64,000 nucleotides of DNA from a virus (lineage: Duplodnaviria; Caudoviricetes). A model generated the notes under the pieces. That model worked only from the letters and a program-made list of their open reading frames with translations, had not been told where the DNA came from and ran no database searches. The stretch is taken from the IMG/VR virus record IMGVR_UViG_3300031951_000008; one strand, written 5' to 3'. Below are positions 1-64,000 of this stretch, one piece after another (the stretch's first letter is position 1; each line of letters begins with the position of its first letter). A program made the translations under genes and the position numbers.

Positions 1-75
1 CGTGTCTCTAGAACCGGTAGATCTGCTGGATATGGTGTCATTTTCGACTCCTAGGTAAGTAATTATTTTATCAAA

Positions 76-110
76 GTTACATTACAATGTAACAAACCAC
101 CCTATATACT
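76..110 (+). promoter_or_regulatory. Sigma70-like promoter (TTACAA-N17-TATACT) overlapped by a perfect 8-bp inverted repeat
   Basis: TTACAA 82-87, 17-nt spacer, TATACT 105-110, ATG at 128; GTTACATT(76-83)-AC-AATGTAAC(86-93). Confidence 0.4.
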
Positions 111-127
111 TTCGGGACAAGCCTCAG

Positions 128-550
128 ATGCAAGATAGCATACGACAGATTATCGCCTTGATGAATGAAGACGGCATTGTTCCAGGCAGCACATCCGTAT
201 TAACTGGTGCAGCAATGGCACAATCAGTACCAAACACTGATAACCCCAATATGCTTGCTTCAGACAATGGTGGATATGGAGAACCAACTGAACCAGAAGC
301 AAATGATTTCACAGAGTTAGAATACAAATTAACCAAAAGATTCTTGGAGCTTATCGGCGGAACTGAGAGAGCACGGGAAATAATAAATAAGTGCGATGAT
401 TGTGAAGAGTGCTTAAACTTGGTTACTGCCGATGACGATGATGTAATCAATAGCATAGCTAGTACTATGCCGGATGACGTAGGACTACCGACGAATATTG
501 TAAATATGTCTTCATTGTACAATCCTAGTACTATAGCGGGGCCTATGTAG
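128..550 (+). CDS. Hypothetical acidic protein
   Basis: 140-aa ORF, first of a tightly packed + strand operon (128-7227). Confidence 0.7.
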   Translation: MQDSIRQIIALMNEDGIVPGSTSVLTGAAMAQSVPNTDNPNMLASDNGGYGEPTEPEANDFTELEYKLTKRFLELIGGTERAREIINKCDDCEECLNLVTADDDDVINSIASTMPDDVGLPTNIVNMSSLYNPSTIAGPM

Positions 551-553
551 TAG

Positions 554-1111
554 ATGATTGACTTTGATGCTACACTCAATATCTTATTAGAAGACGCAAA
601 TGTGGATTGGCAGCCAATGGCACAAGCACAAGAGCTTGTACAGCAATTAGGCGATGCTAAGAGGAAACTCACTCAGATCAAACACCAGCTGAGCATGGTC
701 AAAAATCAAATCATCGCTGATTTAGCCATGCAGATACGCCGACACTCACCCGCATTAAATGTCGGGCTAGACCACGGTTATTGTAAAGTTGGCTATAAAA
801 CTAAGCATTTACTGTTGACTCCCGATTTAATCAATGGGGTGTGGAAGGTCAAGGCATCGGACGCTAACTTTGCAAATAAATTCCAAAAAGCTCGACTACG
901 AGACTTATTTCTCGATTCAAGCATTGAAGTCCTGATACAGTCAATATCTGATTACTTCCTTGAGCATTATAAAACACTCGAAGAAGGAACAGGATGTGGA
1001 ATACTGCTGATAGAAGGTAAAATCAGTTACCTGGCAGATTTAGTTAGGTATCGTGACTCCTTTTCTACTAATCATATGCCTCTAAAATCACGAAGAGCGA
1101 GGCTTCAATGA
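554..1111 (+). CDS. Hypothetical protein
   Basis: 185-aa ORF, ATGA overlap with next gene. Confidence 0.7.
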   Translation: MIDFDATLNILLEDANVDWQPMAQAQELVQQLGDAKRKLTQIKHQLSMVKNQIIADLAMQIRRHSPALNVGLDHGYCKVGYKTKHLLLTPDLINGVWKVKASDANFANKFQKARLRDLFLDSSIEVLIQSISDYFLEHYKTLEEGTGCGILLIEGKISYLADLVRYRDSFSTNHMPLKSRRARLQ

Positions 1112-2196
1112 TAGATAAATTAAGCAGAGTACGAGACTTCGTCGAGGAATATTGCAGCAGGAACCAAATACCTATAAGCTCAATTGCCGACACCACAGGC
1201 ATTCAGGGCATCAAGATATACGAAAAAGATAAGAATGAGTTATTTAAGCTATTCAATGAGCTATCTCCTCTACTTGAAGCTGATCAGGTTTGTCTGAGCA
1301 CAGAAAAAGTTAGAGGAGGATTGCTTTTAGCATTTTCGCTGAAAGCTTTAACAGAAACAGAAATCAGCCAATTTATAAATTCAATCGGCGAAGAGCGTGC
1401 GAATATGAGTTTTGAAGATAGAATCGACAATGCGTTGACAGTACCAGTAACAACTGTAGTCAAGTCGGGTCAGCCAAACCAAAAAGAGCCAAGCTTCCTG
1501 GACATGGCACGCAAGATCTTCGAAGACCAATACAAAGATGCTATATCGGGTGGTGATCGATGCAATCAGACAGGTCGTCAAAGGGTTTACTACGACCCAG
1601 ACACTGTTACATATGCAGGAAAGATCAAAAAGGGTAAGAAACCTAGGCGGCAATTTAGTACGTCTCTCAAAGAAGCATTGGAAGGAATCGCCACGCCTAC
1701 AGGCATACAGCCTAATGATTTGTTCGCTAGCTTCGCGAATGCTCTCCAGCAACTTGGCGAAAGACTTGGTGTAGGGCCTTTACAAAATAAGCTAAAGGAA
1801 CAAGGTATAGAGTACAGGAAGTCGAAGGATGGGCAAGCTATCATTCTCTATGTATTGAACGGGAAGACAAAAGCGCCGTCGCCTATCGCCAGGATTACAG
1901 CCGAGACTTTAAGCAAGCCCAATGAATTTGAGCAAGAGCTTTTAAAAATGGTTGACTTTTCCAAAGGCGACGCTCCAGGTGCATTTAAACAAAAGCAAGA
2001 AGAATTTAGAGAACAAGAAAAAGCAGTGCGTGAGATAGCTAAAGGTTCTGCCCCTCAGCCGCCTCAAACCACTCAAAGCCAGCCAGCAGCACAACCAGCA
2101 GCACAACCAGCAGCACAACCAGTGCAACCGGCCCCAACAGCACCAAACCGTGCGGCAGTCCAAGCGGCCTCACCCAAATCACCTGTCAAAGTTTAA
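1108..2196 (+). CDS. Hypothetical protein with Pro/Gln/Ala-rich C-terminal tail
   Basis: 362-aa ORF; tail contains QPAA repeats. Confidence 0.75.
   Translation: MIDKLSRVRDFVEEYCSRNQIPISSIADTTGIQGIKIYEKDKNELFKLFNELSPLLEADQVCLSTEKVRGGLLLAFSLKALTETEISQFINSIGEERANMSFEDRIDNALTVPVTTVVKSGQPNQKEPSFLDMARKIFEDQYKDAISGGDRCNQTGRQRVYYDPDTVTYAGKIKKGKKPRRQFSTSLKEALEGIATPTGIQPNDLFASFANALQQLGERLGVGPLQNKLKEQGIEYRKSKDGQAIILYVLNGKTKAPSPIARITAETLSKPNEFEQELLKMVDFSKGDAPGAFKQKQEEFREQEKAVREIAKGSAPQPPQTTQSQPAAQPAAQPAAQPVQPAPTAPNRAAVQAASPKSPVKV
2079..2128 (+). repeat. 12-bp coding tandem repeat (CAACCAGCAGCA-type, QPAA)
   Basis: About 4 units encoding QPAAQPAAQPAAQPVQP. Confidence 0.8.
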
Positions 2197-2199
2197 CAC

Positions 2200-2820
2200 A
2201 TGACTCTGCCCGATAACAGAATTCAGTTACCGCCTACTAAGATCGACTTTGATACCCAGGTCGGTGTTACTGGTCAAGTACATGATGACTATCCTCCTCC
2301 ACAGGGGCAAGCTCGCTTTGACCACATGCGGATGTACCTTATTGGTCTGTTATCACAACAATCATCATTCGATCCGCCTAGCCAAAAGAGGGATGGTACA
2401 CCTTGGTTCGATTTAAATGAACTAAGCCTTAAGATATCGTTTAACAACGTTTGGCTACCTTACAGCGATGCTATAAAAATCGGTGGCATGTCACTCTCTG
2501 ACTGGTACACCAATGTTGAAACAGCACTAGTAGGCATCGCTCCTGAGATATTTTTCTCTGGTGTCTGTACACAGCAGGGAGTAGTGGATATACCGATTCC
2601 TACAGAATACCAAGTCCTCATCTCGGCAGAATCAAAAGCTTTTGTCACGATTAATAGGACGCATCAATTTACTCCGTTAGAAGTCCAATTCATAGGCTCA
2701 CCCAATCCGACGACCATTAGGTTGTTAAATGCCGAGCTAGAAGCCGACGATACGTTTGCTGTGTCGATTAGAAGAATACCTAATTCGAATTTTCTTAATA
2801 GCACATTAAGCATACCTTGA
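2200..2820 (+). CDS. Putative virion structural protein
   Basis: 206 aa, beta-rich composition, directly upstream of a baseplate/tail-like gene. Confidence 0.5.
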   Translation: MTLPDNRIQLPPTKIDFDTQVGVTGQVHDDYPPPQGQARFDHMRMYLIGLLSQQSSFDPPSQKRDGTPWFDLNELSLKISFNNVWLPYSDAIKIGGMSLSDWYTNVETALVGIAPEIFFSGVCTQQGVVDIPIPTEYQVLISAESKAFVTINRTHQFTPLEVQFIGSPNPTTIRLLNAELEADDTFAVSIRRIPNSNFLNSTLSIP

Positions 2821-2827
2821 GGATAAA

Positions 2828-3898
2828 ATGGCTAACATTGGTTTAAGCGATAGCTACGACAACATACGAACAGACAAAGGGTTCGTCAAAGCATACAAAG
2901 GCGAAATAGAGTTCGAATTTAGAGATCGCAACGGCCAGACCATACGGCAGCACCGTGAGCCCAATATTATCAAAATATTCGCAAAAGAAATCTTAGCCCA
3001 TAGGCTTGCATATGGTAAAGTGTGGGACCCGACTGCAAATACCGGAAGTGGCGGCTGGGTAAGTCACTCTATTGACTTGGAAGAATTTGCTGTGAAGTAC
3101 ATTGTTTTCGGTGCTTCCTTCGACGAAAACGGCAACCCGTTAGATTCTGCTGATACTGACTTTTATACACCTGATTCTACTGTTGGTAGCTACACGCCAA
3201 TCCAATTGGGTGTTGGCGCAGAATATGATGGCGGTTTAATTAAACCCGTACCGATTTCTGAGCCGACCAGACCACTCAAAAGGATAGAAAGAATCTACTT
3301 TGAGCCTACCTATCAGCCCGCTGGGACCCCTCTCTTAACGGCAGATGTTAGAGCCATTAACAATGTAGTGGTTTTTGAAACTACTTTAACCAAAGACGAA
3401 TACAATGGGTTAGGTGTCACACTCAACGACTACCTTACCATCACTGAGGTCGCTCTGGTGGGTGCTGCGGAAGTTGATTCTCTTGGGTCATGTGACTGTG
3501 ACCCAAGAGACATCTTCCTGCAGGGCAGGAGCACCGGAGGAGCCCTGTCTGCTGTGGCGAGTGGTACGGCTACAGTTACTATCGACATGTCTGAGACAGA
3601 AGTAGATCTGATAAAAGAAGGCGACCAAGTAAAGATCGTAGCCGCTGATTCGACAGCTAGTGAAGATCAGGAGCTTAACCAACTAAACCCGTATTATCTA
3701 GTGTTGAGTAAACTTCCAGGTGGTCACGACTTGCAGTTAGATAGGGTGCCAGTAGACGCGGATTCTAACCCGATTACTGGGAGCATCGGGTTATTACGCG
3801 ATGGCTTCAAGATCTTTTCGCACAGAATCCTGTCTGTGCCCGTCAAGAAGTCAGAAGACTTCGAAATAGTGGTAAGATGGCGCATAATATTTAACTAA
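2828..3898 (+). CDS. Putative baseplate/tail-fibre attachment structural protein
   Basis: PNIIKIFAKEILA start, ITEVALVG and C-terminal PVKKSEDFEIVVRWRIIF resemble phage tail-collar/baseplate proteins. Confidence 0.55.
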   Translation: MANIGLSDSYDNIRTDKGFVKAYKGEIEFEFRDRNGQTIRQHREPNIIKIFAKEILAHRLAYGKVWDPTANTGSGGWVSHSIDLEEFAVKYIVFGASFDENGNPLDSADTDFYTPDSTVGSYTPIQLGVGAEYDGGLIKPVPISEPTRPLKRIERIYFEPTYQPAGTPLLTADVRAINNVVVFETTLTKDEYNGLGVTLNDYLTITEVALVGAAEVDSLGSCDCDPRDIFLQGRSTGGALSAVASGTATVTIDMSETEVDLIKEGDQVKIVAADSTASEDQELNQLNPYYLVLSKLPGGHDLQLDRVPVDADSNPITGSIGLLRDGFKIFSHRILSVPVKKSEDFEIVVRWRIIFN

Positions 3899-3909
3899 TC
3901 CAAAGTCTT

Positions 3910-5313
3910 TTGACTCTTTTATTTAATATGCCTACTGGTAAAAGTATCGACTGGCAACTATATGATAATATGATAAACATACATCTACCGCATATGACTA
4001 TCTCTGACTTTCAAGCCAGATACTTGCCTAGCATCTCTGCCAAGGCTATAGGTTCACGGGCGAAAAAATTAGGCGTTAGGCCTAAAAAATATGTCCCTAC
4101 TGATATACATAAAACCAAAATTTCTAAATCAGCAAGCAAGGCTTGGACTGATAAGGAAGATGATATTCTTTTATCTTCAGCTCATATCCAATCTATAGCA
4201 GAATTAGCGATACGGCTCCAAACTACTAAGTCGGCAGTTCATAGAAGATTAAAGCATCTTGGCTTTGAACAAAAAGAGGCAGACATCGCTCACAAACACA
4301 GCCGCAGGACAATCGAGTCATTTACTCTAGAAAGGAGGCAAATGCTTTCTACTCTTAGTAAAGGTCGTAAGCTTACAGATGAACATAAGGCTAAATTAGC
4401 CGAAGCACGCAGGAGACAATCTGGTAGAATTAGCAGTATACAGCAATCGTTTTATGATATAGCGGACAGTATGCATATAGAATATAGAAAAGAGTCGGAA
4501 CCCGAATGCAAAATAGGACCATGGACATTTGATGCGTTTGTTAGCCCCAATATCTTGGTAGAGATCCAGGGCGAGTGGATTCACTCTCAACACAAGAATA
4601 TTGTTAAAGACGCGGCCAAAGCAACATATATTGCTAAATATTTCCCACAATACCGTTTAGAATACATTTGGGAAGCTGAATTCGGTTCGCCTAATAGGAT
4701 AAAGGACCGTATTAACAAGATGATAGGCATTATACAGACAGAGCAAATAGATTTCTCTTTTGTAGATGTAAGAACAGGATTAGGTAATTTAGAAGAATCA
4801 AGACGGTTTATAAATGCATATCATTATTTGGGCAATTTAAAGGGCAGCATAACATTTTCTGCATATTTATATGATGAGATGATCGCTACAGCCATCTATG
4901 GAGCACCATCGCGACCGTTAAATGGAGACTATGGTAGTTATCCCTCATGTTTAGAATTAAGACGTTTAGTTATAAAAGAAGGATATAATAAGAAAAATTT
5001 CGCTAGTTGGTTTTTAACTCGCTCTGTAGCCTTGGTACCCCCTAAAACTAAAAAATTGGTATCGTATGCAGATCCTGTTTTTGGTCATAATGGCACAGTA
5101 TATAAATCTAGTGGCTGGGATTTCGACGGGATTACAGAGCCGAGCTACTATTATATAAGCAATGATGGTTACGTCATGCATAAAAAGACTCTTTTCGAAA
5201 GAGCCAATTCGGTTCACATGAAGGAAGCCGACTACGCTCAGAAGCATGGCTGGACTAAGGTACCGACTCCTCCAAAAAATAGGTTTGTAAAGAATTTATG
5301 CAAGTCAAGATAG
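3910..5313 (+). CDS. Multidomain protein: HTH + NUMOD3 + DUF559/Vsr-like endonuclease + Mom-like (GNAT) DNA-modification domain
   Basis: WTDKEDDIL..IAELAIRL (HTH); KGRKLTDEHKAKLAEA (NUMOD3); FDAFV..ILVEIQGEWIH..YIWE (PD-(D/E)xK/Vsr); FINAYHYLG..ELRRL..LVSYADP..GHNGTVYKSSGW (Mom-like); TTG start. Confidence 0.7.
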   Translation: MTLLFNMPTGKSIDWQLYDNMINIHLPHMTISDFQARYLPSISAKAIGSRAKKLGVRPKKYVPTDIHKTKISKSASKAWTDKEDDILLSSAHIQSIAELAIRLQTTKSAVHRRLKHLGFEQKEADIAHKHSRRTIESFTLERRQMLSTLSKGRKLTDEHKAKLAEARRRQSGRISSIQQSFYDIADSMHIEYRKESEPECKIGPWTFDAFVSPNILVEIQGEWIHSQHKNIVKDAAKATYIAKYFPQYRLEYIWEAEFGSPNRIKDRINKMIGIIQTEQIDFSFVDVRTGLGNLEESRRFINAYHYLGNLKGSITFSAYLYDEMIATAIYGAPSRPLNGDYGSYPSCLELRRLVIKEGYNKKNFASWFLTRSVALVPPKTKKLVSYADPVFGHNGTVYKSSGWDFDGITEPSYYYISNDGYVMHKKTLFERANSVHMKEADYAQKHGWTKVPTPPKNRFVKNLCKSR

Positions 5314-5474
5314 GTGACACATTATATGATCCTATGGAAGTACCGATTTTACTTATTCTGTCAGATCAGGATAAGATAAGTATTTCTAGCATGCATCCAG
5401 ACAGCAAGAAAATAATATTTTACAATGATAAGCTTGACGCGGAATCCGTTAGAATATTATTTAATGACAAGTGA
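5298..5474 (+). CDS. Small hypothetical protein (58 aa, not in ORF track)
   Basis: MQVKIGDTLYDPMEVPILLILSDQDK...FNDK*; fills the gap and its stop overlaps the next start (GTGA). Confidence 0.6.
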   Translation: MQVKIGDTLYDPMEVPILLILSDQDKISISSMHPDSKKIIFYNDKLDAESVRILFNDK

Positions 5475-6586
5475 TGCAAAGAGTCGCATTAACAATAATT
5501 CTAAACGGCTTACATCATCTACTACATAACAGCCAAGCCAAGTTTATACTGCACAATTTTGATTTATGGATTGTCGTAGAAGGAGCAAGCAGGCCAGGCG
5601 GCAGTACTCGTTGGTGTAGGAGTATGCCAAGTGAATACCATAATAAAGGCTTGAGTATAGACGGTACATCGGACTATTTAGAAAATCTGTCTAAGCTATA
5701 TAACAATATATTACACATCAAGCCACATGACCTTTGGCCATCCAAAGATGCTCAGGTTAATACTGCGATTAAGCACTTGAGACAAATTACTAATCAGTGC
5801 TATCTTTGGCAAATAGATGCAGATGAACAATGGGATAAGGATGGTATTGCTACAGCAGAGAAAGAATTATCGACTGCAGGAGCCAGGACCGGTTTATTCT
5901 TTGCTAATTATTATGTAGGCCCTGATATTGTAGCTAAGGGCGACTGGGGTGAGAAAAGCACAGGGCAAGGCTACTCAAGATTATGGTTATGGTCAGGTGA
6001 ATACTTTGACAGCCATGAGCCGCCAAAACTATCAGGCGAAGGCAAGAGCATGTTATTGAGTCCAAGATTTAATCATTATAGTTATTATTTCGAGCAAGAT
6101 GTTAAATTTAAGGAAAACTGGTATACAGGCCATGAAAACGTGTATAATCGGTGGAAATATATTAATAGCAGGCCCAGTTATGAGTTCCCTTTGCCGCTAA
6201 GCCTATTGATATCAGGCCATTTGGGCAATACCCCGACTTTCCTTCATAAGGTAGATAATCAGGAGGACGAACACATGTTCAGAAGACACTTGTTGAGTGC
6301 TGCTAGAAAAGCGTGCGAGAACGGACAAATTACCCAAGAACAGCTAACTAAGCTTAGGAGGGTTAGCCTGAACCGCCGTAAACTCGATGAAATGGAAAGA
6401 GTGGCAAAAGAAAAGGTCTCTGCAGATCCAGGTGGTGCAGCGATTATTACTGAATATTTAAAAGACTTGCCTAAGGACGCAACAGATGGTCAAAGGCAAG
6501 AGCTGTTAAATATAAAATGGGATTGGGCTAAGTTCTTCGATATCTTATTGAAGGTCGCACCAATTGTCATTGCCTTATTCCTATAA
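5471..6586 (+). CDS. GT-A/GT2-like glycosyltransferase with an appended C-terminal ~100-aa module
   Basis: WIVVEGA, SIDGT and WQIDADEQW (DxD) motifs; internal AGGAGG-N8-ATG at 6261-6277 in frame. Confidence 0.6.
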   Translation: MMQRVALTIILNGLHHLLHNSQAKFILHNFDLWIVVEGASRPGGSTRWCRSMPSEYHNKGLSIDGTSDYLENLSKLYNNILHIKPHDLWPSKDAQVNTAIKHLRQITNQCYLWQIDADEQWDKDGIATAEKELSTAGARTGLFFANYYVGPDIVAKGDWGEKSTGQGYSRLWLWSGEYFDSHEPPKLSGEGKSMLLSPRFNHYSYYFEQDVKFKENWYTGHENVYNRWKYINSRPSYEFPLPLSLLISGHLGNTPTFLHKVDNQEDEHMFRRHLLSAARKACENGQITQEQLTKLRRVSLNRRKLDEMERVAKEKVSADPGGAAIITEYLKDLPKDATDGQRQELLNIKWDWAKFFDILLKVAPIVIALFL

Positions 6587-6597
6587 GGGTTGCAGAT

Positions 6598-7227
6598 TTG
6601 CTATTAGATGCGTCTTTTGAACAGGACCTCATTTGTGATGAGGTAGATGACTGCATATTGGATGGTCAGTTTTTTCAGTCTAAATTCAAGTTCTTTGATA
6701 AGGACGGATATGATCTGACTGAGTACGAGCAACATCTATATGGCATAAATGGATTTCAATTACATTATACATTAAATAAATGGTTGTTAGCTAAGGACTG
6801 GCTCGTTAAGGAGCAGATCCTTCCTCCACAACTCTACATTGACCATTGCTTGCTTTTTATGAGGTGTGAACTAGGCCCTAACAGTCTTAGTGCTCTTTCA
6901 GAGATGTCGAGTCGCAATCCTCTTATTACATATCTATTGCACTCTAAAAGGAAATGGGGCATAGATATTGACATTAACTGGTTACATAATGGCAAATATT
7001 ATGAGATACTACACTTAGAAAATGACTCGTACACATACGAATCCGCCTTAGAATTCAAATCACGCGTCGAAAATTATATGGCAACAGCTGATTTAGAGCA
7101 GATGGCCTTGTCGATTATATCCAGGTCTAGCCAATGGGCACATCTACATGGCCTTAAGCAAAATGACTGGAAGGCCAGGTATTTTGGATTCGATTTGTCA
7201 GAAGAGACCAGAAAATCTTATACTTGA
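6598..7227 (+). CDS. Hypothetical protein
   Basis: 209-aa ORF, TTG start, operon continuation. Confidence 0.65.
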   Translation: MLLDASFEQDLICDEVDDCILDGQFFQSKFKFFDKDGYDLTEYEQHLYGINGFQLHYTLNKWLLAKDWLVKEQILPPQLYIDHCLLFMRCELGPNSLSALSEMSSRNPLITYLLHSKRKWGIDIDINWLHNGKYYEILHLENDSYTYESALEFKSRVENYMATADLEQMALSIISRSSQWAHLHGLKQNDWKARYFGFDLSEETRKSYT

Positions 7228-7400
7228 GTGTCGTGGCATTTACAGTCACAGCCTTGCACTTTTGTTTTAAATAGATACCGTGCCTTCTGGAGCTTATTAT
7301 AGAAATGCGTTGCCAGGCCAGATAGAAGACCGACAGTAGTCAGCATTAAAACTTCGAACAAGCCACCACAGAAACAGCCGATAAACATTTGACTTAGCAT
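7218..7400 (-). CDS. Small putative membrane protein
   Basis: 60 aa, hydrophobic N-terminal half, start overlaps the stop of the upstream GT2 gene. Confidence 0.5.
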   Translation of the reverse strand: MLSQMFIGCFCGGLFEVLMLTTVGLLSGLATHFYNKLQKARYLFKTKVQGCDCKCHDTQV

Positions 7401-8161
7401 TGAGTTATTTCCTTTTCAATATTATGAAAACGTTGCCATTCTTGGTCGGTAATAGCTGAATTCCATAGATTTTGACCATCTCTGTAGTAGTAGTTACCTA
7501 GTGGTTCACGTATCCATAAGAACTCATTATGCTTATACTGACATTTATGGTCTAGTAAGTCGTACTGGTGATATATTCTTGTCCACCATTCAGCATCAGC
7601 CATCACAATGAAGTCAGTATTGAACAATCCATATTTATGATGTAGGGATCTTCGCCATACTGGAAAATGGCCACAGTTTGCATTTTTGATAACTCCTCTA
7701 AATTGCCCAGGCTGGGCTGTTTTAGCTTTGGCGTACAATACACTCGCCCAGTTAGGGTGTGCTACAGTTGAAACATACCAACTGCAATATGCTAGTGCTG
7801 CGTTATTGTTAGCATCTAGAGCCGCTATCATTTTGGTATAGGCATCTGGAGCTACCAGGTCATCTGTGTTGGCGTTGGTGATATACTGACTATTAGAGGC
7901 ACAAATTAAATAGTTCCAGGCTTCATATAGGGTGTTTCTGTGGTTGAGTTTAATGTAATGTACATTTTTAGCCTGATATGAGATAGCTATGTTGTGATCT
8001 CTCTCGTCAGGGCTGTCTGCATTGATACACCAAATATCAAAATCATTTATGTTATTGACTGACATTAGGTTATCTAATCTAGACCTGAGCCATTCACCGG
8101 AATTATAAATCGAGACTAAAACGGCAAGTTTAGGAGTTACGGTATTTAACACAAGCTTCAC
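7394..8161 (-). CDS. Glycosyltransferase family 2
   Basis: VLVSIYNS..INADSPD..YEAWNYLI..YITNANTDD..MADAEWWTR pattern. Confidence 0.8.
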   Translation of the reverse strand: MKLVLNTVTPKLAVLVSIYNSGEWLRSRLDNLMSVNNINDFDIWCINADSPDERDHNIAISYQAKNVHYIKLNHRNTLYEAWNYLICASNSQYITNANTDDLVAPDAYTKMIAALDANNNAALAYCSWYVSTVAHPNWASVLYAKAKTAQPGQFRGVIKNANCGHFPVWRRSLHHKYGLFNTDFIVMADAEWWTRIYHQYDLLDHKCQYKHNEFLWIREPLGNYYYRDGQNLWNSAITDQEWQRFHNIEKEITQC

Positions 8162-8405
8162 TGCCTAATTTGAAGTCTCTGCATATTTGTGGCCTATACT
8201 TGTAATGTATACACTGATTATCTTTTAACCAGATGCAGTTTTGCCCCGCTTCTTCTAATACCTGTTTGTTATCGTAGATCTCAAGCAAAGGCTGTTTTAG
8301 TTCAATAGGTAGATCAAGGATTTCGAAGTACATAAAGGGGGGAAACCCCATATGCTGACAGCATTTACCACAACCTTCACAACTTAGTACGGGCAAAACG
8401 CTCAT
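8130..8405 (-). CDS. YkgJ-family cysteine cluster (Zn/Fe-S) protein
   Basis: CEGCGKCC..CIWL..CIHYKYRPQICRDF..C. Confidence 0.8.
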   Translation of the reverse strand: MSVLPVLSCEGCGKCCQHMGFPPFMYFEILDLPIELKQPLLEIYDNKQVLEEAGQNCIWLKDNQCIHYKYRPQICRDFKLGSEACVKYRNS

Positions 8406-8419
8406 TTAAGGAACCTGCG

Positions 8420-9322
8420 ATGTCAGATATATTAGTTACTAAACAAGTAGTCAAGCAAGTAAGTGATAGTAATGATATTACGGAGGAATTAGCAAAGTTT
8501 GTTTTGGATTATATCGCATATTATTACCAAGAGCCGACGAGAGGTGTTTTGACTGCCCAAACGGTTGAAGAGCACGTTAAAACAATACAGAGCCAACTTG
8601 GTATGGAAGTTACTGGTCAAATAGACCTAAATACAGTAAAAACATTGGAGCACACTCCTAGGTGCGGTATTCCAGATTATACTAAGTCAGGGGCTCAAGC
8701 AGTCACGAGTTGGGGGCAAAGAAAGCTCACTTATTTTATTGAGAGGTTCGTCAGAGGGCTTTCTACATCCGATCAAGCGGATATTATCAAATTAGCTTTC
8801 GACCAATGGACAGAGGTAGCTAATATTCAATTCGAAAGAGTTAGTGATTCAAAGAATGCTAATTTGGTGCTGTCAACCGGGTCCGGAAGAGCAGACAACT
8901 TTGATGGCCCTGGGAACACACTCGCTTGGGCATATCTGCCACCATCTCTTAATTATAGGGGTCAATTGCTAATGCGATTCGATCTCGACGAGACTTGGAT
9001 CAATGATCCGAATTCAAGAGGTATACTAATGAGAAACGTCGCATGTCATGAATTTGGACATATGCTAGGCTTAGAGCATTCTCGTAATTCTAGGGCTTTG
9101 ATGGCCCCATACTATTCGCCTGGTGTAGCAAAACCTCAGGCACAAGACGACATTCCTAGAATACAGGCTCTATACGGCCCGCCAGTCTACGTGCCGCCAC
9201 CAAATCCGACTCCGACTCCTACTCCGACTCCTAGTGGCAAGTATGTCGTGCAGATTACGACTGATAGCTTGTCTAGTATTACTGTTAATGGCAAAAAGTT
9301 AACAGACTTCTCATTAATATGA
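8420..9322 (+). CDS. Matrixin-family (M10A) zinc metalloprotease with prodomain
   Basis: Cysteine switch PRCGIPD, HEFGHMLGLEH zinc motif, ALMAPYY Met-turn, PG-binding-like N-terminus, PTPTPTP linker. Confidence 0.9.
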   Translation: MSDILVTKQVVKQVSDSNDITEELAKFVLDYIAYYYQEPTRGVLTAQTVEEHVKTIQSQLGMEVTGQIDLNTVKTLEHTPRCGIPDYTKSGAQAVTSWGQRKLTYFIERFVRGLSTSDQADIIKLAFDQWTEVANIQFERVSDSKNANLVLSTGSGRADNFDGPGNTLAWAYLPPSLNYRGQLLMRFDLDETWINDPNSRGILMRNVACHEFGHMLGLEHSRNSRALMAPYYSPGVAKPQAQDDIPRIQALYGPPVYVPPPNPTPTPTPTPSGKYVVQITTDSLSSITVNGKKLTDFSLI

Positions 9323-10404
9323 GAATACCAGTGTACGAGCCTTGCTTAGACGAGGCCGAAACCGAAAATGTGCTGAAGTGCTTGAGAGAAGGTTGGATAT
9401 CCTCCAAGGGAGAGTTTATCGACAGATTCGAAGCTGACTTCGCTAACTATGTCGGATCAAGTCAAGCTATTAGTGTTTCAAATGGAACTGTAGCACTACA
9501 TTTGGCTTTATTGGCGTTAGGACTAGGTCCAGGGGACGAGGTTATAATACCAGGACTGACTTATGTAGCAACGGCTAATAGCGTCGCTTACGTCGGTGCC
9601 ACTCCAGTATTGTCTGATATTAATCCAGATGACTGGAATATAGACGTTGATCGCTTAGAGAGTCTAATAACATCTAAGACTAAAGCTATCATACCGGTGC
9701 ATCTATATGGCATGCCTTGTCATATGGAGCAAATAGTAGACATAGCCAGTAGGCATAATCTTTTTATCATAGAAGACTGTGCAGAAGCGTTAGGATCTAA
9801 GATAAACGGTAAACATGTTGGGACGTTTGGAGACATAGCGACTTTTAGCTTTTATGGCAATAAGACAATAACTACCGGTGAAGGAGGCATGGTAGTCACC
9901 AATGATCGTATGCTTGGCATGAAGACAAGAAAATTAAAGGGCCAAGGTCTATCAGATAAAGAGTATTATCACGATGTGGTAGGTTACAATTATAGAATGA
10001 CCAATATCTGTGCGGCAATAGGAGTCGCTCAACTTGGTAAATTAAATAGTATATTAACTCGTAAATCCGAGATTGCCGATAGGTATCGATGTGCTTTAAG
10101 CTTATTCGCCAGGTTCCAGCCAGACTTACTCGGTTATACGAATTCATACTGGATGGTAAGCTGTATCTTACCGGGCTGCAATATTGCTGCTATTAGAAAC
10201 CATCTGTCAGTAAACGGCATAGAAACTAGGCCATTCTTTTATCCAATAAATAAGCTGCCTATGTACAAGGCATGTTCAGAGATACCAACAAGTGAGAAGA
10301 TTAGCCCTATGGGGCTTAATCTGCCAAGCTCGCCCAACTTAACTGATCGAGACGTAGATTTTATAAGCAAGCTACTAGTCGATTTTATGAACAATAATAT
10401 ATAA
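9319..10404 (+). CDS. DegT/DnrJ/EryC1/StrS PLP aminotransferase (perosamine synthase-like)
   Basis: SNGTVALHLAL, PVHLYG, IEDCAEALG, FSFYGNKTITTGEGG, GYNYRMTNI. Confidence 0.92.
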   Translation: MRIPVYEPCLDEAETENVLKCLREGWISSKGEFIDRFEADFANYVGSSQAISVSNGTVALHLALLALGLGPGDEVIIPGLTYVATANSVAYVGATPVLSDINPDDWNIDVDRLESLITSKTKAIIPVHLYGMPCHMEQIVDIASRHNLFIIEDCAEALGSKINGKHVGTFGDIATFSFYGNKTITTGEGGMVVTNDRMLGMKTRKLKGQGLSDKEYYHDVVGYNYRMTNICAAIGVAQLGKLNSILTRKSEIADRYRCALSLFARFQPDLLGYTNSYWMVSCILPGCNIAAIRNHLSVNGIETRPFFYPINKLPMYKACSEIPTSEKISPMGLNLPSSPNLTDRDVDFISKLLVDFMNNNI

Positions 10405-10947
10405 CGGCACGTTTTTTGACACTAATTGGCCGATAATTGGCTCGCTTGAGATTAAGGAATTTTGGTTAAGTGGTAGATTTACAAAAGGAGCAATCAGGTA
10501 ATCACGCTTAGGCTGCGGCGGAGGAATACTTTCTGTATAGGCTGCGTAGCTCTGGTCGATCGTCCCTTCTGAAGTTGCTAAATCAGGATAAGAAAAAACT
10601 GCCGGTGTCAGTACATTATCATCTATCTTGATCATAGACTTGCCATTAACTATTTTAAGAACCGCTATATCTAAGTGGGGGTCCTCGGCAAGTGGGGTGA
10701 TCTTCAGTAGGAAATACTTATAACCGGGTTGGTACCGAAACAGATGGTGTTGATCTAGATCCCACACTTGGACATTGCAGAAATTTGGCATGCGAGGGCT
10801 AGCTTCGAATCTTTGTTTTAAAAATTGAAGGTATTTGTCTGTGTCCATCCAATCTATAGTACGGGGAGAGATCAACACATTACTAATACAAAAATTAGGT
10901 AAACCAGAGTATACGAATTGTAGATTTTGGATAAATATTGGTAACAT
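10375..10947 (-). CDS. Hypothetical protein
   Basis: 190-aa ORF, convergent 30-bp overlap with the aminotransferase. Confidence 0.55.
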   Translation of the reverse strand: MLPIFIQNLQFVYSGLPNFCISNVLISPRTIDWMDTDKYLQFLKQRFEASPRMPNFCNVQVWDLDQHHLFRYQPGYKYFLLKITPLAEDPHLDIAVLKIVNGKSMIKIDDNVLTPAVFSYPDLATSEGTIDQSYAAYTESIPPPQPKRDYLIAPFVNLPLNQNSLISSEPIIGQLVSKNVPLYIIVHKID

Positions 10948-11065
10948 AACTGCAGTGTTTATAAGACAATAAGTTCGTATATAAAATACGTCTGGCTTAT
11001 AAGCAAATCTTAAAATAGAATCTCACTGTCTGGAGGGCTTAATCATTCCAACTATAACACCTAGC

Positions 11066-12781
11066 ATGATCCCCACTAAGTCGCCGGGGACCCTTTTTGA
11101 GTCTTTAACGGGTAATGACCCAACGCTCAATATTCGTTGGCTTCAAGCTACTGATCCAGTATACTTCGAAGTATTTAATAGGCCATTATCTGACTTGACT
11201 GTTAGGCAGCTTGTAATTGCCAAGGCACTCGACAATGTGCAACTAAAGTTAGGGCATCAAGCTTTATTTCCATTTTTAGTGCAACCCTTAGTTTCCTCCG
11301 GCACGGATGTCGTTGATGTGCCGCTCGGATGGATTTGGGATATGCACGCTTCGATGCCTAAGAAGTGGGAAAGGCTTAGACTAGCCAAGATTAAAAGAAT
11401 CTCTGGTGTTAATGACGTTACAAGCGGTTACACCGGAAAATTGCGACTGATTTTTACAGCAAGCGTTGGAGCGTCAACAACGGAGGTAGCCGTATTCTAT
11501 GTTGACTACGAGATCGATAGCGATCTGACTTATCAATGTCTAAAGCTACAAGTAGTGCCAAGCACTGAAGAGCCAATAGTAATAAACCCAGGCGAGGAAG
11601 AGACTGTTTGTGGATTGATTATATTCAAGACCATGAGCCTTGCTGAATCCGGTGTAATCAGCTTCTTAGATTTGTTGGCACCCCCAGCTGGTGGGACAGA
11701 TGCTAATTCGGATGGATATTATGACAATCCGACTGTTTACGACATTGTAGACACTGTACCGGGCGGCTCGTCCGTAACTGACGATTTTTCCAGCAACTCT
11801 CTTAATCACGGCACTGGCTTACTGACCAATAGTGCTTGGAACGCCATACCGCAACTAGACAGCGACATACAAGCGTGGCTTGTATCATTGAATTATCCAT
11901 TTGCTAGCGGTGCTTCAAGAACATCAAGTGACAGTATCCAGATTCCGGCAGGGTTATTCAAAGAATTTAATATTACGGCTCCGGTAAGCGACCAACCGAC
12001 CGGAGACATTTCAGGTACATATTCTCCTGTCTGGATTAATCGAATCGAGCAGGTAAACATCAACTTACTCAGGTTTTACTTTTCGACCTATAATATCACG
12101 GCAGATAGTCCGAGCGTGGAAGGAATTGAATTTGCTACATTAGATCTGCTAAGAAGCTACGGTGAAAACCAGAGAGTCGCGATCGTGCCGATCGACAACT
12201 TGCTTCTGCAACCGACTAGTGACGATTCTTTCCAGCAACAGTTTGGGAAAGGCCATGTGGTCCTATCGAGCCTATGGGATGGTATTACGACTGAAGTTGA
12301 AGATTTTTTTGACGCTTTTTCATTCTTGGTCGACAACCCAATCGACACCATATTTCCACAGGCCAATACTCTACTCAGTTCATTCGGCATAAGTCGAGTA
12401 CCAAGGTACACGCCAACTGCAGGCCAAGCCGAAGCTCTAGTAGGAAGCACAGCTAGACGAACCACACCCATCCATCCAAGTGATACCAACAGATACGTCT
12501 GTGAGCAGGATCAGGGCATCGGGAGCCAGGTCGATCTTGACAATCAGCCCGGTATTGTTACTAACTCAGCGATTGATAGATACGGTTATCGTGGTGGCTT
12601 AAACCACAGAATCGTAAAGCTCGTCATAGACGCTACGCAGCTTGGAAGCGACCCTAGCTTCTATGATAATCAAGTATTACCAAGACTACGATACCTATTT
12701 GGTAGGGACCCACAATTCGGAGATTTTTGGCATAACGGGACCAGACTAATGTTTTATAACGGCGATACCTGGCAAGGCTAG
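11066..12781 (+). CDS. Putative virion structural protein
   Basis: 571 aa, acidic Ser/Thr/Gly/Asp-rich composition like the other structural genes; no enzyme motif seen. Confidence 0.55.
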   Translation: MIPTKSPGTLFESLTGNDPTLNIRWLQATDPVYFEVFNRPLSDLTVRQLVIAKALDNVQLKLGHQALFPFLVQPLVSSGTDVVDVPLGWIWDMHASMPKKWERLRLAKIKRISGVNDVTSGYTGKLRLIFTASVGASTTEVAVFYVDYEIDSDLTYQCLKLQVVPSTEEPIVINPGEEETVCGLIIFKTMSLAESGVISFLDLLAPPAGGTDANSDGYYDNPTVYDIVDTVPGGSSVTDDFSSNSLNHGTGLLTNSAWNAIPQLDSDIQAWLVSLNYPFASGASRTSSDSIQIPAGLFKEFNITAPVSDQPTGDISGTYSPVWINRIEQVNINLLRFYFSTYNITADSPSVEGIEFATLDLLRSYGENQRVAIVPIDNLLLQPTSDDSFQQQFGKGHVVLSSLWDGITTEVEDFFDAFSFLVDNPIDTIFPQANTLLSSFGISRVPRYTPTAGQAEALVGSTARRTTPIHPSDTNRYVCEQDQGIGSQVDLDNQPGIVTNSAIDRYGYRGGLNHRIVKLVIDATQLGSDPSFYDNQVLPRLRYLFGRDPQFGDFWHNGTRLMFYNGDTWQG

Positions 12782-13189
12782 TCTATCGGCATATTGCCAA
12801 GTTTGTCCGTGTAAAAACCTATCTATAAAATCCTTTCCCACTTGGATATTGGCCAGTATAGTATTGTTAAATAATACTAATAAGTCAGGCGAATTAACTG
12901 AGAAGTATGTTTCTGGGTGTGTCTTAATACATGAATCATGATCAGATCTGATACATAAGCTTCTAGGATGTTCATACCATCTATCAAAACACTGTTCATT
13001 ATCTTTAACTATAGCAACTAATCGTAAAACGTCCTTATGATGGCAAGATCTTTGAATAATTTGAAAGCCATGATATTCCGTTATTATAATCAAATCACCA
13101 TCGGCAGTATAGTCTAAACGATCCACCTCTTGCAGGTATGGTGTTAGATATAATTCTAAAGCTCTTAGTAGTATAGATTGGTCCATCAA
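12746..13189 (-). CDS. SLHDP-family paralog (divergent)
   Basis: ILLRALELYL N-terminal helix; FSVNSPDLLVLFNNTI motif. Confidence 0.55.
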   Translation of the reverse strand: MMDQSILLRALELYLTPYLQEVDRLDYTADGDLIIITEYHGFQIIQRSCHHKDVLRLVAIVKDNEQCFDRWYEHPRSLCIRSDHDSCIKTHPETYFSVNSPDLLVLFNNTILANIQVGKDFIDRFLHGQTWQYADRLALPGIAVIKH

Positions 13190-13785
13190 TCCGCAGTGAG
13201 GTAAGGCAACAACTCTGTGATTGCTGCCGCTGGTTTATAGAATACGCTAAATGGCTTAATTAATAACTCTAAAGCTATTAATACTTGCTCAATAAAGTCT
13301 GGTTTGCTAGCGTCTATAAAGTAATGATGTGTCATTTTACCATTTGACTCAAAATCAAGGGGGATATTCAAATTAACTGGCACTATTGGAAGTGTTACAA
13401 CAATATCCTTCTTCAATTTAATGTCATACTTAATTATCTGCTTTGTATCCACCGTATAGCTTTTTGTGAATCTGAGCATTGCTCCATAGCTTACGAAATA
13501 GCCTACTGTGCAAATAAGTTGTTGCTGATTCCTAACAATTACCTCGATACTAGATAATCGCATTGTAGTGTGAGGGGTGAGACGGGAGGTTGTTGTATTT
13601 CGACCTGCTCCGATATAATAACCTGGCTCTATGGTGTCATAAAATCCTTTTACGATTTGTTTAAAGCCACATATTTCTCGTAATTGGTAGGTTGACTTTA
13701 ATGTGGCTCTAATCACTTCATCGATGCGGTAAGATGGGGACAACATTGTCTCCCCAGAAATAGTGCTAGGATTAGTTGAACTCAT
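13186..13785 (-). CDS. SLHDP-family paralog
   Basis: IDEVIRATL helix; FIDASKPDFIEQVLIAL motif. Confidence 0.65.
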   Translation of the reverse strand: MSSTNPSTISGETMLSPSYRIDEVIRATLKSTYQLREICGFKQIVKGFYDTIEPGYYIGAGRNTTTSRLTPHTTMRLSSIEVIVRNQQQLICTVGYFVSYGAMLRFTKSYTVDTKQIIKYDIKLKKDIVVTLPIVPVNLNIPLDFESNGKMTHHYFIDASKPDFIEQVLIALELLIKPFSVFYKPAAAITELLPYLTAD

Positions 13786-14249
13786 CGACTATGCCTCTTA
13801 GAGATTTCCGAATTTAACTTGTCGCAGAATTTGAGGTCGTGGATATGGAATGAATTAACCCGTTCGATACGGCCATGAAGATTAACTTGACAAGTGAACT
13901 CGGTTAGGTGTATGTCGATTTTAGTATCAAAGACATATACATATTCTTGCTGTATTAAGGGAAATCTATTATTAGGAAACGCTAAAACACATATGTTATA
14001 GTTTCTAATCTCTGTGAGTAAACAATTTTGTGGCGATAGAGGTTGTTTATTTATAAATAAATAATAATATTCTTCTGCAAATGTGTCTCTTGAGAGATTA
14101 CCCCATAGAGGACGATCATTGTTGCCATTATCATCGAGAACATACCATTGGCATAGGTCATTGTTCCAGTTTATCAAGTTAGTGTAAAGTCCAGGTATGG
14201 TCTCACCGGATTTTAAAAGATTATTGATCGCTAGAAGAAGTGACAACAT
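13782..14249 (-). CDS. SLHDP-family paralog
   Basis: MLSLLLAINNLL; FHIHDLKFCDKLNSEI. Confidence 0.65.
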   Translation of the reverse strand: MLSLLLAINNLLKSGETIPGLYTNLINWNNDLCQWYVLDDNGNNDRPLWGNLSRDTFAEEYYYLFINKQPLSPQNCLLTEIRNYNICVLAFPNNRFPLIQQEYVYVFDTKIDIHLTEFTCQVNLHGRIERVNSFHIHDLKFCDKLNSEISKRHSR

Positions 14250-14281
14250 ATCTGATATAAAATTAGTATGAACTGCAACTC

Positions 14282-14860
14282 TTAATGATCTAGCAACGTA
14301 TTAAAGCCTGAGTCTCGTATTGATTTCACGATATTGTCTATACTGTATATAACTTCTGCGGTATATGTGGGTATGGTAGCGCGAAGGCGACTCCACTCCG
14401 GCCACAGATAGTAGCGATGATCGCTAAACAGATTTTCAATAATTGACAATACTCGATCTGCCCAATTGAATGTTGATGCATAATTATTTTGGTCATAATA
14501 ATGTATATGCATAGGCATCGCAAAACAGCTAGTATCGTGAGCATTCTTACGGGAACAAAATAAGTTGCAAGAAATATGAAGGGTCGGAGGCTTTGACAAG
14601 TTAAAAGATATATTAATAGCACGCCGATGACTAGAGTCGATATAGCATAATGCCAGTGTTTCAGGGGCAATACCTTTGGATTGTGGGGTAACGATTAGCA
14701 TATCATATTCACTCCAGCTACTAAATTTGCTGGACCAGGCATAGTTAGGATCAATAAGCCCTACGGAAGTTTTAAGATCTATATCGGTTGCCTGGCGAAT
14801 ATGCTTATCCAGATAGGACGCTATTGGTTTTATGATTTCGTTATAGACGTATAATTCCAT
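14282..14860 (-). CDS. Hypothetical protein (possibly a distant SLHDP-family member)
   Basis: 192 aa; IIKPIASYLDKHI N-terminal helix, C-terminal motif not clear. Confidence 0.6.
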   Translation of the reverse strand: MELYVYNEIIKPIASYLDKHIRQATDIDLKTSVGLIDPNYAWSSKFSSWSEYDMLIVTPQSKGIAPETLALCYIDSSHRRAINISFNLSKPPTLHISCNLFCSRKNAHDTSCFAMPMHIHYYDQNNYASTFNWADRVLSIIENLFSDHRYYLWPEWSRLRATIPTYTAEVIYSIDNIVKSIRDSGFNTLLDH

Positions 14861-15150
14861 TATTGTCCTGCTCGGACTACAGACAGGTAGTTACAGTTCT
14901 TAGGGACCTTGAGAAAGGTGAAGATAGATTCTATATTATGGTTCCTGCTCAACAATGCTATAGCACCGATGTCTCGTAAGCTTTTAATAATAACATCGTT
15001 TTTACCACTGATCTCTGTTAGCAGGCCAATACTAGCATCTTGGCATCGATCAAGTTCTTCAAGAAGTAAATCTAAAATTCTTTCGAATATCTCGGCAGAC
15101 ACTAAGACATTAATTCCAACCAGGTAGTTGCCACCTATCTCTAGTTTCAT
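14860..15150 (-). CDS. Hypothetical protein, weak resemblance to a partial GNAT fold
   Basis: Likely start MKLEIGG at 15150; IGLLTEISGKNDVIIKSLRDIGAIA loosely recalls the RimI motif. Confidence 0.45.
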   Translation of the reverse strand: MKLEIGGNYLVGINVLVSAEIFERILDLLLEELDRCQDASIGLLTEISGKNDVIIKSLRDIGAIALLSRNHNIESIFTFLKVPKNCNYLSVVRAGQ

Positions 15151-15179
15151 CGGTTTACTGGCTTTTATGAATCGCAAAA

Positions 15180-15410
15180 TTATGCTCGACTTGCAATGCT
15201 TATAGTGGTACCAGTAGCAGGAACACCCCAATCATCTACATCTCGTTTGTGACTTTTAGACACTTTATATGTCCTAACCTGGTACATTGTTACAATGGTT
15301 CCGCAACATTCCGTGGTTACATGTACAGTACTGTCGTATGCGTCTACATTACCATAAGCATAGCTTGGTACAACGAGTTCTTTATGACAGTTTGGACAGA
15401 CTAAAGACAT
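15180..15410 (-). CDS. Small zinc-ribbon protein
   Basis: CPNC...ECCG. Confidence 0.6.
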   Translation of the reverse strand: MSLVCPNCHKELVVPSYAYGNVDAYDSTVHVTTECCGTIVTMYQVRTYKVSKSHKRDVDDWGVPATGTTISIASRA

Positions 15411-15420
15411 TTGTGGCCCC

Positions 15421-15897
15421 TTAGATTATCTTGCCAGTTTCATTAGAGAACAACCATTTACCATCTACAAAGTTACCACCGTTGCGTACTTTGAGCACGG
15501 TAACATCAGAAGGTATATTAAGAATACATTCGTCTTGATCGTCGAAGTATATCTTCACTCCCTCCTCTTTTATTACTCTGGCTTTATCGCTAAGGCTGTT
15601 AACGAGCACGATTTGGTCGAAATAGATGCCGTGTTTTGTGACATCATTGATCGCTTTTTGCTTATCCTTACGGTATGTGATGATAACAACACGGCCAGGA
15701 TATGATTGGCTTAGGTGTGAGAAAAACTGCGGGTTCTCGTCGATGGTACCATCTATATCTAAGCCAAGTGTTGGTAGACAATCGCAAATATATTTAGTGA
15801 ATAATCTTGCTTGGGCTGATCTGCCCTTGAAGTCCTGCTTATTGATAGCAGATTTGATTCCGTTATAAAGTAAATTTAATTGTTCAAGTGCACTCAT
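15421..15897 (-). CDS. HAD-superfamily hydrolase-like protein
   Basis: LGLDIDGTI (motif I), VIITYR (motif II), YFDDQ (motif IV). Confidence 0.75.
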   Translation of the reverse strand: MSALEQLNLLYNGIKSAINKQDFKGRSAQARLFTKYICDCLPTLGLDIDGTIDENPQFFSHLSQSYPGRVVIITYRKDKQKAINDVTKHGIYFDQIVLVNSLSDKARVIKEEGVKIYFDDQDECILNIPSDVTVLKVRNGGNFVDGKWLFSNETGKII

Positions 15898-16636
15898 GAA
15901 TGTAACTGATTCCTTGGTAGACTTTTTGACGCTTCAAAATAGATTGTCGGGTATCGGTGTGCCGCCTGAAAAGGCTGAGCTTATTCTTAATAAATCTCTT
16001 GAAAGACTTAATTTAGAATTGGTCCAGGTCTTAGGTCAAGGCGATAACGGCATTGCTTTTATGGCAAGCAATGGCGATGTCGTGAAGTTCACCATCGACA
16101 AAGGTGAGGCAATCTTGTGGAAGAGATTGTTAGATCAGAAGTTAAGAGGTATCGCCGGAATAAAGGCTGTTTATAACCTATCAAGTAGTGTTCTTGGTAA
16201 TACACCACTATATTTAGTCCAAGTAGACTTTGTACCTTACCCTCTAACTCCAGAACAGGAACAGATGATCAGAAAGGGCCTAGAGCTAGTAAGACTGAGA
16301 CTGAGAGAGGAATATAAAGCTATTACTGGCGATGACCGTAATAGAAAAATGTGGGAATTAAGATCTATGAGATTCGCTAACATGTTCGATGAAATGGCTC
16401 AACAAGATCCAGCGTTTAGCGACATATTCGACCTACTATTAGACCTAGCTGACAAGCATAAAGGGTTTGTCCATGATCTGCATCCCGGCAATTTTAGAGT
16501 CAATGAGGGAGGCAAGATAACGCTTATAGATCCTAGTATACCGGACCTTCTCGGCGATATAGAGAACCCTTATAGCTTAGCGTTTGAATCACGCTTAGAT
16601 TTTGCACTTAAAACAAATAAGTTATTTTACGAATAG
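15896..16636 (+). CDS. Protein-kinase-like fold protein
   Basis: LGQGDNG glycine loop, VVKF lysine, HDLHPGNF catalytic loop, LIDP; the start is uncertain. Confidence 0.75.
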   Translation: MNVTDSLVDFLTLQNRLSGIGVPPEKAELILNKSLERLNLELVQVLGQGDNGIAFMASNGDVVKFTIDKGEAILWKRLLDQKLRGIAGIKAVYNLSSSVLGNTPLYLVQVDFVPYPLTPEQEQMIRKGLELVRLRLREEYKAITGDDRNRKMWELRSMRFANMFDEMAQQDPAFSDIFDLLLDLADKHKGFVHDLHPGNFRVNEGGKITLIDPSIPDLLGDIENPYSLAFESRLDFALKTNKLFYE

Positions 16637-16647
16637 TCAATATAAGC

Positions 16648-16675
16648 AAAGAGCCTGGGTAAACCAGGCTCTTTT
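16648..16675. terminator. Bidirectional intrinsic terminator
   Basis: AAAGAGCCTGG-GTAAA-CCAGGCTCTTT(T) between convergent genes. Confidence 0.85.
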
Positions 16676-16697
16676 AATAGTCAGTGTAGCGATTCTA

Positions 16698-17018
16698 CTA
16701 CTTATCTGTTGGCGTACCAGCCGAGACAGCCAAAGAAACGGCCTCCGAAGCCTTCACCTCAACATCGAGAACACCCGATAAGGTTTTGACACCAGTGCCT
16801 AAGTCAGCGTCAGCCGTGACACTAACGCGTGCACTTCCGAGCTTGCCGGTCGTCACCGCGACTGCACTCAGACCATCAGTAGCCACGTCAAGAGTGACGA
16901 CAGTAGGATCTGAAGTCTCCCAAACCGGTGCACCGTCGACTGGTGCTGGGTTGCCAGCCGCAGAGGTAGGACTAATAGAAAGTTGAACTTTTTGGATGTC
17001 CGTTAAGACCAAAGCCAT
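16698..17018 (-). CDS. Ig-like (Big_2-like) domain protein
   Basis: WETSDPTVVTL..SAVAVTTGKLGSARVSVTA; AAGGAG SD upstream. Confidence 0.6.
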   Translation of the reverse strand: MALVLTDIQKVQLSISPTSAAGNPAPVDGAPVWETSDPTVVTLDVATDGLSAVAVTTGKLGSARVSVTADADLGTGVKTLSGVLDVEVKASEAVSLAVSAGTPTDK

Positions 17019-17034
17019 AATATTGCTCCTTAAG

Positions 17035-17307
17035 CTATTTGTTAGAAACTGGACCGATCTTCAAATTTATATTTACCTCAGGAGACATGTCTCTTTGCGA
17101 TACCGGGCCAATGTTAATGACTAGCGGCACTGGTTCAACAGGCTCGTACCGCAATAAAGCATAATATCTAGTGACAAACCATGGTTCTTTATAGTACCAC
17201 TGGTGTACTAACCTAAATCCTTGCTTGTGTAGGTAAATATTGACCTTATCTATAAAATCTCTGGGGTTTGTAGAGTTCACTAATACTGATTGCGTGCTCT
17301 TCTTCAT
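17035..17307 (-). CDS. Hypothetical protein
   Basis: 90-aa ORF co-oriented with the Ig-like gene. Confidence 0.55.
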   Translation of the reverse strand: MKKSTQSVLVNSTNPRDFIDKVNIYLHKQGFRLVHQWYYKEPWFVTRYYALLRYEPVEPVPLVINIGPVSQRDMSPEVNINLKIGPVSNK

Positions 17308-17325
17308 AAAATATATTTTTATGAA
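17303..17325. promoter_or_regulatory. Palindrome joining two divergent start codons
   Basis: TTCATAAAA-TATAT-TTTTATGAA; CAT at 17305-07 and ATG at 17321-23. Confidence 0.45.
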
Positions 17326-18001
17326 TCAAGTAGTCGTTATAATCAGAAGAAGCTTCGACTTCTACTATAATAATACGGTAAAGTTTGTGGACGGGGCGGC
17401 TGTTAATCAGTCTCATATAGAAGGAATAGAAAGATCCCAAGGGTGGTGGCACGAGATATTCGGTTGTAGTTGGCAGGCCACGAGGCAAAGGATTGCGGAC
17501 ATAGTAATGCGGCATACCTTATCTTGTCGACCAGATGCGGTTGTACTACATAGCGAAACAAATGTTTACATCAAGGATTCTTGGATTATACCTCTCGATG
17601 ACGATGATCTTTTAGATATAAGAATCATACATAAGCTAAGAAATATGCAATTAAGCGAATCGGCATACTGGCCCACTAACAAACTATTACTTAGCACTGA
17701 GCATGAAGCTGGACTAGAAGAATTTCCGGCCAATTCTTATGCCATAAGCAGTGACTATTTTAACAGCCACAAAGATAAAGCTGCATTTTATAGACATATG
17801 CACGCGAGTAAAAATTTGAATCTTAAAGCTATTTGCATGCAGCCATGTGGACTTAAAATTAATCACCCTGCCAGCATAGGCATATTAAAGTTATATCATT
17901 CAAAGGATGATTGTATAGCCGCTGTTAATAAGTTCAGAGCAGCACAACCTACTAGATATAAGAGAACAGTGAACCAAATACAAGAGTGCTTTAAGTTTTA
18001 G
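17321..18001 (+). CDS. Putative GT-A fold glycosyltransferase-like protein
   Basis: WIIPLDDDDLL acidic motif; start moved to ATG 17321. Confidence 0.45.
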   Translation: MNQVVVIIRRSFDFYYNNTVKFVDGAAVNQSHIEGIERSQGWWHEIFGCSWQATRQRIADIVMRHTLSCRPDAVVLHSETNVYIKDSWIIPLDDDDLLDIRIIHKLRNMQLSESAYWPTNKLLLSTEHEAGLEEFPANSYAISSDYFNSHKDKAAFYRHMHASKNLNLKAICMQPCGLKINHPASIGILKLYHSKDDCIAAVNKFRAAQPTRYKRTVNQIQECFKF

Positions 18002-18657
18002 CACTGATATTTGATTGTACATATTGCACGTTCTATACATAGCATCTTTTTGTATACGCCAGGTCTATGTCGTTGTCGGCTAGCATCTCTACCATTCTTT
18101 AGCCATAACATAAACGTTTCAGCAAAGTCTTCACTAGCATTGGTAGTCGCATATTCGCTAGCATAATTGGCTAGTAAATGCTTATAGTACCATGTTTTCC
18201 TCTCGTTAGCAGTGCGGCATAATAGCTTGCCAGCTTTGTAATCTCTATCTTGTTGGAGTGTTTTCCTCCAAGCAGTGTAACCTACTGCCGCTTTATTTGA
18301 TACAGATGCTGCAAATGTTCGTATAAAATCATCCTTAAACTCGCCGCAAAAGAATCCATAAAAGCTATGCTCTATAACGTGGGCAAATTCGTGCCTGAAT
18401 ATGTCTCTGAGACAAAAGCGAAAAGCTTTGCTTTTGTGTAGCCTTCTCGAAGGTAGCATTATTGCTGGATCATTACCTTCTACGAATATCGCCCAGGCCA
18501 TCACATTCTTATCGTCATTTGAACCATAAAAATACGAAGTTCTATCGAAAACATTTGATGCCTTCAGTAAGCCCAGTTCTCTTAGTTCATATCTTACGTG
18601 CGAGAATGCACGGTGTACAGATCGGTGATATCTGGCTTGGTCAGAGCTTTTAAGCAT
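17998..18657 (-). CDS. Putative zinc metallopeptidase
   Basis: HEFAH (HExxH) plus YASEYATTNASEDFAETF. Confidence 0.75.
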   Translation of the reverse strand: MLKSSDQARYHRSVHRAFSHVRYELRELGLLKASNVFDRTSYFYGSNDDKNVMAWAIFVEGNDPAIMLPSRRLHKSKAFRFCLRDIFRHEFAHVIEHSFYGFFCGEFKDDFIRTFAASVSNKAAVGYTAWRKTLQQDRDYKAGKLLCRTANERKTWYYKHLLANYASEYATTNASEDFAETFMLWLKNGRDASRQRHRPGVYKKMLCIERAICTIKYQC

Positions 18658-18672
18658 AGGTCACCCATTTCC

Positions 18673-19686
18673 TTAGCTAGCCCCTCTAGATATCAATGGC
18701 GATAAATAAGAAACTTCGTTGATTATTGGTATTTGCAGGTTTAAGTGGCCTAATCCCTGTTGTACTAATTGTATGCCGTAACCATTGACCCAATCAGTCA
18801 GATTTTGGTGCTGCCAATATGGTTGCAATTTGCAGATACAACCAGGATTCCAAGCTCCTATCGGCCCGCTGGCTACAGTTCTCTTAGTGGCCAAATCCAT
18901 CCTGTGTGTATGCCCGAACCAAATATTAGAATTATATTTAGCCAAATGCGAAGCTGCTGCCGATTTATTTGTATATTGACCGTGGGTGAAATAACAATTA
19001 TCTCTCTTAATGGTGCCCGGCACTTGGCAATCGTCATACCATTCGCCTTGCTTATAGAGCAGTATACCACGCTTTTTCAGATTTAACACAATGTCGGTTG
19101 AGAAGAACTGGGATAGATATTCTAAGTCTTTCTTACTCCCTTTATTAGAGCGTAAGGTCGTAGTAACGATATATTTCTCTATACGTCTTTCGTGGTTGCC
19201 CTCTAGATATTCGATCTTGGCTTTTGGAGCTACAGATTGGATTTTATCTAACAACTGATTAGTCGCGTTACAATCGTCTTCGAAAGTGTAATCAGCTTCT
19301 GCTACATAGCCCCAGGTATGGTGTTCTGCTAAGAATCCTCCACAATCTAAGTGATCTCCTAGCATTATTATCGAATCAGGGTTAAGCATTTTGATATCTG
19401 CTAGCATGGCTGCAGCGACAGCCTCGTCGATGTAGCACCCATGTGAATCTGGTATTATGACGCGAAGAGTAACACCGCCTTTCACGCTCCTAGACCTGGT
19501 GTCTAGCTTCAGCTTTACCCGGCTTTCTCTTATTCGCGATAGCGTAGTATTAAGCCTTTGATTAGCGTCTTGGAGCCGTTTTATTTGAAGCTCTAGCTCC
19601 TTTATTCGTTCTTCGGCCTGATTTAGTTTATCAGACGAGTATACTTTGGTCTTATGGTACTTGTCTAAAGACTTTCGTATAGACAT
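18673..19686 (-). CDS. Calcineurin-like metallophosphoesterase with N-terminal coiled coil
   Basis: PDSH, GDHLD, GNHE, THG and GHTH motifs all present. Confidence 0.85.
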   Translation of the reverse strand: MSIRKSLDKYHKTKVYSSDKLNQAEERIKELELQIKRLQDANQRLNTTLSRIRESRVKLKLDTRSRSVKGGVTLRVIIPDSHGCYIDEAVAAAMLADIKMLNPDSIIMLGDHLDCGGFLAEHHTWGYVAEADYTFEDDCNATNQLLDKIQSVAPKAKIEYLEGNHERRIEKYIVTTTLRSNKGSKKDLEYLSQFFSTDIVLNLKKRGILLYKQGEWYDDCQVPGTIKRDNCYFTHGQYTNKSAAASHLAKYNSNIWFGHTHRMDLATKRTVASGPIGAWNPGCICKLQPYWQHQNLTDWVNGYGIQLVQQGLGHLNLQIPIINEVSYLSPLISRGAS

Positions 19687-19693
19687 TTAAGCC

Positions 19694-19987
19694 TCATTTG
19701 CTAAGCTTTTCGATGAGACGCGAGATTCTTGCAGGGGTCAGGTTGTCGCAATAATCAGTGCTATCTTTCAAAAATCGTAGCAGGCTTGCTTTTGAAGGCA
19801 GTATCGCCCTCGTTTCGCCCTTGTTGATCCAATCGGTCACGAACTCAACTAGCTCTTGTGCCGCAGCAGCGTTTGATGATTGTAGACCAGAAAACCAGTC
19901 TACTGCTCCAGATTTCTGGACATATCTCGATCTATCGTTGCGAGCTTTAGCCAATAAAGGATTTGCTTGTGTTTTTTTCTTGGCCAT
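19694..19987 (-). CDS. Hypothetical protein
   Basis: 97-aa ORF directly upstream of the phosphoesterase. Confidence 0.65.
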   Translation of the reverse strand: MAKKKTQANPLLAKARNDRSRYVQKSGAVDWFSGLQSSNAAAAQELVEFVTDWINKGETRAILPSKASLLRFLKDSTDYCDNLTPARISRLIEKLSK

Positions 19988-20070
19988 CTTTATGCCCTGT
20001 ATTAAGCCTTGTTATATTTGCTACATCAAATCTATCATATCAAGTAGATTACTCAAGAAAGGAGCATTTG

Positions 20071-20385
20071 ATGCTAGATATAATTCAGCAAATAGCGAGT
20101 TTGATCGACGCAGAATCACACAATGCTTGTGATAGCCAAATAGCTGGCCTAACAACTGGCTTTGAGACAGGCAATGATGTGGATGGGCATTATCAAAACT
20201 ATATGTTCTTCCGTAATATTAAACATATGCGTGATCTACTAGACGAGATGCTTAACTATGACCAGGAGCAGATAGATCAATTGTTATCAGATGGTCATGA
20301 TTGGGCGAGTGATCATGTTTCTGCTGCAATGGAAAATTTGGAGCAAGTCGCTGGTTGGCTTAATGGCGAGCTAGACCGAAGTTGA
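20071..20385 (+). CDS. Conserved phage hypothetical protein
   Basis: AAGGAG SD before ATG 20071; NYMFFRNIKHM..GHDWASDHV pattern familiar from environmental phages. Confidence 0.65.
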   Translation: MLDIIQQIASLIDAESHNACDSQIAGLTTGFETGNDVDGHYQNYMFFRNIKHMRDLLDEMLNYDQEQIDQLLSDGHDWASDHVSAAMENLEQVAGWLNGELDRS

Positions 20386-20691
20386 TATGTTGCGTATCAT
20401 AGTGTTAACGTTATTTAAGTCTTGATCTAAATTACCTATCTGATCAAGGCTTTTGCCCATGTCGTTTTGACCTTGTTGTAGATTCTTTCCGATATCAGTC
20501 ACAGACTTTTCTAGCTTTTTAAATTGGGGCTGTAACAGCTTTTTACGTTCCGCTTCCTGTCTTTTTCTATCCTGGTCTTGTTGACGCATTCTCTGTGTCT
20601 GGGCTGCTTTATTTGCATCCCTGTCTATTGCGGAATTGGTTAAGTCAAGCTCTTCCAGGACCGTCTCTAACGTCTTTAAGAATTTATTCAT
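20371..20691 (-). CDS. Coiled-coil hypothetical protein
   Basis: 106 aa, Gln/Lys-rich helical composition. Confidence 0.65.
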   Translation of the reverse strand: MNKFLKTLETVLEELDLTNSAIDRDANKAAQTQRMRQQDQDRKRQEAERKKLLQPQFKKLEKSVTDIGKNLQQGQNDMGKSLDQIGNLDQDLNNVNTMIRNISTSV

Positions 20692-21406
20692 CGTCTTCTG
20701 GGCTGCCTTCTACGCCTTTTGATCCACCTTGCGACCCGCTGCCTCTATTGCCTTTAACGGCTTTAGGGCGATATTTACTCTTGTCCCCGAAAATATCTGG
20801 GAAAGCCGATGTAGGGTCTAGCCGGAGTTGAGTGCAGATTTGAGAAGCTAAGCCCATCGATGGATTACGCCCTTGTGGGTCACCTTGTACGTCTTTTGGC
20901 TTTCTTAGAATGCGGGAGATAGCAGGAGGATCTACACCTACTGCTCTTGCAAGACTCGTGACTGTAAAGCCTCGGTCTTGCATTGCACGGACAATTGGTT
21001 TTCTGTCTACAGTCGCTATATCGATGTTTTGAGCAATCGAAGATTCTTCCGGCTTTTCATCCTCGGTCAACGTCTTACTAATTTTGTTCCAATTCTGCAA
21101 CAAGGTGTTAGTAAATATGTCATATTGTTCGGTTTGATGTTCCATAACATCATTAGCAGCAGTCGCTTTAGTCGGGACTAGCATAGTGTGCCCAGCATCA
21201 CTCATCCATACCATATATTCACCATGTGGGATCGCTAAGGCCTTAGAGGCCAATATTCCAACGTTTAGTATTGCACCTTCTGTGAGGTGATGGTGTAGAT
21301 CATCTTTACTATCGAAGCCAGTATTGATTAGTTCGACCATATTGTCGAATTCACGCAGTGTGCTGTCATTGATTAGGATGTCAAGCTTCGTAGTCAGTTT
21401 GTTCAT
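20684..21406 (-). CDS. XRE-type helix-turn-helix protein
   Basis: RAMQDRGFTVTSLARAVGVDPPAISRIL; AAGGAG SD. Confidence 0.75.
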   Translation of the reverse strand: MNKLTTKLDILINDSTLREFDNMVELINTGFDSKDDLHHHLTEGAILNVGILASKALAIPHGEYMVWMSDAGHTMLVPTKATAANDVMEHQTEQYDIFTNTLLQNWNKISKTLTEDEKPEESSIAQNIDIATVDRKPIVRAMQDRGFTVTSLARAVGVDPPAISRILRKPKDVQGDPQGRNPSMGLASQICTQLRLDPTSAFPDIFGDKSKYRPKAVKGNRGSGSQGGSKGVEGSPEDDE

Positions 21407-21445
21407 GTCTATCTCCTTATATCTATTTTTGACAAATCTAAGTGT

Positions 21446-21847
21446 ATGAGTATACTAATCTTTGAAGCAAAAAGTAATAAGTTAAAGGCAGCAGTCGGCA
21501 TCGTACAAGATCGTGACAGATGGCTGCTTGGATTATCTACAGCTAAGGACGATAGGCATAAAAAGTGGTGTTTTCCCGGCGGCGGAATAGACAGGGGTGA
21601 ATCGCCCAGGAATGCTGCTAAGAGAGAGGTATTAGAAGAAACTGGGATCAAGTGCTATACCGTTGGTGATATGATACAGACCTCAGATAAAAAACACGTT
21701 GCATTTTTCCACTGTAAGGTCAGTTCACACAATCAAAAGATCATTTTAAGCGACGAATTCTATGCTATCGGCTGGTTTAAGGCTTCTGATCTCAGAAACC
21801 TTGATCTATATCCTAATGTCCGGACACTTATAAATAAAATCAAATAG
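21446..21847 (+). CDS. Nudix hydrolase
   Basis: Nudix box GGGIDRGESPRNAAKREVLEETGI. Confidence 0.92.
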   Translation: MSILIFEAKSNKLKAAVGIVQDRDRWLLGLSTAKDDRHKKWCFPGGGIDRGESPRNAAKREVLEETGIKCYTVGDMIQTSDKKHVAFFHCKVSSHNQKIILSDEFYAIGWFKASDLRNLDLYPNVRTLINKIK

Positions 21848-21902
21848 CTAGCTCCGGTATTAATAGTCAAAAATCATATTAATACACTTTGAAAGGCAGC
21901 TA

Positions 21903-22889
21903 ATGTACCGTATAGACCCGCATTTACATCTCGGTGGAACTATATTCCCAGACGCTATTTGGGACATATTGCAAATAACAAAACAATACTATTTGGCCAG
22001 TGATCTAGAAGACGTTAAAAAGCAAGTAATGTTTGCCAGCGATGAGCCAAAAGAATTTCATCGATTTCTTAATAAGTTCAGATTATTAGATTCAATAAAT
22101 TGGAATGAACAAGCAATAGATAGATCCATTCAATCTGTTAGCAATTATCTAATAAAGCAGGGTCTTGATTATACTTGGATCGATTTTTCGATCAATAAGT
22201 ACATGGGAATCGGGTGGCATAAACATGAAGCCATACAATTTATATATGATAGGTTTAATACATATATTCCCGATAGATTTGGGCTTGTACTGTCGATTAA
22301 ATACGAGACATCGTTAACCCATCAGATAAGCTATACCAAGCTCTTAGAACACGAAGTATCTGAATTATTATTCGGTATCGACTGGGTCGGAGATGAAGCC
22401 TACTTTGACGGGTCTGTTTATCCTCCGATATTTAAAGAATGGGCAAGTGCTGGTAAGATGGTTAGAGTACATGCCGGTGAATCTCAATTCGCTAATAACG
22501 TGGTGCAGGCTATAAACGCTGGTGCGACCAACGTAGCACATGGTTTTAAGATACTTGGCAATGTATCTGCTATGGATCTTGCCTTGGACAAAGACATAAC
22601 ACTTGACATGTCGCTAATTAGTAATCGCATGACTGGTGTTTTTCAAAGGCTAGACCATCCGATTATTGGGCTACTTAGATATGGTATCAAGACTACACTT
22701 GGCAGTGACGACCCGGTACAATTCGACTCGTCTTTAGACAAAGAGCTAGAGTATGCCTCTAACATAGGGCTGGATAGGCAAGAACTATACAAGATTTCAA
22801 AAACCGCTTTTGACAATACGATACGGTTTTTGAAATCACAGAATAAAGCAATTCCAGCGCACTTAAGATCGATGTCTGCCGGATACTAA
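21903..22889 (+). CDS. Adenosine/AMP deaminase-family amidohydrolase
   Basis: HLHLGG, GDE, HAGE, AHG and GSDDP metal/catalytic motifs. Confidence 0.85.
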   Translation: MYRIDPHLHLGGTIFPDAIWDILQITKQYYLASDLEDVKKQVMFASDEPKEFHRFLNKFRLLDSINWNEQAIDRSIQSVSNYLIKQGLDYTWIDFSINKYMGIGWHKHEAIQFIYDRFNTYIPDRFGLVLSIKYETSLTHQISYTKLLEHEVSELLFGIDWVGDEAYFDGSVYPPIFKEWASAGKMVRVHAGESQFANNVVQAINAGATNVAHGFKILGNVSAMDLALDKDITLDMSLISNRMTGVFQRLDHPIIGLLRYGIKTTLGSDDPVQFDSSLDKELEYASNIGLDRQELYKISKTAFDNTIRFLKSQNKAIPAHLRSMSAGY

Positions 22890-23458
22890 GAGACTTCTTC
22901 GTTAGTCTTTTCTTTAGAAGCGTGCTCGTAGTGTTCTAAAGCCTGTGTGATCCTAGACATCTCGATCGACAGATTACCATGTCTTACAGCTACTTCAGCG
23001 AAACCGGTAATGCTCCAATCACTTTTGCGGATCTTAAGCACTGGCCTTCCTATATCGTCGACTACTACCTCTTCTTGTGCCGTCTCAGGCTGTTCATTTT
23101 CGTCATCATCGTCAGTACGAGGCTTCTTTTTTGCCTGCCTAACCTTCACATCGATTTTGCTGAGCAAGTGATCTAACAATGGGATTTGTTTGTCGGGGTG
23201 TTCCTTCCAAAAATCTCCGTCTATGAGGATTTCAGCGTCATAATTTTTGGTGATTCTGTCTTTAACCGGGACTATCTTCACCGATCCAAAGACGGGGTTG
23301 CCAGCCTCCTTAATGGCGGCTTGGCCTTCCTTACCAGCTACTACCATTAGAATCCCAACTTTAACTTGAGACTTAATGAGCAACGGGTGAAAGTCTTTAA
23401 TTACTTTGTTTGCAAGCAGACAACAATCATTAGACGCTTTGAAATAAATGGTTCCCAT
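22886..23458 (-). CDS. Phage metallopeptidase-like protein with degenerate zinc motif
   Basis: DAEILIDGDFW..IPLLDHLLSKI where family members usually carry DHELxH; start moved to MGTIYF (CAGGAA SD). Confidence 0.55.
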   Translation of the reverse strand: MGTIYFKASNDCCLLANKVIKDFHPLLIKSQVKVGILMVVAGKEGQAAIKEAGNPVFGSVKIVPVKDRITKNYDAEILIDGDFWKEHPDKQIPLLDHLLSKIDVKVRQAKKKPRTDDDDENEQPETAQEEVVVDDIGRPVLKIRKSDWSITGFAEVAVRHGNLSIEMSRITQALEHYEHASKEKTNEEVS

Positions 23459-23459
23459 G

Positions 23460-23768
23460 TTATTCCTGATTAAATTTAGAGAGTTCCTTTTCAATCGAAC
23501 GCAATTGTATCAGTAGAGGCTCCACCTTAGCGGCATACTGTTGACCCCAGTTGGCGGCGATATGTGCCTGACGCTCTTCCAGCGATTGCCCATCAAGCAT
23601 CTGACACCTTTTCCTGATCTCGTCGCCTTTCAATACATTGGTACGCATCAATATGCTGTCAAGCTTGTTGCGTATGTCACGCCAATTAGCTTGCATATCC
23701 TCATACTGTTTTTGCATGCCAGTTTGTTTTTTACCGACGATTTGATCGATTCCTCGTTTGATGCTCAT
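23460..23768 (-). CDS. Hypothetical protein
   Basis: 102-aa helical ORF. Confidence 0.65.
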   Translation of the reverse strand: MSIKRGIDQIVGKKQTGMQKQYEDMQANWRDIRNKLDSILMRTNVLKGDEIRKRCQMLDGQSLEERQAHIAANWGQQYAAKVEPLLIQLRSIEKELSKFNQE

Positions 23769-24145
23769 ATTTTCTCCCTGATGATTCGAACTTCCTGTGC
23801 ACCGCTTTTCATGACTATCTTACCATCAACTACTTCACATAGCTGATTGGCTACTTTTAGGAATTCTTCCTCGAACATGAGTTCAGGACCTATCTTACCA
23901 TGCCTTACTGGTAGGATATAATGGACACCACCCCTGGCTTGTGAATAGTTGCGGGATACTTCTTGTATCAACAGTTGAACCCGTAATGGCTCAAGATCCT
24001 TGACTTCAACATAGTAGACAGTTCTAATAGGCTTATCCGAAGCCACAATTTGTTCAGCACGCCTCTCTGCCTCATTGATTTGCTTGTTATTGATTACTAG
24101 TGGTGCGGTTTTATCCGTACGCTTGATTATTTTTTGAGGCTTCAT
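23765..24145 (-). CDS. Hypothetical protein
   Basis: Likely start MKPQKII. Confidence 0.6.
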   Translation of the reverse strand: MKPQKIIKRTDKTAPLVINNKQINEAERRAEQIVASDKPIRTVYYVEVKDLEPLRVQLLIQEVSRNYSQARGGVHYILPVRHGKIGPELMFEEEFLKVANQLCEVVDGKIVMKSGAQEVRIIREKI

Positions 24146-24170
24146 TGCGTAAGTATATTGGAGGAACAAC

Positions 24171-24503
24171 ATGTCAAACTTTGTATTATTTACATTCAGT
24201 AATGAATCAGATCAGCTAGCTTTCGTAAACGAGCTAGATAAATTGTCTACTAAGAGTATTATAGTAAAGAAGGCTTTAGCGAGCAAAAGCCTTAGCCGCG
24301 AAACCATCTTAGCCGCCGTTAGTAATAGTAAAACTTACGCCGTCTTTGTGTCTGGTAAAGAGGTATTAAAGGGATCACTTGACCAGTGCACTAAAAAATT
24401 TCAATTTGAAACAGCCAGCCACAGTGCCGGTGTCCAACTTAAAGAATACAACCCCGCTGATGAAAGTTGGAAGCCTATAAAATCAAGGACTTATGGAAAG
24501 TAA
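24171..24503 (+). CDS. Hypothetical protein
   Basis: GGAGG SD, 110 aa. Confidence 0.7.
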   Translation: MSNFVLFTFSNESDQLAFVNELDKLSTKSIIVKKALASKSLSRETILAAVSNSKTYAVFVSGKEVLKGSLDQCTKKFQFETASHSAGVQLKEYNPADESWKPIKSRTYGK

Positions 24504-25314
24504 AGAGCCATCCCGATCACCTGCCTTAGCATGTAAGCTAGGCTTGATTCGTTTTGGCCCTGCTACTACCAAACCACTCGGTGGGCTAAATCCATATTGC
24601 CCGGAATATAAATTAATAGGCGATCAGTTCGCTATAGTTCTAAAACGCCACGCTAGATTAAGGCCTGAATCAGCAATATTAGATTTAGGCTGTGGTACTG
24701 GTAGGTTGATTAAATCGATACAACCTTCTCCCAACTATGTTGGTTTCGATATTAATAGGTATTTTATTGAGTATTGCACAACAACATATACAGGCAACAA
24801 ATTCGTCCTTAGCGACATTTACAACGAGGAATTCAACGATACTGGTTCTATACCATCTGCAGAAGCTGTTTTGCCTTTTCCAGATAGTAGCTTTGATATA
24901 GTTGCATCATTTGGGGTATTTAACCATCTAGACATACAATCTGTTCTTAGATATGTTGACGAGAGTGCTCGTGTTCTCAAGAGAAATGGCTTCTTTATTT
25001 TTACAGCACTATTGCTTAATGATTATTCTTTAGGGCAGATCAAGCTAGGACTAACCAAGGCCCCATTCAAATTTCCATACCCTGATTCAGGTATGCGTTA
25101 TGAGCACAAAGACAGAAGATACCTTAATGTAGCTATTGAAGAGCAAGATGTACGGAGGCGATGCTTACGTAATAAACTAGCCATACAAGAGCCATTGCGG
25201 TATGGTCAATGGTGCAATAGTCACTTAGCAATTTCTGGACATGATGTCATTGTTGCTAAAAAGATCGATCATACTAGTTCAAGTAAAGTCGGTATAGTAC
25301 CGTTGCATAAATAA
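24493..25314 (+). CDS. Class I SAM-dependent methyltransferase
   Basis: ILDLGCGTG, YVGFDIN, LPFPDSSFDIV..GVFNHL. Confidence 0.9.
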   Translation: MESKEPSRSPALACKLGLIRFGPATTKPLGGLNPYCPEYKLIGDQFAIVLKRHARLRPESAILDLGCGTGRLIKSIQPSPNYVGFDINRYFIEYCTTTYTGNKFVLSDIYNEEFNDTGSIPSAEAVLPFPDSSFDIVASFGVFNHLDIQSVLRYVDESARVLKRNGFFIFTALLLNDYSLGQIKLGLTKAPFKFPYPDSGMRYEHKDRRYLNVAIEEQDVRRRCLRNKLAIQEPLRYGQWCNSHLAISGHDVIVAKKIDHTSSSKVGIVPLHK

Positions 25315-28300
25315 GTTTCTACGCCAATATTTTCAGTAGCAGACAAAAAGCGGTTAATCCTTACTTGGTCATTATTAAAATCAGGTCTGCCTAGCTCATC
25401 AACATACTTGGTAGTAGGACATGGTAATTGGCTTAATTGGGTAGTATTATCGCAAGAAGCTACCAAGCATCCACAATCTAAGCGATATGATGCAATACTT
25501 GAATTCAGTATGCCAGAGCCGAGCGTAAAGAGATAATTAGCGTCGGTTCCGAAGTCATTGCTTAAGTTCAAGCCTAGACCCTCTAGCACGTCATCATATA
25601 AACCTGATCTGCCTAAATCTTGACTAGTGTAAGCTTGATAACCGAAAATGCATGGGTAGCCATCGGCAAAGTCGTGATAGGAGTCTGTTCCGCACTGGCT
25701 GTAGCTATTAAATAATGGCTTGTTAGTGATAATATAACCATCAGACACTTCCGAACTATCAGAGATATCACAAGCCTGGTCTAAAGTAATAGCTGGATTA
25801 CCGCCTTGCATCTCTAAATAAACACTGTGTATCACGTCGGTGTCGACAAATTCCATGTCAGTACCTAGTGAATGGTCGCCTAAGTTGACAATATCTGGAG
25901 GTATTCCATTCCCAATAATCGAATAAAATACTTGATCATAAACTAGCGACTCGTTCCCGTCTGTGTCATTCTGCATGTAAAAATGTAAGAAAGATGGTTG
26001 ACTACCGCATGTTTTACCACAAACTTGCGAATAAGCATCATCCCACGGCCTCGCATTGAATTCAGCAATGTAGTCGTTCATAAGGGCATACATGTTTATA
26101 AAGCGACACCCAGGTAAATGTAGAGTCGCTTTCTCGATATTTATCTCAGGTCTCTGGAGAGCCAAATTATGTTTTTGATCCCATTCTACACTGCCTATTC
26201 TATTCGTGAAATGAATGGTTTCATTGGGGTTATCGTAAGCCCTATATAATTTAGACAATTGCGATAATGGTCGCGGGTCGTCGTATGATAAGTTAAGTTG
26301 TACACCTTGCGGCCCACTTGCATAATACTTTTGGCTAGCACTGCTTGAGCCGCCGCTGAATGTAGGGTTATCAGACTTGCTTTGTAATGACCTGTTAGCT
26401 GTGCCTTTTAGGGCCATTGTGGTTAAACTTGGATATGACCAGTATACCCCCGAACCCATTCCCAATCCACAGATTTTGTTGGTATAAGCTTCATTGAATG
26501 ATAATGAAGACTTGTAAGATATTGTATCCCCTACACGCCCTTTGTATTTGAAATCAATAGCCCCTGCATTATCACAGTATGATTCCCTTGCAGCCGGGCC
26601 ATCTGACTTGTATACTCCATCATTAGCCACCGATTTACTTGATTGGCTGTTATCGCCATTCTTAGGCAAGTATTCGTATACTGTCTTGTCCAGGTAGTTA
26701 TCAATAACTCTATCTTGCCCATACTCAGTATAAGCACAATGTGTGCCTTGTGGTACATTCGGCTCGATGACGCATAACGGTGAACTATCGCTTGGTCGGT
26801 TATCTAGCATTTTGTAAGCTAGATATTCTTCCATCAGATTCTTAAGTTTTCTCTGTCTTAATATAATATCTTCTGGCTTGTACCCAAGGCTAACTGGATC
26901 TAATTTACTGCACTCTTGCTCGTTAGGAGTGTTCGGTAATATTGCTGGGGGGACCTGCAATTTACCAATATCGGTATACCATTCTTGTGAATAAGTTCCG
27001 CCAACGCTTAGGTCAGTTACCTCGTACGTTTCATTTTGTTCGACACTTGTTTTGACAAGGTTCAGTAAGCTATGTAAAGCACGAATTCGTCTTAAGAATT
27101 CTAGCGAGAATTCTAGCGAAGTAGGGTCTGCAAAGTCCTCACCGTCCTTGATTAGTATTTGTATATCGAATTTGTTACTTTGATTATTAGTTAATGTCTC
27201 TGGTACTATTAATTCTTGTTTATAATATGTGGCAAAGATGAATATTCTATAATCGTCAGATTCTTCATGGTAGCCATTTAAGGTTAGGTTTAGAAAGTTA
27301 TCATCTCTGTCTAAACGTACGCCGGTTGTGGTAAGCGGATTTATCTGGCCTACAAATATTTGTTGCTTGTCTAATCCTAACTTGCCGGATACCAGGATTT
27401 GATTATGGCCAAGCAATCCTTGCGACCCTATTATTTGAAAAGAACTAACATCTAGAAAACCGGCATTATCTTGGATCACATCAACTGTGTCGCCGTACCC
27501 ATCTGGATTGGCTTTGATGCTATTGCTAATATTTTGTAGTTGTGTGTAGGCATCAGAGCCGTTTTCGACTATAAATGCGTCGATAGTGATGCTTCCACCA
27601 TCTAATCTTGCTTTATAATTATCTAAGCCACGTAAAACCTGTGGCCTGAATAGCAATGGGACTTTATATTGTATGTCAGTACCGGCTAGTACAGCATCAA
27701 GTAGGAGATCTACTTGTGGCAACTTTACGATATCTATCTGCTCCTGAACATACGCATCAGGTTGCTTATCGCCAGGCCTTATTAACCTCTTGCCGTCAGT
27801 AGACCAATATAAGTTCGATATTAATATTTCGAAGCCGAATAATCTGAACAGCTCAATTATAGCTTTTTTAGACCCTTTTAGATTCTGCAGGTCTACCGTT
27901 CTGCGGAGTACTGCTCTCCTTAGTTGATCGAGTGACTTGGGAAAATATGGAAGATCCCAACCTAACAAAGATGAAAGATATGGAATTATTTCTGGTTTTA
28001 CATCAAAAACCCAGTTTAGCCTCTCAAGTAGTCCCTGTTCGTCAGATATATCTTGCATCATATCTGTAAAGGGACGATATAATGCGACTGTGGTGTCTTG
28101 GGACTTGCTTGCGTTAGTGAGATATGGTGGTGGTGTATGTCGATAAAATTCTTCAAGCACCTCGCCCGGATGGTTTATTACTATACGAGTAGTCGCTAAA
28201 CCGACGTGCTGATCGTCTATACATAAAAACTGGTCTTCATCATCTTCTGATGTTATTCTATTATAATATTCCGCTACATATGATAGTATATAGCTGCCGC

Positions 28301-28757
28301 TAGGGAGGGTTTCTGTTTCAATTGCTATGTCCGATAGGTCATAATAGTCAGCTCCCTGATAATAGACGAGATCACCCTTTCTGCCTGATCTTGAGATATA
28401 CTCGATAATATCGCCATCTTGTATATCCGAGTAAGTGATCGTGGTCGTGCCTCTCCTGTAGGTATATTGAGATATATCGACGATTCTTTCTCTATAGTCA
28501 AAGGAGTTAAAATTTATAGCGTAAAGCTCTATATTAGGATGTCGCATTCCGACATGGTCATGCCCGGCCACCAGTGCTTCCTGAGGTACATTTTCGATAG
28601 CGACGCGAACATTAAAGATTCCTGAATTCGCTATAGGCTCCTCTAATGGGTTGCGTTTACGTGGTACCGTAAGCACAACCGGCATAGATATTGGTCGCCA
28701 ACCTGTACGATTATTGTTAACAGGCAACAGTGTAAAATATGGTTGATTCTTTGACAT
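25269..28757 (-). CDS. Large baseplate wedge-like structural protein (P2 gpI-like domain)
   Basis: YLSSLLGWDL...RRAVLRRTVDLQNLKGSKKAIIELFRLFG; 1162 aa; GAGGAG SD. Confidence 0.7.
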   Translation of the reverse strand: MSKNQPYFTLLPVNNNRTGWRPISMPVVLTVPRKRNPLEEPIANSGIFNVRVAIENVPQEALVAGHDHVGMRHPNIELYAINFNSFDYRERIVDISQYTYRRGTTTITYSDIQDGDIIEYISRSGRKGDLVYYQGADYYDLSDIAIETETLPSGSYILSYVAEYYNRITSEDDEDQFLCIDDQHVGLATTRIVINHPGEVLEEFYRHTPPPYLTNASKSQDTTVALYRPFTDMMQDISDEQGLLERLNWVFDVKPEIIPYLSSLLGWDLPYFPKSLDQLRRAVLRRTVDLQNLKGSKKAIIELFRLFGFEILISNLYWSTDGKRLIRPGDKQPDAYVQEQIDIVKLPQVDLLLDAVLAGTDIQYKVPLLFRPQVLRGLDNYKARLDGGSITIDAFIVENGSDAYTQLQNISNSIKANPDGYGDTVDVIQDNAGFLDVSSFQIIGSQGLLGHNQILVSGKLGLDKQQIFVGQINPLTTTGVRLDRDDNFLNLTLNGYHEESDDYRIFIFATYYKQELIVPETLTNNQSNKFDIQILIKDGEDFADPTSLEFSLEFLRRIRALHSLLNLVKTSVEQNETYEVTDLSVGGTYSQEWYTDIGKLQVPPAILPNTPNEQECSKLDPVSLGYKPEDIILRQRKLKNLMEEYLAYKMLDNRPSDSSPLCVIEPNVPQGTHCAYTEYGQDRVIDNYLDKTVYEYLPKNGDNSQSSKSVANDGVYKSDGPAARESYCDNAGAIDFKYKGRVGDTISYKSSLSFNEAYTNKICGLGMGSGVYWSYPSLTTMALKGTANRSLQSKSDNPTFSGGSSSASQKYYASGPQGVQLNLSYDDPRPLSQLSKLYRAYDNPNETIHFTNRIGSVEWDQKHNLALQRPEINIEKATLHLPGCRFINMYALMNDYIAEFNARPWDDAYSQVCGKTCGSQPSFLHFYMQNDTDGNESLVYDQVFYSIIGNGIPPDIVNLGDHSLGTDMEFVDTDVIHSVYLEMQGGNPAITLDQACDISDSSEVSDGYIITNKPLFNSYSQCGTDSYHDFADGYPCIFGYQAYTSQDLGRSGLYDDVLEGLGLNLSNDFGTDANYLFTLGSGILNSSIASYRLDCGCLVASCDNTTQLSQLPCPTTKYVDELGRPDFNNDQVRINRFLSATENIGVETYLCNGTIPTLLELV

Positions 28758-28834
28758 AGGCTCCTCATTTTTAGCTACTAGTATATTTTACGTATCTATT
28801 ATATGAGAGCTAAAATAAGAGTAAGGATAAAATT

Positions 28835-29329
28835 ATGATAGATACAAATGGTTCTGTGTTTTACCAAGACGATTATGGGCAGCTCTATAGGACGACTTGG
28901 GAGGTCAAATCTGACAGGATCTCTATTACGAGTGCTGTTTTCCAACCATACATATGGGGTAAAGAATCTGAAGTAATTAGACGCAATAATAACATATATA
29001 AGGAAGGCATTGTCACGGTTACTGAACAGATCTTACAACCTGTCGAATATGGTTATATAATTATAGCCGAAGGAACTACTCAGTACGAAGATTATATACA
29101 ACTAACTTTTAATTGCGAGATGGGTCCAAGAGACGATTTTAAATATCATCTCAACAATCTGTGTACAGACCAGGTAATATCAGCCATCACCTCTGGTCCT
29201 CGTTGGGCAGATCCGGATGATCCTAACGATGTTAATTGTGTATGGGCGGACGTGAATAACGATGGCAGCCCAGTTGACATTACCGCAACTGGAGGAGTAG
29301 ATATATTATCTTGGATCGATGTCTGGTAA
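28835..29329 (+). CDS. Putative structural/hypothetical protein
   Basis: 164 aa, acidic beta-rich. Confidence 0.6.
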   Translation: MIDTNGSVFYQDDYGQLYRTTWEVKSDRISITSAVFQPYIWGKESEVIRRNNNIYKEGIVTVTEQILQPVEYGYIIIAEGTTQYEDYIQLTFNCEMGPRDDFKYHLNNLCTDQVISAITSGPRWADPDDPNDVNCVWADVNNDGSPVDITATGGVDILSWIDVW

Positions 29330-29338
29330 TATCTGAAC

Positions 29339-31033
29339 ATGCGAACTATATTATTAATCATTTTACTGGCAAGTACCTGTATAGGGCAAGATAGATTCTC
29401 ATTGGTTAATGGTGCTGTTACGCCAAAGGCCATCGATTTTAATTTATCCGATTACCAAGCATTCGTAAAAGATGTAAAGACAGCTCCTACGCCTACTAAC
29501 GCTATAGATCTAGCTATAAGCGATCTAGCTACTGTCGATGAGTTCCAAAGACCTTTCTTAAGATATGTGTGGGTACCAGATGGCGACATGGCTAAGGTCG
29601 GACAGGTATCCTTTGCTGTTAATACTGCTATATCGCATTCGAGCAATATCGTTATACCAAGCGTGGTTCAAGGTGGTAAGCTAGTTAGATGGGATCTGCG
29701 ATTATTAGCTCCTATAACAAGTGACTTGACAAGGTTGATTACTCTATGGGAAAAGCTAGCCGACGAGCCGTACTTTCACGTTAAACCAGCGTTACCTTTA
29801 AATGCCGTAGTAATCGCATCCGCTACTGGCGACCCAACAGGATCTAAGAGGTTTAGAATAGGCGATCAGCTATTTTTCCAAGCGGTAACTGGTGATATAT
29901 TCCTATTTTATAACAACGCCTGGAAAAAGCAAGATATACCAGCATTTGGTAGCCACACCAATTTACAATCAGCAGTGATATTGCAAGGCCTCACGCAATC
30001 AAATGCCCCTATTGTGAGATACGATTGGTTTATCGTAAAGATTTTGTCTGCTGTAGATGGTGGCTTGTATTATGATTTTATCAATGTAGAAAGAAATCCG
30101 AGGGGTAAATCTGCACAAGATGCATGGCTAGAAAGTTTAGGAGTGTCGGAGAAAGCGATTCAGAGCCTGAAATCCGACCAAAGGTCAGCTATCTTTAGGT
30201 CCAACGTTACCGGAAGACCCAGACGAATAGATTTATTTCAAGGCTCTTACGTTAGACCTTCTGCTGGCAGTGGCCTTATAACTATAACCCACGACATTGG
30301 AGAGGGTGATCTAGGGACTGATAAAGATCCAATAAGAAATTTATTAGATTTTAAAGACAAGGCGAGAGAGGTTATAGCCGAAAGACCAAACGGTTTGCAC
30401 ATCTTTCTCTTATTTGACGGCAATGGTGGCCTGCAAAATTCTGCACCAGATGATATCGTTAGAGATCATACCATTCCGTCCCCTCATCCCGCCAGAGTTC
30501 AACCTGCTATTGGGTGTATTCGTTGCCACGGTCCTTTCGAGGGGGTACAACCATTTGCAAATGATGTTCAGACAATGCTCAAGAGCCGTTTAGACATATT
30601 CGGCGATCTATCTAGCAAGCAATCAACACCGGACGTGCTTGATAGGCTAGCCGGGCTGTATACCGGAGACTTTCAAAAGCCTATAAGAAGGATGAGAGAT
30701 GATTACTCCGATGCAGGGTTTATGGCATCTGGTGGCCAAAGCATTCCTGTCGTTTCTGCCGGTATATCGAAAATATATGGTGAGTATTTTTACGATACTG
30801 TAAGTGCTGAAAAAGCTTGTGCTGAATTAGGTTTTATAGTACCCAAAAGCAAATCTGTAGACTATTTAAAGATATTATTGCCCCCATTGCCACGGGACAT
30901 AACTGGCATTATTCCTGAAGACCCTATAATTGGTGCGTTGAAGTCAGGCTTAGCGGTAAATAGATTCCAGTGGGAACTGGTCTATGGTGACGCTGCATTT
31001 CGCGTGCAACAATCATTACGGTCGAAGAAATAG
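29339..31033 (+). CDS. Secreted protein with a CxxCH heme-binding motif (planctomycete-style)
   Basis: Signal-peptide-like MRTILLIILLASTCIG; ERPNGLHIFLLFDGNG..AP.DIV.D..GCIRCHG with Cys at residue 393. Confidence 0.7.
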   Translation: MRTILLIILLASTCIGQDRFSLVNGAVTPKAIDFNLSDYQAFVKDVKTAPTPTNAIDLAISDLATVDEFQRPFLRYVWVPDGDMAKVGQVSFAVNTAISHSSNIVIPSVVQGGKLVRWDLRLLAPITSDLTRLITLWEKLADEPYFHVKPALPLNAVVIASATGDPTGSKRFRIGDQLFFQAVTGDIFLFYNNAWKKQDIPAFGSHTNLQSAVILQGLTQSNAPIVRYDWFIVKILSAVDGGLYYDFINVERNPRGKSAQDAWLESLGVSEKAIQSLKSDQRSAIFRSNVTGRPRRIDLFQGSYVRPSAGSGLITITHDIGEGDLGTDKDPIRNLLDFKDKAREVIAERPNGLHIFLLFDGNGGLQNSAPDDIVRDHTIPSPHPARVQPAIGCIRCHGPFEGVQPFANDVQTMLKSRLDIFGDLSSKQSTPDVLDRLAGLYTGDFQKPIRRMRDDYSDAGFMASGGQSIPVVSAGISKIYGEYFYDTVSAEKACAELGFIVPKSKSVDYLKILLPPLPRDITGIIPEDPIIGALKSGLAVNRFQWELVYGDAAFRVQQSLRSKK

Positions 31034-31054
31034 AGGCTGATAAGGAGCTTAAAA

Positions 31055-31933
31055 ATGGTTAGAGTGTTAGGTATTTTAATCGTTATTATGTTTACTACTT
31101 CCGCTGACGCGCAATTGCTGCGATCGAGATCACGGGTAGTTGTTCAACAACCAGTATGTGCTAATGGTGTTTGCAATGTGCAAGCAGCACCTGTAATCCA
31201 AGCAACACCTGTAATTCAAGCAGCACCGGTAATCCAAGCACCGGTTAACCATTTCCAGCAGCCAATCATCCAAAGCCAAGTGGTCGGAGTACCTGTCCCG
31301 GTTCAGTATACCCAGCCTCTAGTAGCACAAGGCAACACCGTATATGGCTACCACGCATTGTCACAATTCCAGAATCAAGTAGACATGGGTCTACTTTATA
31401 ATCAAGCGGCGAGGTTAACAGATCAAGCACAACAATTAGCTGGTCAGGCTGCTACTGACTTTCAAAATATCGTGCAAAATGAGGGTCAAAACCGCTTAGA
31501 GATAGCTAAGATCATTGCACAGGGTCAGGCTGCTAAAGAGGCTTTGCTAGCAGCCAAAGGTCCTGAGACAATTGTTCAAAAGCGTGAATTCAGTTTTAAG
31601 ATCACTCAGCAATCGGACGGTCAGTTTAAGATAGAGCAAACGGATATGAGTCCTGACTTTGGCCTGATTAGCGGTAAACAGTCTGCTAATAATGTGGCTA
31701 GCGTATCAAATTTGTTATCTCAGAAGTGCGTTGCTTGTCATAATGACAGTAATTCAATGGGCGGGTTAAACTTGTTGAAGCCTATAACGGAGCAGCAACA
31801 ACAGTCTATCATCAACCGTGTCGTAACAGATGATGAGTCAATTAGAATGCCCAGATTGAAGTCTGGCGCACCCGCCCCTAAGCTGTCCAAAGAAGAAATA
31901 GCCTTGCTATATCAGGCTTTCAAAGCTCAGTAA
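31055..31933 (+). CDS. Secreted protein with C-terminal planctomycete-type cytochrome c domain
   Basis: Signal peptide, Q/A/P/V linker, KCVACH..GGLNL..RMP..LSKEEIALL. Confidence 0.75.
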   Translation: MVRVLGILIVIMFTTSADAQLLRSRSRVVVQQPVCANGVCNVQAAPVIQATPVIQAAPVIQAPVNHFQQPIIQSQVVGVPVPVQYTQPLVAQGNTVYGYHALSQFQNQVDMGLLYNQAARLTDQAQQLAGQAATDFQNIVQNEGQNRLEIAKIIAQGQAAKEALLAAKGPETIVQKREFSFKITQQSDGQFKIEQTDMSPDFGLISGKQSANNVASVSNLLSQKCVACHNDSNSMGGLNLLKPITEQQQQSIINRVVTDDESIRMPRLKSGAPAPKLSKEEIALLYQAFKAQ

Positions 31934-32226
31934 AAATACTTAACAGTCTTAGATTTTAGATGGTGGGTACAGTCTGGGAGGTACTCAATACTACCTTTCG
32001 TGATATAAAAGTGACATATGCTACTACCGGTCACTATTCTCACGTTAGTCATAAATGTGGGACAACTGTCAGTCCCATAGTTTGCGTTAGCATCTGGTAT
32101 TTTATGTTCTTGGCAGCACGCGGGGCAAATAAAGGCACTGTGGCCATCATTCTTAGTTAGACGATGTGAGCCCGCTGGCCCGATATATTTGCCCCTGCCA
32201 TGGACATTAATCTTAATATCTATCAT
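31927..32226 (-). CDS. DUF6527-like small Cys/His protein
   Basis: CPAC..H..PTF..CHFYITKGSIEYLPDCTHHL. Confidence 0.65.
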   Translation of the reverse strand: MIDIKINVHGRGKYIGPAGSHRLTKNDGHSAFICPACCQEHKIPDANANYGTDSCPTFMTNVRIVTGSSICHFYITKGSIEYLPDCTHHLKSKTVKYFY

Positions 32227-32642
32227 TGTGGCATCGTAGCGGTAAGGCTTAGGATGTTCACCGTGCCGCCCTTAACAAAGTCAATGAAGTCAAATTCTAA
32301 GTCTCCTCCGCCGCCGGTAGCCGTAATGCTGCCGTCCATCACAGCACCGCTGTCACGGTTATAAATTCTAAACCATGATGCCTGCCCAGTATTATCGATA
32401 TTGGTATCAGATGAGATTGTATTGGCTGTGGTTGTGCCATTATTGACGGGACCGAAGGCTGGGTTAGAGAAAGATAATGTCGCTAGCAGTAAACCATCAG
32501 TTGGTGCGGCTTGCGGTGATGGTGGTTTAGTGCCACTCCTAATCTGCAGATAACCATTGGGTAGTGTAGTCCCTTGGTCGATCAGACTTATGATACTTGT
32601 ACAAGCGATATTGCGAGCTACCAACGATATGTTAACTGTCAT
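32223..32642 (-). CDS. Putative virion structural protein
   Basis: LQIRSGTKP..LLATL..TGQASWFRIY..MDGSITATGGGGDL, a common phage structural pattern. Confidence 0.65.
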   Translation of the reverse strand: MTVNISLVARNIACTSIISLIDQGTTLPNGYLQIRSGTKPPSPQAAPTDGLLLATLSFSNPAFGPVNNGTTTANTISSDTNIDNTGQASWFRIYNRDSGAVMDGSITATGGGGDLEFDFIDFVKGGTVNILSLTATMPQ

Positions 32643-32646
32643 TTTA

Positions 32647-35208
32647 TTACCTTTTTGTGACTAATTTCTTTTTGTGATCATTGGTAAAGAAACTAGGCCT
32701 AGTACGAGGTGGTGATTTAACTTCGACCGGATTATCCCTGGGTTTAACTAAATCCTTGACTATAGCTGGCTTTCGTAATGTTTTAGCTTCTATAGTCTTG
32801 ACTGAGCTTTGTATTACAGCCTTTTCTGTATTTTTCCGCTGCGGCCTAGCTGTATTTACATGAAATTGCGATTTTGGCTGAAATAGTGGTTGTGGCTCTA
32901 ATTTAGTCTCTACTTTAATTTGTTCTTTAATTGGCTTAGCTGTTTGTATATCTTTGGTAATTATGCTTTCGACTTCTTTTTTAGGTAATGGCTTTATGTT
33001 ACCAGCATCATCATTAGCAATAATTATTATACTTGGCTTTATATTAAAATTTATTAGCGTTTCTGGTAAAATCGCAGTGTCTTTAACCTCAACCGCTGGT
33101 AATTGCTCCTTTAACAGAGCACTTGGTACGGGCACTGTAAATTCATTAGTGCTCGTGATTACTACTGGAATGCCTGAGCCACAATCTTGGTTATTGGCAC
33201 AGCAATCACTTAATCCGGCACTCAAATCGACAATACCATAGCCGTAGAGATCTTTTAATATTCTCCTATTTATATTGCATGTATTAGGCTGCTGAACCTT
33301 CGGCGGAGTGTAAGACCCTTTGCTATTAACCTTTAGTTTAGGTAATACCAAGATAGCCTTGGTGGCTACTCTTGGGTTTAGTACCGATCCTATCCCTGTT
33401 AATAAAAACTTTTTAAATCGAATAACAGATTGTCCAGTATAAGCTGCGAATAGTAGAGCATCTGTATTACTGAATAGGTTTAAGTATGAAGCTAATTTTG
33501 AATTGGTGGTAGTATTTTTAGAGCTTCTGCCTCGCAATAATGCGTTGGTACTATTACTGACGGATTTTTGCCCACTTAGCAATGCGTCAGATGTGTGATT
33601 GACCTCAACTAAGCCAATCTGCAACCTCGTGTCCGTATTATGCTCAGATAGTCGATTGCTTAATATCCAAGCATCTGTGGTAAAATAATTGTCGTTAGCC
33701 TTAATTAGCACTGAATCCGTAGTGCTTATGGTTGTGCGGGTTGTTAATAATCTCGTATCAGTATAGCTTTCTACACTGCCACTACCCATGATAAGGGCAT
33801 CTGTATGGTTGGCTCTAGTTAGCGAAGCCAGCAGCAATGTGTTTGTATAATGAACTGTTCCCGTAGCACTAAGTAAAGAAGACTCGGTTGTATGAGAAGC
33901 GAAAGCTAATGATATAAGTAATGATTGTGTCGATTGAACCAGATCAATCAACAAATAAATTCTGCCGCTAGTTGTCTGTGTCCTGGTATTACTGCTCTTC
34001 AGTAACGCATTAGTTGTCTGTGTCCTGGTATTACTGCTCTTCAGTAACGCATTAGTTGTCTGTGTCCTGGTATTACTGCTCTTCAGTAACGCATTAGTAG
34101 CATGCGTCCTTACGTTACTGCTCTTGAGGAGTGCGTTTGTAGTCTGTGTCCTTACGTTACTGCTCTTCAGGAGAGCATCAGTAGTATGCGTCCTGATATT
34201 ACTGCTCTTCAGGAGAGCATCAGCGGTCTGCGTCCTTACATTACTGCTCTTCAGGAGTACATCAGTCGTATGCGTACGATTATTACTGCTCTTCAGAAAC
34301 GCGGCAGTAGTCTGCGTACGGGCATTGCTACTCTTTAACAGGGCATTGGAATAGTGTAGTGCTACATTCAAGCCAGACAAGAGTGTGTTAGCTGTGTGCG
34401 TCCTGGTATTGCTGCTCTTCAGTAACGTATCAGCAGTCTGCGTCCTGGTATTGCTGCTCTTCAGTAACGTATCAGCAGTCTGCGTCCTTACATTACTGCT
34501 CTTAAAGAGTGCATCAGTTATATGCGTGCGTATATTACTGCTCTTCAGTAAAGCATTAATGGTCTGGGTCCGAGTATTATTGCTCTTCAGCAATGCGTCA
34601 GTAGCATGAGCCTTCGTGCTTACACTATTAAGCCTACTATCGGTGGTAAAGGATTTGGTATAGGTGCCTTTTAAAAGTACATCTGATGAACTATATAATA
34701 TAGTCGTACTGCTTAATCTACTATTGGTCGTAGAAATCTGCGTCGATGTTGCCTTAATTAAAGAATCGACTGTCTGCGACCTTGTATAGTTAGCCTTGAG
34801 TAAGACATCTGTTAGATGCGATCTCGTAAAGCCGCCCTTAACCAAAGAATCAGTCGCCTGGAGTTTACTATAATTAGCCTGTAAAAGTGAATTAGTACTA
34901 TTGCTAGTTACATATACTATTTTACTAGCCAACAATGCATCAACGGTTTGCTGTTTTGAGTAACTGGCTTTGAGAAGTGTATCTGTGTTGCTAGTATTAG
35001 TATATGTTACCGTACCACCGCTTAGTAAAGAATCAGTGCTATGAGTTAATAGGTTATTGCTCTTCAGTAAAGAGCTGGTATATGAAGATATATTGTAATT
35101 TGAGCTACCGCCTAATAGGGCATCGGTCGTATGCGATATGGAAAGGATCTGCAGTGGCAATAGACCTAAATTAGTCTGTGCCCCATCGAAAAATCTACGA
35201 CTACTCAT
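32647..35208 (-). CDS. Repeat-rich fibre/solenoid-like protein (14-aa repeats) with basic C-terminal tail
   Basis: About 15 core TTDALLKSSNxRTQ/H units plus degenerate flanking units. Confidence 0.75.
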   Translation of the reverse strand: MSSRRFFDGAQTNLGLLPLQILSISHTTDALLGGSSNYNISSYTSSLLKSNNLLTHSTDSLLSGGTVTYTNTSNTDTLLKASYSKQQTVDALLASKIVYVTSNSTNSLLQANYSKLQATDSLVKGGFTRSHLTDVLLKANYTRSQTVDSLIKATSTQISTTNSRLSSTTILYSSSDVLLKGTYTKSFTTDSRLNSVSTKAHATDALLKSNNTRTQTINALLKSSNIRTHITDALFKSSNVRTQTADTLLKSSNTRTQTADTLLKSSNTRTHTANTLLSGLNVALHYSNALLKSSNARTQTTAAFLKSSNNRTHTTDVLLKSSNVRTQTADALLKSSNIRTHTTDALLKSSNVRTQTTNALLKSSNVRTHATNALLKSSNTRTQTTNALLKSSNTRTQTTNALLKSSNTRTQTTSGRIYLLIDLVQSTQSLLISLAFASHTTESSLLSATGTVHYTNTLLLASLTRANHTDALIMGSGSVESYTDTRLLTTRTTISTTDSVLIKANDNYFTTDAWILSNRLSEHNTDTRLQIGLVEVNHTSDALLSGQKSVSNSTNALLRGRSSKNTTTNSKLASYLNLFSNTDALLFAAYTGQSVIRFKKFLLTGIGSVLNPRVATKAILVLPKLKVNSKGSYTPPKVQQPNTCNINRRILKDLYGYGIVDLSAGLSDCCANNQDCGSGIPVVITSTNEFTVPVPSALLKEQLPAVEVKDTAILPETLINFNIKPSIIIIANDDAGNIKPLPKKEVESIITKDIQTAKPIKEQIKVETKLEPQPLFQPKSQFHVNTARPQRKNTEKAVIQSSVKTIEAKTLRKPAIVKDLVKPRDNPVEVKSPPRTRPSFFTNDHKKKLVTKR
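33961..34620 (-). repeat. 42-bp coding tandem repeat
   Basis: Three identical 42-mers at 33971-34096, diverged copies extend to about 34620. Confidence 0.9.
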
Positions 35209-35219
35209 CTAATCGCCCT

Positions 35220-35486
35220 TTAGTTAGAGGCTTTTTTCCAGTGAGCAGCTCGATTGCCATTAGCGTCTGTAACGATTATTTTACGATATAACGCATTAGT
35301 AATTGCGTTATAATAATATTCATGCCTATGTGTATTGGGATCTGGTGGAAAGGCTGTTGGTTCCAAAATATTTCCACCTAGTCTTTCAACCATGCGGATG
35401 TTGTTAAACCCTACGGACTTCGGTTGTCGCTTTTGCTTTAGGTCGTTTAAAAATTCGTTTGTTACTGCTAAGCTATTTTCTGCCAT
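35220..35486 (-). CDS. Hypothetical protein
   Basis: 88-aa ORF upstream of the repeat protein. Confidence 0.6.
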   Translation of the reverse strand: MAENSLAVTNEFLNDLKQKRQPKSVGFNNIRMVERLGGNILEPTAFPPDPNTHRHEYYYNAITNALYRKIIVTDANGNRAAHWKKASN

Positions 35487-35654
35487 GATTACTCGTAGTA
35501 CTCGCTTTGGTAATTAGAATACGTTTTATGTATCTTTGTGCCTGGCCGATAGATATTGTTAATAATTAATTGGTGCTTTATTCGCGATGTCTAAGCTCTT
35601 GCCACATGATAGCATAATTTTCGATCTTCGTTTCTCTTAGCATGAGGTATAATA

Positions 35655-36161
35655 ATGCATAAGAAACCTTCTACTTTCAATGTAGTCCCACCATTTTCTG
35701 GAGTCATTGTTGCCCAACTCAATTGTAACATGGCATCAGATCTAGTTCATTTCTTCAAAGAGCAGTTCGGTAGCGCACCAGAAGTGCTACGAAAAAATCT
35801 CTCACAAGATCCTGAGCTAGCCAGCCTAATTTGTCATCTTGATGATCCAAATTACGAAGATGAACAATGGGAACCATCGCAAAACTCAGCCACTTTCGAG
35901 ATCATTGAAGCCTTTAATGACGTTATTCTGATCACAATGGATTCAGCGATGCGGGATATGCTTATTAATTATATCTCGGACTACGAAGGCGAAGTACAAA
36001 AGACCATTTGGGCTTTTCGGCTAGCACTGGAGAATCCAGTCGGCAAAATCCAAGCACGCCGTGATAATACTTCTCGCCGTCCTCAAAGGGACCAGGGGAG
36101 AGATCAAGGTAGAGATTATCGAGACCGTGATTATCAAAGCCGTTCTCGTCGCTACGGCTGA
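35655..36161 (+). CDS. Hypothetical protein with R/D/Q low-complexity tail
   Basis: GAGG SD; RDQGRDQGRDYRDRDY. Confidence 0.7.
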   Translation: MHKKPSTFNVVPPFSGVIVAQLNCNMASDLVHFFKEQFGSAPEVLRKNLSQDPELASLICHLDDPNYEDEQWEPSQNSATFEIIEAFNDVILITMDSAMRDMLINYISDYEGEVQKTIWAFRLALENPVGKIQARRDNTSRRPQRDQGRDQGRDYRDRDYQSRSRRYG

Positions 36162-36187
36162 GCTACAGCACATTTGTAAGGAGTACA

Positions 36188-37087
36188 ATGACCAAACCCA
36201 GCAAGCCGAGCAAGTATGAGTGGTCTATCGATAAGCCTATCGTTTATCACTATGACGAGTCTTTCGCCACGGATGGTAAGTCAATTTTGGCTTACGATCC
36301 GGCGAATGACATGTCTGCTTATAAAAAAGAGACTAAATTCATAAGAACCAATGATGACTCTATCTCGGCAATGTTCTCTGAGCTACGGAATGTAAAAGTC
36401 CTAACCAAACAGGCTATGTTCAAGATGTTTAAGAGATATAATTATCTTAAGCACTTGGCCGAGCAACAACGACAGGCATTCCAAGCTACTACCTTGGCTC
36501 AATTCGATTTCGAAGCTTTTCAAAAATACAATCACTACCAGCAAGAATGCCATCAAGTAAAAAACTTATTGCTTGAATCTAACCTAAAGCTGGTACTTCA
36601 TGTTCTTAAGAATCTCTCCTACAGAGGCAATCTCACACTTAATGAATTATATAGTTTAGGTGTTGAAAGACTTTTTATAGTAATAGAAGGGTTTAATCCT
36701 TTTTACAATTTTGCCTTTTCTACGTATGCTTTCCACGCTTTACGCAGACACTTTTATACACAAATTAAGAGGAACAAAGACAAAGTCTTGTTTGAAGACA
36801 GCAAGGCACTTGATACAGCCAAATCATATGACACCCATCAAAATGAATTTGACAAGCAAAAGATTATACACACTGTACTGCAAACCGTCGAGTGCCTAGA
36901 TGAACGAGACAAGTTCATAATCCAAAATAGATTTTTTGAGCAAAAAACATTGAAAGAGCTTGGAGAACGATTAGGCATTACGAAGGAAAGAGTCAGACAA
37001 ATCGAGATCAGGTCTTTACGTATTCTTAGAGAAACATTGTTAGCTCGTAACTTCGACACTAATTTATTGGGACTCATTGATGAATAG
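36188..37087 (+). CDS. Sigma-70 family RNA polymerase sigma factor
   Basis: Region 2 LLESNLKLV..F.P..NFAFSTYA; region 4 TLKELGERLGITKERVRQIE; AAGGAG SD. Confidence 0.9.
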   Translation: MTKPSKPSKYEWSIDKPIVYHYDESFATDGKSILAYDPANDMSAYKKETKFIRTNDDSISAMFSELRNVKVLTKQAMFKMFKRYNYLKHLAEQQRQAFQATTLAQFDFEAFQKYNHYQQECHQVKNLLLESNLKLVLHVLKNLSYRGNLTLNELYSLGVERLFIVIEGFNPFYNFAFSTYAFHALRRHFYTQIKRNKDKVLFEDSKALDTAKSYDTHQNEFDKQKIIHTVLQTVECLDERDKFIIQNRFFEQKTLKELGERLGITKERVRQIEIRSLRILRETLLARNFDTNLLGLIDE

Positions 37088-37460
37088 CTTTATAATTAGC
37101 CTAATATTCTTGACAACTGCTCTAGCACAAGACATACCAAGGCTAGATGGTGAACTACAACCTGTGTTCTTAGTCATCTGTGATAGTTCACCTAGTAAGA
37201 TAATTGTACTAGACGACACAGGCAAATGGCTACATAGAGTAAGAGATACTGAGATAAAGATCGATGGCAGCACACCTATCATTAAGTGTACGCTTTATGA
37301 AGGCCATTATCGGCCTACGAGTCCTGAAATTAAGGTATGGCGGCTAAATCAAATCAAAACAGTATCCGAAACAGAATTCCAAAACATGATTAATAAATTA
37401 CAGTCTGATCCTGAGGCAGTCAAAAAGATCTTGATGCAACCAGTTCCTGCTGCCAATTAA
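37077..37460 (+). CDS. Putative secreted protein
   Basis: Signal-peptide-like MNSFIISLIFLTTALA. Confidence 0.65.
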   Translation: MMNSFIISLIFLTTALAQDIPRLDGELQPVFLVICDSSPSKIIVLDDTGKWLHRVRDTEIKIDGSTPIIKCTLYEGHYRPTSPEIKVWRLNQIKTVSETEFQNMINKLQSDPEAVKKILMQPVPAAN

Positions 37461-37554
37461 TAATTCAATTCCTACCCCCTGTTCTGACCTATAAAAATAA
37501 GATAGAGCTATAACATAGTTCTAACCAAGAGAAATGGGGGTGATTTATCTCCTT

Positions 37555-37590
37555 CGACCCTGGCCCTTACAGGCCAGGGTCGTTGTGTAT
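37555..37590 (+). terminator. GC-rich hairpin, probable terminator or attenuator
   Basis: CGACCCTGGCC-CTTACA-GGCCAGGGTCG (11-bp stem) followed by TTGTGTAT. Confidence 0.6.
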
Positions 37591-37600
37591 ATAACATATC

Positions 37601-38614
37601 ATGAATTTAGAGATAATAAAACAGCAACTAAATGTAGTCCAGATGCAATTAAATATGCTTGCATCTATGCTTGACAATTACCAGTCCGGCACAGATACGG
37701 GTCAGGAGGAACCCACCTTCTGGCAACCAAAAGAGCTTGATAAGCCTACTAATGCCGAAGCTCTAAAAAAGATAGTATCTGAACACAGACTACCCAAGAA
37801 CGCTAGGAGCCTTAACACAGATGCTATTGGAAGTATTCCAGATTTTAATAATAAAGATTGGCCAGAAGCGGTAGCAAACTATCTAATTATCAATGACCAT
37901 GAAAAAGGCAAGAAAAACCACAGAGGTCGGCAAATTATTGGACTTGTCAAGCCTCCAGTCGAGAGCAACATATTAGATTATGGCTGTGGAGAAGGTTACA
38001 CCACACAACATATAACACAACTAGGCGGTTACGCAGTCGGCTATGATTTATTGAGACACAAACAGTGGTCATCTTTCACTGAAAATCGAGAAAACCTCAC
38101 ATTTACTACAGATAAGAAAGATCTAGAACAGATCGTTGAACGCCGTGGGTATTTCGATTTTATAATAGTTTATGATGTGCTAGACCATATCGTCGGCAGT
38201 GATCCTATTGATGAATTGTTATTTATGCAAAAAATACTGGCCCCTAATGGCTACATTTTTATAAGAACACACCCTTGGACTTCAAGAACTGGTGGTCACT
38301 ATTATGAGTCTGTCAATAAGGCATTTCTACATCTGGCCATTACTGCTGACGAGGCTAAGCAATTAGGCATCAAGCAAGAACCTAATTTGAAGATAAACAA
38401 ACCTCTAGCCACGTATGAGTCCATGTTTGCAAAGGCTGGATATAAGATCTTGGAAAAGACCGTTGATACTGCACCTGTTGAGCGGTTTTTCATTGATAAT
38501 GAAGATCTGATGCGTCGAATTATCGATCTAACCTGGTCTGGCAATATCGACACCGATAAAGCTTTAAAGATTATGTCAACTAACAGTATTGACTTTCTAA
38601 TAACGAAAGCCTAG
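37601..38614 (+). CDS. Class I SAM-dependent methyltransferase with N-terminal extension
   Basis: ILDYGCGEG, VGYD, FDFIIVYDVLDH, LAPNGYIFI. Confidence 0.88.
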   Translation: MNLEIIKQQLNVVQMQLNMLASMLDNYQSGTDTGQEEPTFWQPKELDKPTNAEALKKIVSEHRLPKNARSLNTDAIGSIPDFNNKDWPEAVANYLIINDHEKGKKNHRGRQIIGLVKPPVESNILDYGCGEGYTTQHITQLGGYAVGYDLLRHKQWSSFTENRENLTFTTDKKDLEQIVERRGYFDFIIVYDVLDHIVGSDPIDELLFMQKILAPNGYIFIRTHPWTSRTGGHYYESVNKAFLHLAITADEAKQLGIKQEPNLKINKPLATYESMFAKAGYKILEKTVDTAPVERFFIDNEDLMRRIIDLTWSGNIDTDKALKIMSTNSIDFLITKA

Positions 38615-38901
38615 CAGTCCCAAGCAGACAAAGATTTGCATATATCCTTATCAGGAGTTTTACTGCAATCTATATTATGCATTTCTTTTTGACCGCCCAT
38701 CCTACTGCAAAAGGACTTTCTCCTCGCCGCTTTCTTCTTAGACTTCTTAGCAGCTTCTTTGCTTACTGGTGGCTTGAGATTAGCACCCTCTGTCCTCTTG
38801 AAGTAAGCACGCCCAGCGTCGTTTAATCCACCTTTTGGGCTTTGGTACTTTTTCGCAACGCCTTCGACAAGTTGGGCATAGGCTTCTGTGTACGCTTTCA
38901 T
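38611..38901 (-). CDS. DUF6321-like basic phage protein
   Basis: KGGLNDAGRAYFKRTEGANLKPPV..RRKSFCSRM. Confidence 0.65.
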   Translation of the reverse strand: MKAYTEAYAQLVEGVAKKYQSPKGGLNDAGRAYFKRTEGANLKPPVSKEAAKKSKKKAARRKSFCSRMGGQKEMHNIDCSKTPDKDICKSLSAWDC

Positions 38902-38947
38902 ATTATTCCTCTTCGTTATACGTAAGTTTGATTAGCAAATATATCTT

Positions 38948-39802
38948 ATGGCCAAACTTGAATTAATACTGCCCAATAAGTTGAACACAAAAGACATGTG
39001 CTGCTGCATAGACAGCAATATCACAGAGCAAAGGATCTTTCTTAATTCACAACATACTGGTGCGGGATACAAAGCCTCACAAGTTATTACTCTAAACAAT
39101 GAAAGTTATAATCTCGATATAACCATAAACCGCCTAGGTGATATGCTTGGCGGCAGTGCTAAAATAACGAAGGTGTTCCATAATAAGGTTATCGATAATG
39201 TTTTAGAACCCCAACTATCTGGCTACCCACAGCTACCATTCGCTAACTTATGGACTGGCCTGAAGGCATATGGTATTGGAGATTTCCTATCATTAGCATT
39301 GTCAGATGAAGCCTCAACAATACCAACTACAGGTCCGATTAATTCTTCGGTAACAGTTACACTAAGTGCTGACATAGCGAGGTTAAGTACTAATGTTGTG
39401 GAAGACTCAGTGACGACTACTTTTAGTCTAACCGGTTCAGACGCGACTGGTTGGACAAGCTCTGAAGGAGGGACCGTCACAGCTAAAATTGTTCAATCAG
39501 CCGGAGTACTATTATACCCAATTAATATATCAAATTTAAATGTAATACCAACGCCAGGATCGATAACTTGTAGTGGTAATTTGAAGATACAACCTGGGGT
39601 AGGTCGCAGTGCAATTAGCGGCACTTTTAACACTCCCCCACTGCTTAGTGATTATAATAGCAAATTTCCATGGAATAATCAAATAGCCTTAGTAGATTCA
39701 GCAATATTAGGAAATGGTATTTTCCCATATGATGCCTTCACATTGGGATTACCAGATGATTATAGAATGATTATTTTTATAACTGTTTCCGGCGTGCAGT
39801 AG
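38948..39802 (+). CDS. Putative structural protein
   Basis: 284 aa, Ser/Thr/Gly-rich beta composition. Confidence 0.55.
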   Translation: MAKLELILPNKLNTKDMCCCIDSNITEQRIFLNSQHTGAGYKASQVITLNNESYNLDITINRLGDMLGGSAKITKVFHNKVIDNVLEPQLSGYPQLPFANLWTGLKAYGIGDFLSLALSDEASTIPTTGPINSSVTVTLSADIARLSTNVVEDSVTTTFSLTGSDATGWTSSEGGTVTAKIVQSAGVLLYPINISNLNVIPTPGSITCSGNLKIQPGVGRSAISGTFNTPPLLSDYNSKFPWNNQIALVDSAILGNGIFPYDAFTLGLPDDYRMIIFITVSGVQ

Positions 39803-40004
39803 TTTTAGATAGATTTTTATCAAATTGCACCTGAAGGACACGTTGTCGCATTCTTTGCTTGTTCCGAGGATGTTTTTCGTCACCCTGCTCAGCATGAAGG
39901 GTATCGTTGAGGTCGGTAGCACCGTATTGGCTGCCTATATTCTTACGACTCATATTGGTCGTAGTTTCTTTATATTGTATTTCGCTAATGACTTTAAGCC
40001 TCAT
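39777..40004 (-). CDS. Hypothetical basic protein
   Basis: 75-aa ORF. Confidence 0.5.
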   Translation of the reverse strand: MRLKVISEIQYKETTTNMSRKNIGSQYGATDLNDTLHAEQGDEKHPRNKQRMRQRVLQVQFDKNLSKTTARRKQL

Positions 40005-40089
40005 AAAAATATGTTTGATAGGAGAAATTATAATAAGTAGGTTTACGTATTGAGGTTAAAATAAGGTATATCACGATGGAGGATATGAG

Positions 40090-40413
40090 ATGAAAAAGAT
40101 GATATTAATGCCAAGAATCCTTGGCTACCACCCCGAAATTGCGATCCGCAACAGTAGTGGAACGGTCTCTATAATAAAGATGGATCTACCTGATTTCAAA
40201 ACACACGAAGACATCCTAAGAACATTAGCACAGACGTATGCCGTTCAAAAGGCATCTGAGTTAGTCGAAGTCCTAAAGAGCAAGATTAAAATAAATAAGT
40301 ATGCAGCAGGTACGGTCAATGATGATACCGATGCTATAATCATCAATGGTGTTGTCGACACCCATAGCTATAACGACACACAAGTAATATCAGCTGACCA
40401 AATAATAGCGTGA
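40090..40413 (+). CDS. Hypothetical protein
   Basis: GGAGG SD, 107 aa. Confidence 0.65.
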   Translation: MKKMILMPRILGYHPEIAIRNSSGTVSIIKMDLPDFKTHEDILRTLAQTYAVQKASELVEVLKSKIKINKYAAGTVNDDTDAIIINGVVDTHSYNDTQVISADQIIA

Positions 40414-40508
40414 TCAAAAGAAGATATTAAACGATCACTTCTCCAGGCTGAGTAGCTACTGTAATAACCCTGTAGTTTCGAATAAAGCGGAAGTCAAAGG
40501 AGAAGCTC

Positions 40509-41675
40509 GTGAAAATAGCAATATATAGTAATCCCCCTTATTCTACATCTGGTTACGGCCAACAAACGTTTCTAACAGCTCGTAAATTCATTGAGGACGG
40601 GCACGATGTGGTTGTAACACCTAATTGCGGGGCGTTAACTAATATCAGCTTTGAAGGTATCAACGTCTTACCAGAAGGCGTGGCTAGCTTCTCGTTTGAT
40701 GCAGCACCTGAAGATATCCTCCATCATATACAGCAAGACGGTTATGCGATTATCTTAATGGATATGTGGCCACTTAATAATTGTAATGGCTTTGATCAAT
40801 TTAGAAGTATATGCTGGACACCAGTCGACCACGACCCTTGTCCACCCCCAGTAGTGGAGTATCTAAAAAGGCCCAATAAGCTCCCAGTAGCGATGACTCA
40901 ATTTGGGCAAGAACTATTGCATAAGGCCGGTTTCAAAGATGTTAATTATATCCCGCTCTCTGTCGATACGCGGTTGTTCAGAGACTTAGGTATGGGCGAA
41001 AGAACCAAACTTAATGTGCCACAAGATGCATACTTAGTTGTCACAAACGCCGCGAATAGGGGGCATAGTCCAATACGAAAGGGTTTCGGTGAAATGGCGG
41101 ACGTTATGAAAAGATTTATGGACGATCGGCCCGATGTCTATTGGTTTATACATACGGAGTACAGGGGATATCAAAATGGTGTTAATTTACCGAGACTGCT
41201 GACGGCAGCCGGTGTTGACACCAGTAGAGTTATGTATCCGGAACCTCGTTTATATCGGCTTGGTATGCCGCCAGAATATTTGGCAGCGATGTATTCTTCT
41301 GCCAACTGCATCTTAGCATTATCGATGGGAGAGGGCTTTGGTATACCATCTAGTATTGAGGCACCGGCCTGCGGCTGTCCTGCTGTCGTAACTAACTTTA
41401 CATGCCAGCCAGAATTTATTACACCATACGGTAAGCTAGTTAAAGCTCAAAGATTTTGGGATGAGCCTCAACAGTCATGGTTTGGCGTTGCCAATATTGA
41501 GCATGGCTATCAATGCATGCAAGAACTGTATGAGGAGACAAAAGCCGGTCAAGTTGAACGCGGTATAATTTCTAGCAGTGTGCAAAAGTTTGATACGAAT
41601 TTTGTCTATCAGAATTACTGGAAATCTCTGCTGAATAGTCTGGAGGCACATGATAAGAATGCCCGCCAATTATAA
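40509..41675 (+). CDS. Glycosyltransferase family 4 (GT-B)
   Basis: STSGYGQQT, RKGF, EGFGIP..IEAPACGCPAVVTN; GGAGAAG SD with GTG start. Confidence 0.88.
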   Translation: MKIAIYSNPPYSTSGYGQQTFLTARKFIEDGHDVVVTPNCGALTNISFEGINVLPEGVASFSFDAAPEDILHHIQQDGYAIILMDMWPLNNCNGFDQFRSICWTPVDHDPCPPPVVEYLKRPNKLPVAMTQFGQELLHKAGFKDVNYIPLSVDTRLFRDLGMGERTKLNVPQDAYLVVTNAANRGHSPIRKGFGEMADVMKRFMDDRPDVYWFIHTEYRGYQNGVNLPRLLTAAGVDTSRVMYPEPRLYRLGMPPEYLAAMYSSANCILALSMGEGFGIPSSIEAPACGCPAVVTNFTCQPEFITPYGKLVKAQRFWDEPQQSWFGVANIEHGYQCMQELYEETKAGQVERGIISSSVQKFDTNFVYQNYWKSLLNSLEAHDKNARQL

Positions 41676-41909
41676 GCCATCAACGGTCCAAGCCTTTAGT
41701 AGTTGATCCTTGTCTCGACCATCGAAATTAATAAACACGGGCTCACCTTCGCTCGTTCTTATTACTATCCAATCTCGGCCTTCGGCTTCGATCGTACTGC
41801 CATAAAGATCGTACCTCCGCCCTGCAAAACCATTACAGTAAGAATTGGCTATCTCTCTGCCTATGTTACTCATATTTTCTATACTATTCATCGTCATCTT
41901 GTTGTTCAT
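41670..41909 (-). CDS. Hypothetical protein
   Basis: 79-aa ORF. Confidence 0.55.
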   Translation of the reverse strand: MNNKMTMNSIENMSNIGREIANSYCNGFAGRRYDLYGSTIEAEGRDWIVIRTSEGEPVFINFDGRDKDQLLKAWTVDGL

Positions 41910-42099
41910 CCCACTTGCTGGCCAGATGCCTTATTGTATCTTCGTGAAACTTATCAAGCTTTGTAATCACCGCATAAACGTATCCAAGCACGAATAAGGC
42001 TCTAAGTAACACAAAAATGGCTAGGATGACAGTAATATATCGTAAACCTGTCATCAAATCCTGCGGATAATGCTGGCTAAGAGTAATGTATGGTGTCAT
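41884..42099 (-). CDS. Small membrane protein
   Basis: One TM-like segment YITVILAIFVLLRALFVLGYVYAVI. Confidence 0.6.
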   Translation of the reverse strand: MTPYITLSQHYPQDLMTGLRYITVILAIFVLLRALFVLGYVYAVITKLDKFHEDTIRHLASKWDEQQDDDE

Positions 42100-42388
42100 C
42101 TGTGGTCCTCATTTTTGTTAAAAGTACCTGAAATGTGCGTAGCAACAATTTGAGTGAATAATAGTCTAATATATCAAAGTCATACCGCTTGCCACGGTAT
42201 ATCAAAGACAAAGAATATTCGCGGACATTGGTGTATACTACTGAAAGATGGTTAGCAATTCCCTTGCTTTCAATAGTCACCTGCTGAGACCCTCCGTACT
42301 TCCTATGATAAACGCCAAAGTATCTATGTACGGCATGGCTTTGTAAATCGTTTAGGACAGAATCTACAGCTAATTGAAGATCAATCAT
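42077..42388 (-). CDS. SLHDP-family paralog
   Basis: MIDLQLAVDSVL; FDILDYYSLKLLLRTF. Confidence 0.6.
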   Translation of the reverse strand: MIDLQLAVDSVLNDLQSHAVHRYFGVYHRKYGGSQQVTIESKGIANHLSVVYTNVREYSLSLIYRGKRYDFDILDYYSLKLLLRTFQVLLTKMRTTDDTIHYS

Positions 42389-42396
42389 AGGCCTAC

Positions 42397-42954
42397 TTAA
42401 GCACTCCACGTTTTAGTGCTATAAACCACCGCGATCTTGGCTTGTATAGTACTTTCCTTAATGACTTCTAGGGTATGTTGGCATTTGCCGTCCCATATCG
42501 CCAACACCATGTCGGACATCCTTACAGCACGCTTATTCCTGTGTAACCTAGCCGACATCTTAAATGCTGGATCTACCTTCTCTACCAAGACCGGAACATC
42601 TAGCAACGAAAGCAGTTGGTAGCAGTTTTTATGCTTTTCTTTGTCCTCAACAAAGAGCTTGATAGCTTCGCAGACTCCCTTCTCATCATCGATGATAACA
42701 GATGTATATTGAAGGCCTAAACTCTTCAGGTAATTTAGTGCTCCCTGTATACTGATATAAGCTTCTTCAGCTTTTATTTGTGAAGTTCCGCAAATTAGCA
42801 ATTGCATTGGTCGCTCCGCATAATTAAATGTTTTAGATTGTCCTTCCGTCTTTTGGCTGCCCTTGTGGTGCTTAGGAATATAAGGGCAATTGAGGCAGCC
42901 TAGGCCACAACACTTGCCCATCTTGAGTAATTCTAGCTTTGTTAGAGGTTTCAA
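42397..42954 (-). CDS. Cys-rich N-terminal peptide fused to a SLOG/YspA-like domain
   Basis: CCGLGCLNCPY; then LLICGT...RNKRAVRMSDMVLAIWDGKCQHT. Confidence 0.6.
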   Translation of the reverse strand: MKPLTKLELLKMGKCCGLGCLNCPYIPKHHKGSQKTEGQSKTFNYAERPMQLLICGTSQIKAEEAYISIQGALNYLKSLGLQYTSVIIDDEKGVCEAIKLFVEDKEKHKNCYQLLSLLDVPVLVEKVDPAFKMSARLHRNKRAVRMSDMVLAIWDGKCQHTLEVIKESTIQAKIAVVYSTKTWSA

Positions 42955-43571
42955 GATCTAGGATAATATCTAGGCTTGCCATTTTCCAAGACTACCCTAT
43001 TATTAGCCATCATAGGTCTTAGCCTAACAGCTCCATAGTATGAAAAGCCGTCCTGTGGTAATTCATCAAATTCATCTGTTAGAGAATTATCTGGGTTTAT
43101 CTTGTAATATTTTATGGGAGTTTTCACGGTCTGTATATCACCACGCAGTGGAGAATAAACAGCACAATCACCGAAATTTATAGATTTAGCGAATTGTGCT
43201 ATCGGTCCATTACAAGCCGATTGTGTAATATTGACCCCAGCTCTCGCCAAACATCTCTGTGACGCAGGATTAAGCACCGTTAATTCAAAGTTAGACAGAT
43301 CTGTAATCTCACTCAGATTATAAAATATTCGATAATTATAGCCATAACTTTTGATAACATCGAGGCCAGCTTTAGCTACAACCGGGTTAATTGTGCCTGG
43401 AAAACTTCCTAAGTAAAGCATACCCGGCAAGCTAGCAAAGAAATCGAAGTAGTACTTCATTCTAGCCGATAAGGTAGACGGATTATCGAAGAATAAAAAT
43501 TTCATTAAGATTATATCTTCTATTACTTCATAATGTATCCTGTTATTTGCATCGAAAGTATAGACTGGCAT
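42951..43571 (-). CDS. Hypothetical protein
   Basis: 206-aa ORF. Confidence 0.6.
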   Translation of the reverse strand: MPVYTFDANNRIHYEVIEDIILMKFLFFDNPSTLSARMKYYFDFFASLPGMLYLGSFPGTINPVVAKAGLDVIKSYGYNYRIFYNLSEITDLSNFELTVLNPASQRCLARAGVNITQSACNGPIAQFAKSINFGDCAVYSPLRGDIQTVKTPIKYYKINPDNSLTDEFDELPQDGFSYYGAVRLRPMMANNRVVLENGKPRYYPRS

Positions 43572-43576
43572 AATTA

Positions 43577-44809
43577 CTAGTCCACCGCTTCTATGTTAAA
43601 GGAGTCTATTACCGCATTACCATCACTAACATTTACTACATTTACAGACGCAGGCGATAGCTTATTAGCACCATAGCAGGTAAAGCTAACCCACTGATTG
43701 TTTTTAACTGTGAATGTAGTACCCGATCCGGATGCTATTTGTATCCAAGGAGAAGTAGGAGGAGCATCGGTCTGCGTGCCTGTAATTTCCGTATCAGTGA
43801 CTCTGTACCATAACGTTACATCATCTGGTGTGGTGACGGGTTCTGTGAGATTTAACTGTATCGAGTTTTTAATACCGGTTATTTGCTTGCTGCTTATAGT
43901 ACCGTACAAAGAGGCTGTAAACCAGCTTATATCATCCCAGTTAACGGCATTAGGTGTAACATCGAATGGAGACTCGTAAAAGTGCAATACGCATTGTGCT
44001 CTGCTTACACCTTTACCAGCGTTGCTTTGCTTATCAGTAAAACCTATTAGGCTTAGGCATGCATCGTCGATAATCTCTGGGATGCCACCCATAAAGCCTC
44101 CGTCAATGAAATTGTTAAAATATATGCAGGTGTCCGTGAATGATACTATTCCTAACGGCTTGAAAAGACATACCCCAAAAGTGCCAGATGTCGCTGTTAT
44201 AGAAGACGTGACACTTTCTACGCTTCTTACGCCCGTATCGCCGCTTTGCAATGAAATAATACCAAATGTCCCGATAGCACGTGCATTACCTGCTGGCATT
44301 GTTGTTGCAACTGCTGTTCTACCGCTAGTGCCACTCTGATTGGTATATGACATGGTCACTGTACCACCAGTGAATCCAGCGTTTAGTGCGCCGTATGTTG
44401 TTATGCCTATCATAACCCCGGAGCCATCCGTATATCTTGTTAACGCCGCTGTAGGTAGATTAGTCGTTTGCGTAGTGGTGAGTGTATAAGAAAGGCCGCC
44501 CTGATGACTTAGTCTATCGACTAGCAAAAAGCTTCTATACCATATTGTATTATAATTTTCTAGAGTACTGCCGATAAAGTATAATTTGTTACTGCCAGCA
44601 CTATTGGCAATATCGACATTTAAGGCCCCTGCTGTACTTCTGCTGCATGCGGTAGCAGTAGTAGGTGCGCTAACAGTTGTAGACAAGTTATACATCCATA
44701 AATCATCCATAAATCCAGCATTGACATTGGTGCTATCAAGTGCCGAAGTGTTAATCTCCAGGCTATTGCAATTGCGTAGTGCGTATCGAAGATCTATAAG
44801 ATTGTTCAT
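43577..44809 (-). CDS. Putative virion surface protein, paralog 3 (with C-terminal extra domain)
   Basis: LVDRLSHQGGL..QTTNLPTAALTRYTDG.GVMIG..LQSGDTGVRSVES. Confidence 0.7.
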   Translation of the reverse strand: MNNLIDLRYALRNCNSLEINTSALDSTNVNAGFMDDLWMYNLSTTVSAPTTATACSRSTAGALNVDIANSAGSNKLYFIGSTLENYNTIWYRSFLLVDRLSHQGGLSYTLTTTQTTNLPTAALTRYTDGSGVMIGITTYGALNAGFTGGTVTMSYTNQSGTSGRTAVATTMPAGNARAIGTFGIISLQSGDTGVRSVESVTSSITATSGTFGVCLFKPLGIVSFTDTCIYFNNFIDGGFMGGIPEIIDDACLSLIGFTDKQSNAGKGVSRAQCVLHFYESPFDVTPNAVNWDDISWFTASLYGTISSKQITGIKNSIQLNLTEPVTTPDDVTLWYRVTDTEITGTQTDAPPTSPWIQIASGSGTTFTVKNNQWVSFTCYGANKLSPASVNVVNVSDGNAVIDSFNIEAVD

Positions 44810-45648
44810 GATATCTCATAGAAGAAATTGCCATGTACTCTGCCGGAAGCTCCTAAACCAGCCCTTGGGCCGTTAATTGCAATAATTGACAAGCATGCAT
44901 TGTCATTTATATCAGGTATTCCTCCTAATAAGCCGCCTGTTATAAAGTCTTTTTGATATATATTAGCTCTCTCTATCATGTTTTTGCCGATCATACAAAG
45001 AGGTCTAAAAAGCGTTATTCCTAGATTACCTGCTCCTGACTGCGTCGTAGTAGTAGTAAAGCTTTCTACGCTTCTTACGCCTCTATCGCCGTTTTGTAGA
45101 GGTAATAGCATAAAAACGCCTTGATTAGGCCAATCGTATGGATAATTTTGCAAAGGTGATGTGCGACCGCTAGTGCCGTCTTGGTTAGTATACGAAACTG
45201 TGATTGAAAAACCTACGCCAACGCTGCTTATTGTTGACGCATAAATCGACAAACCCATCATTACACCAACTCCGTCAGTATATCTAGTGAGTGCAGCTGT
45301 AGGCAGATTGGTAGTCTGCGGAGAAGTAGTGTTGCCGACTAGTCCGCCCTGATGCGATAAGCGATCAACAAGAATATAACATGGCATGTCGATTAGCGTC
45401 GACTGATTAACCTGAGTAATATAAACTGATGATGGCGAGAAATTGGGTAGGATAGAATTTAGACTACCGGTAGTTGTCTTGCTGCAAGCAGTCGCAGTAG
45501 AAGGCGCAGAAGATGCTGGTACCGTAGACAATGTAAATTGGTCCAAATATCTGCCGAATCCCATATAAAAATTCTCGACCATAAAGTCGAAAGATTGTTC
45601 CGCATTTTTTATACTGTCTCTGTAAGAAGAGAAATCTGGTATAGCCAT
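44806..45648 (-). CDS. Putative virion surface protein, paralog 2
   Basis: Same motifs; start moved to MAIPDF (GGAGAAG SD, overlapping the upstream stop). Confidence 0.7.
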   Translation of the reverse strand: MAIPDFSSYRDSIKNAEQSFDFMVENFYMGFGRYLDQFTLSTVPASSAPSTATACSKTTTGSLNSILPNFSPSSVYITQVNQSTLIDMPCYILVDRLSHQGGLVGNTTSPQTTNLPTAALTRYTDGVGVMMGLSIYASTISSVGVGFSITVSYTNQDGTSGRTSPLQNYPYDWPNQGVFMLLPLQNGDRGVRSVESFTTTTTQSGAGNLGITLFRPLCMIGKNMIERANIYQKDFITGGLLGGIPDINDNACLSIIAINGPRAGLGASGRVHGNFFYEIS

Positions 45649-46496
45649 TACTTCTCCACAAAGGAAAAGGCACCAAACAATTCGGGGCCTGTAGTACTGG
45701 TCGGAATAAACATCATTGCTAAACAAGCATCAGAGTCGACAGTAGGTATTCCAGGTAATCCAGTTGTATAGTCTCTCATTCCTAGCATCCCTGCCGCGCT
45801 AAGTGGAATGTATGCTATAGGCCTCGCTATAATTATACCAAAATTGCCTGCTGTGCCGGTTGTGGCGGTTAACCTAACTTTCTCAATAGCTTGTATTCCC
45901 TTATCCCCGCTCGCTAACGGTATCCGCTGCATTCTTTGAGCTTCTCTAAAGCCAGTAGTCCCAATGTTTACGGTAGTAGTTTGGCTTGCATTGCCCGCAT
46001 CGTCCGTGTAAGTCATTGTTAATGTCGTCGATGTTGTACCAATTTGCGTGTAGATTTCATAAAAAGCCATGTTTCCAACACCACCGGTATTGCGAGTTAA
46101 AGCCGGTGAAGCTGGTGATCCCTGAACTGTCTGGTCTACAATGCTAGTTCCGCTCAAATTACCAATATGATATAGCCTATCATAAATCAGCAATGTCCCG
46201 ACAACTGAACTGGTTGCACCTGCCTGGATCAGGTACTTCGAACGGCTGCCACCGGGTGCTGTAAAGGGAATGGCACCTGCTGTAGACCTAGTAGGAATTG
46301 CTCCGGTCGTTGGGGCGGCACCAGCACCATAAGACCCATCATACTGCCATAAAGACGTACCACGGCCTGCGATAGTTGATGCTGCTGCAGCACCGGCCAC
46401 CCTAGTATTCTTAAAAAAGAATAAATTCTCCGGAGTACCGCTGTTGCCTCCGGTAGCTAAATTAATTAGATCACCTAGATCAGTTATAGCGGCCAT
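45648..46496 (-). CDS. Putative virion surface protein, paralog 1
   Basis: LIYDRLYHIGNL..PALTRNTGG.GNM..LASGDKGIQAIE. Confidence 0.7.
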   Translation of the reverse strand: MAAITDLGDLINLATGGNSGTPENLFFFKNTRVAGAAAASTIAGRGTSLWQYDGSYGAGAAPTTGAIPTRSTAGAIPFTAPGGSRSKYLIQAGATSSVVGTLLIYDRLYHIGNLSGTSIVDQTVQGSPASPALTRNTGGVGNMAFYEIYTQIGTTSTTLTMTYTDDAGNASQTTTVNIGTTGFREAQRMQRIPLASGDKGIQAIEKVRLTATTGTAGNFGIIIARPIAYIPLSAAGMLGMRDYTTGLPGIPTVDSDACLAMMFIPTSTTGPELFGAFSFVEK

Positions 46497-46529
46497 ATTC
46501 GTCTGTAGCTCTACGGTGTAACAGTGTGA

Positions 46530-47474
46530 TTGAACGTTAAAGTATTTTTGGGCATGAAAGGTTTTTCAATGGATAGGCTAACACATGACTTCCGTCGCAA
46601 GCGTAGGCAACAAATAGTCATTGATGCTAAAGAAATGCTCGATGACTTTACCACTAAGCAAATCTGTCACCATCTTGCTGAAAGGTATGGCCTTCAAAGT
46701 CAATATATCCTCCGTCTACTTGAAGACGATATCGGCAGATCAGACCTGGCTGGTATGACGGATCGTGTCATTTTGCGTAATGCGCATGAAATTTTATCAC
46801 AGGGTACTAGGATCAGGGCTAAGGAGCTTGTAACCCATCTATCGGCTCAATTGGATGTTTCTGTCAAACGTGTCCGCGACGTATTAAAGTCAGCTGATTT
46901 CCGAGTGCCCAAGGAGCCAACGCTTAATCAGCAAACGCTTATCAATCACCTAAACAAAGGGCTGGATTTTAAAACCATAGTTAAATTGATGGGTTGTACT
47001 AAACAATATGTCTACCATCTATATAACTCGATAGTCGAACACCCCGATCTTCACGATTTAGTGCCTGACAAGCAGCAGCTTTATGATGATAAAAAACTAC
47101 AAACTTCTGCTCTAAATGCAGATATTCGTAGAAAGATCGTCGAGAGCCTCGAAAGTAATCCCGAATTCACAGTCGATCAACACGCTGCTAATTGTGATTG
47201 CACTGCTAAGCAAGTGCAGGTTATTATTAATAATAGCCTTTTCACTAAAGCCAATATTTCGTATCAGGAACACAATCCACGCCGGTTTAAGTATTTGCAA
47301 GTTATAGCCGATCTTATAAATACAGATCATACTATTACCGAGCTAGCCAAAAAGCACAAAAAACCGGTCACTGCAATATTCAATATGGTATCCGACTGCA
47401 AAGCTGTTGGCATTCCAGTAAAGGAACGTCGTGACGGTAGAGTTAAGCAGCATCTAGTCGACCGCCAAGAATAA
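46530..47474 (+). CDS. Multi-HTH putative DNA-binding protein
   Basis: Repeated helical motifs (FKTIVKLMGCTKQYVYHL; TITELAKKHKKPVTAIFNM); true start probably 46553 or later. Confidence 0.6.
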   Translation: MNVKVFLGMKGFSMDRLTHDFRRKRRQQIVIDAKEMLDDFTTKQICHHLAERYGLQSQYILRLLEDDIGRSDLAGMTDRVILRNAHEILSQGTRIRAKELVTHLSAQLDVSVKRVRDVLKSADFRVPKEPTLNQQTLINHLNKGLDFKTIVKLMGCTKQYVYHLYNSIVEHPDLHDLVPDKQQLYDDKKLQTSALNADIRRKIVESLESNPEFTVDQHAANCDCTAKQVQVIINNSLFTKANISYQEHNPRRFKYLQVIADLINTDHTITELAKKHKKPVTAIFNMVSDCKAVGIPVKERRDGRVKQHLVDRQE

Positions 47475-47504
47475 ATGGAGATTCTATATGGTTAAAGATA
47501 CCAT

Positions 47505-47834
47505 ATGCAAGATTCATTTGTAGTTATTGGTGATATCGTCAGAGGAGTATTAAAAACTCATGAGCAAAAGTATCGGTATAAGACCAGCATAAGCATTTAC
47601 GACATGAAATGCCAAGCCTCTTTTCTGATTTGCAAAAGTTCTTCGTTCAGAACAGCTAAACACTCGATTGAAATAGAGATGTTAAATACTTCTTTGCATT
47701 TGACACTTACTATTAACTCCAAGCCGCTGTCTATCAATAAATATGTCAGGACATTGACTATAGATTTATCAGACCCGAAATCATTGTGTTTAATTGAACA
47801 ATTATTGGTTAAGTTCTGTAGGAAAATAAAATGA
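47505..47834 (+). CDS. SLHDP-family paralog
   Basis: TIDLSDPKSLCLIEQLL. Confidence 0.7.
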   Translation: MQDSFVVIGDIVRGVLKTHEQKYRYKTSISIYDMKCQASFLICKSSSFRTAKHSIEIEMLNTSLHLTLTINSKPLSINKYVRTLTIDLSDPKSLCLIEQLLVKFCRKIK

Positions 47835-48112
47835 ATAAGCATGCTGAGCTATTAATTATGCGTCAAGCTATACAAGATTATCGCGGTGGCCAGCCTCTCA
47901 GCGATCAACAGCTCAAGATCTCAGTTAAGCACCTAAAACCGTTGGTCTGTTCGCTACGGGTGTTGGACGATCGTTTTGCTCTTATAACCAATGAACTTGA
48001 TCGGGTGCTAATGCAATTCGAAGACTTTATCGAAGTAAGGAAGAGGAAAATCAGATTGGCTAAATTGGCCAATGATGCCATCGAAAAGAAATCACAAAAA
48101 TCTAAAAGGTAG
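47831..48112 (+). CDS. Hypothetical protein
   Basis: 93 aa, ATGA overlap. Confidence 0.65.
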   Translation: MNKHAELLIMRQAIQDYRGGQPLSDQQLKISVKHLKPLVCSLRVLDDRFALITNELDRVLMQFEDFIEVRKRKIRLAKLANDAIEKKSQKSKR

Positions 48113-48120
48113 CTCTCACT

Positions 48121-48462
48121 ATGCATAACGATGAGTATAATGCGACTATTAATATTGACTTGGTAATTAGGCATTCTCAATCGAGTGTATCTAGCGAATC
48201 AGAGTATGTGGCCGAAGGTGGTCCGTCTGAGGCTGTCTTTTCCGGCACTGGCAAGTCTGTAGAAGAGGCTATCGGGTCTTACTTCATCCAAAATCGTGAG
48301 ATATTGGGTTTTAAATTCTCTACCATCAAAGCCGATAAATTTTTGCCATCTACACATTATGGACGAGGTCGCGACGATTCTGAACTAGGTCCGAACGAGC
48401 TAGCGGCCTATCAACAATTTCTCAAATCACGTAAAGAAAATGAGCCTCGTAGTACACAATAA
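48121..48462 (+). CDS. Hypothetical protein
   Basis: 113 aa. Confidence 0.65.
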   Translation: MHNDEYNATINIDLVIRHSQSSVSSESEYVAEGGPSEAVFSGTGKSVEEAIGSYFIQNREILGFKFSTIKADKFLPSTHYGRGRDDSELGPNELAAYQQFLKSRKENEPRSTQ

Positions 48463-48906
48463 AAAAGATCGGTTCGATGTTTACATTGGAAGACCTAGTC
48501 TATTCGGCAATCCATTTGAGATAGGCACTCACGGTTCTAGAGATGAGGTCATTGATAAGTATAAAAGCTGGTTATTAAACGGAATCAGTTTCGGTAATCC
48601 AGAAGCCTCAGAAGAGAAGAGAAGAGAAGATCAATCCTGGCTTCGCTGTCTACTTTACGCGATAAAGTGCTTGGCTGTTGGTGTAGTCCTCTAGCTTGTC
48701 ATGGTGATGTCCTCGTAGAACTATCTAATAGTGTCATTTACCAATGTGATAGGTGTAAGTTCTTATACTCAAACCCCGTATCTGCCTGCGACTGCGAGGT
48801 AGGCCTAGATCAGCCCTACAATGTTGGTTTTGTGTCCATGACAGACATCAGTTTCATAATACACCGCGAGCAAGATCCTACCTTCTACGAGGCAGAAGAT
48901 GCATAA
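48440..48906 (+). pseudogene. DUF4326-family gene split by a frameshift inside a (GAAGA)4 repeat
   Basis: 5' ORF VYIGRPSLFGNPF..RDEVIDKY; 3' ORF LGCWCSPLACHGDVL; deleting one GAAGA joins them as EEKRRSILASLSTLRDKVLGCWC. Confidence 0.85.
48611..48630 (+). repeat. Pentanucleotide simple sequence repeat (GAAGA)4
   Basis: GAAGAGAAGAGAAGAGAAGA. Confidence 0.95.
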
Positions 48907-49597
48907 ATTCATCATTCATCATCCTAAGTTATCAGATCGGCGAGCCTATATAGAATCCTGTCGGCTTAATGATATATGCTTTATTACCAAATATAACGAT
49001 GGTAGCTGTGATCCTATTAGCACCTTTAATAGATATGTCTACAGTAAACATATTTGGGACCTCAAGTGCAAGGGTAAATTCGAATTTCGACTCTTAAATA
49101 AGGGCGATATAGCGTGCATTGAGAGCCATATCGAAGCCTGGAATCGTATAGCCAAATTAGATGATTATGCGATGGTCCTTGAGGATGACGTTCAATTTAG
49201 TTCTCAGAATTCTGACCCGGCAATCACAGGGCGTTGGTTTGAGCAGTTTGTAGATGGTACTAATCCTGCGTCTGTTATGTCAAGATGTCCAAAGCCCTTT
49301 GACGTACTCTTTATAGGCGGCACTTTCCCTCACAACACTGTCTCGACCACTGTATATCAAACAGGCAATTTTCACCGGAAAGATCATCCTGCTACTAATA
49401 CCGCTTTTGCTTATATTATTGGGCCGAGTGCGGCTAAAAAATTATGTAAGATAGCATTATCTGGATATAGTATGCCAGTAGACTTTGAGATGAACTACTG
49501 GTTTGATGCTCTAGACTTTATCGTATATCACCATATCCCATATATTGTTACTGAGGGATCGGCCACCAATGTTTATAAATCTTCGCAATTAAGATAG
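48899..49597 (+). CDS. Glycosyltransferase family 25-like
   Basis: GDIACIESHIEAW..YAMVLEDD..AYIIGPSAAKKL..PVDFEM. Confidence 0.82.
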   Translation: MHKFIIHHPKLSDRRAYIESCRLNDICFITKYNDGSCDPISTFNRYVYSKHIWDLKCKGKFEFRLLNKGDIACIESHIEAWNRIAKLDDYAMVLEDDVQFSSQNSDPAITGRWFEQFVDGTNPASVMSRCPKPFDVLFIGGTFPHNTVSTTVYQTGNFHRKDHPATNTAFAYIIGPSAAKKLCKIALSGYSMPVDFEMNYWFDALDFIVYHHIPYIVTEGSATNVYKSSQLR

Positions 49598-49598
49598 C

Positions 49599-50285
49599 AT
49601 GCTCAAAGTCACCTTTAATCAATATAATCCGACGATAGTACGTGATGAGTATACATTAGCTGTTCTTGACGATATTAGCCGTGTAATCTTTAAATCTATT
49701 CGCGAAGCTTATCCTCTATCTGGTGCTGTTTGTGCTACTTCTGCCCCCTCTGCGTATAAATATGTAGGCAGTTTAAACAAAGGGGATTATATTTATCTCA
49801 AAGTAGAAATAGAAGCAAAAGATGCTCTGTCTTGGCGGATAATCCATTTTCATATTAATATATATATCACACATTTAGTCTTTACTGCTTCTAAATGCGA
49901 TCGTATGCAACAGTCTTTGCTCGTTCGGGGACACCATAAGTACGATAAGCCTAACAAGGTTAATTATGATATAAGTCAGCCTGAGTACTTATCCATAATA
50001 ACTTCTAACATTCAACTGCTTGTAACAGAGACCAGCAGGCACTTAATAGATTATATATTAAATAATACTAATTCACCTGAAGTTATAGACACAGATCTAG
50101 TTAGACAGACACCGTCTGGTATGTCCCAATTGATTCGGAGCCCAATAAAGAAAAAACGTTCTAAAAGCCGTCATCAAGGACCCGTAAATCCTACGCCTAC
50201 ACAAACTGCTTCGACTCCGGGAAGCTTCTATACTAAGCTAATCAGATATATTAAAAGCCTATTCGACCGTTATTATTGTATATAA
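49599..50285 (+). CDS. SLHDP-family-like protein with extensions
   Basis: VLDDISRVI helix; YDISQPEYLSIITSNI. Confidence 0.55.
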   Translation: MLKVTFNQYNPTIVRDEYTLAVLDDISRVIFKSIREAYPLSGAVCATSAPSAYKYVGSLNKGDYIYLKVEIEAKDALSWRIIHFHINIYITHLVFTASKCDRMQQSLLVRGHHKYDKPNKVNYDISQPEYLSIITSNIQLLVTETSRHLIDYILNNTNSPEVIDTDLVRQTPSGMSQLIRSPIKKKRSKSRHQGPVNPTPTQTASTPGSFYTKLIRYIKSLFDRYYCI

Positions 50286-50314
50286 TGATGTAACTTTACA
50301 TAAGGTAATCTACT

Positions 50315-51046
50315 ATGGCATCTATATTACGTCAACTGAAGAAATACCAGCAGACCGGCTTAACAAATACCGAGCAGAAAGTTGACCCTGACAGTAAGGC
50401 AGTTATCGTGGTCCCGGAACATAATCATCCTTTTGCAGAGATGATCGAAGCGATACTACGGTCTACCTACCCACCTGAACCAAGCTTCGATGATAGTCGT
50501 AAAGAATTTACCATCAAGTCACTAAAGGCTCTAGAGGGCTACACGCTACCACCCTTGGCTGGTAAGTTATATCCAGTAGAACTAGCCGTTCTTTACTATC
50601 TATTCTATCATCATAAAATTCAGCTAGGAGAACATGTTGCTGAATCATATCTAAGTAAGTTTTTACAGGATATTCGTGCAAAAGAGGGATCACTTGAAAG
50701 GTATTTAATAGAGCTAAAAGACAGTATGGATAAGACGGCTACTACAGCATTTTTATATAGGGTAATGCTTGCGTCACTCGGCGAGAGGGACAATTATACC
50801 GTAGCCCGTGATATCCTTGATCCAAAATATGGCCCGATGGCTGCAGACGCTTTAGGTGTAGAAGCCAGTGCCAAGAGAGCTTGGAAAGGGTTAGAGAGCA
50901 TTAGAAATGAGGACATAGAGCAACTTATCTTCGGCAGAATCGCTTATATTGCATTTTGGCAAATTAGTAGATCACCATCGTCCACCAACTGCAATAAATT
51001 TCTAAGTTTTAAGCCACACAATATTGGACAAGCCCATTATGAATAG
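50315..51046 (+). CDS. Hypothetical protein
   Basis: 243 aa. Confidence 0.7.
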   Translation: MASILRQLKKYQQTGLTNTEQKVDPDSKAVIVVPEHNHPFAEMIEAILRSTYPPEPSFDDSRKEFTIKSLKALEGYTLPPLAGKLYPVELAVLYYLFYHHKIQLGEHVAESYLSKFLQDIRAKEGSLERYLIELKDSMDKTATTAFLYRVMLASLGERDNYTVARDILDPKYGPMAADALGVEASAKRAWKGLESIRNEDIEQLIFGRIAYIAFWQISRSPSSTNCNKFLSFKPHNIGQAHYE

Positions 51047-51125
51047 CTTCTCGATAACTGTAATAGCTGTTTTTGTAGGCTTGTACCTGCTTATGTCCGT
51101 ATTGACATCATATATTAATGACTAG
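51039..51125 (+). CDS. 28-aa hydrophobic peptide (not in ORF track)
   Basis: MNSFSITVIAVFVGLYLLMSVLTSYIND*. Confidence 0.4.
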   Translation: MNSFSITVIAVFVGLYLLMSVLTSYIND

Positions 51126-51183
51126 CGATATTCGTAGCTATCATTAGCCTGCCACACACTGCTAACTCAATTAGGAATCTATT

Positions 51184-51480
51184 ATGATCAAGCCGACTCA
51201 AGTTAAGTTTAGCATAAGATTATTTAGGAATGAACACGCGTGGGCTATTAGCTCAGTGTCTAGTAGACTAGGCCAAATCACTAGCGTGCTTACCCACACT
51301 GCAGACTCTGTGATAGGTGAACGATATTCGATTGGCACTTTGCCACTCGACTGCACACCAGAACTAGCATTAGCAAAATTGCGGGAAGTGGTTACAGGAG
51401 AAAATCATCATTATTTGGCAGGAGAAGTTACGGCTTCTGGAGATCTTTATTGGATTCAATGGGAATCCAATGCTGCTTAG
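51184..51480 (+). CDS. Hypothetical protein
   Basis: 98 aa. Confidence 0.65.
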   Translation: MIKPTQVKFSIRLFRNEHAWAISSVSSRLGQITSVLTHTADSVIGERYSIGTLPLDCTPELALAKLREVVTGENHHYLAGEVTASGDLYWIQWESNAA

Positions 51481-51504
51481 TATTATACTTTAATCGAGGA
51501 TCGC

Positions 51505-52050
51505 ATGACAACAATTAGGCATTTCGCTGCTAAACTGACTGACCTACAATTCAAGCACAATCCCCAATATACCCCGGTCGATTTTTTCTTTGAAATCAAA
51601 GTAGATAGATCTGGACTTAAGCCTAAAGACTCTTTTACTGCTGGAGTCTTCTCTTATAACAGTCTCGATGATGCGATTTCTCACCATTGTCGTCAACATC
51701 TACAAGAAAATGGTCTAACTGCTCACAAATCTTCGCAATTTGATGTATTTTTCGAGGTCCATGAGATCAAATTAGTCAGCGGCCAAGCCGTGCGTAACTT
51801 ATGGAAGAAAAAGCTTGGTGTCGCAGTACCAATTCGGCCTACAACGGAGGAAGAATTTTATGAAGAGCAGCGTCAAGCACTTGAGCAACTTCCACCTGAA
51901 TTTAGAGAATTCGTGTCTTCGCACGCTTGGAGCGATAAACACGCTTACGGATATGACGAAGTCCTTAGCGAGGTCCGTGACCTTGCCAACGAGTTAGCTG
52001 GCTGCGTTTCATCTTACAACTTACGAATCATGCGCGAAAAGACAAGCTAA
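51505..52050 (+). CDS. Hypothetical phage protein
   Basis: GAGG SD; 181 aa. Confidence 0.7.
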   Translation: MTTIRHFAAKLTDLQFKHNPQYTPVDFFFEIKVDRSGLKPKDSFTAGVFSYNSLDDAISHHCRQHLQENGLTAHKSSQFDVFFEVHEIKLVSGQAVRNLWKKKLGVAVPIRPTTEEEFYEEQRQALEQLPPEFREFVSSHAWSDKHAYGYDEVLSEVRDLANELAGCVSSYNLRIMREKTS

Positions 52051-52289
52051 TGCAAAGACTATTAGATTGCAGGATCAATGAACTACAAGGTTATGTTGAC
52101 TTCTATCAACGGTTAATAACCTGTGATTGTGATGAGCTTCGCGAATGCGTTCGTAGAGATCTATACCTTGATGTTGACGCTGATATAGATGCTAATATCC
52201 TTAATATGCCTGACGCTATAAGTCTTTATCGCATTTTAAATGCCCCTACTGCTAAGACACGGAATTGGCTCATTCAAAGGATGAAGTGA
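52050..52289 (+). CDS. Hypothetical protein
   Basis: TAATG overlap, 79 aa. Confidence 0.6.
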   Translation: MQRLLDCRINELQGYVDFYQRLITCDCDELRECVRRDLYLDVDADIDANILNMPDAISLYRILNAPTAKTRNWLIQRMK

Positions 52290-52292
52290 AAA

Positions 52293-52415
52293 ATGGAAGC
52301 TTTTAGGTCATTACACCCTGCTGTCCAAGCGACCTTAATAGTAGTGGCAGGCATAGTAGCGGTTGTTTACATTCTGGCTCTGTTTACGGACGTTTTTCAT
52401 AGTAGACGCGATTAA
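52293..52415 (+). CDS. 40-aa membrane peptide (not in ORF track)
   Basis: MEAFRSLHPAVQATLIVVAGIVAVVYILALFTDVFHSRRD*; fills the gap between genes. Confidence 0.55.
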   Translation: MEAFRSLHPAVQATLIVVAGIVAVVYILALFTDVFHSRRD

Positions 52416-52417
52416 CT

Positions 52418-52765
52418 GTGTTAGAAATTGTGCGAGCTATTGCGACTACATTGCATCACGATACAGGATTCGATTTTTCTATATTAGACACGACCTATTC
52501 ACTTGGGCTGTACTTCACTTCTTCTGTTAGAGCACATCCAATTATCTGTTTTCTGTTCGATTCTAGACAAGCTAATGGGCTTGTAGCAACAATCATACCA
52601 CTAGAGGTAACTGCGGTGTCTAATAAAAAATTTTCAGACACGTTACGAGTTATACTCAATACTAATCAGATCGGCTCTCCAGCCATAAACATGGATAATC
52701 CAGATTCTATTATTAAACTTAGGATGGTATTGCAAAAAGTCAACGAAATGGTAAAATTAAGTTAA
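52418..52765 (+). CDS. SLHDP-family paralog
   Basis: MLEIVRAIATTL; INMDNPDSIIKL. Confidence 0.75.
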   Translation: MLEIVRAIATTLHHDTGFDFSILDTTYSLGLYFTSSVRAHPIICFLFDSRQANGLVATIIPLEVTAVSNKKFSDTLRVILNTNQIGSPAINMDNPDSIIKLRMVLQKVNEMVKLS

Positions 52766-52770
52766 GTTTA

Positions 52771-53235
52771 ATGATCAACATAATAGAATTACTTTGTGAT
52801 TATTTCATAACTACTAAGCCTCAAATAGGTGGCTTTAAATTTATTTATGGGCTTGATGACACTAATTGCGATCAAGGTTACTTCATAAAAGTAATAGATA
52901 ATAACAACATAGATATTTTTCTACGCTTAGAAAAATTGGTAATCAGAGCAGGCTGTATTATTCGTACTAGTCTTAAAGGTGCTGAATTAAAAATATCTAG
53001 AGACTTGCATGTTACTCATAGGATTAAGTGGCATACATTTTTTAATGTTACGGCTATTCCCTTAGTTCCGTATCGGTTAGGTATATCTTATGTAGCTCAA
53101 CATCTAGACATTCAAGATCCCGCATGTATCGAACAATTATTATCTATATTAAACGAACAGTTTCGTACGGTGATTAACCATGAGTCGTTAGGTACAATCA
53201 TTCGCCATCTTCGGTATGATTTAACATACCGATGA
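52771..53235 (+). CDS. SLHDP-family paralog
   Basis: MINIIELLCDYF; LDIQDPACIEQL. Confidence 0.75.
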   Translation: MINIIELLCDYFITTKPQIGGFKFIYGLDDTNCDQGYFIKVIDNNNIDIFLRLEKLVIRAGCIIRTSLKGAELKISRDLHVTHRIKWHTFFNVTAIPLVPYRLGISYVAQHLDIQDPACIEQLLSILNEQFRTVINHESLGTIIRHLRYDLTYR

Positions 53236-53247
53236 GTTCGACAATGC

Positions 53248-53700
53248 TTGAATTCCTACAAAATAACCTTTCACAGTTCGAGGCCGATTTTGTCTGAGTC
53301 TCTACAGGCCATTGCGAGCGAGTTAGATTCTTATCTACCGAGCACTCTTGCTATATGCATTAATGAATCTACCGCAACTCAAGCTAGCATACGATTTGGT
53401 TATGTAACTGATTCACATCTTACGATAACGATTCCGACATTGTTCGGTGAAGATTGGGTATTTACGATCTTTATAAATGAAGACAATGTCGTTTTATTAT
53501 GCCGTAAGTTTATCCGGACTTTCCACATTCCAACCGGCTCTTCCAGATTAATATTACAACCACAGACTGCTCGCAAAGAGTCTCAAGGGCGACATGCATC
53601 TTTCACCTTTAGGAAAGTAAGCCTTCATGATCCATCAATGATGTACAAGATAGTACAAATAGTTAAACAACGATCAGAGACAATTATGGGCAGTAAATGA
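53248..53700 (+). CDS. SLHDP-family paralog
   Basis: ESLQAIASEL; VSLHDPSMMYKI. Confidence 0.75.
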   Translation: MNSYKITFHSSRPILSESLQAIASELDSYLPSTLAICINESTATQASIRFGYVTDSHLTITIPTLFGEDWVFTIFINEDNVVLLCRKFIRTFHIPTGSSRLILQPQTARKESQGRHASFTFRKVSLHDPSMMYKIVQIVKQRSETIMGSK

Positions 53701-54062
53701 ATGACGTAATTAGAGCTATTGAACAACATTTGAAACTAACTATCGGCGATCAGTTACATATTTATTCAAGAGACGACCACATATCTGCCTATGTCGTTTA
53801 TTCATATGTAGGCAATCCTATTAGGTGCGAACTGTGGTTCACCATGGAGTTCTCATTGGATACTGTAGAGATACGAAGCAGAGAACAAGTAACTGAATGG
53901 AGTGATGGAGTTCAAACTGGCATTATTAGCGACAAAAAACTTGGAACTGACCAATTAAGCCTAAGTGATCCTCAACTAATCCCAAAAATTTTCGCCAGTC
54001 TCCAATTTCAGTTTAGTAAATCAGACGATCGTCGCTGGTTACGTTTAGTATCAAACTTATAA
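53697..54062 (+). CDS. SLHDP-family paralog
   Basis: MNDVIRAIEQHL; LSLSDPQLIPKI. Confidence 0.8.
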   Translation: MNDVIRAIEQHLKLTIGDQLHIYSRDDHISAYVVYSYVGNPIRCELWFTMEFSLDTVEIRSREQVTEWSDGVQTGIISDKKLGTDQLSLSDPQLIPKIFASLQFQFSKSDDRRWLRLVSNL

Positions 54063-54065
54063 ATC

Positions 54066-54443
54066 ATGCAACAGTTACTACAAGCTTTAGAAAGTATTCG
54101 TGTGTATGGCTTTGCGGACAATAGTGCTTATTTATTTGAATTAGACTTGTAGGCTCTAATGATTGTTGAATCTGAGGTGCTAAGCGTCAACTATTAACCT
54201 GTCGCCATCGATGTAGATTCTAACAGAATGAATACCAATATGTGCGTATTCATTCTCGATCTTTACGTGTTGGATGATACTGAATATCCTCTCCTGCCGC
54301 GAGCTAAAATGGATATATATGATGAGGAATCGAGGCTAATAATGGCAGGAAGCAAGGAGATCACGCTACATGGCCCTGACATTGTCACAAGAATATTAAA
54401 CACCATACAGACATTGGTCTCTGAGATTAGATTCGATTATTAA
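54066..54443 (+). pseudogene. SLHDP-family paralog with two in-frame stops
   Basis: MQQLLQAL..FELDL(TAG)ALM..NY(TAA)PVA.. continues in frame into ORF 54228 with ITLHGPDIVTRI. Confidence 0.7.
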
Positions 54444-54445
54444 TT

Positions 54446-55003
54446 ATGGCCGTCAAACCATTTCTCGACTTGAGTAGAGTATTCATTCCTAAATTCAAAG
54501 TACCAATGAATCACTTACAAGACCAGCTTATCAACGAGATAGCTGTATTAGAAGCCATAAAGATGGCTTTAAGCTGCCATTTCGACAAGAGCATTCCTAA
54601 CAATGTGGTCTCCTACCATATTTATACAACGCCATCAGCATCTAAGCACTACAGACAATGTGGACGCTTCGAGATTAATCATCGCATGAAACCATACCTG
54701 TTAGTTGATGAACTTTATACAGTAAACACCGAGTGTCATGATATGAAAATCTGTGTAAATGGAGATTCTATTAGATTGTCAACTACTCACGGTGAAATGG
54801 GAGCGGTCCTAATCGATGTGAGCTTGCATAATACTGAATTTTTATCTAAAATCGTAGCAATAGTGCAAGAATTCGTTCAAGTTCATAGAAATCATGGTGG
54901 TAGTTTAGAAAACGCTTTGAAGCGATTAGCTAGTCTACGATCTCGTGGAGGAAATGGTTCACCGTTCGTTTTCGACGTATTGAGTCGTCCTAATGAATCA
55001 TAA
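54446..55003 (+). CDS. SLHDP-family paralog
   Basis: VLEAIKMAL; VSLHNTEFLSKI. Confidence 0.75.
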   Translation: MAVKPFLDLSRVFIPKFKVPMNHLQDQLINEIAVLEAIKMALSCHFDKSIPNNVVSYHIYTTPSASKHYRQCGRFEINHRMKPYLLVDELYTVNTECHDMKICVNGDSIRLSTTHGEMGAVLIDVSLHNTEFLSKIVAIVQEFVQVHRNHGGSLENALKRLASLRSRGGNGSPFVFDVLSRPNES

Positions 55004-55367
55004 TTATACAGCCACAGAAGCGATGCTAGTAGAGTTGCAGAAAGCGATTTTGTCGCTTAGTGTTGATTTGACAAAAATTCAATGCTATTTAATTAGTTCG
55101 CATTTGTCAATTAAGAATTTAGAGGATCGAGTTACCACGACTATCACTATAGTTAATGGCTATATTTACATAGAAGCCAACCCATATTACGATGGCTCTT
55201 ATATAATTGCAGATCCTCCTAAGGCCATAGTTCCAAGGTATACAACAAATACAAGTCCTCGTTTGGAAAACAAGTTCGCCGTCAGTCTACATCACCAAGA
55301 CTTTATAGACCAAACAGTTAAAGCTATTGTGAATATGGGATCGGTTATATTCAATGATAGACCCTGA
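54993..55367 (+). CDS. SLHDP-family paralog
   Basis: MLVELQKAI; VSLHHQDFIDQT. Confidence 0.75.
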   Translation: MNHNYTATEAMLVELQKAILSLSVDLTKIQCYLISSHLSIKNLEDRVTTTITIVNGYIYIEANPYYDGSYIIADPPKAIVPRYTTNTSPRLENKFAVSLHHQDFIDQTVKAIVNMGSVIFNDRP

Positions 55368-55746
55368 GCAAAGTATCGCCTTCACAATACTGCAGCAAAT
55401 AAGGGAAACTATATTGCAGGAGTCTAAATATTTTGTTGAGTTTATTGGTAAAGAACTCACGCCAGCATACAATGGGGTCCTGTCTTTATCTGTCAGCAAT
55501 CCGACCACTGGCGTATACTTGGTGGCTGCTATTAAGAAAGACCGTATCATACTAGTAGCAATACCATCCGTACCTTACCTTAATAACCTACACAAAGCCA
55601 CACTTAATCCAGGTCTATATGATCTTAATCCGGTTCTTACAAAAACCATACGGGACATAGACAACAAAAGGCAAATAATTAGTTTACATGACCAGGATTT
55701 CATCAATATAACCGTGCGAACAATAATACAGATGTGCGAGCAGTAA
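55354..55746 (+). CDS. SLHDP-family paralog
   Basis: ILQQIRETI; ISLHDQDFINIT. Confidence 0.75.
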   Translation: MIDPEQSIAFTILQQIRETILQESKYFVEFIGKELTPAYNGVLSLSVSNPTTGVYLVAAIKKDRIILVAIPSVPYLNNLHKATLNPGLYDLNPVLTKTIRDIDNKRQIISLHDQDFINITVRTIIQMCEQ

Positions 55747-56088
55747 ATGATAGACTTAATGCAAGCCATATATGACTACCTTAAATCACGGCTTGAATCA
55801 GAATCGGTATCCATAGATATATTATGGAGATTACAAGTTACGCCAGGCAAATTGCAAAACCAGATCGAAGTAGGAAATGAATGCTATATACAAGTTCTTA
55901 AGGAGGTCAATCTTAACATTTATATAAGGGAACAGATATTAGAAATAACGCAGTATAATGCTTTCCATTCTTATCCCACCATGCTGATTTGTATACACGA
56001 TCCACAATTATTAAGCAAGTTAGAGCAGGCTGTGATGGCACCTGTTGATATAGGTAGATATCCTCACGAAACAATAATCAAGTGGTAG
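55747..56088 (+). CDS. SLHDP-family paralog
   Basis: MIDLMQAIYDYL; ICIHDPQLLSKL. Confidence 0.8.
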   Translation: MIDLMQAIYDYLKSRLESESVSIDILWRLQVTPGKLQNQIEVGNECYIQVLKEVNLNIYIREQILEITQYNAFHSYPTMLICIHDPQLLSKLEQAVMAPVDIGRYPHETIIKW

Positions 56089-56094
56089 AGCACC

Positions 56095-56418
56095 TTGGAG
56101 ACCATGCTAAATTCACCTGACATTATCCTAGCTATCAAAGACCTCATTGAACCGATGGTCGTAGCAGAGGGGTATAAAGCAAGCATTGTAAATGATTCAC
56201 TGTGGTCCGGAACAGATCTTGCACAAGCATATATTAGCATAGATCCAGCCACGGATAGACTTGAAGATGGTTTATCAATAAGCTTTGATCATGACAAGTT
56301 AATTGTTAGGAGGTATCACTTACAAGCTCGTGGTACAACTAACATCCATATCAGTTTACACGAACAGGATTTGTTGCCTAAATTAGTAAAAGCGATAACT
56401 ACGCTCATAACTTACTGA
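56095..56418 (+). CDS. SLHDP-family paralog (recent duplicate A)
   Basis: SPDIILAIKDLIEP; ISLHEQDLLPKLVKAITTLI. Confidence 0.8.
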   Translation: METMLNSPDIILAIKDLIEPMVVAEGYKASIVNDSLWSGTDLAQAYISIDPATDRLEDGLSISFDHDKLIVRRYHLQARGTTNIHISLHEQDLLPKLVKAITTLITY

Positions 56419-56480
56419 CACCGAACGCCGCTATACTAGCCCTACCCTTTTCATAGATCTATAGCTCAAAGACAGCGACA

Positions 56481-56834
56481 ATGCAAAAATCACCTGATAT
56501 TATTCTAGCTATCAAAGGCCTCATTGAACCGATAGTCGCAGCAGGTGGGTATAAAGCAAGCATCCATAAGGACAATACCAGAACCTATATATACATAGAT
56601 CAAATCATAACTGAAGATTACATACCCAGATATAGTTTATCAATAAATATAGATAGCGATAGGTTAGTTATAATGAGATATGACTTACAAACTCAATCTG
56701 TAGATTTTGTAGTAGCTTACTCGGTAACAACTTGTTATATCAGTCTACACGACCCGGATTTATTACCAGAATTAGTAAAAGCGATAACTACACTCATCAA
56801 AAACCATGATTATATACCACGATGTAGTATTTGA
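56481..56834 (+). CDS. SLHDP-family paralog (recent duplicate B)
   Basis: SPDIILAIKGLIEP; ISLHDPDLLPELVKAITTLI. Confidence 0.8.
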   Translation: MQKSPDIILAIKGLIEPIVAAGGYKASIHKDNTRTYIYIDQIITEDYIPRYSLSINIDSDRLVIMRYDLQTQSVDFVVAYSVTTCYISLHDPDLLPELVKAITTLIKNHDYIPRCSI

Positions 56835-56843
56835 CTATTACCC

Positions 56844-57248
56844 ATGGACTGCCTTATCCAAGCTATCTCACAACACCTACAACAACGATTTCATCGCGAA
56901 ATAGCCGCTGAAGTCATAGTTATAGAACAGCCACAACTAACAATTAAGCCATCTCAATACGGACCAGTACATGAATTTGTTGTCAAAAGCCAATTAGATA
57001 ACGGTACGGTAATTCATCACATTGCAGACAACGGAAGCAAGCTCGATGTAACATCTTCCGCATATGTCCCCACGTGGGACGATCCCTATCGATATTTAGG
57101 CGAAGCCATAATAGATACAGTAGATCCAGATAGCTTAAAGCTGTTAGATGATTTAATAGCCAAATGGCTACCAAATAACGACCAGCAGGCTGGTAGCTAC
57201 TTCATCTTCGACAAAGCACTCGTATGTGTTAGAGGTCAGATACTTTAA
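56844..57248 (+). CDS. SLHDP-family paralog
   Basis: MDCLIQAISQHL; IDTVDPDSLKLL. Confidence 0.8.
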   Translation: MDCLIQAISQHLQQRFHREIAAEVIVIEQPQLTIKPSQYGPVHEFVVKSQLDNGTVIHHIADNGSKLDVTSSAYVPTWDDPYRYLGEAIIDTVDPDSLKLLDDLIAKWLPNNDQQAGSYFIFDKALVCVRGQIL

Positions 57249-57283
57249 TCGCCAAATGGTTACATATGTGGAGGATTAGTGTT

Positions 57284-57607
57284 GTGCAAGACTTGATCCA
57301 AGCGATATACGGACACTTAAAAAACGAGTTATTCTCCAGGCCAGGAATGCCTACTTTGGTCGGCGTTATAACCGACAATAAGATAAGGCTTAAAGTCAGT
57401 AGCGAAAAATACGAGATCCAAATATCTATCCTTGGTGTACCACGCACGGCATTTCACGTGGTCAAGTATCGTAATTATACGCCTGTAATTACGCAGAGCC
57501 ATATTATTAGTTTACATGACCCAAACTTCCTAAGCGAAATAGAGCAAGCTGTAATTGATTTAGCAACCTTCCCAAGAATAACACCTAAACTGGCAAAGAA
57601 TGAATAA
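57284..57607 (+). CDS. SLHDP-family paralog
   Basis: GGAGG SD then GTG: (M)QDLIQAIYGHL; ISLHDPNFLSEI. Confidence 0.8.
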   Translation: MQDLIQAIYGHLKNELFSRPGMPTLVGVITDNKIRLKVSSEKYEIQISILGVPRTAFHVVKYRNYTPVITQSHIISLHDPNFLSEIEQAVIDLATFPRITPKLAKNE

Positions 57608-57980
57608 TACTACTGTAGTTCTTCTACAAATAGCCGATCTTATCAGCAATAGGTTGCCGGACTGCAGTGTAGACACTAACCATGTTAATCCTAATTCACA
57701 CATAAGACAACTTATTTATATCAAGTATCAGGGCAATTATATAGCTACACTAATAATTGACGGCGATACTATAAAGCTCTTGCAATATATTGATAGTAAT
57801 TATTGGGTACGCAAGACACAACAACGTAATAAAGAACTACAAGGAGTAAAAGACTACATAGCAAGTGTCAGTCTACACGACCACAATTTTGAGAGCAAAA
57901 TAATAGATGGAATCAAACTCATACAAAGCTATAATCTCGTGTATATACGCCGAGTACTACGGCCCAGAAAACGTCGATAA
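57600..57980 (+). CDS. SLHDP-family paralog
   Basis: VLLQIADLI; VSLHDHNFESKI. Confidence 0.8.
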   Translation: MNNTTVVLLQIADLISNRLPDCSVDTNHVNPNSHIRQLIYIKYQGNYIATLIIDGDTIKLLQYIDSNYWVRKTQQRNKELQGVKDYIASVSLHDHNFESKIIDGIKLIQSYNLVYIRRVLRPRKRR

Positions 57981-57998
57981 TGTGACAAGAGATAAACA

Positions 57999-58319
57999 AT
58001 GCAAGACCTAGTCTCAGCTATATTTCAACATCTCAAGCAAAGGCTGCCGCACATCAACATATCGACCTACAATTGCAGCAAGATAGTTAACGGTATGGCC
58101 GTGGAGAGTCTAGGCATAAAGATTAGGTTCACTGAGGAATATTTAGACATAAGCCTAGACACAACCATGAGTCAGATAAAAGTTAACCACCATAATAAAT
58201 TACCAGCCGACGTAGCGTGGACTGTTGAAAATTTGCAGCCGAAGTCAATGATCCATATCGATCTAAATGACCCTAACTCCTTAGAACTGTTAATCGAATA
58301 TATCACCAAAAGAGCATAA
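57999..58319 (+). CDS. SLHDP-family paralog
   Basis: MQDLVSAIFQHL; IDLNDPNSLELL. Confidence 0.8.
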   Translation: MQDLVSAIFQHLKQRLPHINISTYNCSKIVNGMAVESLGIKIRFTEEYLDISLDTTMSQIKVNHHNKLPADVAWTVENLQPKSMIHIDLNDPNSLELLIEYITKRA

Positions 58320-58321
58320 TT

Positions 58322-58831
58322 ATGGATACCTCTACTAATTCAGTACCAGATGCTGAAAGCCTTATACTGCGATCCACTGCAGACCATATAAAAGAAAGGC
58401 TGAAGGAGAATCCGCATCTTATCTCTTGTGCATATTTTCATTATACTGTACCACGGTCAATAGAGATACGATGCGAGATAGTCAAAGAAATACAACATCC
58501 AGAAATCCAAGAGGTGGATTCATGGACAGGGACATGCGAAACTCCAGAGGGATGGAGGCTACCTCCCGTCCGGCAAGCTGCTAGTGAGCCACAAATTATA
58601 TATCTCCTGCCTAAGGTTGTTATAATACACGTAATTACCTTACAGTCAGATCGTCTAATAATAGCCTCAAAATGCTTTGTCGGCACCACAAAACGCTCCC
58701 TATACGGACGAGGTCGCGAAACCTCATTAGATATACATGTACCGGACCTTATCGATCAAATAGTCGAAATAGTTAGCGATATGGCCTATCCTAAGTCGCA
58801 GGCAGAAACATACTTAGATAATACGCCCTAG
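58322..58831 (+). CDS. SLHDP-family paralog
   Basis: ILRSTADHI; LDIHVPDLIDQI. Confidence 0.75.
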   Translation: MDTSTNSVPDAESLILRSTADHIKERLKENPHLISCAYFHYTVPRSIEIRCEIVKEIQHPEIQEVDSWTGTCETPEGWRLPPVRQAASEPQIIYLLPKVVIIHVITLQSDRLIIASKCFVGTTKRSLYGRGRETSLDIHVPDLIDQIVEIVSDMAYPKSQAETYLDNTP

Positions 58832-58872
58832 CCGCCGTTCACACAAAGTAAAGCTGTTGCCACAAATAAATT

Positions 58873-59211
58873 ATGCGAGACTTAACAATAGCAATATATG
58901 AACATCTCTGTCGAGCCACCCCCGGAAAAAGACGAGCCTCTTGTAAGCCACTCCACGATCACATATATTTGAGATTTATCGGCCCCGGAGAACGCGACCA
59001 ATTAGCACCAGGCAGCTGGGTAATATTCATAGAAACAGACACATCATACGAAATAAAAATCAACGCAAAAGCCCAGCTTCAGATCATATCTTACGTGGAA
59101 AACCAGGAAAGCTCTGAATGGCCTCCTAATCATATAGAAGTAACAACCATAGACCTCAACGAACCAAACTGCCTAGAACGACTCACTCGACTAATAAACA
59201 AATGCAACTGA
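58873..59211 (+). CDS. SLHDP-family paralog
   Basis: MRDLTIAIYEHL; IDLNEPNCLERL. Confidence 0.8.
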   Translation: MRDLTIAIYEHLCRATPGKRRASCKPLHDHIYLRFIGPGERDQLAPGSWVIFIETDTSYEIKINAKAQLQIISYVENQESSEWPPNHIEVTTIDLNEPNCLERLTRLINKCN

Positions 59212-59531
59212 TACAAGCCATATACGACCACTTAATGCAAGCAATTCCAGAACGCAGGTACGGACGTATATCTCAGAACTACAACGATGAATTAACTATA
59301 GAAATACAAACCCACAAAATGTTTGAAATCACAATCGCAGAAGATCTGAACAGTCTCAAGATAAAATCATACTATTACATATATCGAGATTCTGTCGAGC
59401 CAGGCAATGATGTACCTCTTTATTCAGGCTTAGACTACAACTGGATCGATATCCATGCAACTAACCTATTAGATCTACTAATACATATAATAAAGACAAA
59501 GTCCCAAGCCGATGAATTCGCAATACTATGA
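59202..59531 (+). CDS. SLHDP-family paralog
   Basis: MQLIQAIYDHL; IDIHATNLLDLL. Confidence 0.8.
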   Translation: MQLIQAIYDHLMQAIPERRYGRISQNYNDELTIEIQTHKMFEITIAEDLNSLKIKSYYYIYRDSVEPGNDVPLYSGLDYNWIDIHATNLLDLLIHIIKTKSQADEFAIL

Positions 59532-60322
59532 GGAATTCGATGAGCCAGACAAACACAGAAATGCTTTTGTCTCTTCGTGACCACCTGAGACAAAAGCTAC
59601 AAGGTTATGAACAAATGATGGTAGAGTTATACGTGTATCCACACCAATCTCATATATTGGTAGTGTATGTTATACGCGTACCCGAACCACTGACAAGAGC
59701 CCACACCATCCAACTACAGCCAGACACAGACATAGTTAATATCGAAACTATTGATTATGAAGCTTACGGCAAAAACGGCAACAAGATAGACAGCCACAAC
59801 ATCAGTATCTGTCGACCGGACTTCTTGGAACAAATCGAACGAGTAGCCACAAACATGCAAGGCCAAGCCACACCAACATTACTCGCCATATCAAAGCACT
59901 TAGAAGAACTATTGCGAGATCGTCTGTCACCAGCACACCATCGAGAGTTATACCAAAAAATCTATAAAATAGACATTTATACATATGCTACGTCACAAGA
60001 ACGAATTAAAGTTGCTATAGAGGTTTTCGCAACAGCACCAACTACTATGCCATATCATGCTGGAACCTGCTACCTCCAAATAAAAGACGGGAAGGTAGGC
60101 CTAAATATATGCGTAAGCCAAACCGCCCAACGCCAGTTAATCGCCGGGACCAGCATGCTTAGAGGCGAACAGTTTTACGACATAGATGAATATGTTATAG
60201 ACCTGAATCGGCCAAACGCACTAGAGCAAATAACACAACATATAGTAACAAACGTAACAACAGGCATCACCGTCTGGTTAAGTGAATGCGAGTACGTAAA
60301 AGCCAAGACCAACCAAGTATGA
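59528..60322 (+). CDS. SLHDP-family paralog with two tandem domains
   Basis: LLSLRDHL..ISICRPDFLEQI, then MQGQ..LLAISKHL..IDLNRPNALEQI. Confidence 0.8.
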   Translation: MRNSMSQTNTEMLLSLRDHLRQKLQGYEQMMVELYVYPHQSHILVVYVIRVPEPLTRAHTIQLQPDTDIVNIETIDYEAYGKNGNKIDSHNISICRPDFLEQIERVATNMQGQATPTLLAISKHLEELLRDRLSPAHHRELYQKIYKIDIYTYATSQERIKVAIEVFATAPTTMPYHAGTCYLQIKDGKVGLNICVSQTAQRQLIAGTSMLRGEQFYDIDEYVIDLNRPNALEQITQHIVTNVTTGITVWLSECEYVKAKTNQV

Positions 60323-60735
60323 TACAACTCATAAAAGCATTGCATAACCACCTCCGAAAAACTTATCACGACCAAGTCGTACTATACGAGTATGGCGAAG
60401 GACCAAACCAAAAGCAAGGGCTAATAGTCAACATTTATGAAAAAGACGGCATCAAGGAGGAACTAACACACTGTGTTATCATAGTGGACCCAGACGATTC
60501 CAACCAGTTAAGAGTCACTAAAATTAGACAATCCATCGTACAAACAGTACGAGATGGTCGACACTTTGACTCGCTCAACCATCTCCTCGACCTGGCAGAC
60601 AATAAACTTATCCACTTCATGGCCTTTAACTATGTGCCACTCGTCGATTACAGCACCAAGAGGTGCTACCAAAATATAGACCTACATGCACCGAACTTCT
60701 TAGATATAGTAGACAGCATAATCAAAAGCAAATGA
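60319..60735 (+). CDS. SLHDP-family paralog
   Basis: ATGA overlap start MIQLIKALHNHL; IDLHAPNFLDIV. Confidence 0.8.
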   Translation: MIQLIKALHNHLRKTYHDQVVLYEYGEGPNQKQGLIVNIYEKDGIKEELTHCVIIVDPDDSNQLRVTKIRQSIVQTVRDGRHFDSLNHLLDLADNKLIHFMAFNYVPLVDYSTKRCYQNIDLHAPNFLDIVDSIIKSK

Positions 60736-61226
60736 AAGAACTCGTTCAAGCTATAAAAGAACACCTAGAACAAACATTCCGAGATCCAGATATAAATATT
60801 ATAGATACTATTCACCACCAACCAAAGACACGGCGATTCGGACATTACGCGACAATCAGATACACCTTAGAAGGGTTATGGCCCATAAATAATCAGTCTA
60901 ATGCGACACAGTCACAAAAGCAATATGTCAATACCGTTCTAAGTTTCGCTCAAAGCGAATTAATTATAGCAGCGTTCAACCACATAATTAGTGGCACGCT
61001 TGGAGACTTTTCGATACACCCACGTATCAAATTAGCATATCACGAGCCGGGTCTACTAGATAGAATAACCACAATCGCATTAGAACATAAACACTTAATC
61101 CAAAACCCAACAATATACAAGCAACTATTGGATTGCTGGTCATGTAGAGGCCCATATCACCCTCATGCGATAGACCACTTAGAAGAAATAAGCAAGTCAA
61201 TTTGGTCACACCACCAACACAATTAG
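60732..61226 (+). CDS. SLHDP-family paralog
   Basis: ATGA overlap start MKELVQAIKEHL; LAYHEPGLLDRI. Confidence 0.8.
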   Translation: MKELVQAIKEHLEQTFRDPDINIIDTIHHQPKTRRFGHYATIRYTLEGLWPINNQSNATQSQKQYVNTVLSFAQSELIIAAFNHIISGTLGDFSIHPRIKLAYHEPGLLDRITTIALEHKHLIQNPTIYKQLLDCWSCRGPYHPHAIDHLEEISKSIWSHHQHN

Positions 61227-61349
61227 CTGTCAATTCAACAAGGCTCTGTAGCTGCCACACAAACGTATAGACTACCCACGTGCGGGACCACATGTTTAAC
61301 GGCCTAACAAATGAAGCACAAGACATAATTCAAAACGGGAACCGAGCAA

Positions 61350-61544
61350 ATGAATCTAGACGAAACAGCCAAAAGAAAAGTAGACGCATTGATCCACATA
61401 CTAGAGGGCGAAGTCATGCTCCTAAGGGACACTGTTCACGAATCAATGCACTGGAACGACGCTAGGGCAGCACAAGTAGCGATATCCAAAATCCAATCAA
61501 GTGCAAACAAGATCCTCCTTGCCCTAGGGATAGAGAAGACATAA
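61350..61544 (+). CDS. Small coiled-coil hypothetical protein
   Basis: 64 aa helical. Confidence 0.55.
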   Translation: MNLDETAKRKVDALIHILEGEVMLLRDTVHESMHWNDARAAQVAISKIQSSANKILLALGIEKT

Positions 61545-61605
61545 ACGAACATCCACTAAAAACCATGGCCCACACCTAAACATAGGCATAGGATAAATCA
61601 CGATA

Positions 61606-61809
61606 ATGAAAGACAAACTCATAAAACTGATCGAAAGCACTCACGGCCCCATGGAATGGGGAGGATCAATGGGCTGGGGAGACGGCATAATCACCTGCTC
61701 AGTTAAAAAAGATGACATGATAATCAAGGGAGTGAGTGGCGGTGATTGCACATCGCTTGAAGCCCTAATCGATCTAGCTAGCAAATTGAATATTAAACTC
61801 GGAACATAA
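61606..61809 (+). CDS. Hypothetical protein
   Basis: AGGA SD, 67 aa. Confidence 0.6.
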   Translation: MKDKLIKLIESTHGPMEWGGSMGWGDGIITCSVKKDDMIIKGVSGGDCTSLEALIDLASKLNIKLGT

Positions 61810-61842
61810 AGAGCTAACAACATCGTCCCTGGGGATACAGTT

Positions 61843-62100
61843 ATGATAGCGAATGAGGCTATAGAAATCAACAAAAAGGCTACAGAAGGAAACTACGATT
61901 GCAAAGTAGCGATATTCGAGCTAATCGACGAATCGGGCGTAGACTACGCGTTTTTAAGCGGGTTTGGATATAAAGAGTCTTGGAAAGGCAAGGTCTGCTC
62001 AGGGCATCGCAATGATAATGGCACAATCACGTGGCAGCAGCCATGCGGCTGCGGTACCTACACGGCTGATGAATCTCACTTCAAAGAAATAAAGGCTTAA
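61843..62100 (+). CDS. Hypothetical protein with Cys motifs
   Basis: 85 aa, VCSGH..PCGCG. Confidence 0.6.
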   Translation: MIANEAIEINKKATEGNYDCKVAIFELIDESGVDYAFLSGFGYKESWKGKVCSGHRNDNGTITWQQPCGCGTYTADESHFKEIKA

Positions 62101-62145
62101 GATATATGGCAACGATACTACTAGGACAACGAAGCCAAACAACCA

Positions 62146-62616
62146 ATGAACGACCTCACCCAAGCAATCAAGCAACACCTAACCGAAATATTCGAACAAA
62201 GCCGGGCACAATATAGAAGCATGTTTGTTTCTGAAGTGCAATGCAGGCATACCATCTTCTACGATATAGAGCTAATCGACTATGATGACGATACAAGGAA
62301 GAATGGCTATCGAAATATCGGTTCAAATTACGCGACCCTATCATACCGACTCAGCTGCACAATACCAGGCCTACACATACAAACAAGAATAGACTTCCTG
62401 AGGCAAAATGAAATAATATACGAAACCCACTACATCAAAATCAAAAACAGCCACAACAAAGAAACAAGCACAAGCTCACCTAAGATCAAAATATCAATAC
62501 TCCAACCAGACTTCCTAGACAGAATCACCACAATCGCCCAAGAACACATCAAAATAATAAACAACCCCAAACTAATGGATACTAAAATGAAAAGGGCCAA
62601 CATGTTTGTCTGGTAG
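62146..62616 (+). CDS. SLHDP-family paralog
   Basis: MNDLTQAIKQHL; ISILQPDFLDRI. Confidence 0.8.
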   Translation: MNDLTQAIKQHLTEIFEQSRAQYRSMFVSEVQCRHTIFYDIELIDYDDDTRKNGYRNIGSNYATLSYRLSCTIPGLHIQTRIDFLRQNEIIYETHYIKIKNSHNKETSTSSPKIKISILQPDFLDRITTIAQEHIKIINNPKLMDTKMKRANMFVW

Positions 62617-62649
62617 GGATTTTATCAACAGGCACAGATTATAAACTAG

Positions 62650-63273
62650 TTGTCAATTCTCCATTATCCTCTCAAGACCATGCTATACATCAAAACAATC
62701 AAAATTAGCCAAAACCACAGATGCCTCAAGCAAGGCCTAGCCATAGAAGCCAAACAACTAACACTCCTCGTCGGAGATCAAGGATCAGGCAAATCAACAA
62801 TCCTACAAGGCTTGGCCCAACTAGGTCAATCTAAAGAATCATTCATAACCATAGAGTTGACACCAGAAGGCGAAAAAGGTGTAAACTCATACTATTTCGA
62901 TTCCGAAAAGCACAATCCTCGCATTAAAGACCCACATCTTTACGCCACAGCAGGCGGAAAGAACGAAGGAATCGGCTTCGCATCTGCACTAAAAAGCCGA
63001 TTCCAGTCTCACGGTGAAGTAATAAAAGAATTCACTGTCAATCCCATCAAAAAGGCACAAAACTGCATCGTTAATATCGACGAGCCAGAATCAGGCCTCT
63101 CAATAAGAAATCAATATAAACTAGTCAGTGCGATCCAAGCAGCTATACATAACAAAACTCAATTCTTCATAGCCACCCACTGCCTACCACTGATTCAATC
63201 TGTAGACCAAGTCTACTCCATGGAACATCTACGATGGATGGATGCAAAAGAGTTCATACAAACCCAAATGTAG
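62650..63273 (+). CDS. ABC-type/AAA P-loop ATPase (stand-alone)
   Basis: Walker A GDQGSGKS, SHGE signature-like, Walker B NIDEPESGL, IATH switch; true start may be ATG 62680. Confidence 0.88.
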   Translation: MSILHYPLKTMLYIKTIKISQNHRCLKQGLAIEAKQLTLLVGDQGSGKSTILQGLAQLGQSKESFITIELTPEGEKGVNSYYFDSEKHNPRIKDPHLYATAGGKNEGIGFASALKSRFQSHGEVIKEFTVNPIKKAQNCIVNIDEPESGLSIRNQYKLVSAIQAAIHNKTQFFIATHCLPLIQSVDQVYSMEHLRWMDAKEFIQTQM

Positions 63274-63294
63274 AGACTCATAGCCTACCTAAGC

Positions 63295-63615
63295 ATGAAC
63301 CAAACCATAAGTGCAATCCTCGACTACCTTAAAACAAACCTAGGCAACCCCATAGCAGGCTCAACCGTACAATGGTACCCATCAGGCATACAAATCACCA
63401 AACCATCAATTAAATTATATATCGATATAATCATAACCGCCGACACAAAAGCCAACATAATAATTGAAGGAATTCGCTATAAAGTAGTCACCAGGGATAG
63501 TAATAGCGAAGTTGTGCAGCCCATAACAAAACGATTCATAATATACGCACACCAGCCAAACCTCCTAGAACAAATACTAACAGCAATCAACCAAATAACA
63601 CAACTCACCGACTAA
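63295..63615 (+). CDS. SLHDP-family paralog
   Basis: MNQTISAILDYL; IYAHQPNLLEQI. Confidence 0.8.
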   Translation: MNQTISAILDYLKTNLGNPIAGSTVQWYPSGIQITKPSIKLYIDIIITADTKANIIIEGIRYKVVTRDSNSEVVQPITKRFIIYAHQPNLLEQILTAINQITQLTD

Positions 63616-63643
63616 CCAGGCAGCACAAAGTCTCCGCCCTATA

Positions 63644-64000
63644 ATGACAATGCTAGAAACACTCGAAGCAATAAAAACCCACCTCAACAACGACCCCACC
63701 TTACAAACAAACCAAATATATGTCATCGGTCCCGACAGATCAATCGGGTGGGGTAAAACGTGGGGTAAAACAGGAAGATCAGCTAATTCCCACCAAGCCA
63801 AAAGACTCCTAGCTTACCACCACTACAAGGCCAAGAGCCGAACAAGCTACGTAGCACAAATCAGCATCAAACAAGACACAATCCACATAATAAAAAGCAC
63901 CCTAGACCTATTAGACCCACATCCAAGCATAGAGATCGACCTGAACGACCCCAACTTCATCCGACAAATAGTACAAAATCTCTACCAAATCGCCCAAAAA
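63644..64000 (+). CDS. SLHDP-family paralog, truncated by window end (not in ORF track)
   Basis: MTMLETLEAIKTHL...IEIDLNDPNFIRQIVQNLYQIAQK, open to base 64000. Confidence 0.8.
   Translation, partial: MTMLETLEAIKTHLNNDPTLQTNQIYVIGPDRSIGWGKTWGKTGRSANSHQAKRLLAYHHYKAKSRTSYVAQISIKQDTIHIIKSTLDLLDPHPSIEIDLNDPNFIRQIVQNLYQIAQK

Follow-up and report, generated by a model that had tools for sequence, protein, structure and literature searches.

The gene at 3928-5313 of the window, as we call the whole 64,000-nt stretch of DNA, from an uncultured jumbo phage, analysed here, is very probably a homing element, judging from its sequence and its distribution, and it encodes a Vsr-type nuclease joined to a C-terminal Mom domain. 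The single best reading of the locus, to which we give a probability of about 0.45, is that a homing element and an active, locally acting Mom domain are present together in this one chain. Neither the fusion architecture nor the idea that it forms a cut-and-protect unit is new, since Iyer et al. 2021 (PMC7824862) described jumbo-phage proteins in which a Mom GNAT domain is likewise joined to a REase-fold nuclease and proposed cut-and-protect for them; the gene is a new instance of a known and widespread gene type. Those fusions were read as restriction-modification systems, whereas the comparisons made here reveal a mobile gene that occurs in many copies and is linked to its site. What is new is the swapping of nuclease cassettes at a single insertion site, together with a fixed silent arginine codon beside the alleles that carry the Mom-type form. 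The features of the locus are as follows.

2828-3898, plus strand: conserved upstream (host) gene, all-beta and possibly structural, with the insertion hot spot at its 3′ end (from homologues and predicted fold)
3824-3828, plus strand: second Arg codon, CGC in 7/7 lineage-B/C alleles and AGA in the window (from the allele alignment)
3878-3885, plus strand: TGGCGCAT, with the silent Arg codon CGC at 3881-3883, fixed in 12/12 lineage-A alleles; candidate immunity or Mom-recognition site
3928-5313, plus strand: Hef-type free-standing homing endonuclease gene with a C-terminal Mom domain, 461 aa, ATG start (from homologues and domain matches)
3928-4125, plus strand: N-terminal helical (HTH-like) module, residues 1-66, linked to this site, seen nowhere but immediately behind the upstream gene and joined to several nucleases
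4141-4410, plus strand: a second HTH at about residues 72-115 and, at 146-161, a weak NUMOD3 motif, together a putative DNA-binding arm (from weak matches)
4420-4725, plus strand: EDxHD/Vsr-type nuclease domain with D202, E212, H219 and D228 (from alignment to I-Bth0305I and the family profile)
4741-5304, plus strand: Mom-family GNAT domain with a helical insertion at 419-439 (from Pfam, PHROG, Foldseek and alignment to Mu Mom)

As the earlier note had it, one open frame in the window (3910-5313, plus strand) runs through the nuclease and then the Mom domain, but its start is moved here. Translation almost certainly begins at ATG 3928, with TTG 3910 probably unused, because the homologues at the same site begin with MP(S/T)G and because, in a strain about 98% identical, five extra bases after 3920 would shift the TTG-3910 extension and not the ATG-3928 frame. 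The nuclease-Mom order is repeated in 50 homologues from independent assemblies, and one contig of an independent strain covers the whole stretch in one piece, so the refuting condition named in that note, an assembly artefact, is already excluded, as is a chance fusion, and both retain virtually no weight. The gene has a GC content of 38.6%, against 46.3% in the gene before it. Within the 64-kb window we found no second Mom or Vsr-type copy and no tRNA genes.

The identification of the C-terminal domain as a Mom-like GNAT domain is borne out by matches to Pfam PF25680 (residues 289-459, E 1e-14, 55 bits against a cut-off of 27) and PHROG 1384 (E 1.4e-23), by comparison of the family profile with Mu Mom (8bv8, E 1.3e-10), and by Foldseek, for which 8bv8 is the top PDB match (E 7e-10); among solved structures Mu Mom is also the closest in sequence. 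The domain shares with Mu Mom (PDB 8bv8; PMC13219725) the GNAT fold, a helical insertion at the matching place and six active-site residues, with H299, Y300, R346, S360, D382 and Y392 corresponding to Mu H58, Y59, R111, S124, D149 and Y159; these are retained in 94, 93, 94, 91, 93 and 93 of 95 homologues, respectively. Silva et al. 2026 (PMC13219725) name the same Mu residues together with R151, which is essential in vivo. In the sequence alignment the R151 position is V384 here, Thr in 71/95 homologues and Arg in only 3/95, and the His three residues after it is invariant among the 95. Mu Mom thus differs in possessing R151, and also in being a stand-alone enzyme that protects against restriction genome-wide. 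The proposal to judge the present domain by acyl-CoA-binding residues is out of date, since Mu Mom moves glycine from Gly-tRNA(Gly), not from acyl-CoA (PMC13219725). Retention of the active-site residues, R151 excepted, across the 95 homologues indicates that both the nuclease and the Mom domain are under purifying selection, and we lean slightly toward a Mom domain that is catalytically active.

The nuclease part of the architecture described earlier (HTH, NUMOD3 and DUF559/Vsr nuclease) stands, although this protein gave no direct DUF559/Vsr match in Pfam. The family profile matches I-Bth0305I (3r3p) with E 5.8e-7, and REase_MTES_1575 is matched by 10 of 16 family members. D202, H219 and D228 align with D196, H213 and D222 of I-Bth0305I and E212 is the conserved Glu, the D/E/H/D set being retained in 94, 86, 89 and 91 of the 95 homologues; the catalytic residues are therefore intact, and the domain is predicted to cut DNA. 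I-Bth0305I (PDB 3r3p; PMC3239194) resembles the present protein in its Vsr-fold catalytic domain and its catalytic residues, and perhaps in its N-terminal NUMOD/HTH arm, but it is intron-encoded and has no Mom domain. The arm is the weaker part of the assignment, with an HTH match of E 0.006 (Pfam, with part of the sequence only) and a NUMOD3 Pfam match of E 0.0064 that falls below the cut-off; helical HTH-like units are visible in the AlphaFold model (pLDDT 84). For the N-terminal region a word-index search returned only the query, and it was a profile search that found relatives.

Databases label such proteins Hef-like homing endonucleases, and Hef enzymes are known for homing activity. Taylor et al. 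2011 assigned the Hef types to a Vsr-like homing family. Both of our family profiles match Campylobacter Hef15 (1.7e-7 and 2.6e-12) and likewise phiR1-37 g171, and PHROG 559 and 3339 extend across both domains; the T4-like nrdA-nrdB Hefs give a clear match to the nuclease profile and a weak one to the Mom profile, the Mom-like domain of T4-type Hef genes being much more decayed. Hef and Hef-like genes (phage U5 Hef, Acj9, the Campylobacter Hefs and phiR1-37 g171) share with the present gene a variable N-terminal arm, a Vsr-type nuclease and a Mom-like C-terminal domain, and they too are free-standing beside conserved genes, with up to 12 matching places in each Campylobacter phage genome. They are nevertheless far from it in sequence (24% identity to phiR1-37 g171) and differ in site and in N-terminal module. 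The His-Tyr pair of Mom is kept in the present subfamily, as opposed to His-Leu/Ile in those Hefs, and the present subfamily lacks R151. A partial literature collection contained no paper linking Hef to Mom or to an acetyltransferase.

The earlier note placed the element directly after a virion gene; it does adjoin a conserved gene, but the virion role is unproven, as that gene gave no family match and its predicted fold gave only weak matches to tail and baseplate proteins (Z 5-7). The module formed by residues 1-66 occurs nowhere but immediately behind this host gene and is absent from Mom fusions at other sites; when nine proteins were selected on sequence and located on their contigs, every one of the nine proved to follow this host gene. 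There the module carries one of three nuclease-Mom lineages (31-40% identical to each other), a TnsA-like nuclease without Mom (Pfam PF08722, E 1e-9 to 3e-17), which is the commonest form among cluster representatives, or an HNH-like nuclease (P0071, the domain being assigned by motif only). The 61 non-redundant alleles comprise 19 of Mom type (one a truncated remnant), 7 of TnsA type, 1 HNH-like and 34 empty, a tally in which filled alleles are over-sampled by the element-based searches and a few empty alleles have short flanks. Because Mom-less TnsA-like and HNH-like nucleases reside there, occupation of the site does not depend on Mom. No contig joint skipping the element was seen in four runs of contigs.

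The TnsA-like (PF08722) nucleases with HTH/NUMOD3 arms that are free-standing at the same site (L029:2265-3299, L052:514-1563, L059:5021-6067, L067, L069, L072 and L152) look like a homing-endonuclease lineage, on which, as on any tie between TnsA-like homing genes and jumbo phages, a search of part of the literature found no paper. At L073:2390-3964, another kind of nuclease-Mom gene, one that lacks the site-linked module, lies directly upstream of the same host gene. The host gene is also present on a 121-kb contig (L158) of a Promethearchaeota MAG, which is probably a mis-binned phage contig.

The distribution of Mom-domain genes across the related phages, whose genomes are 340-410 kb, is equally uneven. 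Ten related phage records contain 5, 3, 9, 1, 10, 0, 2, 0, 1 and 3 Mom-domain matches, all of which sit in long frames of 440-620 aa; a 354-kb record contributes at least five full copies, and none was found in a complete 408-kb relative. The N-terminal arms differ from site to site. On the host-gene tree, where the rows marked empty include six later found to have the TnsA-like form, the 10 filled rows are scattered and require 10 changes. The cassette and host trees disagree, as when the window and L004 have hosts that are 71% identical and cassettes that are 48% identical (AU test p 3e-108 and 0.002, for groups picked after seeing the trees). With a copy number of 0-10, patchy occupancy of the site and trees incongruent with that of the upstream gene, the pattern is that of a free-standing homing gene and not of a housekeeping restriction-modification enzyme. 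The earlier note had suspected a homing element from gene position and had proposed looking for presence or absence at this locus; the patchily filled site, the many copies per genome and the incongruent trees strengthen that suspicion. Among the nuclease-Mom frames, those of L102 and L105 reach about 780-800 codons, well above the usual 430-620, and a 509-aa ORF (L006:8207-9736, minus strand), in which inspection by eye suggests RuvC-like motifs similar to those of TnpB/Cas12, lies about 600 bases from the Mom element in a 354-kb phage.

The Arg codon CGC at 3881-3883 sits five codons before the stop of the upstream gene and 45 bases before ATG 3928. Among the first nine lineage-A alleles, it was the one codon out of 46 invariant four-/six-fold degenerate codons to be identical in all, and when nine empty alleles were drawn at random 500 times, 8 of the draws gave a column like this. 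All three lineage-A loci fetched after the pattern had been noted carry CGC, and the new lineage-B, lineage-C and HNH-like loci do not. The codon is CGC in 12/12 lineage-A alleles versus 8/42 non-Mom alleles (p 4e-7), and the codon at 3824-3826 is CGC in 7/7 lineage-B/C alleles versus 11/42 non-Mom alleles (p 4e-4), p-values that are optimistic in treating the alleles as independent, which they are not fully. The latter codon ranks top of 299 for lineage B but does not by itself reach significance once corrected. The fixed codon at 3881-3883 is not accounted for by simple linked inheritance of the gene's end, since it persists in hosts whose third-position GC is as low as 17-23%, only 13 of the 135 Arg codons elsewhere in lineage-A hosts are CGC, and the Arg codon two positions upstream is scrambled. 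TnsA-type alleles, which in three cases are 41-51% identical to lineage A over the N-terminal 160 residues, show no such constraint (CGC in 2/7), and no other constrained codon stood out in them; the signal thus tracks the nuclease-Mom cassette.

Taken with its flank, the codon forms the word CGCAT in 18 of 19 Mom-type alleles, the exception being a lineage-B allele with CGCGT and hence no top-strand adenine. The target of Mu Mom is C/G-A-C/G-N-C/T, which this word does not match. At 38 other insertion sites CGCAT is not enriched upstream; the first 100 bases downstream contain 9 counts, or 2.5/kb against about 1/kb, for a word that overlaps ATG start codons. An intergenic motif, AAAGT..TTG.CTCTTTT, was not above chance in the window. 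Outside lineage A, the Trp-Arg pair equivalent to 3881-3883, which is conserved otherwise, is changed, mostly to Trp-Ser, in 18/49 alleles, compared with 0/12 within it, and these changes could be either escape from cleavage or tolerated drift. The fixed CGC suggests an immunity or modification site. A truncated lineage-A remnant (L163:1501-2058, 185 aa) that has lost the nuclease and Mom still has TGGCGCAT upstream.

We propose the following mechanism. The N-terminal helical modules would bind DNA, with the region around the 3′ end of the upstream gene as the likeliest place, and the Vsr-type domain would cut the cognate allele of a co-infecting phage, as expected by analogy with I-Bth0305I and the T4 free-standing endonucleases, after which recombinational repair would copy the gene into the cut allele. 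Mom, by homology most likely still an enzyme, would carry out aminoacyl-tRNA-dependent adenine acylation, acting locally because it is tethered to the same site and thereby sparing the element's own allele from cutting. The fixed CGC beside adenine 3884 would be part of what Mom recognises, and the fixed C at 3883 would mark what makes the donor allele safe. Local self-protection by Mom at this site is a tentative idea that falls short of even odds. The full version, in which a self-protecting homing endonuclease shields its allele not through a change of sequence but through tRNA-dependent hypermodification of adenine at a single site, with CGC(A)T at 3881-3885 as the determinant, is a little less likely again. 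If it were true, the element would combine homing with restriction-modification, and the Mom domain of Hef-family proteins would for the first time have a function assigned to it. Protection of the site by Mom would also amount to a new form of self/non-self discrimination by a selfish nuclease and to a site-specific DNA-modifying enzyme.

The main competitor, which we hold to be a real though minority possibility, retains the same homing endonuclease but makes Mom a non-catalytic module for DNA binding, specificity or dimerisation, with the C at 3883 itself blocking cutting. Sequence-based immunity is the established norm for homing endonucleases, single-base discrimination by I-BmoI being a cited case, and it would explain the required C at 3883 equally well: with Arg fixed, only CGC can supply that base, as the only Arg codon ending in C, and the enrichment is limited to 3881-3883. 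A passive Mom would likewise fit the absence of R151 (V384 here), the decay of the Mom motifs in T4-type Hefs and the homing of Mom-less TnsA-like and HNH-like nucleases to the same site, all of which count against an active Mom, as do the CGCGT allele of lineage B, the dissimilarity of the word to the Mu target and its lack of clear enrichment at other insertion sites. On the other hand, six Mu active-site residues in 91-94 of 95 homologues are more than a passive fold usually keeps, and in two other lineages another codon is fixed as this same word, CGC. The preferred reading of an active, locally acting Mom can be set against a passive one at this very locus: elements with and without Mom share one N-terminal module here, dozens of alleles are empty, and C3883, next to A3884, is a candidate base where DNA-level selection is seen only in Mom-bearing alleles.

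Two further explanations seem improbable to us. In one, the chain is a restriction-modification weapon, with Mom modifying the phage genome broadly and the nuclease destroying host or competitor DNA. This was the published prediction (Iyer et al. 2021, PMC7824862) and the second option of the earlier note, and both catalytic sets are largely intact; it sits poorly with a copy number of 0-10, unrelated N-terminal arms and scattered sites, with the complete relative in which no copy was found, and with the exchange for Mom-less nucleases at one site to which the N-terminal module is confined. Genome-wide immunisation, as the note's first form of cut-and-protect, is disfavoured for similar reasons, namely that no copy was found in the complete relative, that others have up to 10, and that a Mom-less nuclease often holds the same site; the local form of the idea has gained a candidate site. 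In the other explanation, the fixed CGC serves the homing gene as its promoter or as an operator for autorepression and has nothing to do with cutting or modification. Its place 45 bases before the ATG would suit such a role, and several T4 free-standing endonucleases have promoters within the 3′ end of the upstream gene. However, CGC is not maintained beside the TnsA-type elements, whose N-terminal arm is similar, the codon fixed in lineages B and C lies another 57 bases upstream, and there is no clear promoter signal (8 found versus 6.2 expected).

Other genes around the locus deserve mention. The window ORF at 2200-2820 (206 aa) has a homologue at L007:1120-3987 with a C-terminal extension to 955 aa that is fibre-like by eye. 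A Matrixin-type metalloprotease with a PG-binding-like N-terminus is encoded at 8420-9322 of the window (Peptidase_M10, E 3e-33) and is kept near the locus in related phages, and a Sigma-70-family factor is encoded at 36188-37087 (PHROG 351, E 1e-17).

What the first reader, a model, noticed from the sequence alone, without database searches (positions are those of the whole stretch)
52418..64000. Large tandem array of an unnamed, hypervariable single-domain protein family (about 24 genes, continuing past the window)
Nearly every ORF here (typically 105-185 aa) begins with an amphipathic helix (e.g. MQDLVSAIFQHL, MNDLTQAIKQHL) and ends with a strand-loop-helix motif (ISLHDPNFL, IDLNDPNSL). The middles are beta-rich and unalignable by eye. 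Genes are translationally coupled (ATGA/TAATG). A conserved frame around a variable core, mass duplication, one double-domain fusion and one pseudogene look like a birth-and-death repertoire of binding proteins, such as an anti-defence or host-takeover arsenal on one scaffold. The helix-sheet-helix order recalls frataxin/CyaY-like folds, but that is only a guess. This is the strongest candidate for an undescribed system in the window.
Basis: partly seen in the sequence, partly recalled or inferred. Interest (0 to 1): 0.85.

Follow-up and report, generated by a model that had tools for sequence, protein, structure and literature searches.

The report
Tandem small-protein gene array in giant phage
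An uncultured giant phage of about 320 kb devotes about 14.5 kb to roughly 30 back-to-back, very diverged copies of one previously undescribed small protein; such gene arrays are already known from other giant phages, and what this one does is untested.

Summary
An HMM built from the window's own ORFs gathers 22 ORFs at E<=1e-12, against a best E of 0.12 for shuffled ORFs. Leave-one-out E is <=1e-5 for 17 of 22. With one weak member, one motif-level member and one broken copy, that makes 24 genes at 52418-64000. One more lies at 47505-47834. The array runs about 3 kb past the window.

One gene has two domains. One copy is a pseudogene, broken by small inversions. AlphaFold (pLDDT 88) gives helix, five strands, helix. 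The conserved residues are almost all buried hydrophobics.

There is no Pfam, PHROG, PADLOC or PDB sequence match. Of 1.84 billion protein representatives only 22 match, all from this phage, a relative about 90% identical, and one more distant lineage that also carries an array of at least 16 copies.

Fold matches (CyaY, TriTu, PsiB, T3SS chaperones; Z 6-7.4) are at background level, so the frataxin idea is only topology.

Against the close relative, whole genes are gained and lost, one paralog pair shows gene conversion, and dN/dS is 0.52 versus 0.23 in flanking genes.

Best reading: a birth-and-death repertoire of soluble binding proteins. Their targets and timing are unknown.

This scan has found arrays of other small-protein families in other giant phages, and read this same stretch in another window.

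The parts
47505..47834 (+). Family member outside the array, 109 aa
   Evidence: HMM E 1.1e-12; leave-one-out E 8e-4; recovered as P0008 in the exhaustive search.
52418..52765 (+). Probable very divergent first member, 115 aa
   Evidence: It has the N-terminal MLEIVRAIATTL and the C-terminal AINMDNPDSIIKL motifs. Leave-one-out HMM E is only 1.1, so membership rests on the motifs.
52771..53235 (+). Family member, 154 aa
   Evidence: HMM E 9.7e-16; leave-one-out E 0.01; ortholog in L002 at 86% aa identity.
53248..53700 (+). Family member, 150 aa as the longest ORF (a gene caller gives 136 aa)
   Evidence: Leave-one-out E 3.6e-6; P0003.
53697..54062 (+). Family member, 121 aa; ATGA overlap with the gene before it
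   Evidence: Leave-one-out E 1.1e-6; junction checked.
54066..54443 (+). Broken family member. It consists of a 28-aa N-terminal remnant (54066-54152), two adjacent segments of about 84 and 85 nt (about 54100-54183 and 54181-54265) that are each reverse-complemented relative to L002, and a 71-aa C-terminal ORF (54228-54443).
   Evidence: blastn shows minus-strand matches to L002 8272-8334 and 8381-8465. L002 8251-8619 encodes an intact 122-aa member (HMM E 3.2e-5). Sequences and translations were compared.
54446..55003 (+). Family member with an N-terminal extension, 185 aa
   Evidence: HMM E 2.6e-20; leave-one-out E 8.8e-4; 99% aa identical to the L002 ortholog.
54993..55367 (+). Family member, 124 aa; most of it is absent from relative L002
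   Evidence: Leave-one-out E 3.8e-5. Window 55010-55291 has no counterpart in L002. The ESM Atlas model has pTM 0.64.
55354..55746 (+). Family member, 130 aa; the one copy with a clear ortholog in the distant lineage B
   Evidence: Leave-one-out E 9.2e-6. Reciprocal best hit with L009 4430-4810, 53 bits.
55747..56088 (+). Family member, 113 aa
   Evidence: Leave-one-out E 6.6e-10.
56095..56834 (+). Recent paralog pair, 56095-56418 (107 aa) and 56481-56834 (117 aa)
   Evidence: phmmer E 4e-22 between the two. Direct repeats D1, D3 and D4. dS is 0.15 in the N-terminal part against 1.9 in the core. L002 holds only the ortholog of the second copy.
56844..57248 (+). Family member, 134 aa
   Evidence: Leave-one-out E 3.9e-5.
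57266..57607 (+). Family member, 113 aa
   Evidence: Leave-one-out E 1.3e-9.
57600..57980 (+). Weak family member, 126 aa. A 34-nt segment (57800-57833) is inverted in L002, and the reading frame stays open in both genomes.
   Evidence: Leave-one-out E 1.6e-3. Inversion seen. P0020 carries the alternative loop peptide.
57999..58319 (+). Family member, 106 aa; the copy that was modelled
   Evidence: Leave-one-out E 5.6e-9. AlphaFold2 pLDDT 88, pTM 0.76, order helix, five strands, helix.
58322..58831 (+). Family member with a large insert, 169 aa
   Evidence: HMM E 1.6e-23; leave-one-out E 2e-4.
58873..59211 (+). Family member, 112 aa
   Evidence: Leave-one-out E 1.8e-8.
59202..59531 (+). Family member, 109 aa; absent from L002
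   Evidence: Leave-one-out E 1.1e-9. Window 59248-59537 has no counterpart in L002.
59528..60322 (+). Two-domain fusion, 264 aa. In L002 a 58-nt inversion (window 59660-59717) puts a stop codon into domain 1.
   Evidence: Two HMM domains, residues 1-110 and 117-241. Inversion and translations.
60319..60735 (+). Family member, 138 aa from the ATGA-overlapping start (the longest ORF starts at 60286)
   Evidence: Leave-one-out E 1.2e-8; P0013; junction checked.
60732..61226 (+). Family member, 164 aa from the ATGA-overlapping start (the longest ORF starts at 60663)
   Evidence: Leave-one-out E 6.8e-7; P0002; nearest paralog is 62146-62616.
61350..62100 (+). Three small ORFs of 64, 67 and 85 aa that do not belong to the family
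   Evidence: No HMM hit; no Pfam or PADLOC hit; conserved in L002.
62146..62616 (+). Family member, 156 aa; absent from L002
   Evidence: Leave-one-out E 6.3e-11. The block 61915-63656 has no counterpart in L002.
62650..63273 (+). Inserted minimal ABC-type P-loop ATPase, 207 aa; not a family member and absent from L002
   Evidence: Pfam AAA_15 E 3.6e-14 and AAA_21 E 8.8e-11. PADLOC AriA/PtuA/GajA-type ATPase models, E from 8e-16 to 1e-10. Absence from L002.
63295..63615 (+). Family member, 106 aa
   Evidence: Leave-one-out E 2.9e-8.
63644..64000 (+). Family member cut by the window end; 134 aa in full
   Evidence: Leave-one-out E 2.1e-7. The full ORF is in L004 at 9995-10399.

Best explanation
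What is shown. The stretch is a lineage-restricted tandem array. It holds 24 genes in the window and about 30 in all over about 14.5 kb. The genes are very old, very diverged paralogs. Each encodes a soluble single-domain protein of about 105-190 aa, and one encodes two domains.

The fold is a two-layer alpha/beta sandwich. An N-terminal amphipathic helix and a C-terminal helix are predicted to pack on one face of a five-stranded antiparallel sheet. The C-terminal helix is capped by the h-x-L-H-D-P-x-h-L motif. Only the buried hydrophobic positions and the helix cap are conserved. Loops, inserts, the alternate non-conserved strand positions, charge (pI 4.8-9.7) and tails differ from copy to copy.

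The array turns over by duplication, whole-gene loss, gene conversion between the conserved ends, and small inversions flanked by short inverted repeats. The surviving copies stay under weak purifying selection.

What is inferred. The copies are a repertoire of binding modules on one scaffold. Each would recognise a different host or competitor protein. The array would then be an accessory host-interaction or counter-defence set, not an enzyme family and not part of the core replication or morphogenesis machinery. The targets, the time of expression and whether the proteins work as monomers are unknown.
For: One real family: HMM against shuffles and leave-one-out tests.

Fold: AlphaFold2 pLDDT 88, pTM 0.76, order helix, five strands, helix. 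The ESM Atlas's own models of two members have pTM 0.71 and 0.64.

Conservation is confined to core positions. HMM columns with more than 0.9 bits are I/L/V/M/A, apart from H16, S/D93, H95 and P97. No conserved polar cluster suggests catalysis.

Soluble and diverse in charge: the highest 19-residue hydropathy is below 1.5, and pI runs from 4.8 to 9.7.

Restricted to one phage clade. Only 22 of 1.84e9 protein representatives reach E<=1e-3. All are window proteins, orthologs in contigs of about 320 kb, or one lineage B protein. A second profile added only further proteins of the same two lineages. tblastn against 50,697 phage records found nothing.

The multi-copy state is kept in a lineage with no nucleotide similarity. 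L009 plus L001/L010 carry at least 16 tandem members. One is a clear cross-lineage ortholog; the others are lineage-specific clusters.

Turnover against the relative that is 84-94% identical at nucleotide level:
- Three blocks of genes are present or absent.
- One paralog pair corresponds to a single gene in the relative.
- Two genes are broken by inversions, one in each lineage.
- One inversion is in frame and replaces a loop.

Mosaic paralog pair: dS 0.15 in the N-terminal part against 1.9 in the core.

Selection: concatenated dN/dS is 0.52 (bootstrap 0.42-0.65) for 14 family orthologs and 0.23 (0.15-0.39) for 12 non-family neighbours: ten upstream flanking genes and two small ORFs at 61350-61809 inside the array. 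By region it is 0.58 in the core, 0.44 in the N helix and 0.36 in the C motif.

Nearest fold neighbours, all weak, are small protein-binding modules: TriTu immunity protein, PsiB, type III secretion chaperones, AcrIIA11 and frataxin.
Against: There is no functional evidence of any kind: no partner, no expression data, no phenotype.

All fold matches are at the level the tool calls background (Z below 8), so the likeness to binding modules may be no more than a common arrangement of helices and strands.

dN/dS is below 1 everywhere, so an arms race is not demonstrated. Two genomes are too few for site-level tests.

No known anti-defence, regulator or toxin gene is linked to the array. No promoter class could be assigned.

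The shared fold rests on sequence homology, one confident AlphaFold model and two ESM Atlas models. The two-domain protein modelled poorly (pLDDT 58).
Confidence: 0.5

Rival explanations
1. Virion-packaged internal or ejected proteins, like the polymorphic internal proteins of T-even phages. The conserved N-terminus would be a head-targeting signal, and the variable bodies would act in the newly infected cell.
For: The conserved N-terminal segment in front of a variable body recalls the T4 internal-protein loci (general knowledge of T4 IPI-IPIII). An earlier unchecked scan note (e1-5390545) proposes an (I/L)-x-E-tagged cargo set in this genome. About 13 of 22 members have some [IL]-x-E within the first ~35 residues (read). 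One weak fold neighbour is a phage P1 head chain (9vz0_I, Z 6.5).
Against: The N-terminal helix is modelled as an integral, well-packed part of the fold (pLDDT 91-96). The column where a cleavage-site Glu should sit is not conserved: HMM column 15 is D 0.17, E 0.14, Q 0.13, and the [IL]-x-E occurrences fall at different positions. The C-terminal motif is as conserved as the N-terminus, which a targeting signal does not explain. No head or protease gene is adjacent.
Confidence: 0.12
2. Largely neutral duplicated DNA that filled a large capsid (the genome-expansion ratchet proposed for jumbo phages). The copies would be decaying and have little individual function.
For: Hua et al. 2017 propose tandem duplication as a route to larger jumbo-phage genomes (PMC5646251). 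dN/dS is twice that of the flanks. Copies are lost or broken in each lineage.
Against: dN/dS of 0.52, with an upper bootstrap bound of 0.65, is clearly below 1. At least 21 very old copies at 10-30% identity keep open frames and the same core pattern. A lineage without nucleotide similarity keeps at least 16 copies. About 95% of the stretch is coding.
Confidence: 0.1
3. Chaperones or adaptors for the phage's own proteins, working like class I type III secretion chaperones. Each copy would escort a different cargo, for example for packaging or assembly.
For: Weak fold likeness to SycH, SicP, ExsC, SchA and CesT-type chaperones (Z 5.5-6.3; DUF2170/CesT cluster at TM 0.52). The two-domain fusion would fit a module that works in pairs.
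Against: All Z values are at background level. No cognate cargo genes alternate with the copies. The scores do not single out the chaperones over the other neighbours.
Confidence: 0.08
4. Sequence-specific nucleic-acid-binding regulators, as suggested for the zinc-ribbon expansion of about 35 copies in phage G.
For: A lineage-specific expansion of small proteins in phage G was read as possible transcription factors or DNA-binding proteins (PMC7824862). Some copies here are basic, with pI 9.3-9.7.
Against: There is no HTH, zinc-ribbon or other nucleic-acid-binding signature. Half of the copies are acidic. No conserved basic patch appears among the conserved columns.
Confidence: 0.05
5. True frataxin/CyaY homologs acting in iron or iron-sulfur cluster handling.
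For: Same order of secondary structure. VIA-align Z 7.1, rmsd 2.6 over 78 residues to CyaY 4hs5, and Z 5.6-6.3 to other frataxins.
Against: No Pfam frataxin match for any of 28 members. Foldseek gives TM 0.29 and E 0.2-0.4. Helix 1 and strand 1 carry no conserved acidic ridge. Thirty copies of an iron chaperone have no obvious rationale.
Confidence: 0.02

Closest known systems
Tandem arrays of more than 30 similar genes in jumbo phages G and 121Q (Hua et al. 2017, PMC5646251), and the expansion of about 35 zinc-ribbon copies in phage G (Iyer et al. 2021, PMC7824862)
   Same: A giant phage genome (contigs of 320,971 and 323,894 bp). Dozens of same-strand, head-to-tail paralogs of one small protein. 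The family is confined to the lineage, and tandem duplication is the source.
   Different: This is a different protein family with no sequence match. The copies here are very diverged (10-30% identity), whereas the published arrays are described as 'very similar' genes. The fold is an alpha/beta sandwich, not a zinc ribbon. Here the turnover, gene conversion and micro-inversions are documented against a close relative.
Polymorphic internal-protein (ip) loci of T-even phages
   Same: T4-type phage (the head type is taken from an earlier scan note). A set of small proteins has a conserved N-terminal segment and variable bodies, in a region of changing gene content.
   Different: No conserved (I/L)-x-E cleavage site. 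The N-terminal helix is part of the fold. The C-terminus is conserved too. There are far more copies.
TriTu immunity protein (Pfam PF24689; PDB 7zhm_D) and bacterial arrays of immunity genes
   Same: A small alpha/beta sandwich of about 90-100 residues. It is joint top fold neighbour (Z 7.4; TM 0.52-0.58). As a concept, both are arrays of diverged small inhibitor proteins.
   Different: No sequence match to PF24689. No toxin gene next to the copies. Z is at background level, with rmsd 4.4.
Frataxin / CyaY (Pfam PF01491)
   Same: Helix, sheet, helix order, with two helices on one face of the sheet. Z 7.1, rmsd 2.6 over 78 residues.
   Different: No sequence match, no acidic ridge, Foldseek TM 0.29.
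PsiB (PF06290), class I type III secretion chaperones (CesT, PF05932) and AcrIIA11
   Same: Small alpha/beta protein-binding modules that appear among the fold neighbours (Z 6.8, 5.5-6.3 and 5.5; PsiB and CesT-type clusters).
   Different: No sequence match, and scores are at background level.

Membership tests
Tandem paralog arrays of jumbo phages (kind described by Hua 2017 and Iyer 2021) | Phage genome larger than 200 kb | tested here: met
   The window's proteins lie on a 320,971-bp contig and the relative's on a 323,894-bp contig. Phage-type genes in the window: Tail_P2_I and Mom.
Tandem paralog arrays of jumbo phages (kind described by Hua 2017 and Iyer 2021) | Dozens of head-to-tail, same-strand copies of one gene family | tested here: met
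   24 copies in the window and about 30 in all, every one on the + strand.
Tandem paralog arrays of jumbo phages (kind described by Hua 2017 and Iyer 2021) | Copies are 'very similar' (recent duplication) | tested here: not met
   Identity to the reference copy is 9-29%. Only one pair is recent. Nearest paralogs are only slightly closer in the array than chance would give (p 0.05).
Frataxin / CyaY (PF01491) | Sequence match to the family profile | tested here: not met
   No PF01491 hit for any of 28 members at E<=0.1.
Frataxin / CyaY (PF01491) | Alpha-beta-alpha sandwich fold superposable on frataxin | tested here: inconclusive
   VIA-align Z 7.1, rmsd 2.6 over 78 residues, tied with unrelated folds and below Z 8. 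Foldseek TM 0.29.
Frataxin / CyaY (PF01491) | Conserved acidic ridge on helix 1 and strand 1 for iron binding | tested here: not met
   HMM columns 6-32 show no conserved run of Asp or Glu, and pI ranges from 4.8 to 9.7.
TriTu immunity protein (PF24689) | Sequence match to the family profile | tested here: not met
   No hit.
TriTu immunity protein (PF24689) | Shared fold | tested here: inconclusive
   Z 7.4, rmsd 4.4 over 79 residues. TM 0.52 by query and 0.57-0.58 by hit against an Atlas cluster in which 77% of members carry TriTu.
TriTu immunity protein (PF24689) | Encoded next to its cognate TreTu/Rhs toxin | tested here: not met
   The neighbours are other copies. No toxin domain was found in the neighbouring ORFs that were scanned.
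T-even internal proteins (capsid-targeting sequence plus prohead-protease cleavage) | Conserved (I/L)-x-E cleavage site after a short N-terminal leader | tested here: not met
   HMM column 15, two residues after the conserved Ile13, is D 0.17, E 0.14, Q 0.13. [IL]-x-E occurs at varying positions in about 13 of 22 members.
T-even internal proteins (capsid-targeting sequence plus prohead-protease cleavage) | Presence in the virion | not testable with these tools
   This needs virion proteomics.
Class I type III secretion chaperones (CesT, PF05932) | Sequence match or a clear fold match | tested here: inconclusive
   No Pfam hit. Z 5.5-6.3. TM 0.52 to a DUF2170/CesT cluster.

The most novel reading that the evidence does not exclude
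The array is an arsenal of target-specific inhibitor proteins (immunity-like or anti-defence) on one alpha/beta scaffold of the TriTu / PsiB / secretion-chaperone type. Its repertoire would be renewed by a locally raised rate of micro-inversions and end-to-end gene conversion, in a zone of extreme strand asymmetry next to a replication-linked switch point.
Probability: 0.2. Interest if true: 0.7.

Novelty: new member of a known kind. Interest (0 to 1): 0.45.

Why it matters
Giant phages carry large blocks of genes with no known function, and tandem expansions of small proteins are a recurrent but unexplained part of them.

This array is a clean case for study:
- One confidently modelled scaffold.
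- About 30 old copies whose core is fixed and whose remaining positions, loops and inserts vary.
- Two further lineages for comparison.
- Direct evidence of how copies are born, recombined and killed.

If the copies prove to be specific inhibitors of host or rival-phage proteins, they would form a ready-made library of natural binders on a 100-residue frame. They would also point to new host defence targets.

The cluster of small inversions inside coding sequence, one of which rewrites a loop while keeping the frame open, is an unusual way of changing a protein. It deserves a genome-wide check.

Tried and rejected
Nucleotide and protein searches of cultured phages: megablast of the whole stretch found no match, and tblastn of one member found no match.

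Window's whole genome: not held. The relative's record is not held for the genome search either.

Foldseek against PDB, AlphaFold DB clusters, BFVD, Swiss-Prot and the Atlas: nothing at E<=1e-3, only uncharacterised phage proteins and generic sandwiches.

Homodimer test of 57999-58319 with complex prediction: 'no answer' (score 0.00). This is no evidence either way.

AlphaFold2 of the two-domain protein: pLDDT 58, too poor to say how the domains pack. Secondary structure is compatible with two helix-sheet-helix units.

Promoter and terminator searches:
- The sigma-70 scan gave no more sites than shuffles (56 against 54).
- The T4 late box TATAAATA was not enriched.
- TTTTCATAG, shared by two gaps in the array, was not enriched.
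- So expression timing could not be assigned.

No tRNA and no Rfam family in the array or its flanks.

Possible further members at 49599-50285 and 13186-13785(-): only the C-terminal motif aligns (hhalign probability 1-2%). They are not counted.

The T4-type (I/L)-x-E leader idea was rejected for this family.

The first two literature searches for phage paralog arrays returned nothing relevant.

Full report
**Setting.** No whole genome is held for the window. No cultured phage matches it at nucleotide level. The window carries phage genes: a Tail_P2_I baseplate-type domain, a Mom-like protein and glycosyltransferases. Its proteins occur on a 320,971-bp metagenomic contig, and a close relative lies on a 323,894-bp contig. 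I did not test the head type.

- Pairwise phmmer links only some of them.
- An iterative profile built from ten obvious copies converged on 22 ORFs at E from 3.5e-12 to 6.3e-31. Ten shuffles of every window ORF gave a best E of 0.12.
- Those scores include each sequence in its own model, so I repeated the search leaving each one out. Seventeen of 22 stay at E<=1e-5 and five fall between 2e-4 and 0.01. The best non-member is typically 0.002-0.1.
- 57600-57980 is a weak member. 52418-52765 fits at motif level only. 54228-54443 is half of a broken copy.
- The count in 52418-64000 is therefore 24, and one further copy lies at 47505-47834.
- 59528-60322 holds two full domains.
- Three small ORFs (61350-62100) and a 207-aa ABC-type P-loop ATPase (62650-63273) sit inside the array but are unrelated.

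**Extent.** L004 is 100% identical to the window. It shows two more members and a C-terminal fragment just beyond the window end. A 33,988-nt contig of the same lineage lists further genes of 145, 71, 181 and 191 aa before the strand changes. That places the end of the array about 3 kb past the window. This agrees with the length of about 14.5 kb given by the other reading of this stretch.

**Packing.** About 95% of the stretch is coding. Of 27 junctions, 8 overlap (four are ATGA) and 9 have gaps of 0-20 nt. No Shine-Dalgarno sequence is visible upstream of the starts.

**Fold.** AlphaFold2 was run on 57999-58319 with the 23 paralogs as its alignment. It gave pLDDT 88 and pTM 0.76, in the order helix 2-15, strands 20-30, 33-43, 47-54, 59-66 and 83-88, helix 94-105. 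The informative profile columns fall into three groups:
- A heptad-like set of I/L/A positions on helix 1.
- One or two I/L/V positions per strand.
- The motif I-(S/D)-L-H-D-P-x-(L/F)-L-x-x-I-x-x-x-I, which ends strand 5, caps helix 2 and lines it.

The only partly conserved polar positions are His16 (0.47), Asp63 (0.35), the S/D at column 93, His95 (0.30) and the Asp at column 96. Nothing resembles a catalytic or metal site. The proteins have no hydrophobic segment, and pI runs from 4.8 to 9.7. So the frame is fixed, while the remaining positions, the loops and the inserts are free to vary.

**Comparison with known families.**
- There is no Pfam, PHROG or PADLOC match, and no PDB sequence match.
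- Foldseek found nothing at E<=1e-3 in PDB, AlphaFold DB, BFVD or Swiss-Prot. The best rows are uncharacterised phage proteins.
- The exhaustive structural aligner gave a plateau at Z 7.4-6.0. It holds 1ylx (unknown function), the TriTu immunity protein, Mediator Med17, CyaY/frataxin (Z 7.1, rmsd 2.6, 78 residues), PsiB, Atg10 and several type III secretion chaperones. AcrIIA11 follows at Z 5.5.
- The tool states that a best Z of 7-8 is typical for models with no true match.
- The ESM Atlas's own models of two members point to the same mixed neighbourhood: TriTu, and CesT/DUF2170 by structure and PsiB by sequence features.
There is no profile match and no acidic ridge.

**Distribution.** A profile search of 1.84 billion representative proteins returned 22 hits at E<=1e-3. 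All are window proteins, their 85-99% identical orthologs, or one protein of a second lineage. A second profile that included that lineage added only more proteins of the same two lineages. Lineage B (L009, L001, L010) has no nucleotide similarity to the window. It carries at least 16 tandem members with the same end motifs. One of them is a reciprocal best match of 55354-55746. The distal copies cluster with each other, which indicates lineage-specific duplication.

**Dynamics.** The relative L002/L003 is 84-94% identical in nucleotides and syntenic from 46090 to 61915. The differences are:
- Most of 54993-55367 is missing in the relative, as are 59202-59531 and the block 61915-63656, which holds a family member and the ATPase.
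- The distal part of the relative's array (after the point matching window 61915) is made of mostly different family members.
- The window's recent pair 56095/56481 corresponds to a single gene in the relative. That gene is the ortholog of the second copy.
- Within the pair, synonymous divergence is 0.15 in the first 27 codons, 1.9 in the core and 0.8 at the C-terminus. This is the signature of gene conversion or recombination at the conserved ends.
- Three loci carry small inversions:
  - A 58-nt segment inside the two-domain gene, flanked by GTAG/CTAC. It introduces a stop codon in the relative.
  - A 34-nt segment in 57600-57980, flanked by TTATT/AATAA. It keeps both frames open and swaps a 12-residue loop.
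  - Two adjacent segments of about 85 nt at 54100-54265, with AGCTTA-like repeats at the breakpoints. They break the window's copy.
- No such inversion is seen in about 15.5 kb of flank compared in the same way. If inversions were spread evenly, all three loci would fall in the array with probability about 0.05. That is suggestive only.

**Selection.**
- Concatenated Nei-Gojobori dN/dS is 0.52 (gene bootstrap 0.42-0.65) for 14 family orthologs. It is 0.23 (0.15-0.39) for 12 non-family neighbours: ten flanking genes and two small ORFs inside the array.
- By region it is 0.58 in the core, 0.44 in helix 1 and 0.36 in the C-terminal motif and helix.
- The copies are therefore constrained, but about twice as relaxed as their neighbours, and the variable core is the least constrained part.
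- This fits accessory proteins with changeable surfaces. It does not prove positive selection.
- Nearest paralogs lie only slightly closer together than chance would give (p about 0.05), so most duplications are old.

**Interpretation.** The well-supported layer is a lineage-restricted birth-and-death array of one soluble alpha/beta scaffold. The functional layer is inference. A conserved core with variable surfaces, no catalytic signature, turnover of gene content and relaxed constraint together point to a repertoire of binding proteins aimed at host or competitor molecules.

I could not determine expression timing. Rivals are given in the Rival explanations section:
- Packaged internal proteins. 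This is weakened by the absence of a conserved cleavage site and by the structural role of the N-terminal helix.
- Neutral filler. This is weakened by dN/dS below 1 and by retention of the array in a distant lineage.
- Chaperones for phage cargo.
- Nucleic-acid binders.
- True frataxins.

**Novelty.** The protein family is new to Pfam, PHROG and the PDB sequence set. The kind of thing is not new. Hua et al. 2017 report tandem arrays of more than 30 similar genes in phages G and 121Q (PMC5646251). Iyer et al. 2021 report an expansion of about 35 zinc-ribbon copies in phage G (PMC7824862). This scan has found comparable arrays of other families in other giant phages. I therefore file it as a new member of a known kind, of moderate interest. 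The micro-inversions and the conserved strand-skew gradient are the less ordinary side observations.

Noticed in passing
window 54100-54265, 57800-57833, 59660-59717 (against L002 8272-8465, 11304-11337, 12916-12973): Small inversions of 34-85 nt inside coding sequence distinguish the window from a relative about 90% identical. They are flanked by inverted repeats of 4-6 nt. Two break a gene, one in each lineage. One keeps the frame open and replaces a loop (SNYWVRKTQQRN against YVNYVVVSCVPN). None is seen in about 15.5 kb of flank.
   Followed up: partly
window 49000-64000; L007 1-12000; L009 1-7080: A/C enrichment rises steadily on the + strand along the array. At third codon positions AT skew goes from about -0.2 to +0.68 and GC skew from about 0 to -0.7. 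The unrelated ATPase and the small ORFs are affected too. In the relative the skew flips sign sharply just after the last array gene (L007 at about 10,800-11,000), whatever the gene orientation. The distant lineage B shows the same gradient. This looks like a replication-linked or genome-end-linked mutational gradient, not a property of the family.
   Followed up: partly
window 62650-63273: A minimal 207-aa ABC-type P-loop ATPase lies inside the array (AAA_15/AAA_21; best PADLOC models AriA, PtuA and GajA). It is present in the window's lineage and absent from the relative L002.
   Followed up: partly
window 48440-48906: Two overlapping ORFs of 84 and 79 aa correspond to a single 153-aa DUF4326 gene in L002 (2654-3115). 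The window copy is frameshifted or carries an assembly error.
   Followed up: no
window 43577-46496 (-): Three adjacent paralogous genes of 410, 306 and 282 aa on the minus strand (phmmer E from 1e-21 to 1e-54). The 410-aa copy, the only one scanned, has no Pfam or PHROG match.
   Followed up: no
window 34124-34609 (+): Two adjacent short + strand ORFs are similar to each other (E about 1e-21), but they lie inside the 853-aa minus-strand ORF 32647-35208. This probably reflects an internal repeat of that large gene.
   Followed up: no
window 36188-37087: The 299-aa ORF carries a Sigma70_r4 domain in the precomputed Pfam hits of the relative. This is a second phage sigma-like gene about 15 kb upstream of the array.
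   Followed up: no
window intergenic gaps near 10950-11060, 28760-28830, 35490-35650, 38905-38945, 40005-40085, 61230-61345: Several gaps between divergent or + strand genes contain an ACGTAT/ATACGT-type motif next to A/T-rich runs. It may be a phage promoter element. The gap upstream of the array (52290-52417) lacks it.
   Followed up: no
window 49599-50285 and 13186-13785 (-): Two larger proteins contain a stretch resembling the family's C-terminal motif (KVNYDISQPEYLSIITSNI and FIDASKPDFIEQVLIAL). hhalign probability is only 1-2%. They could be very distant members or chance matches.
   Followed up: partly
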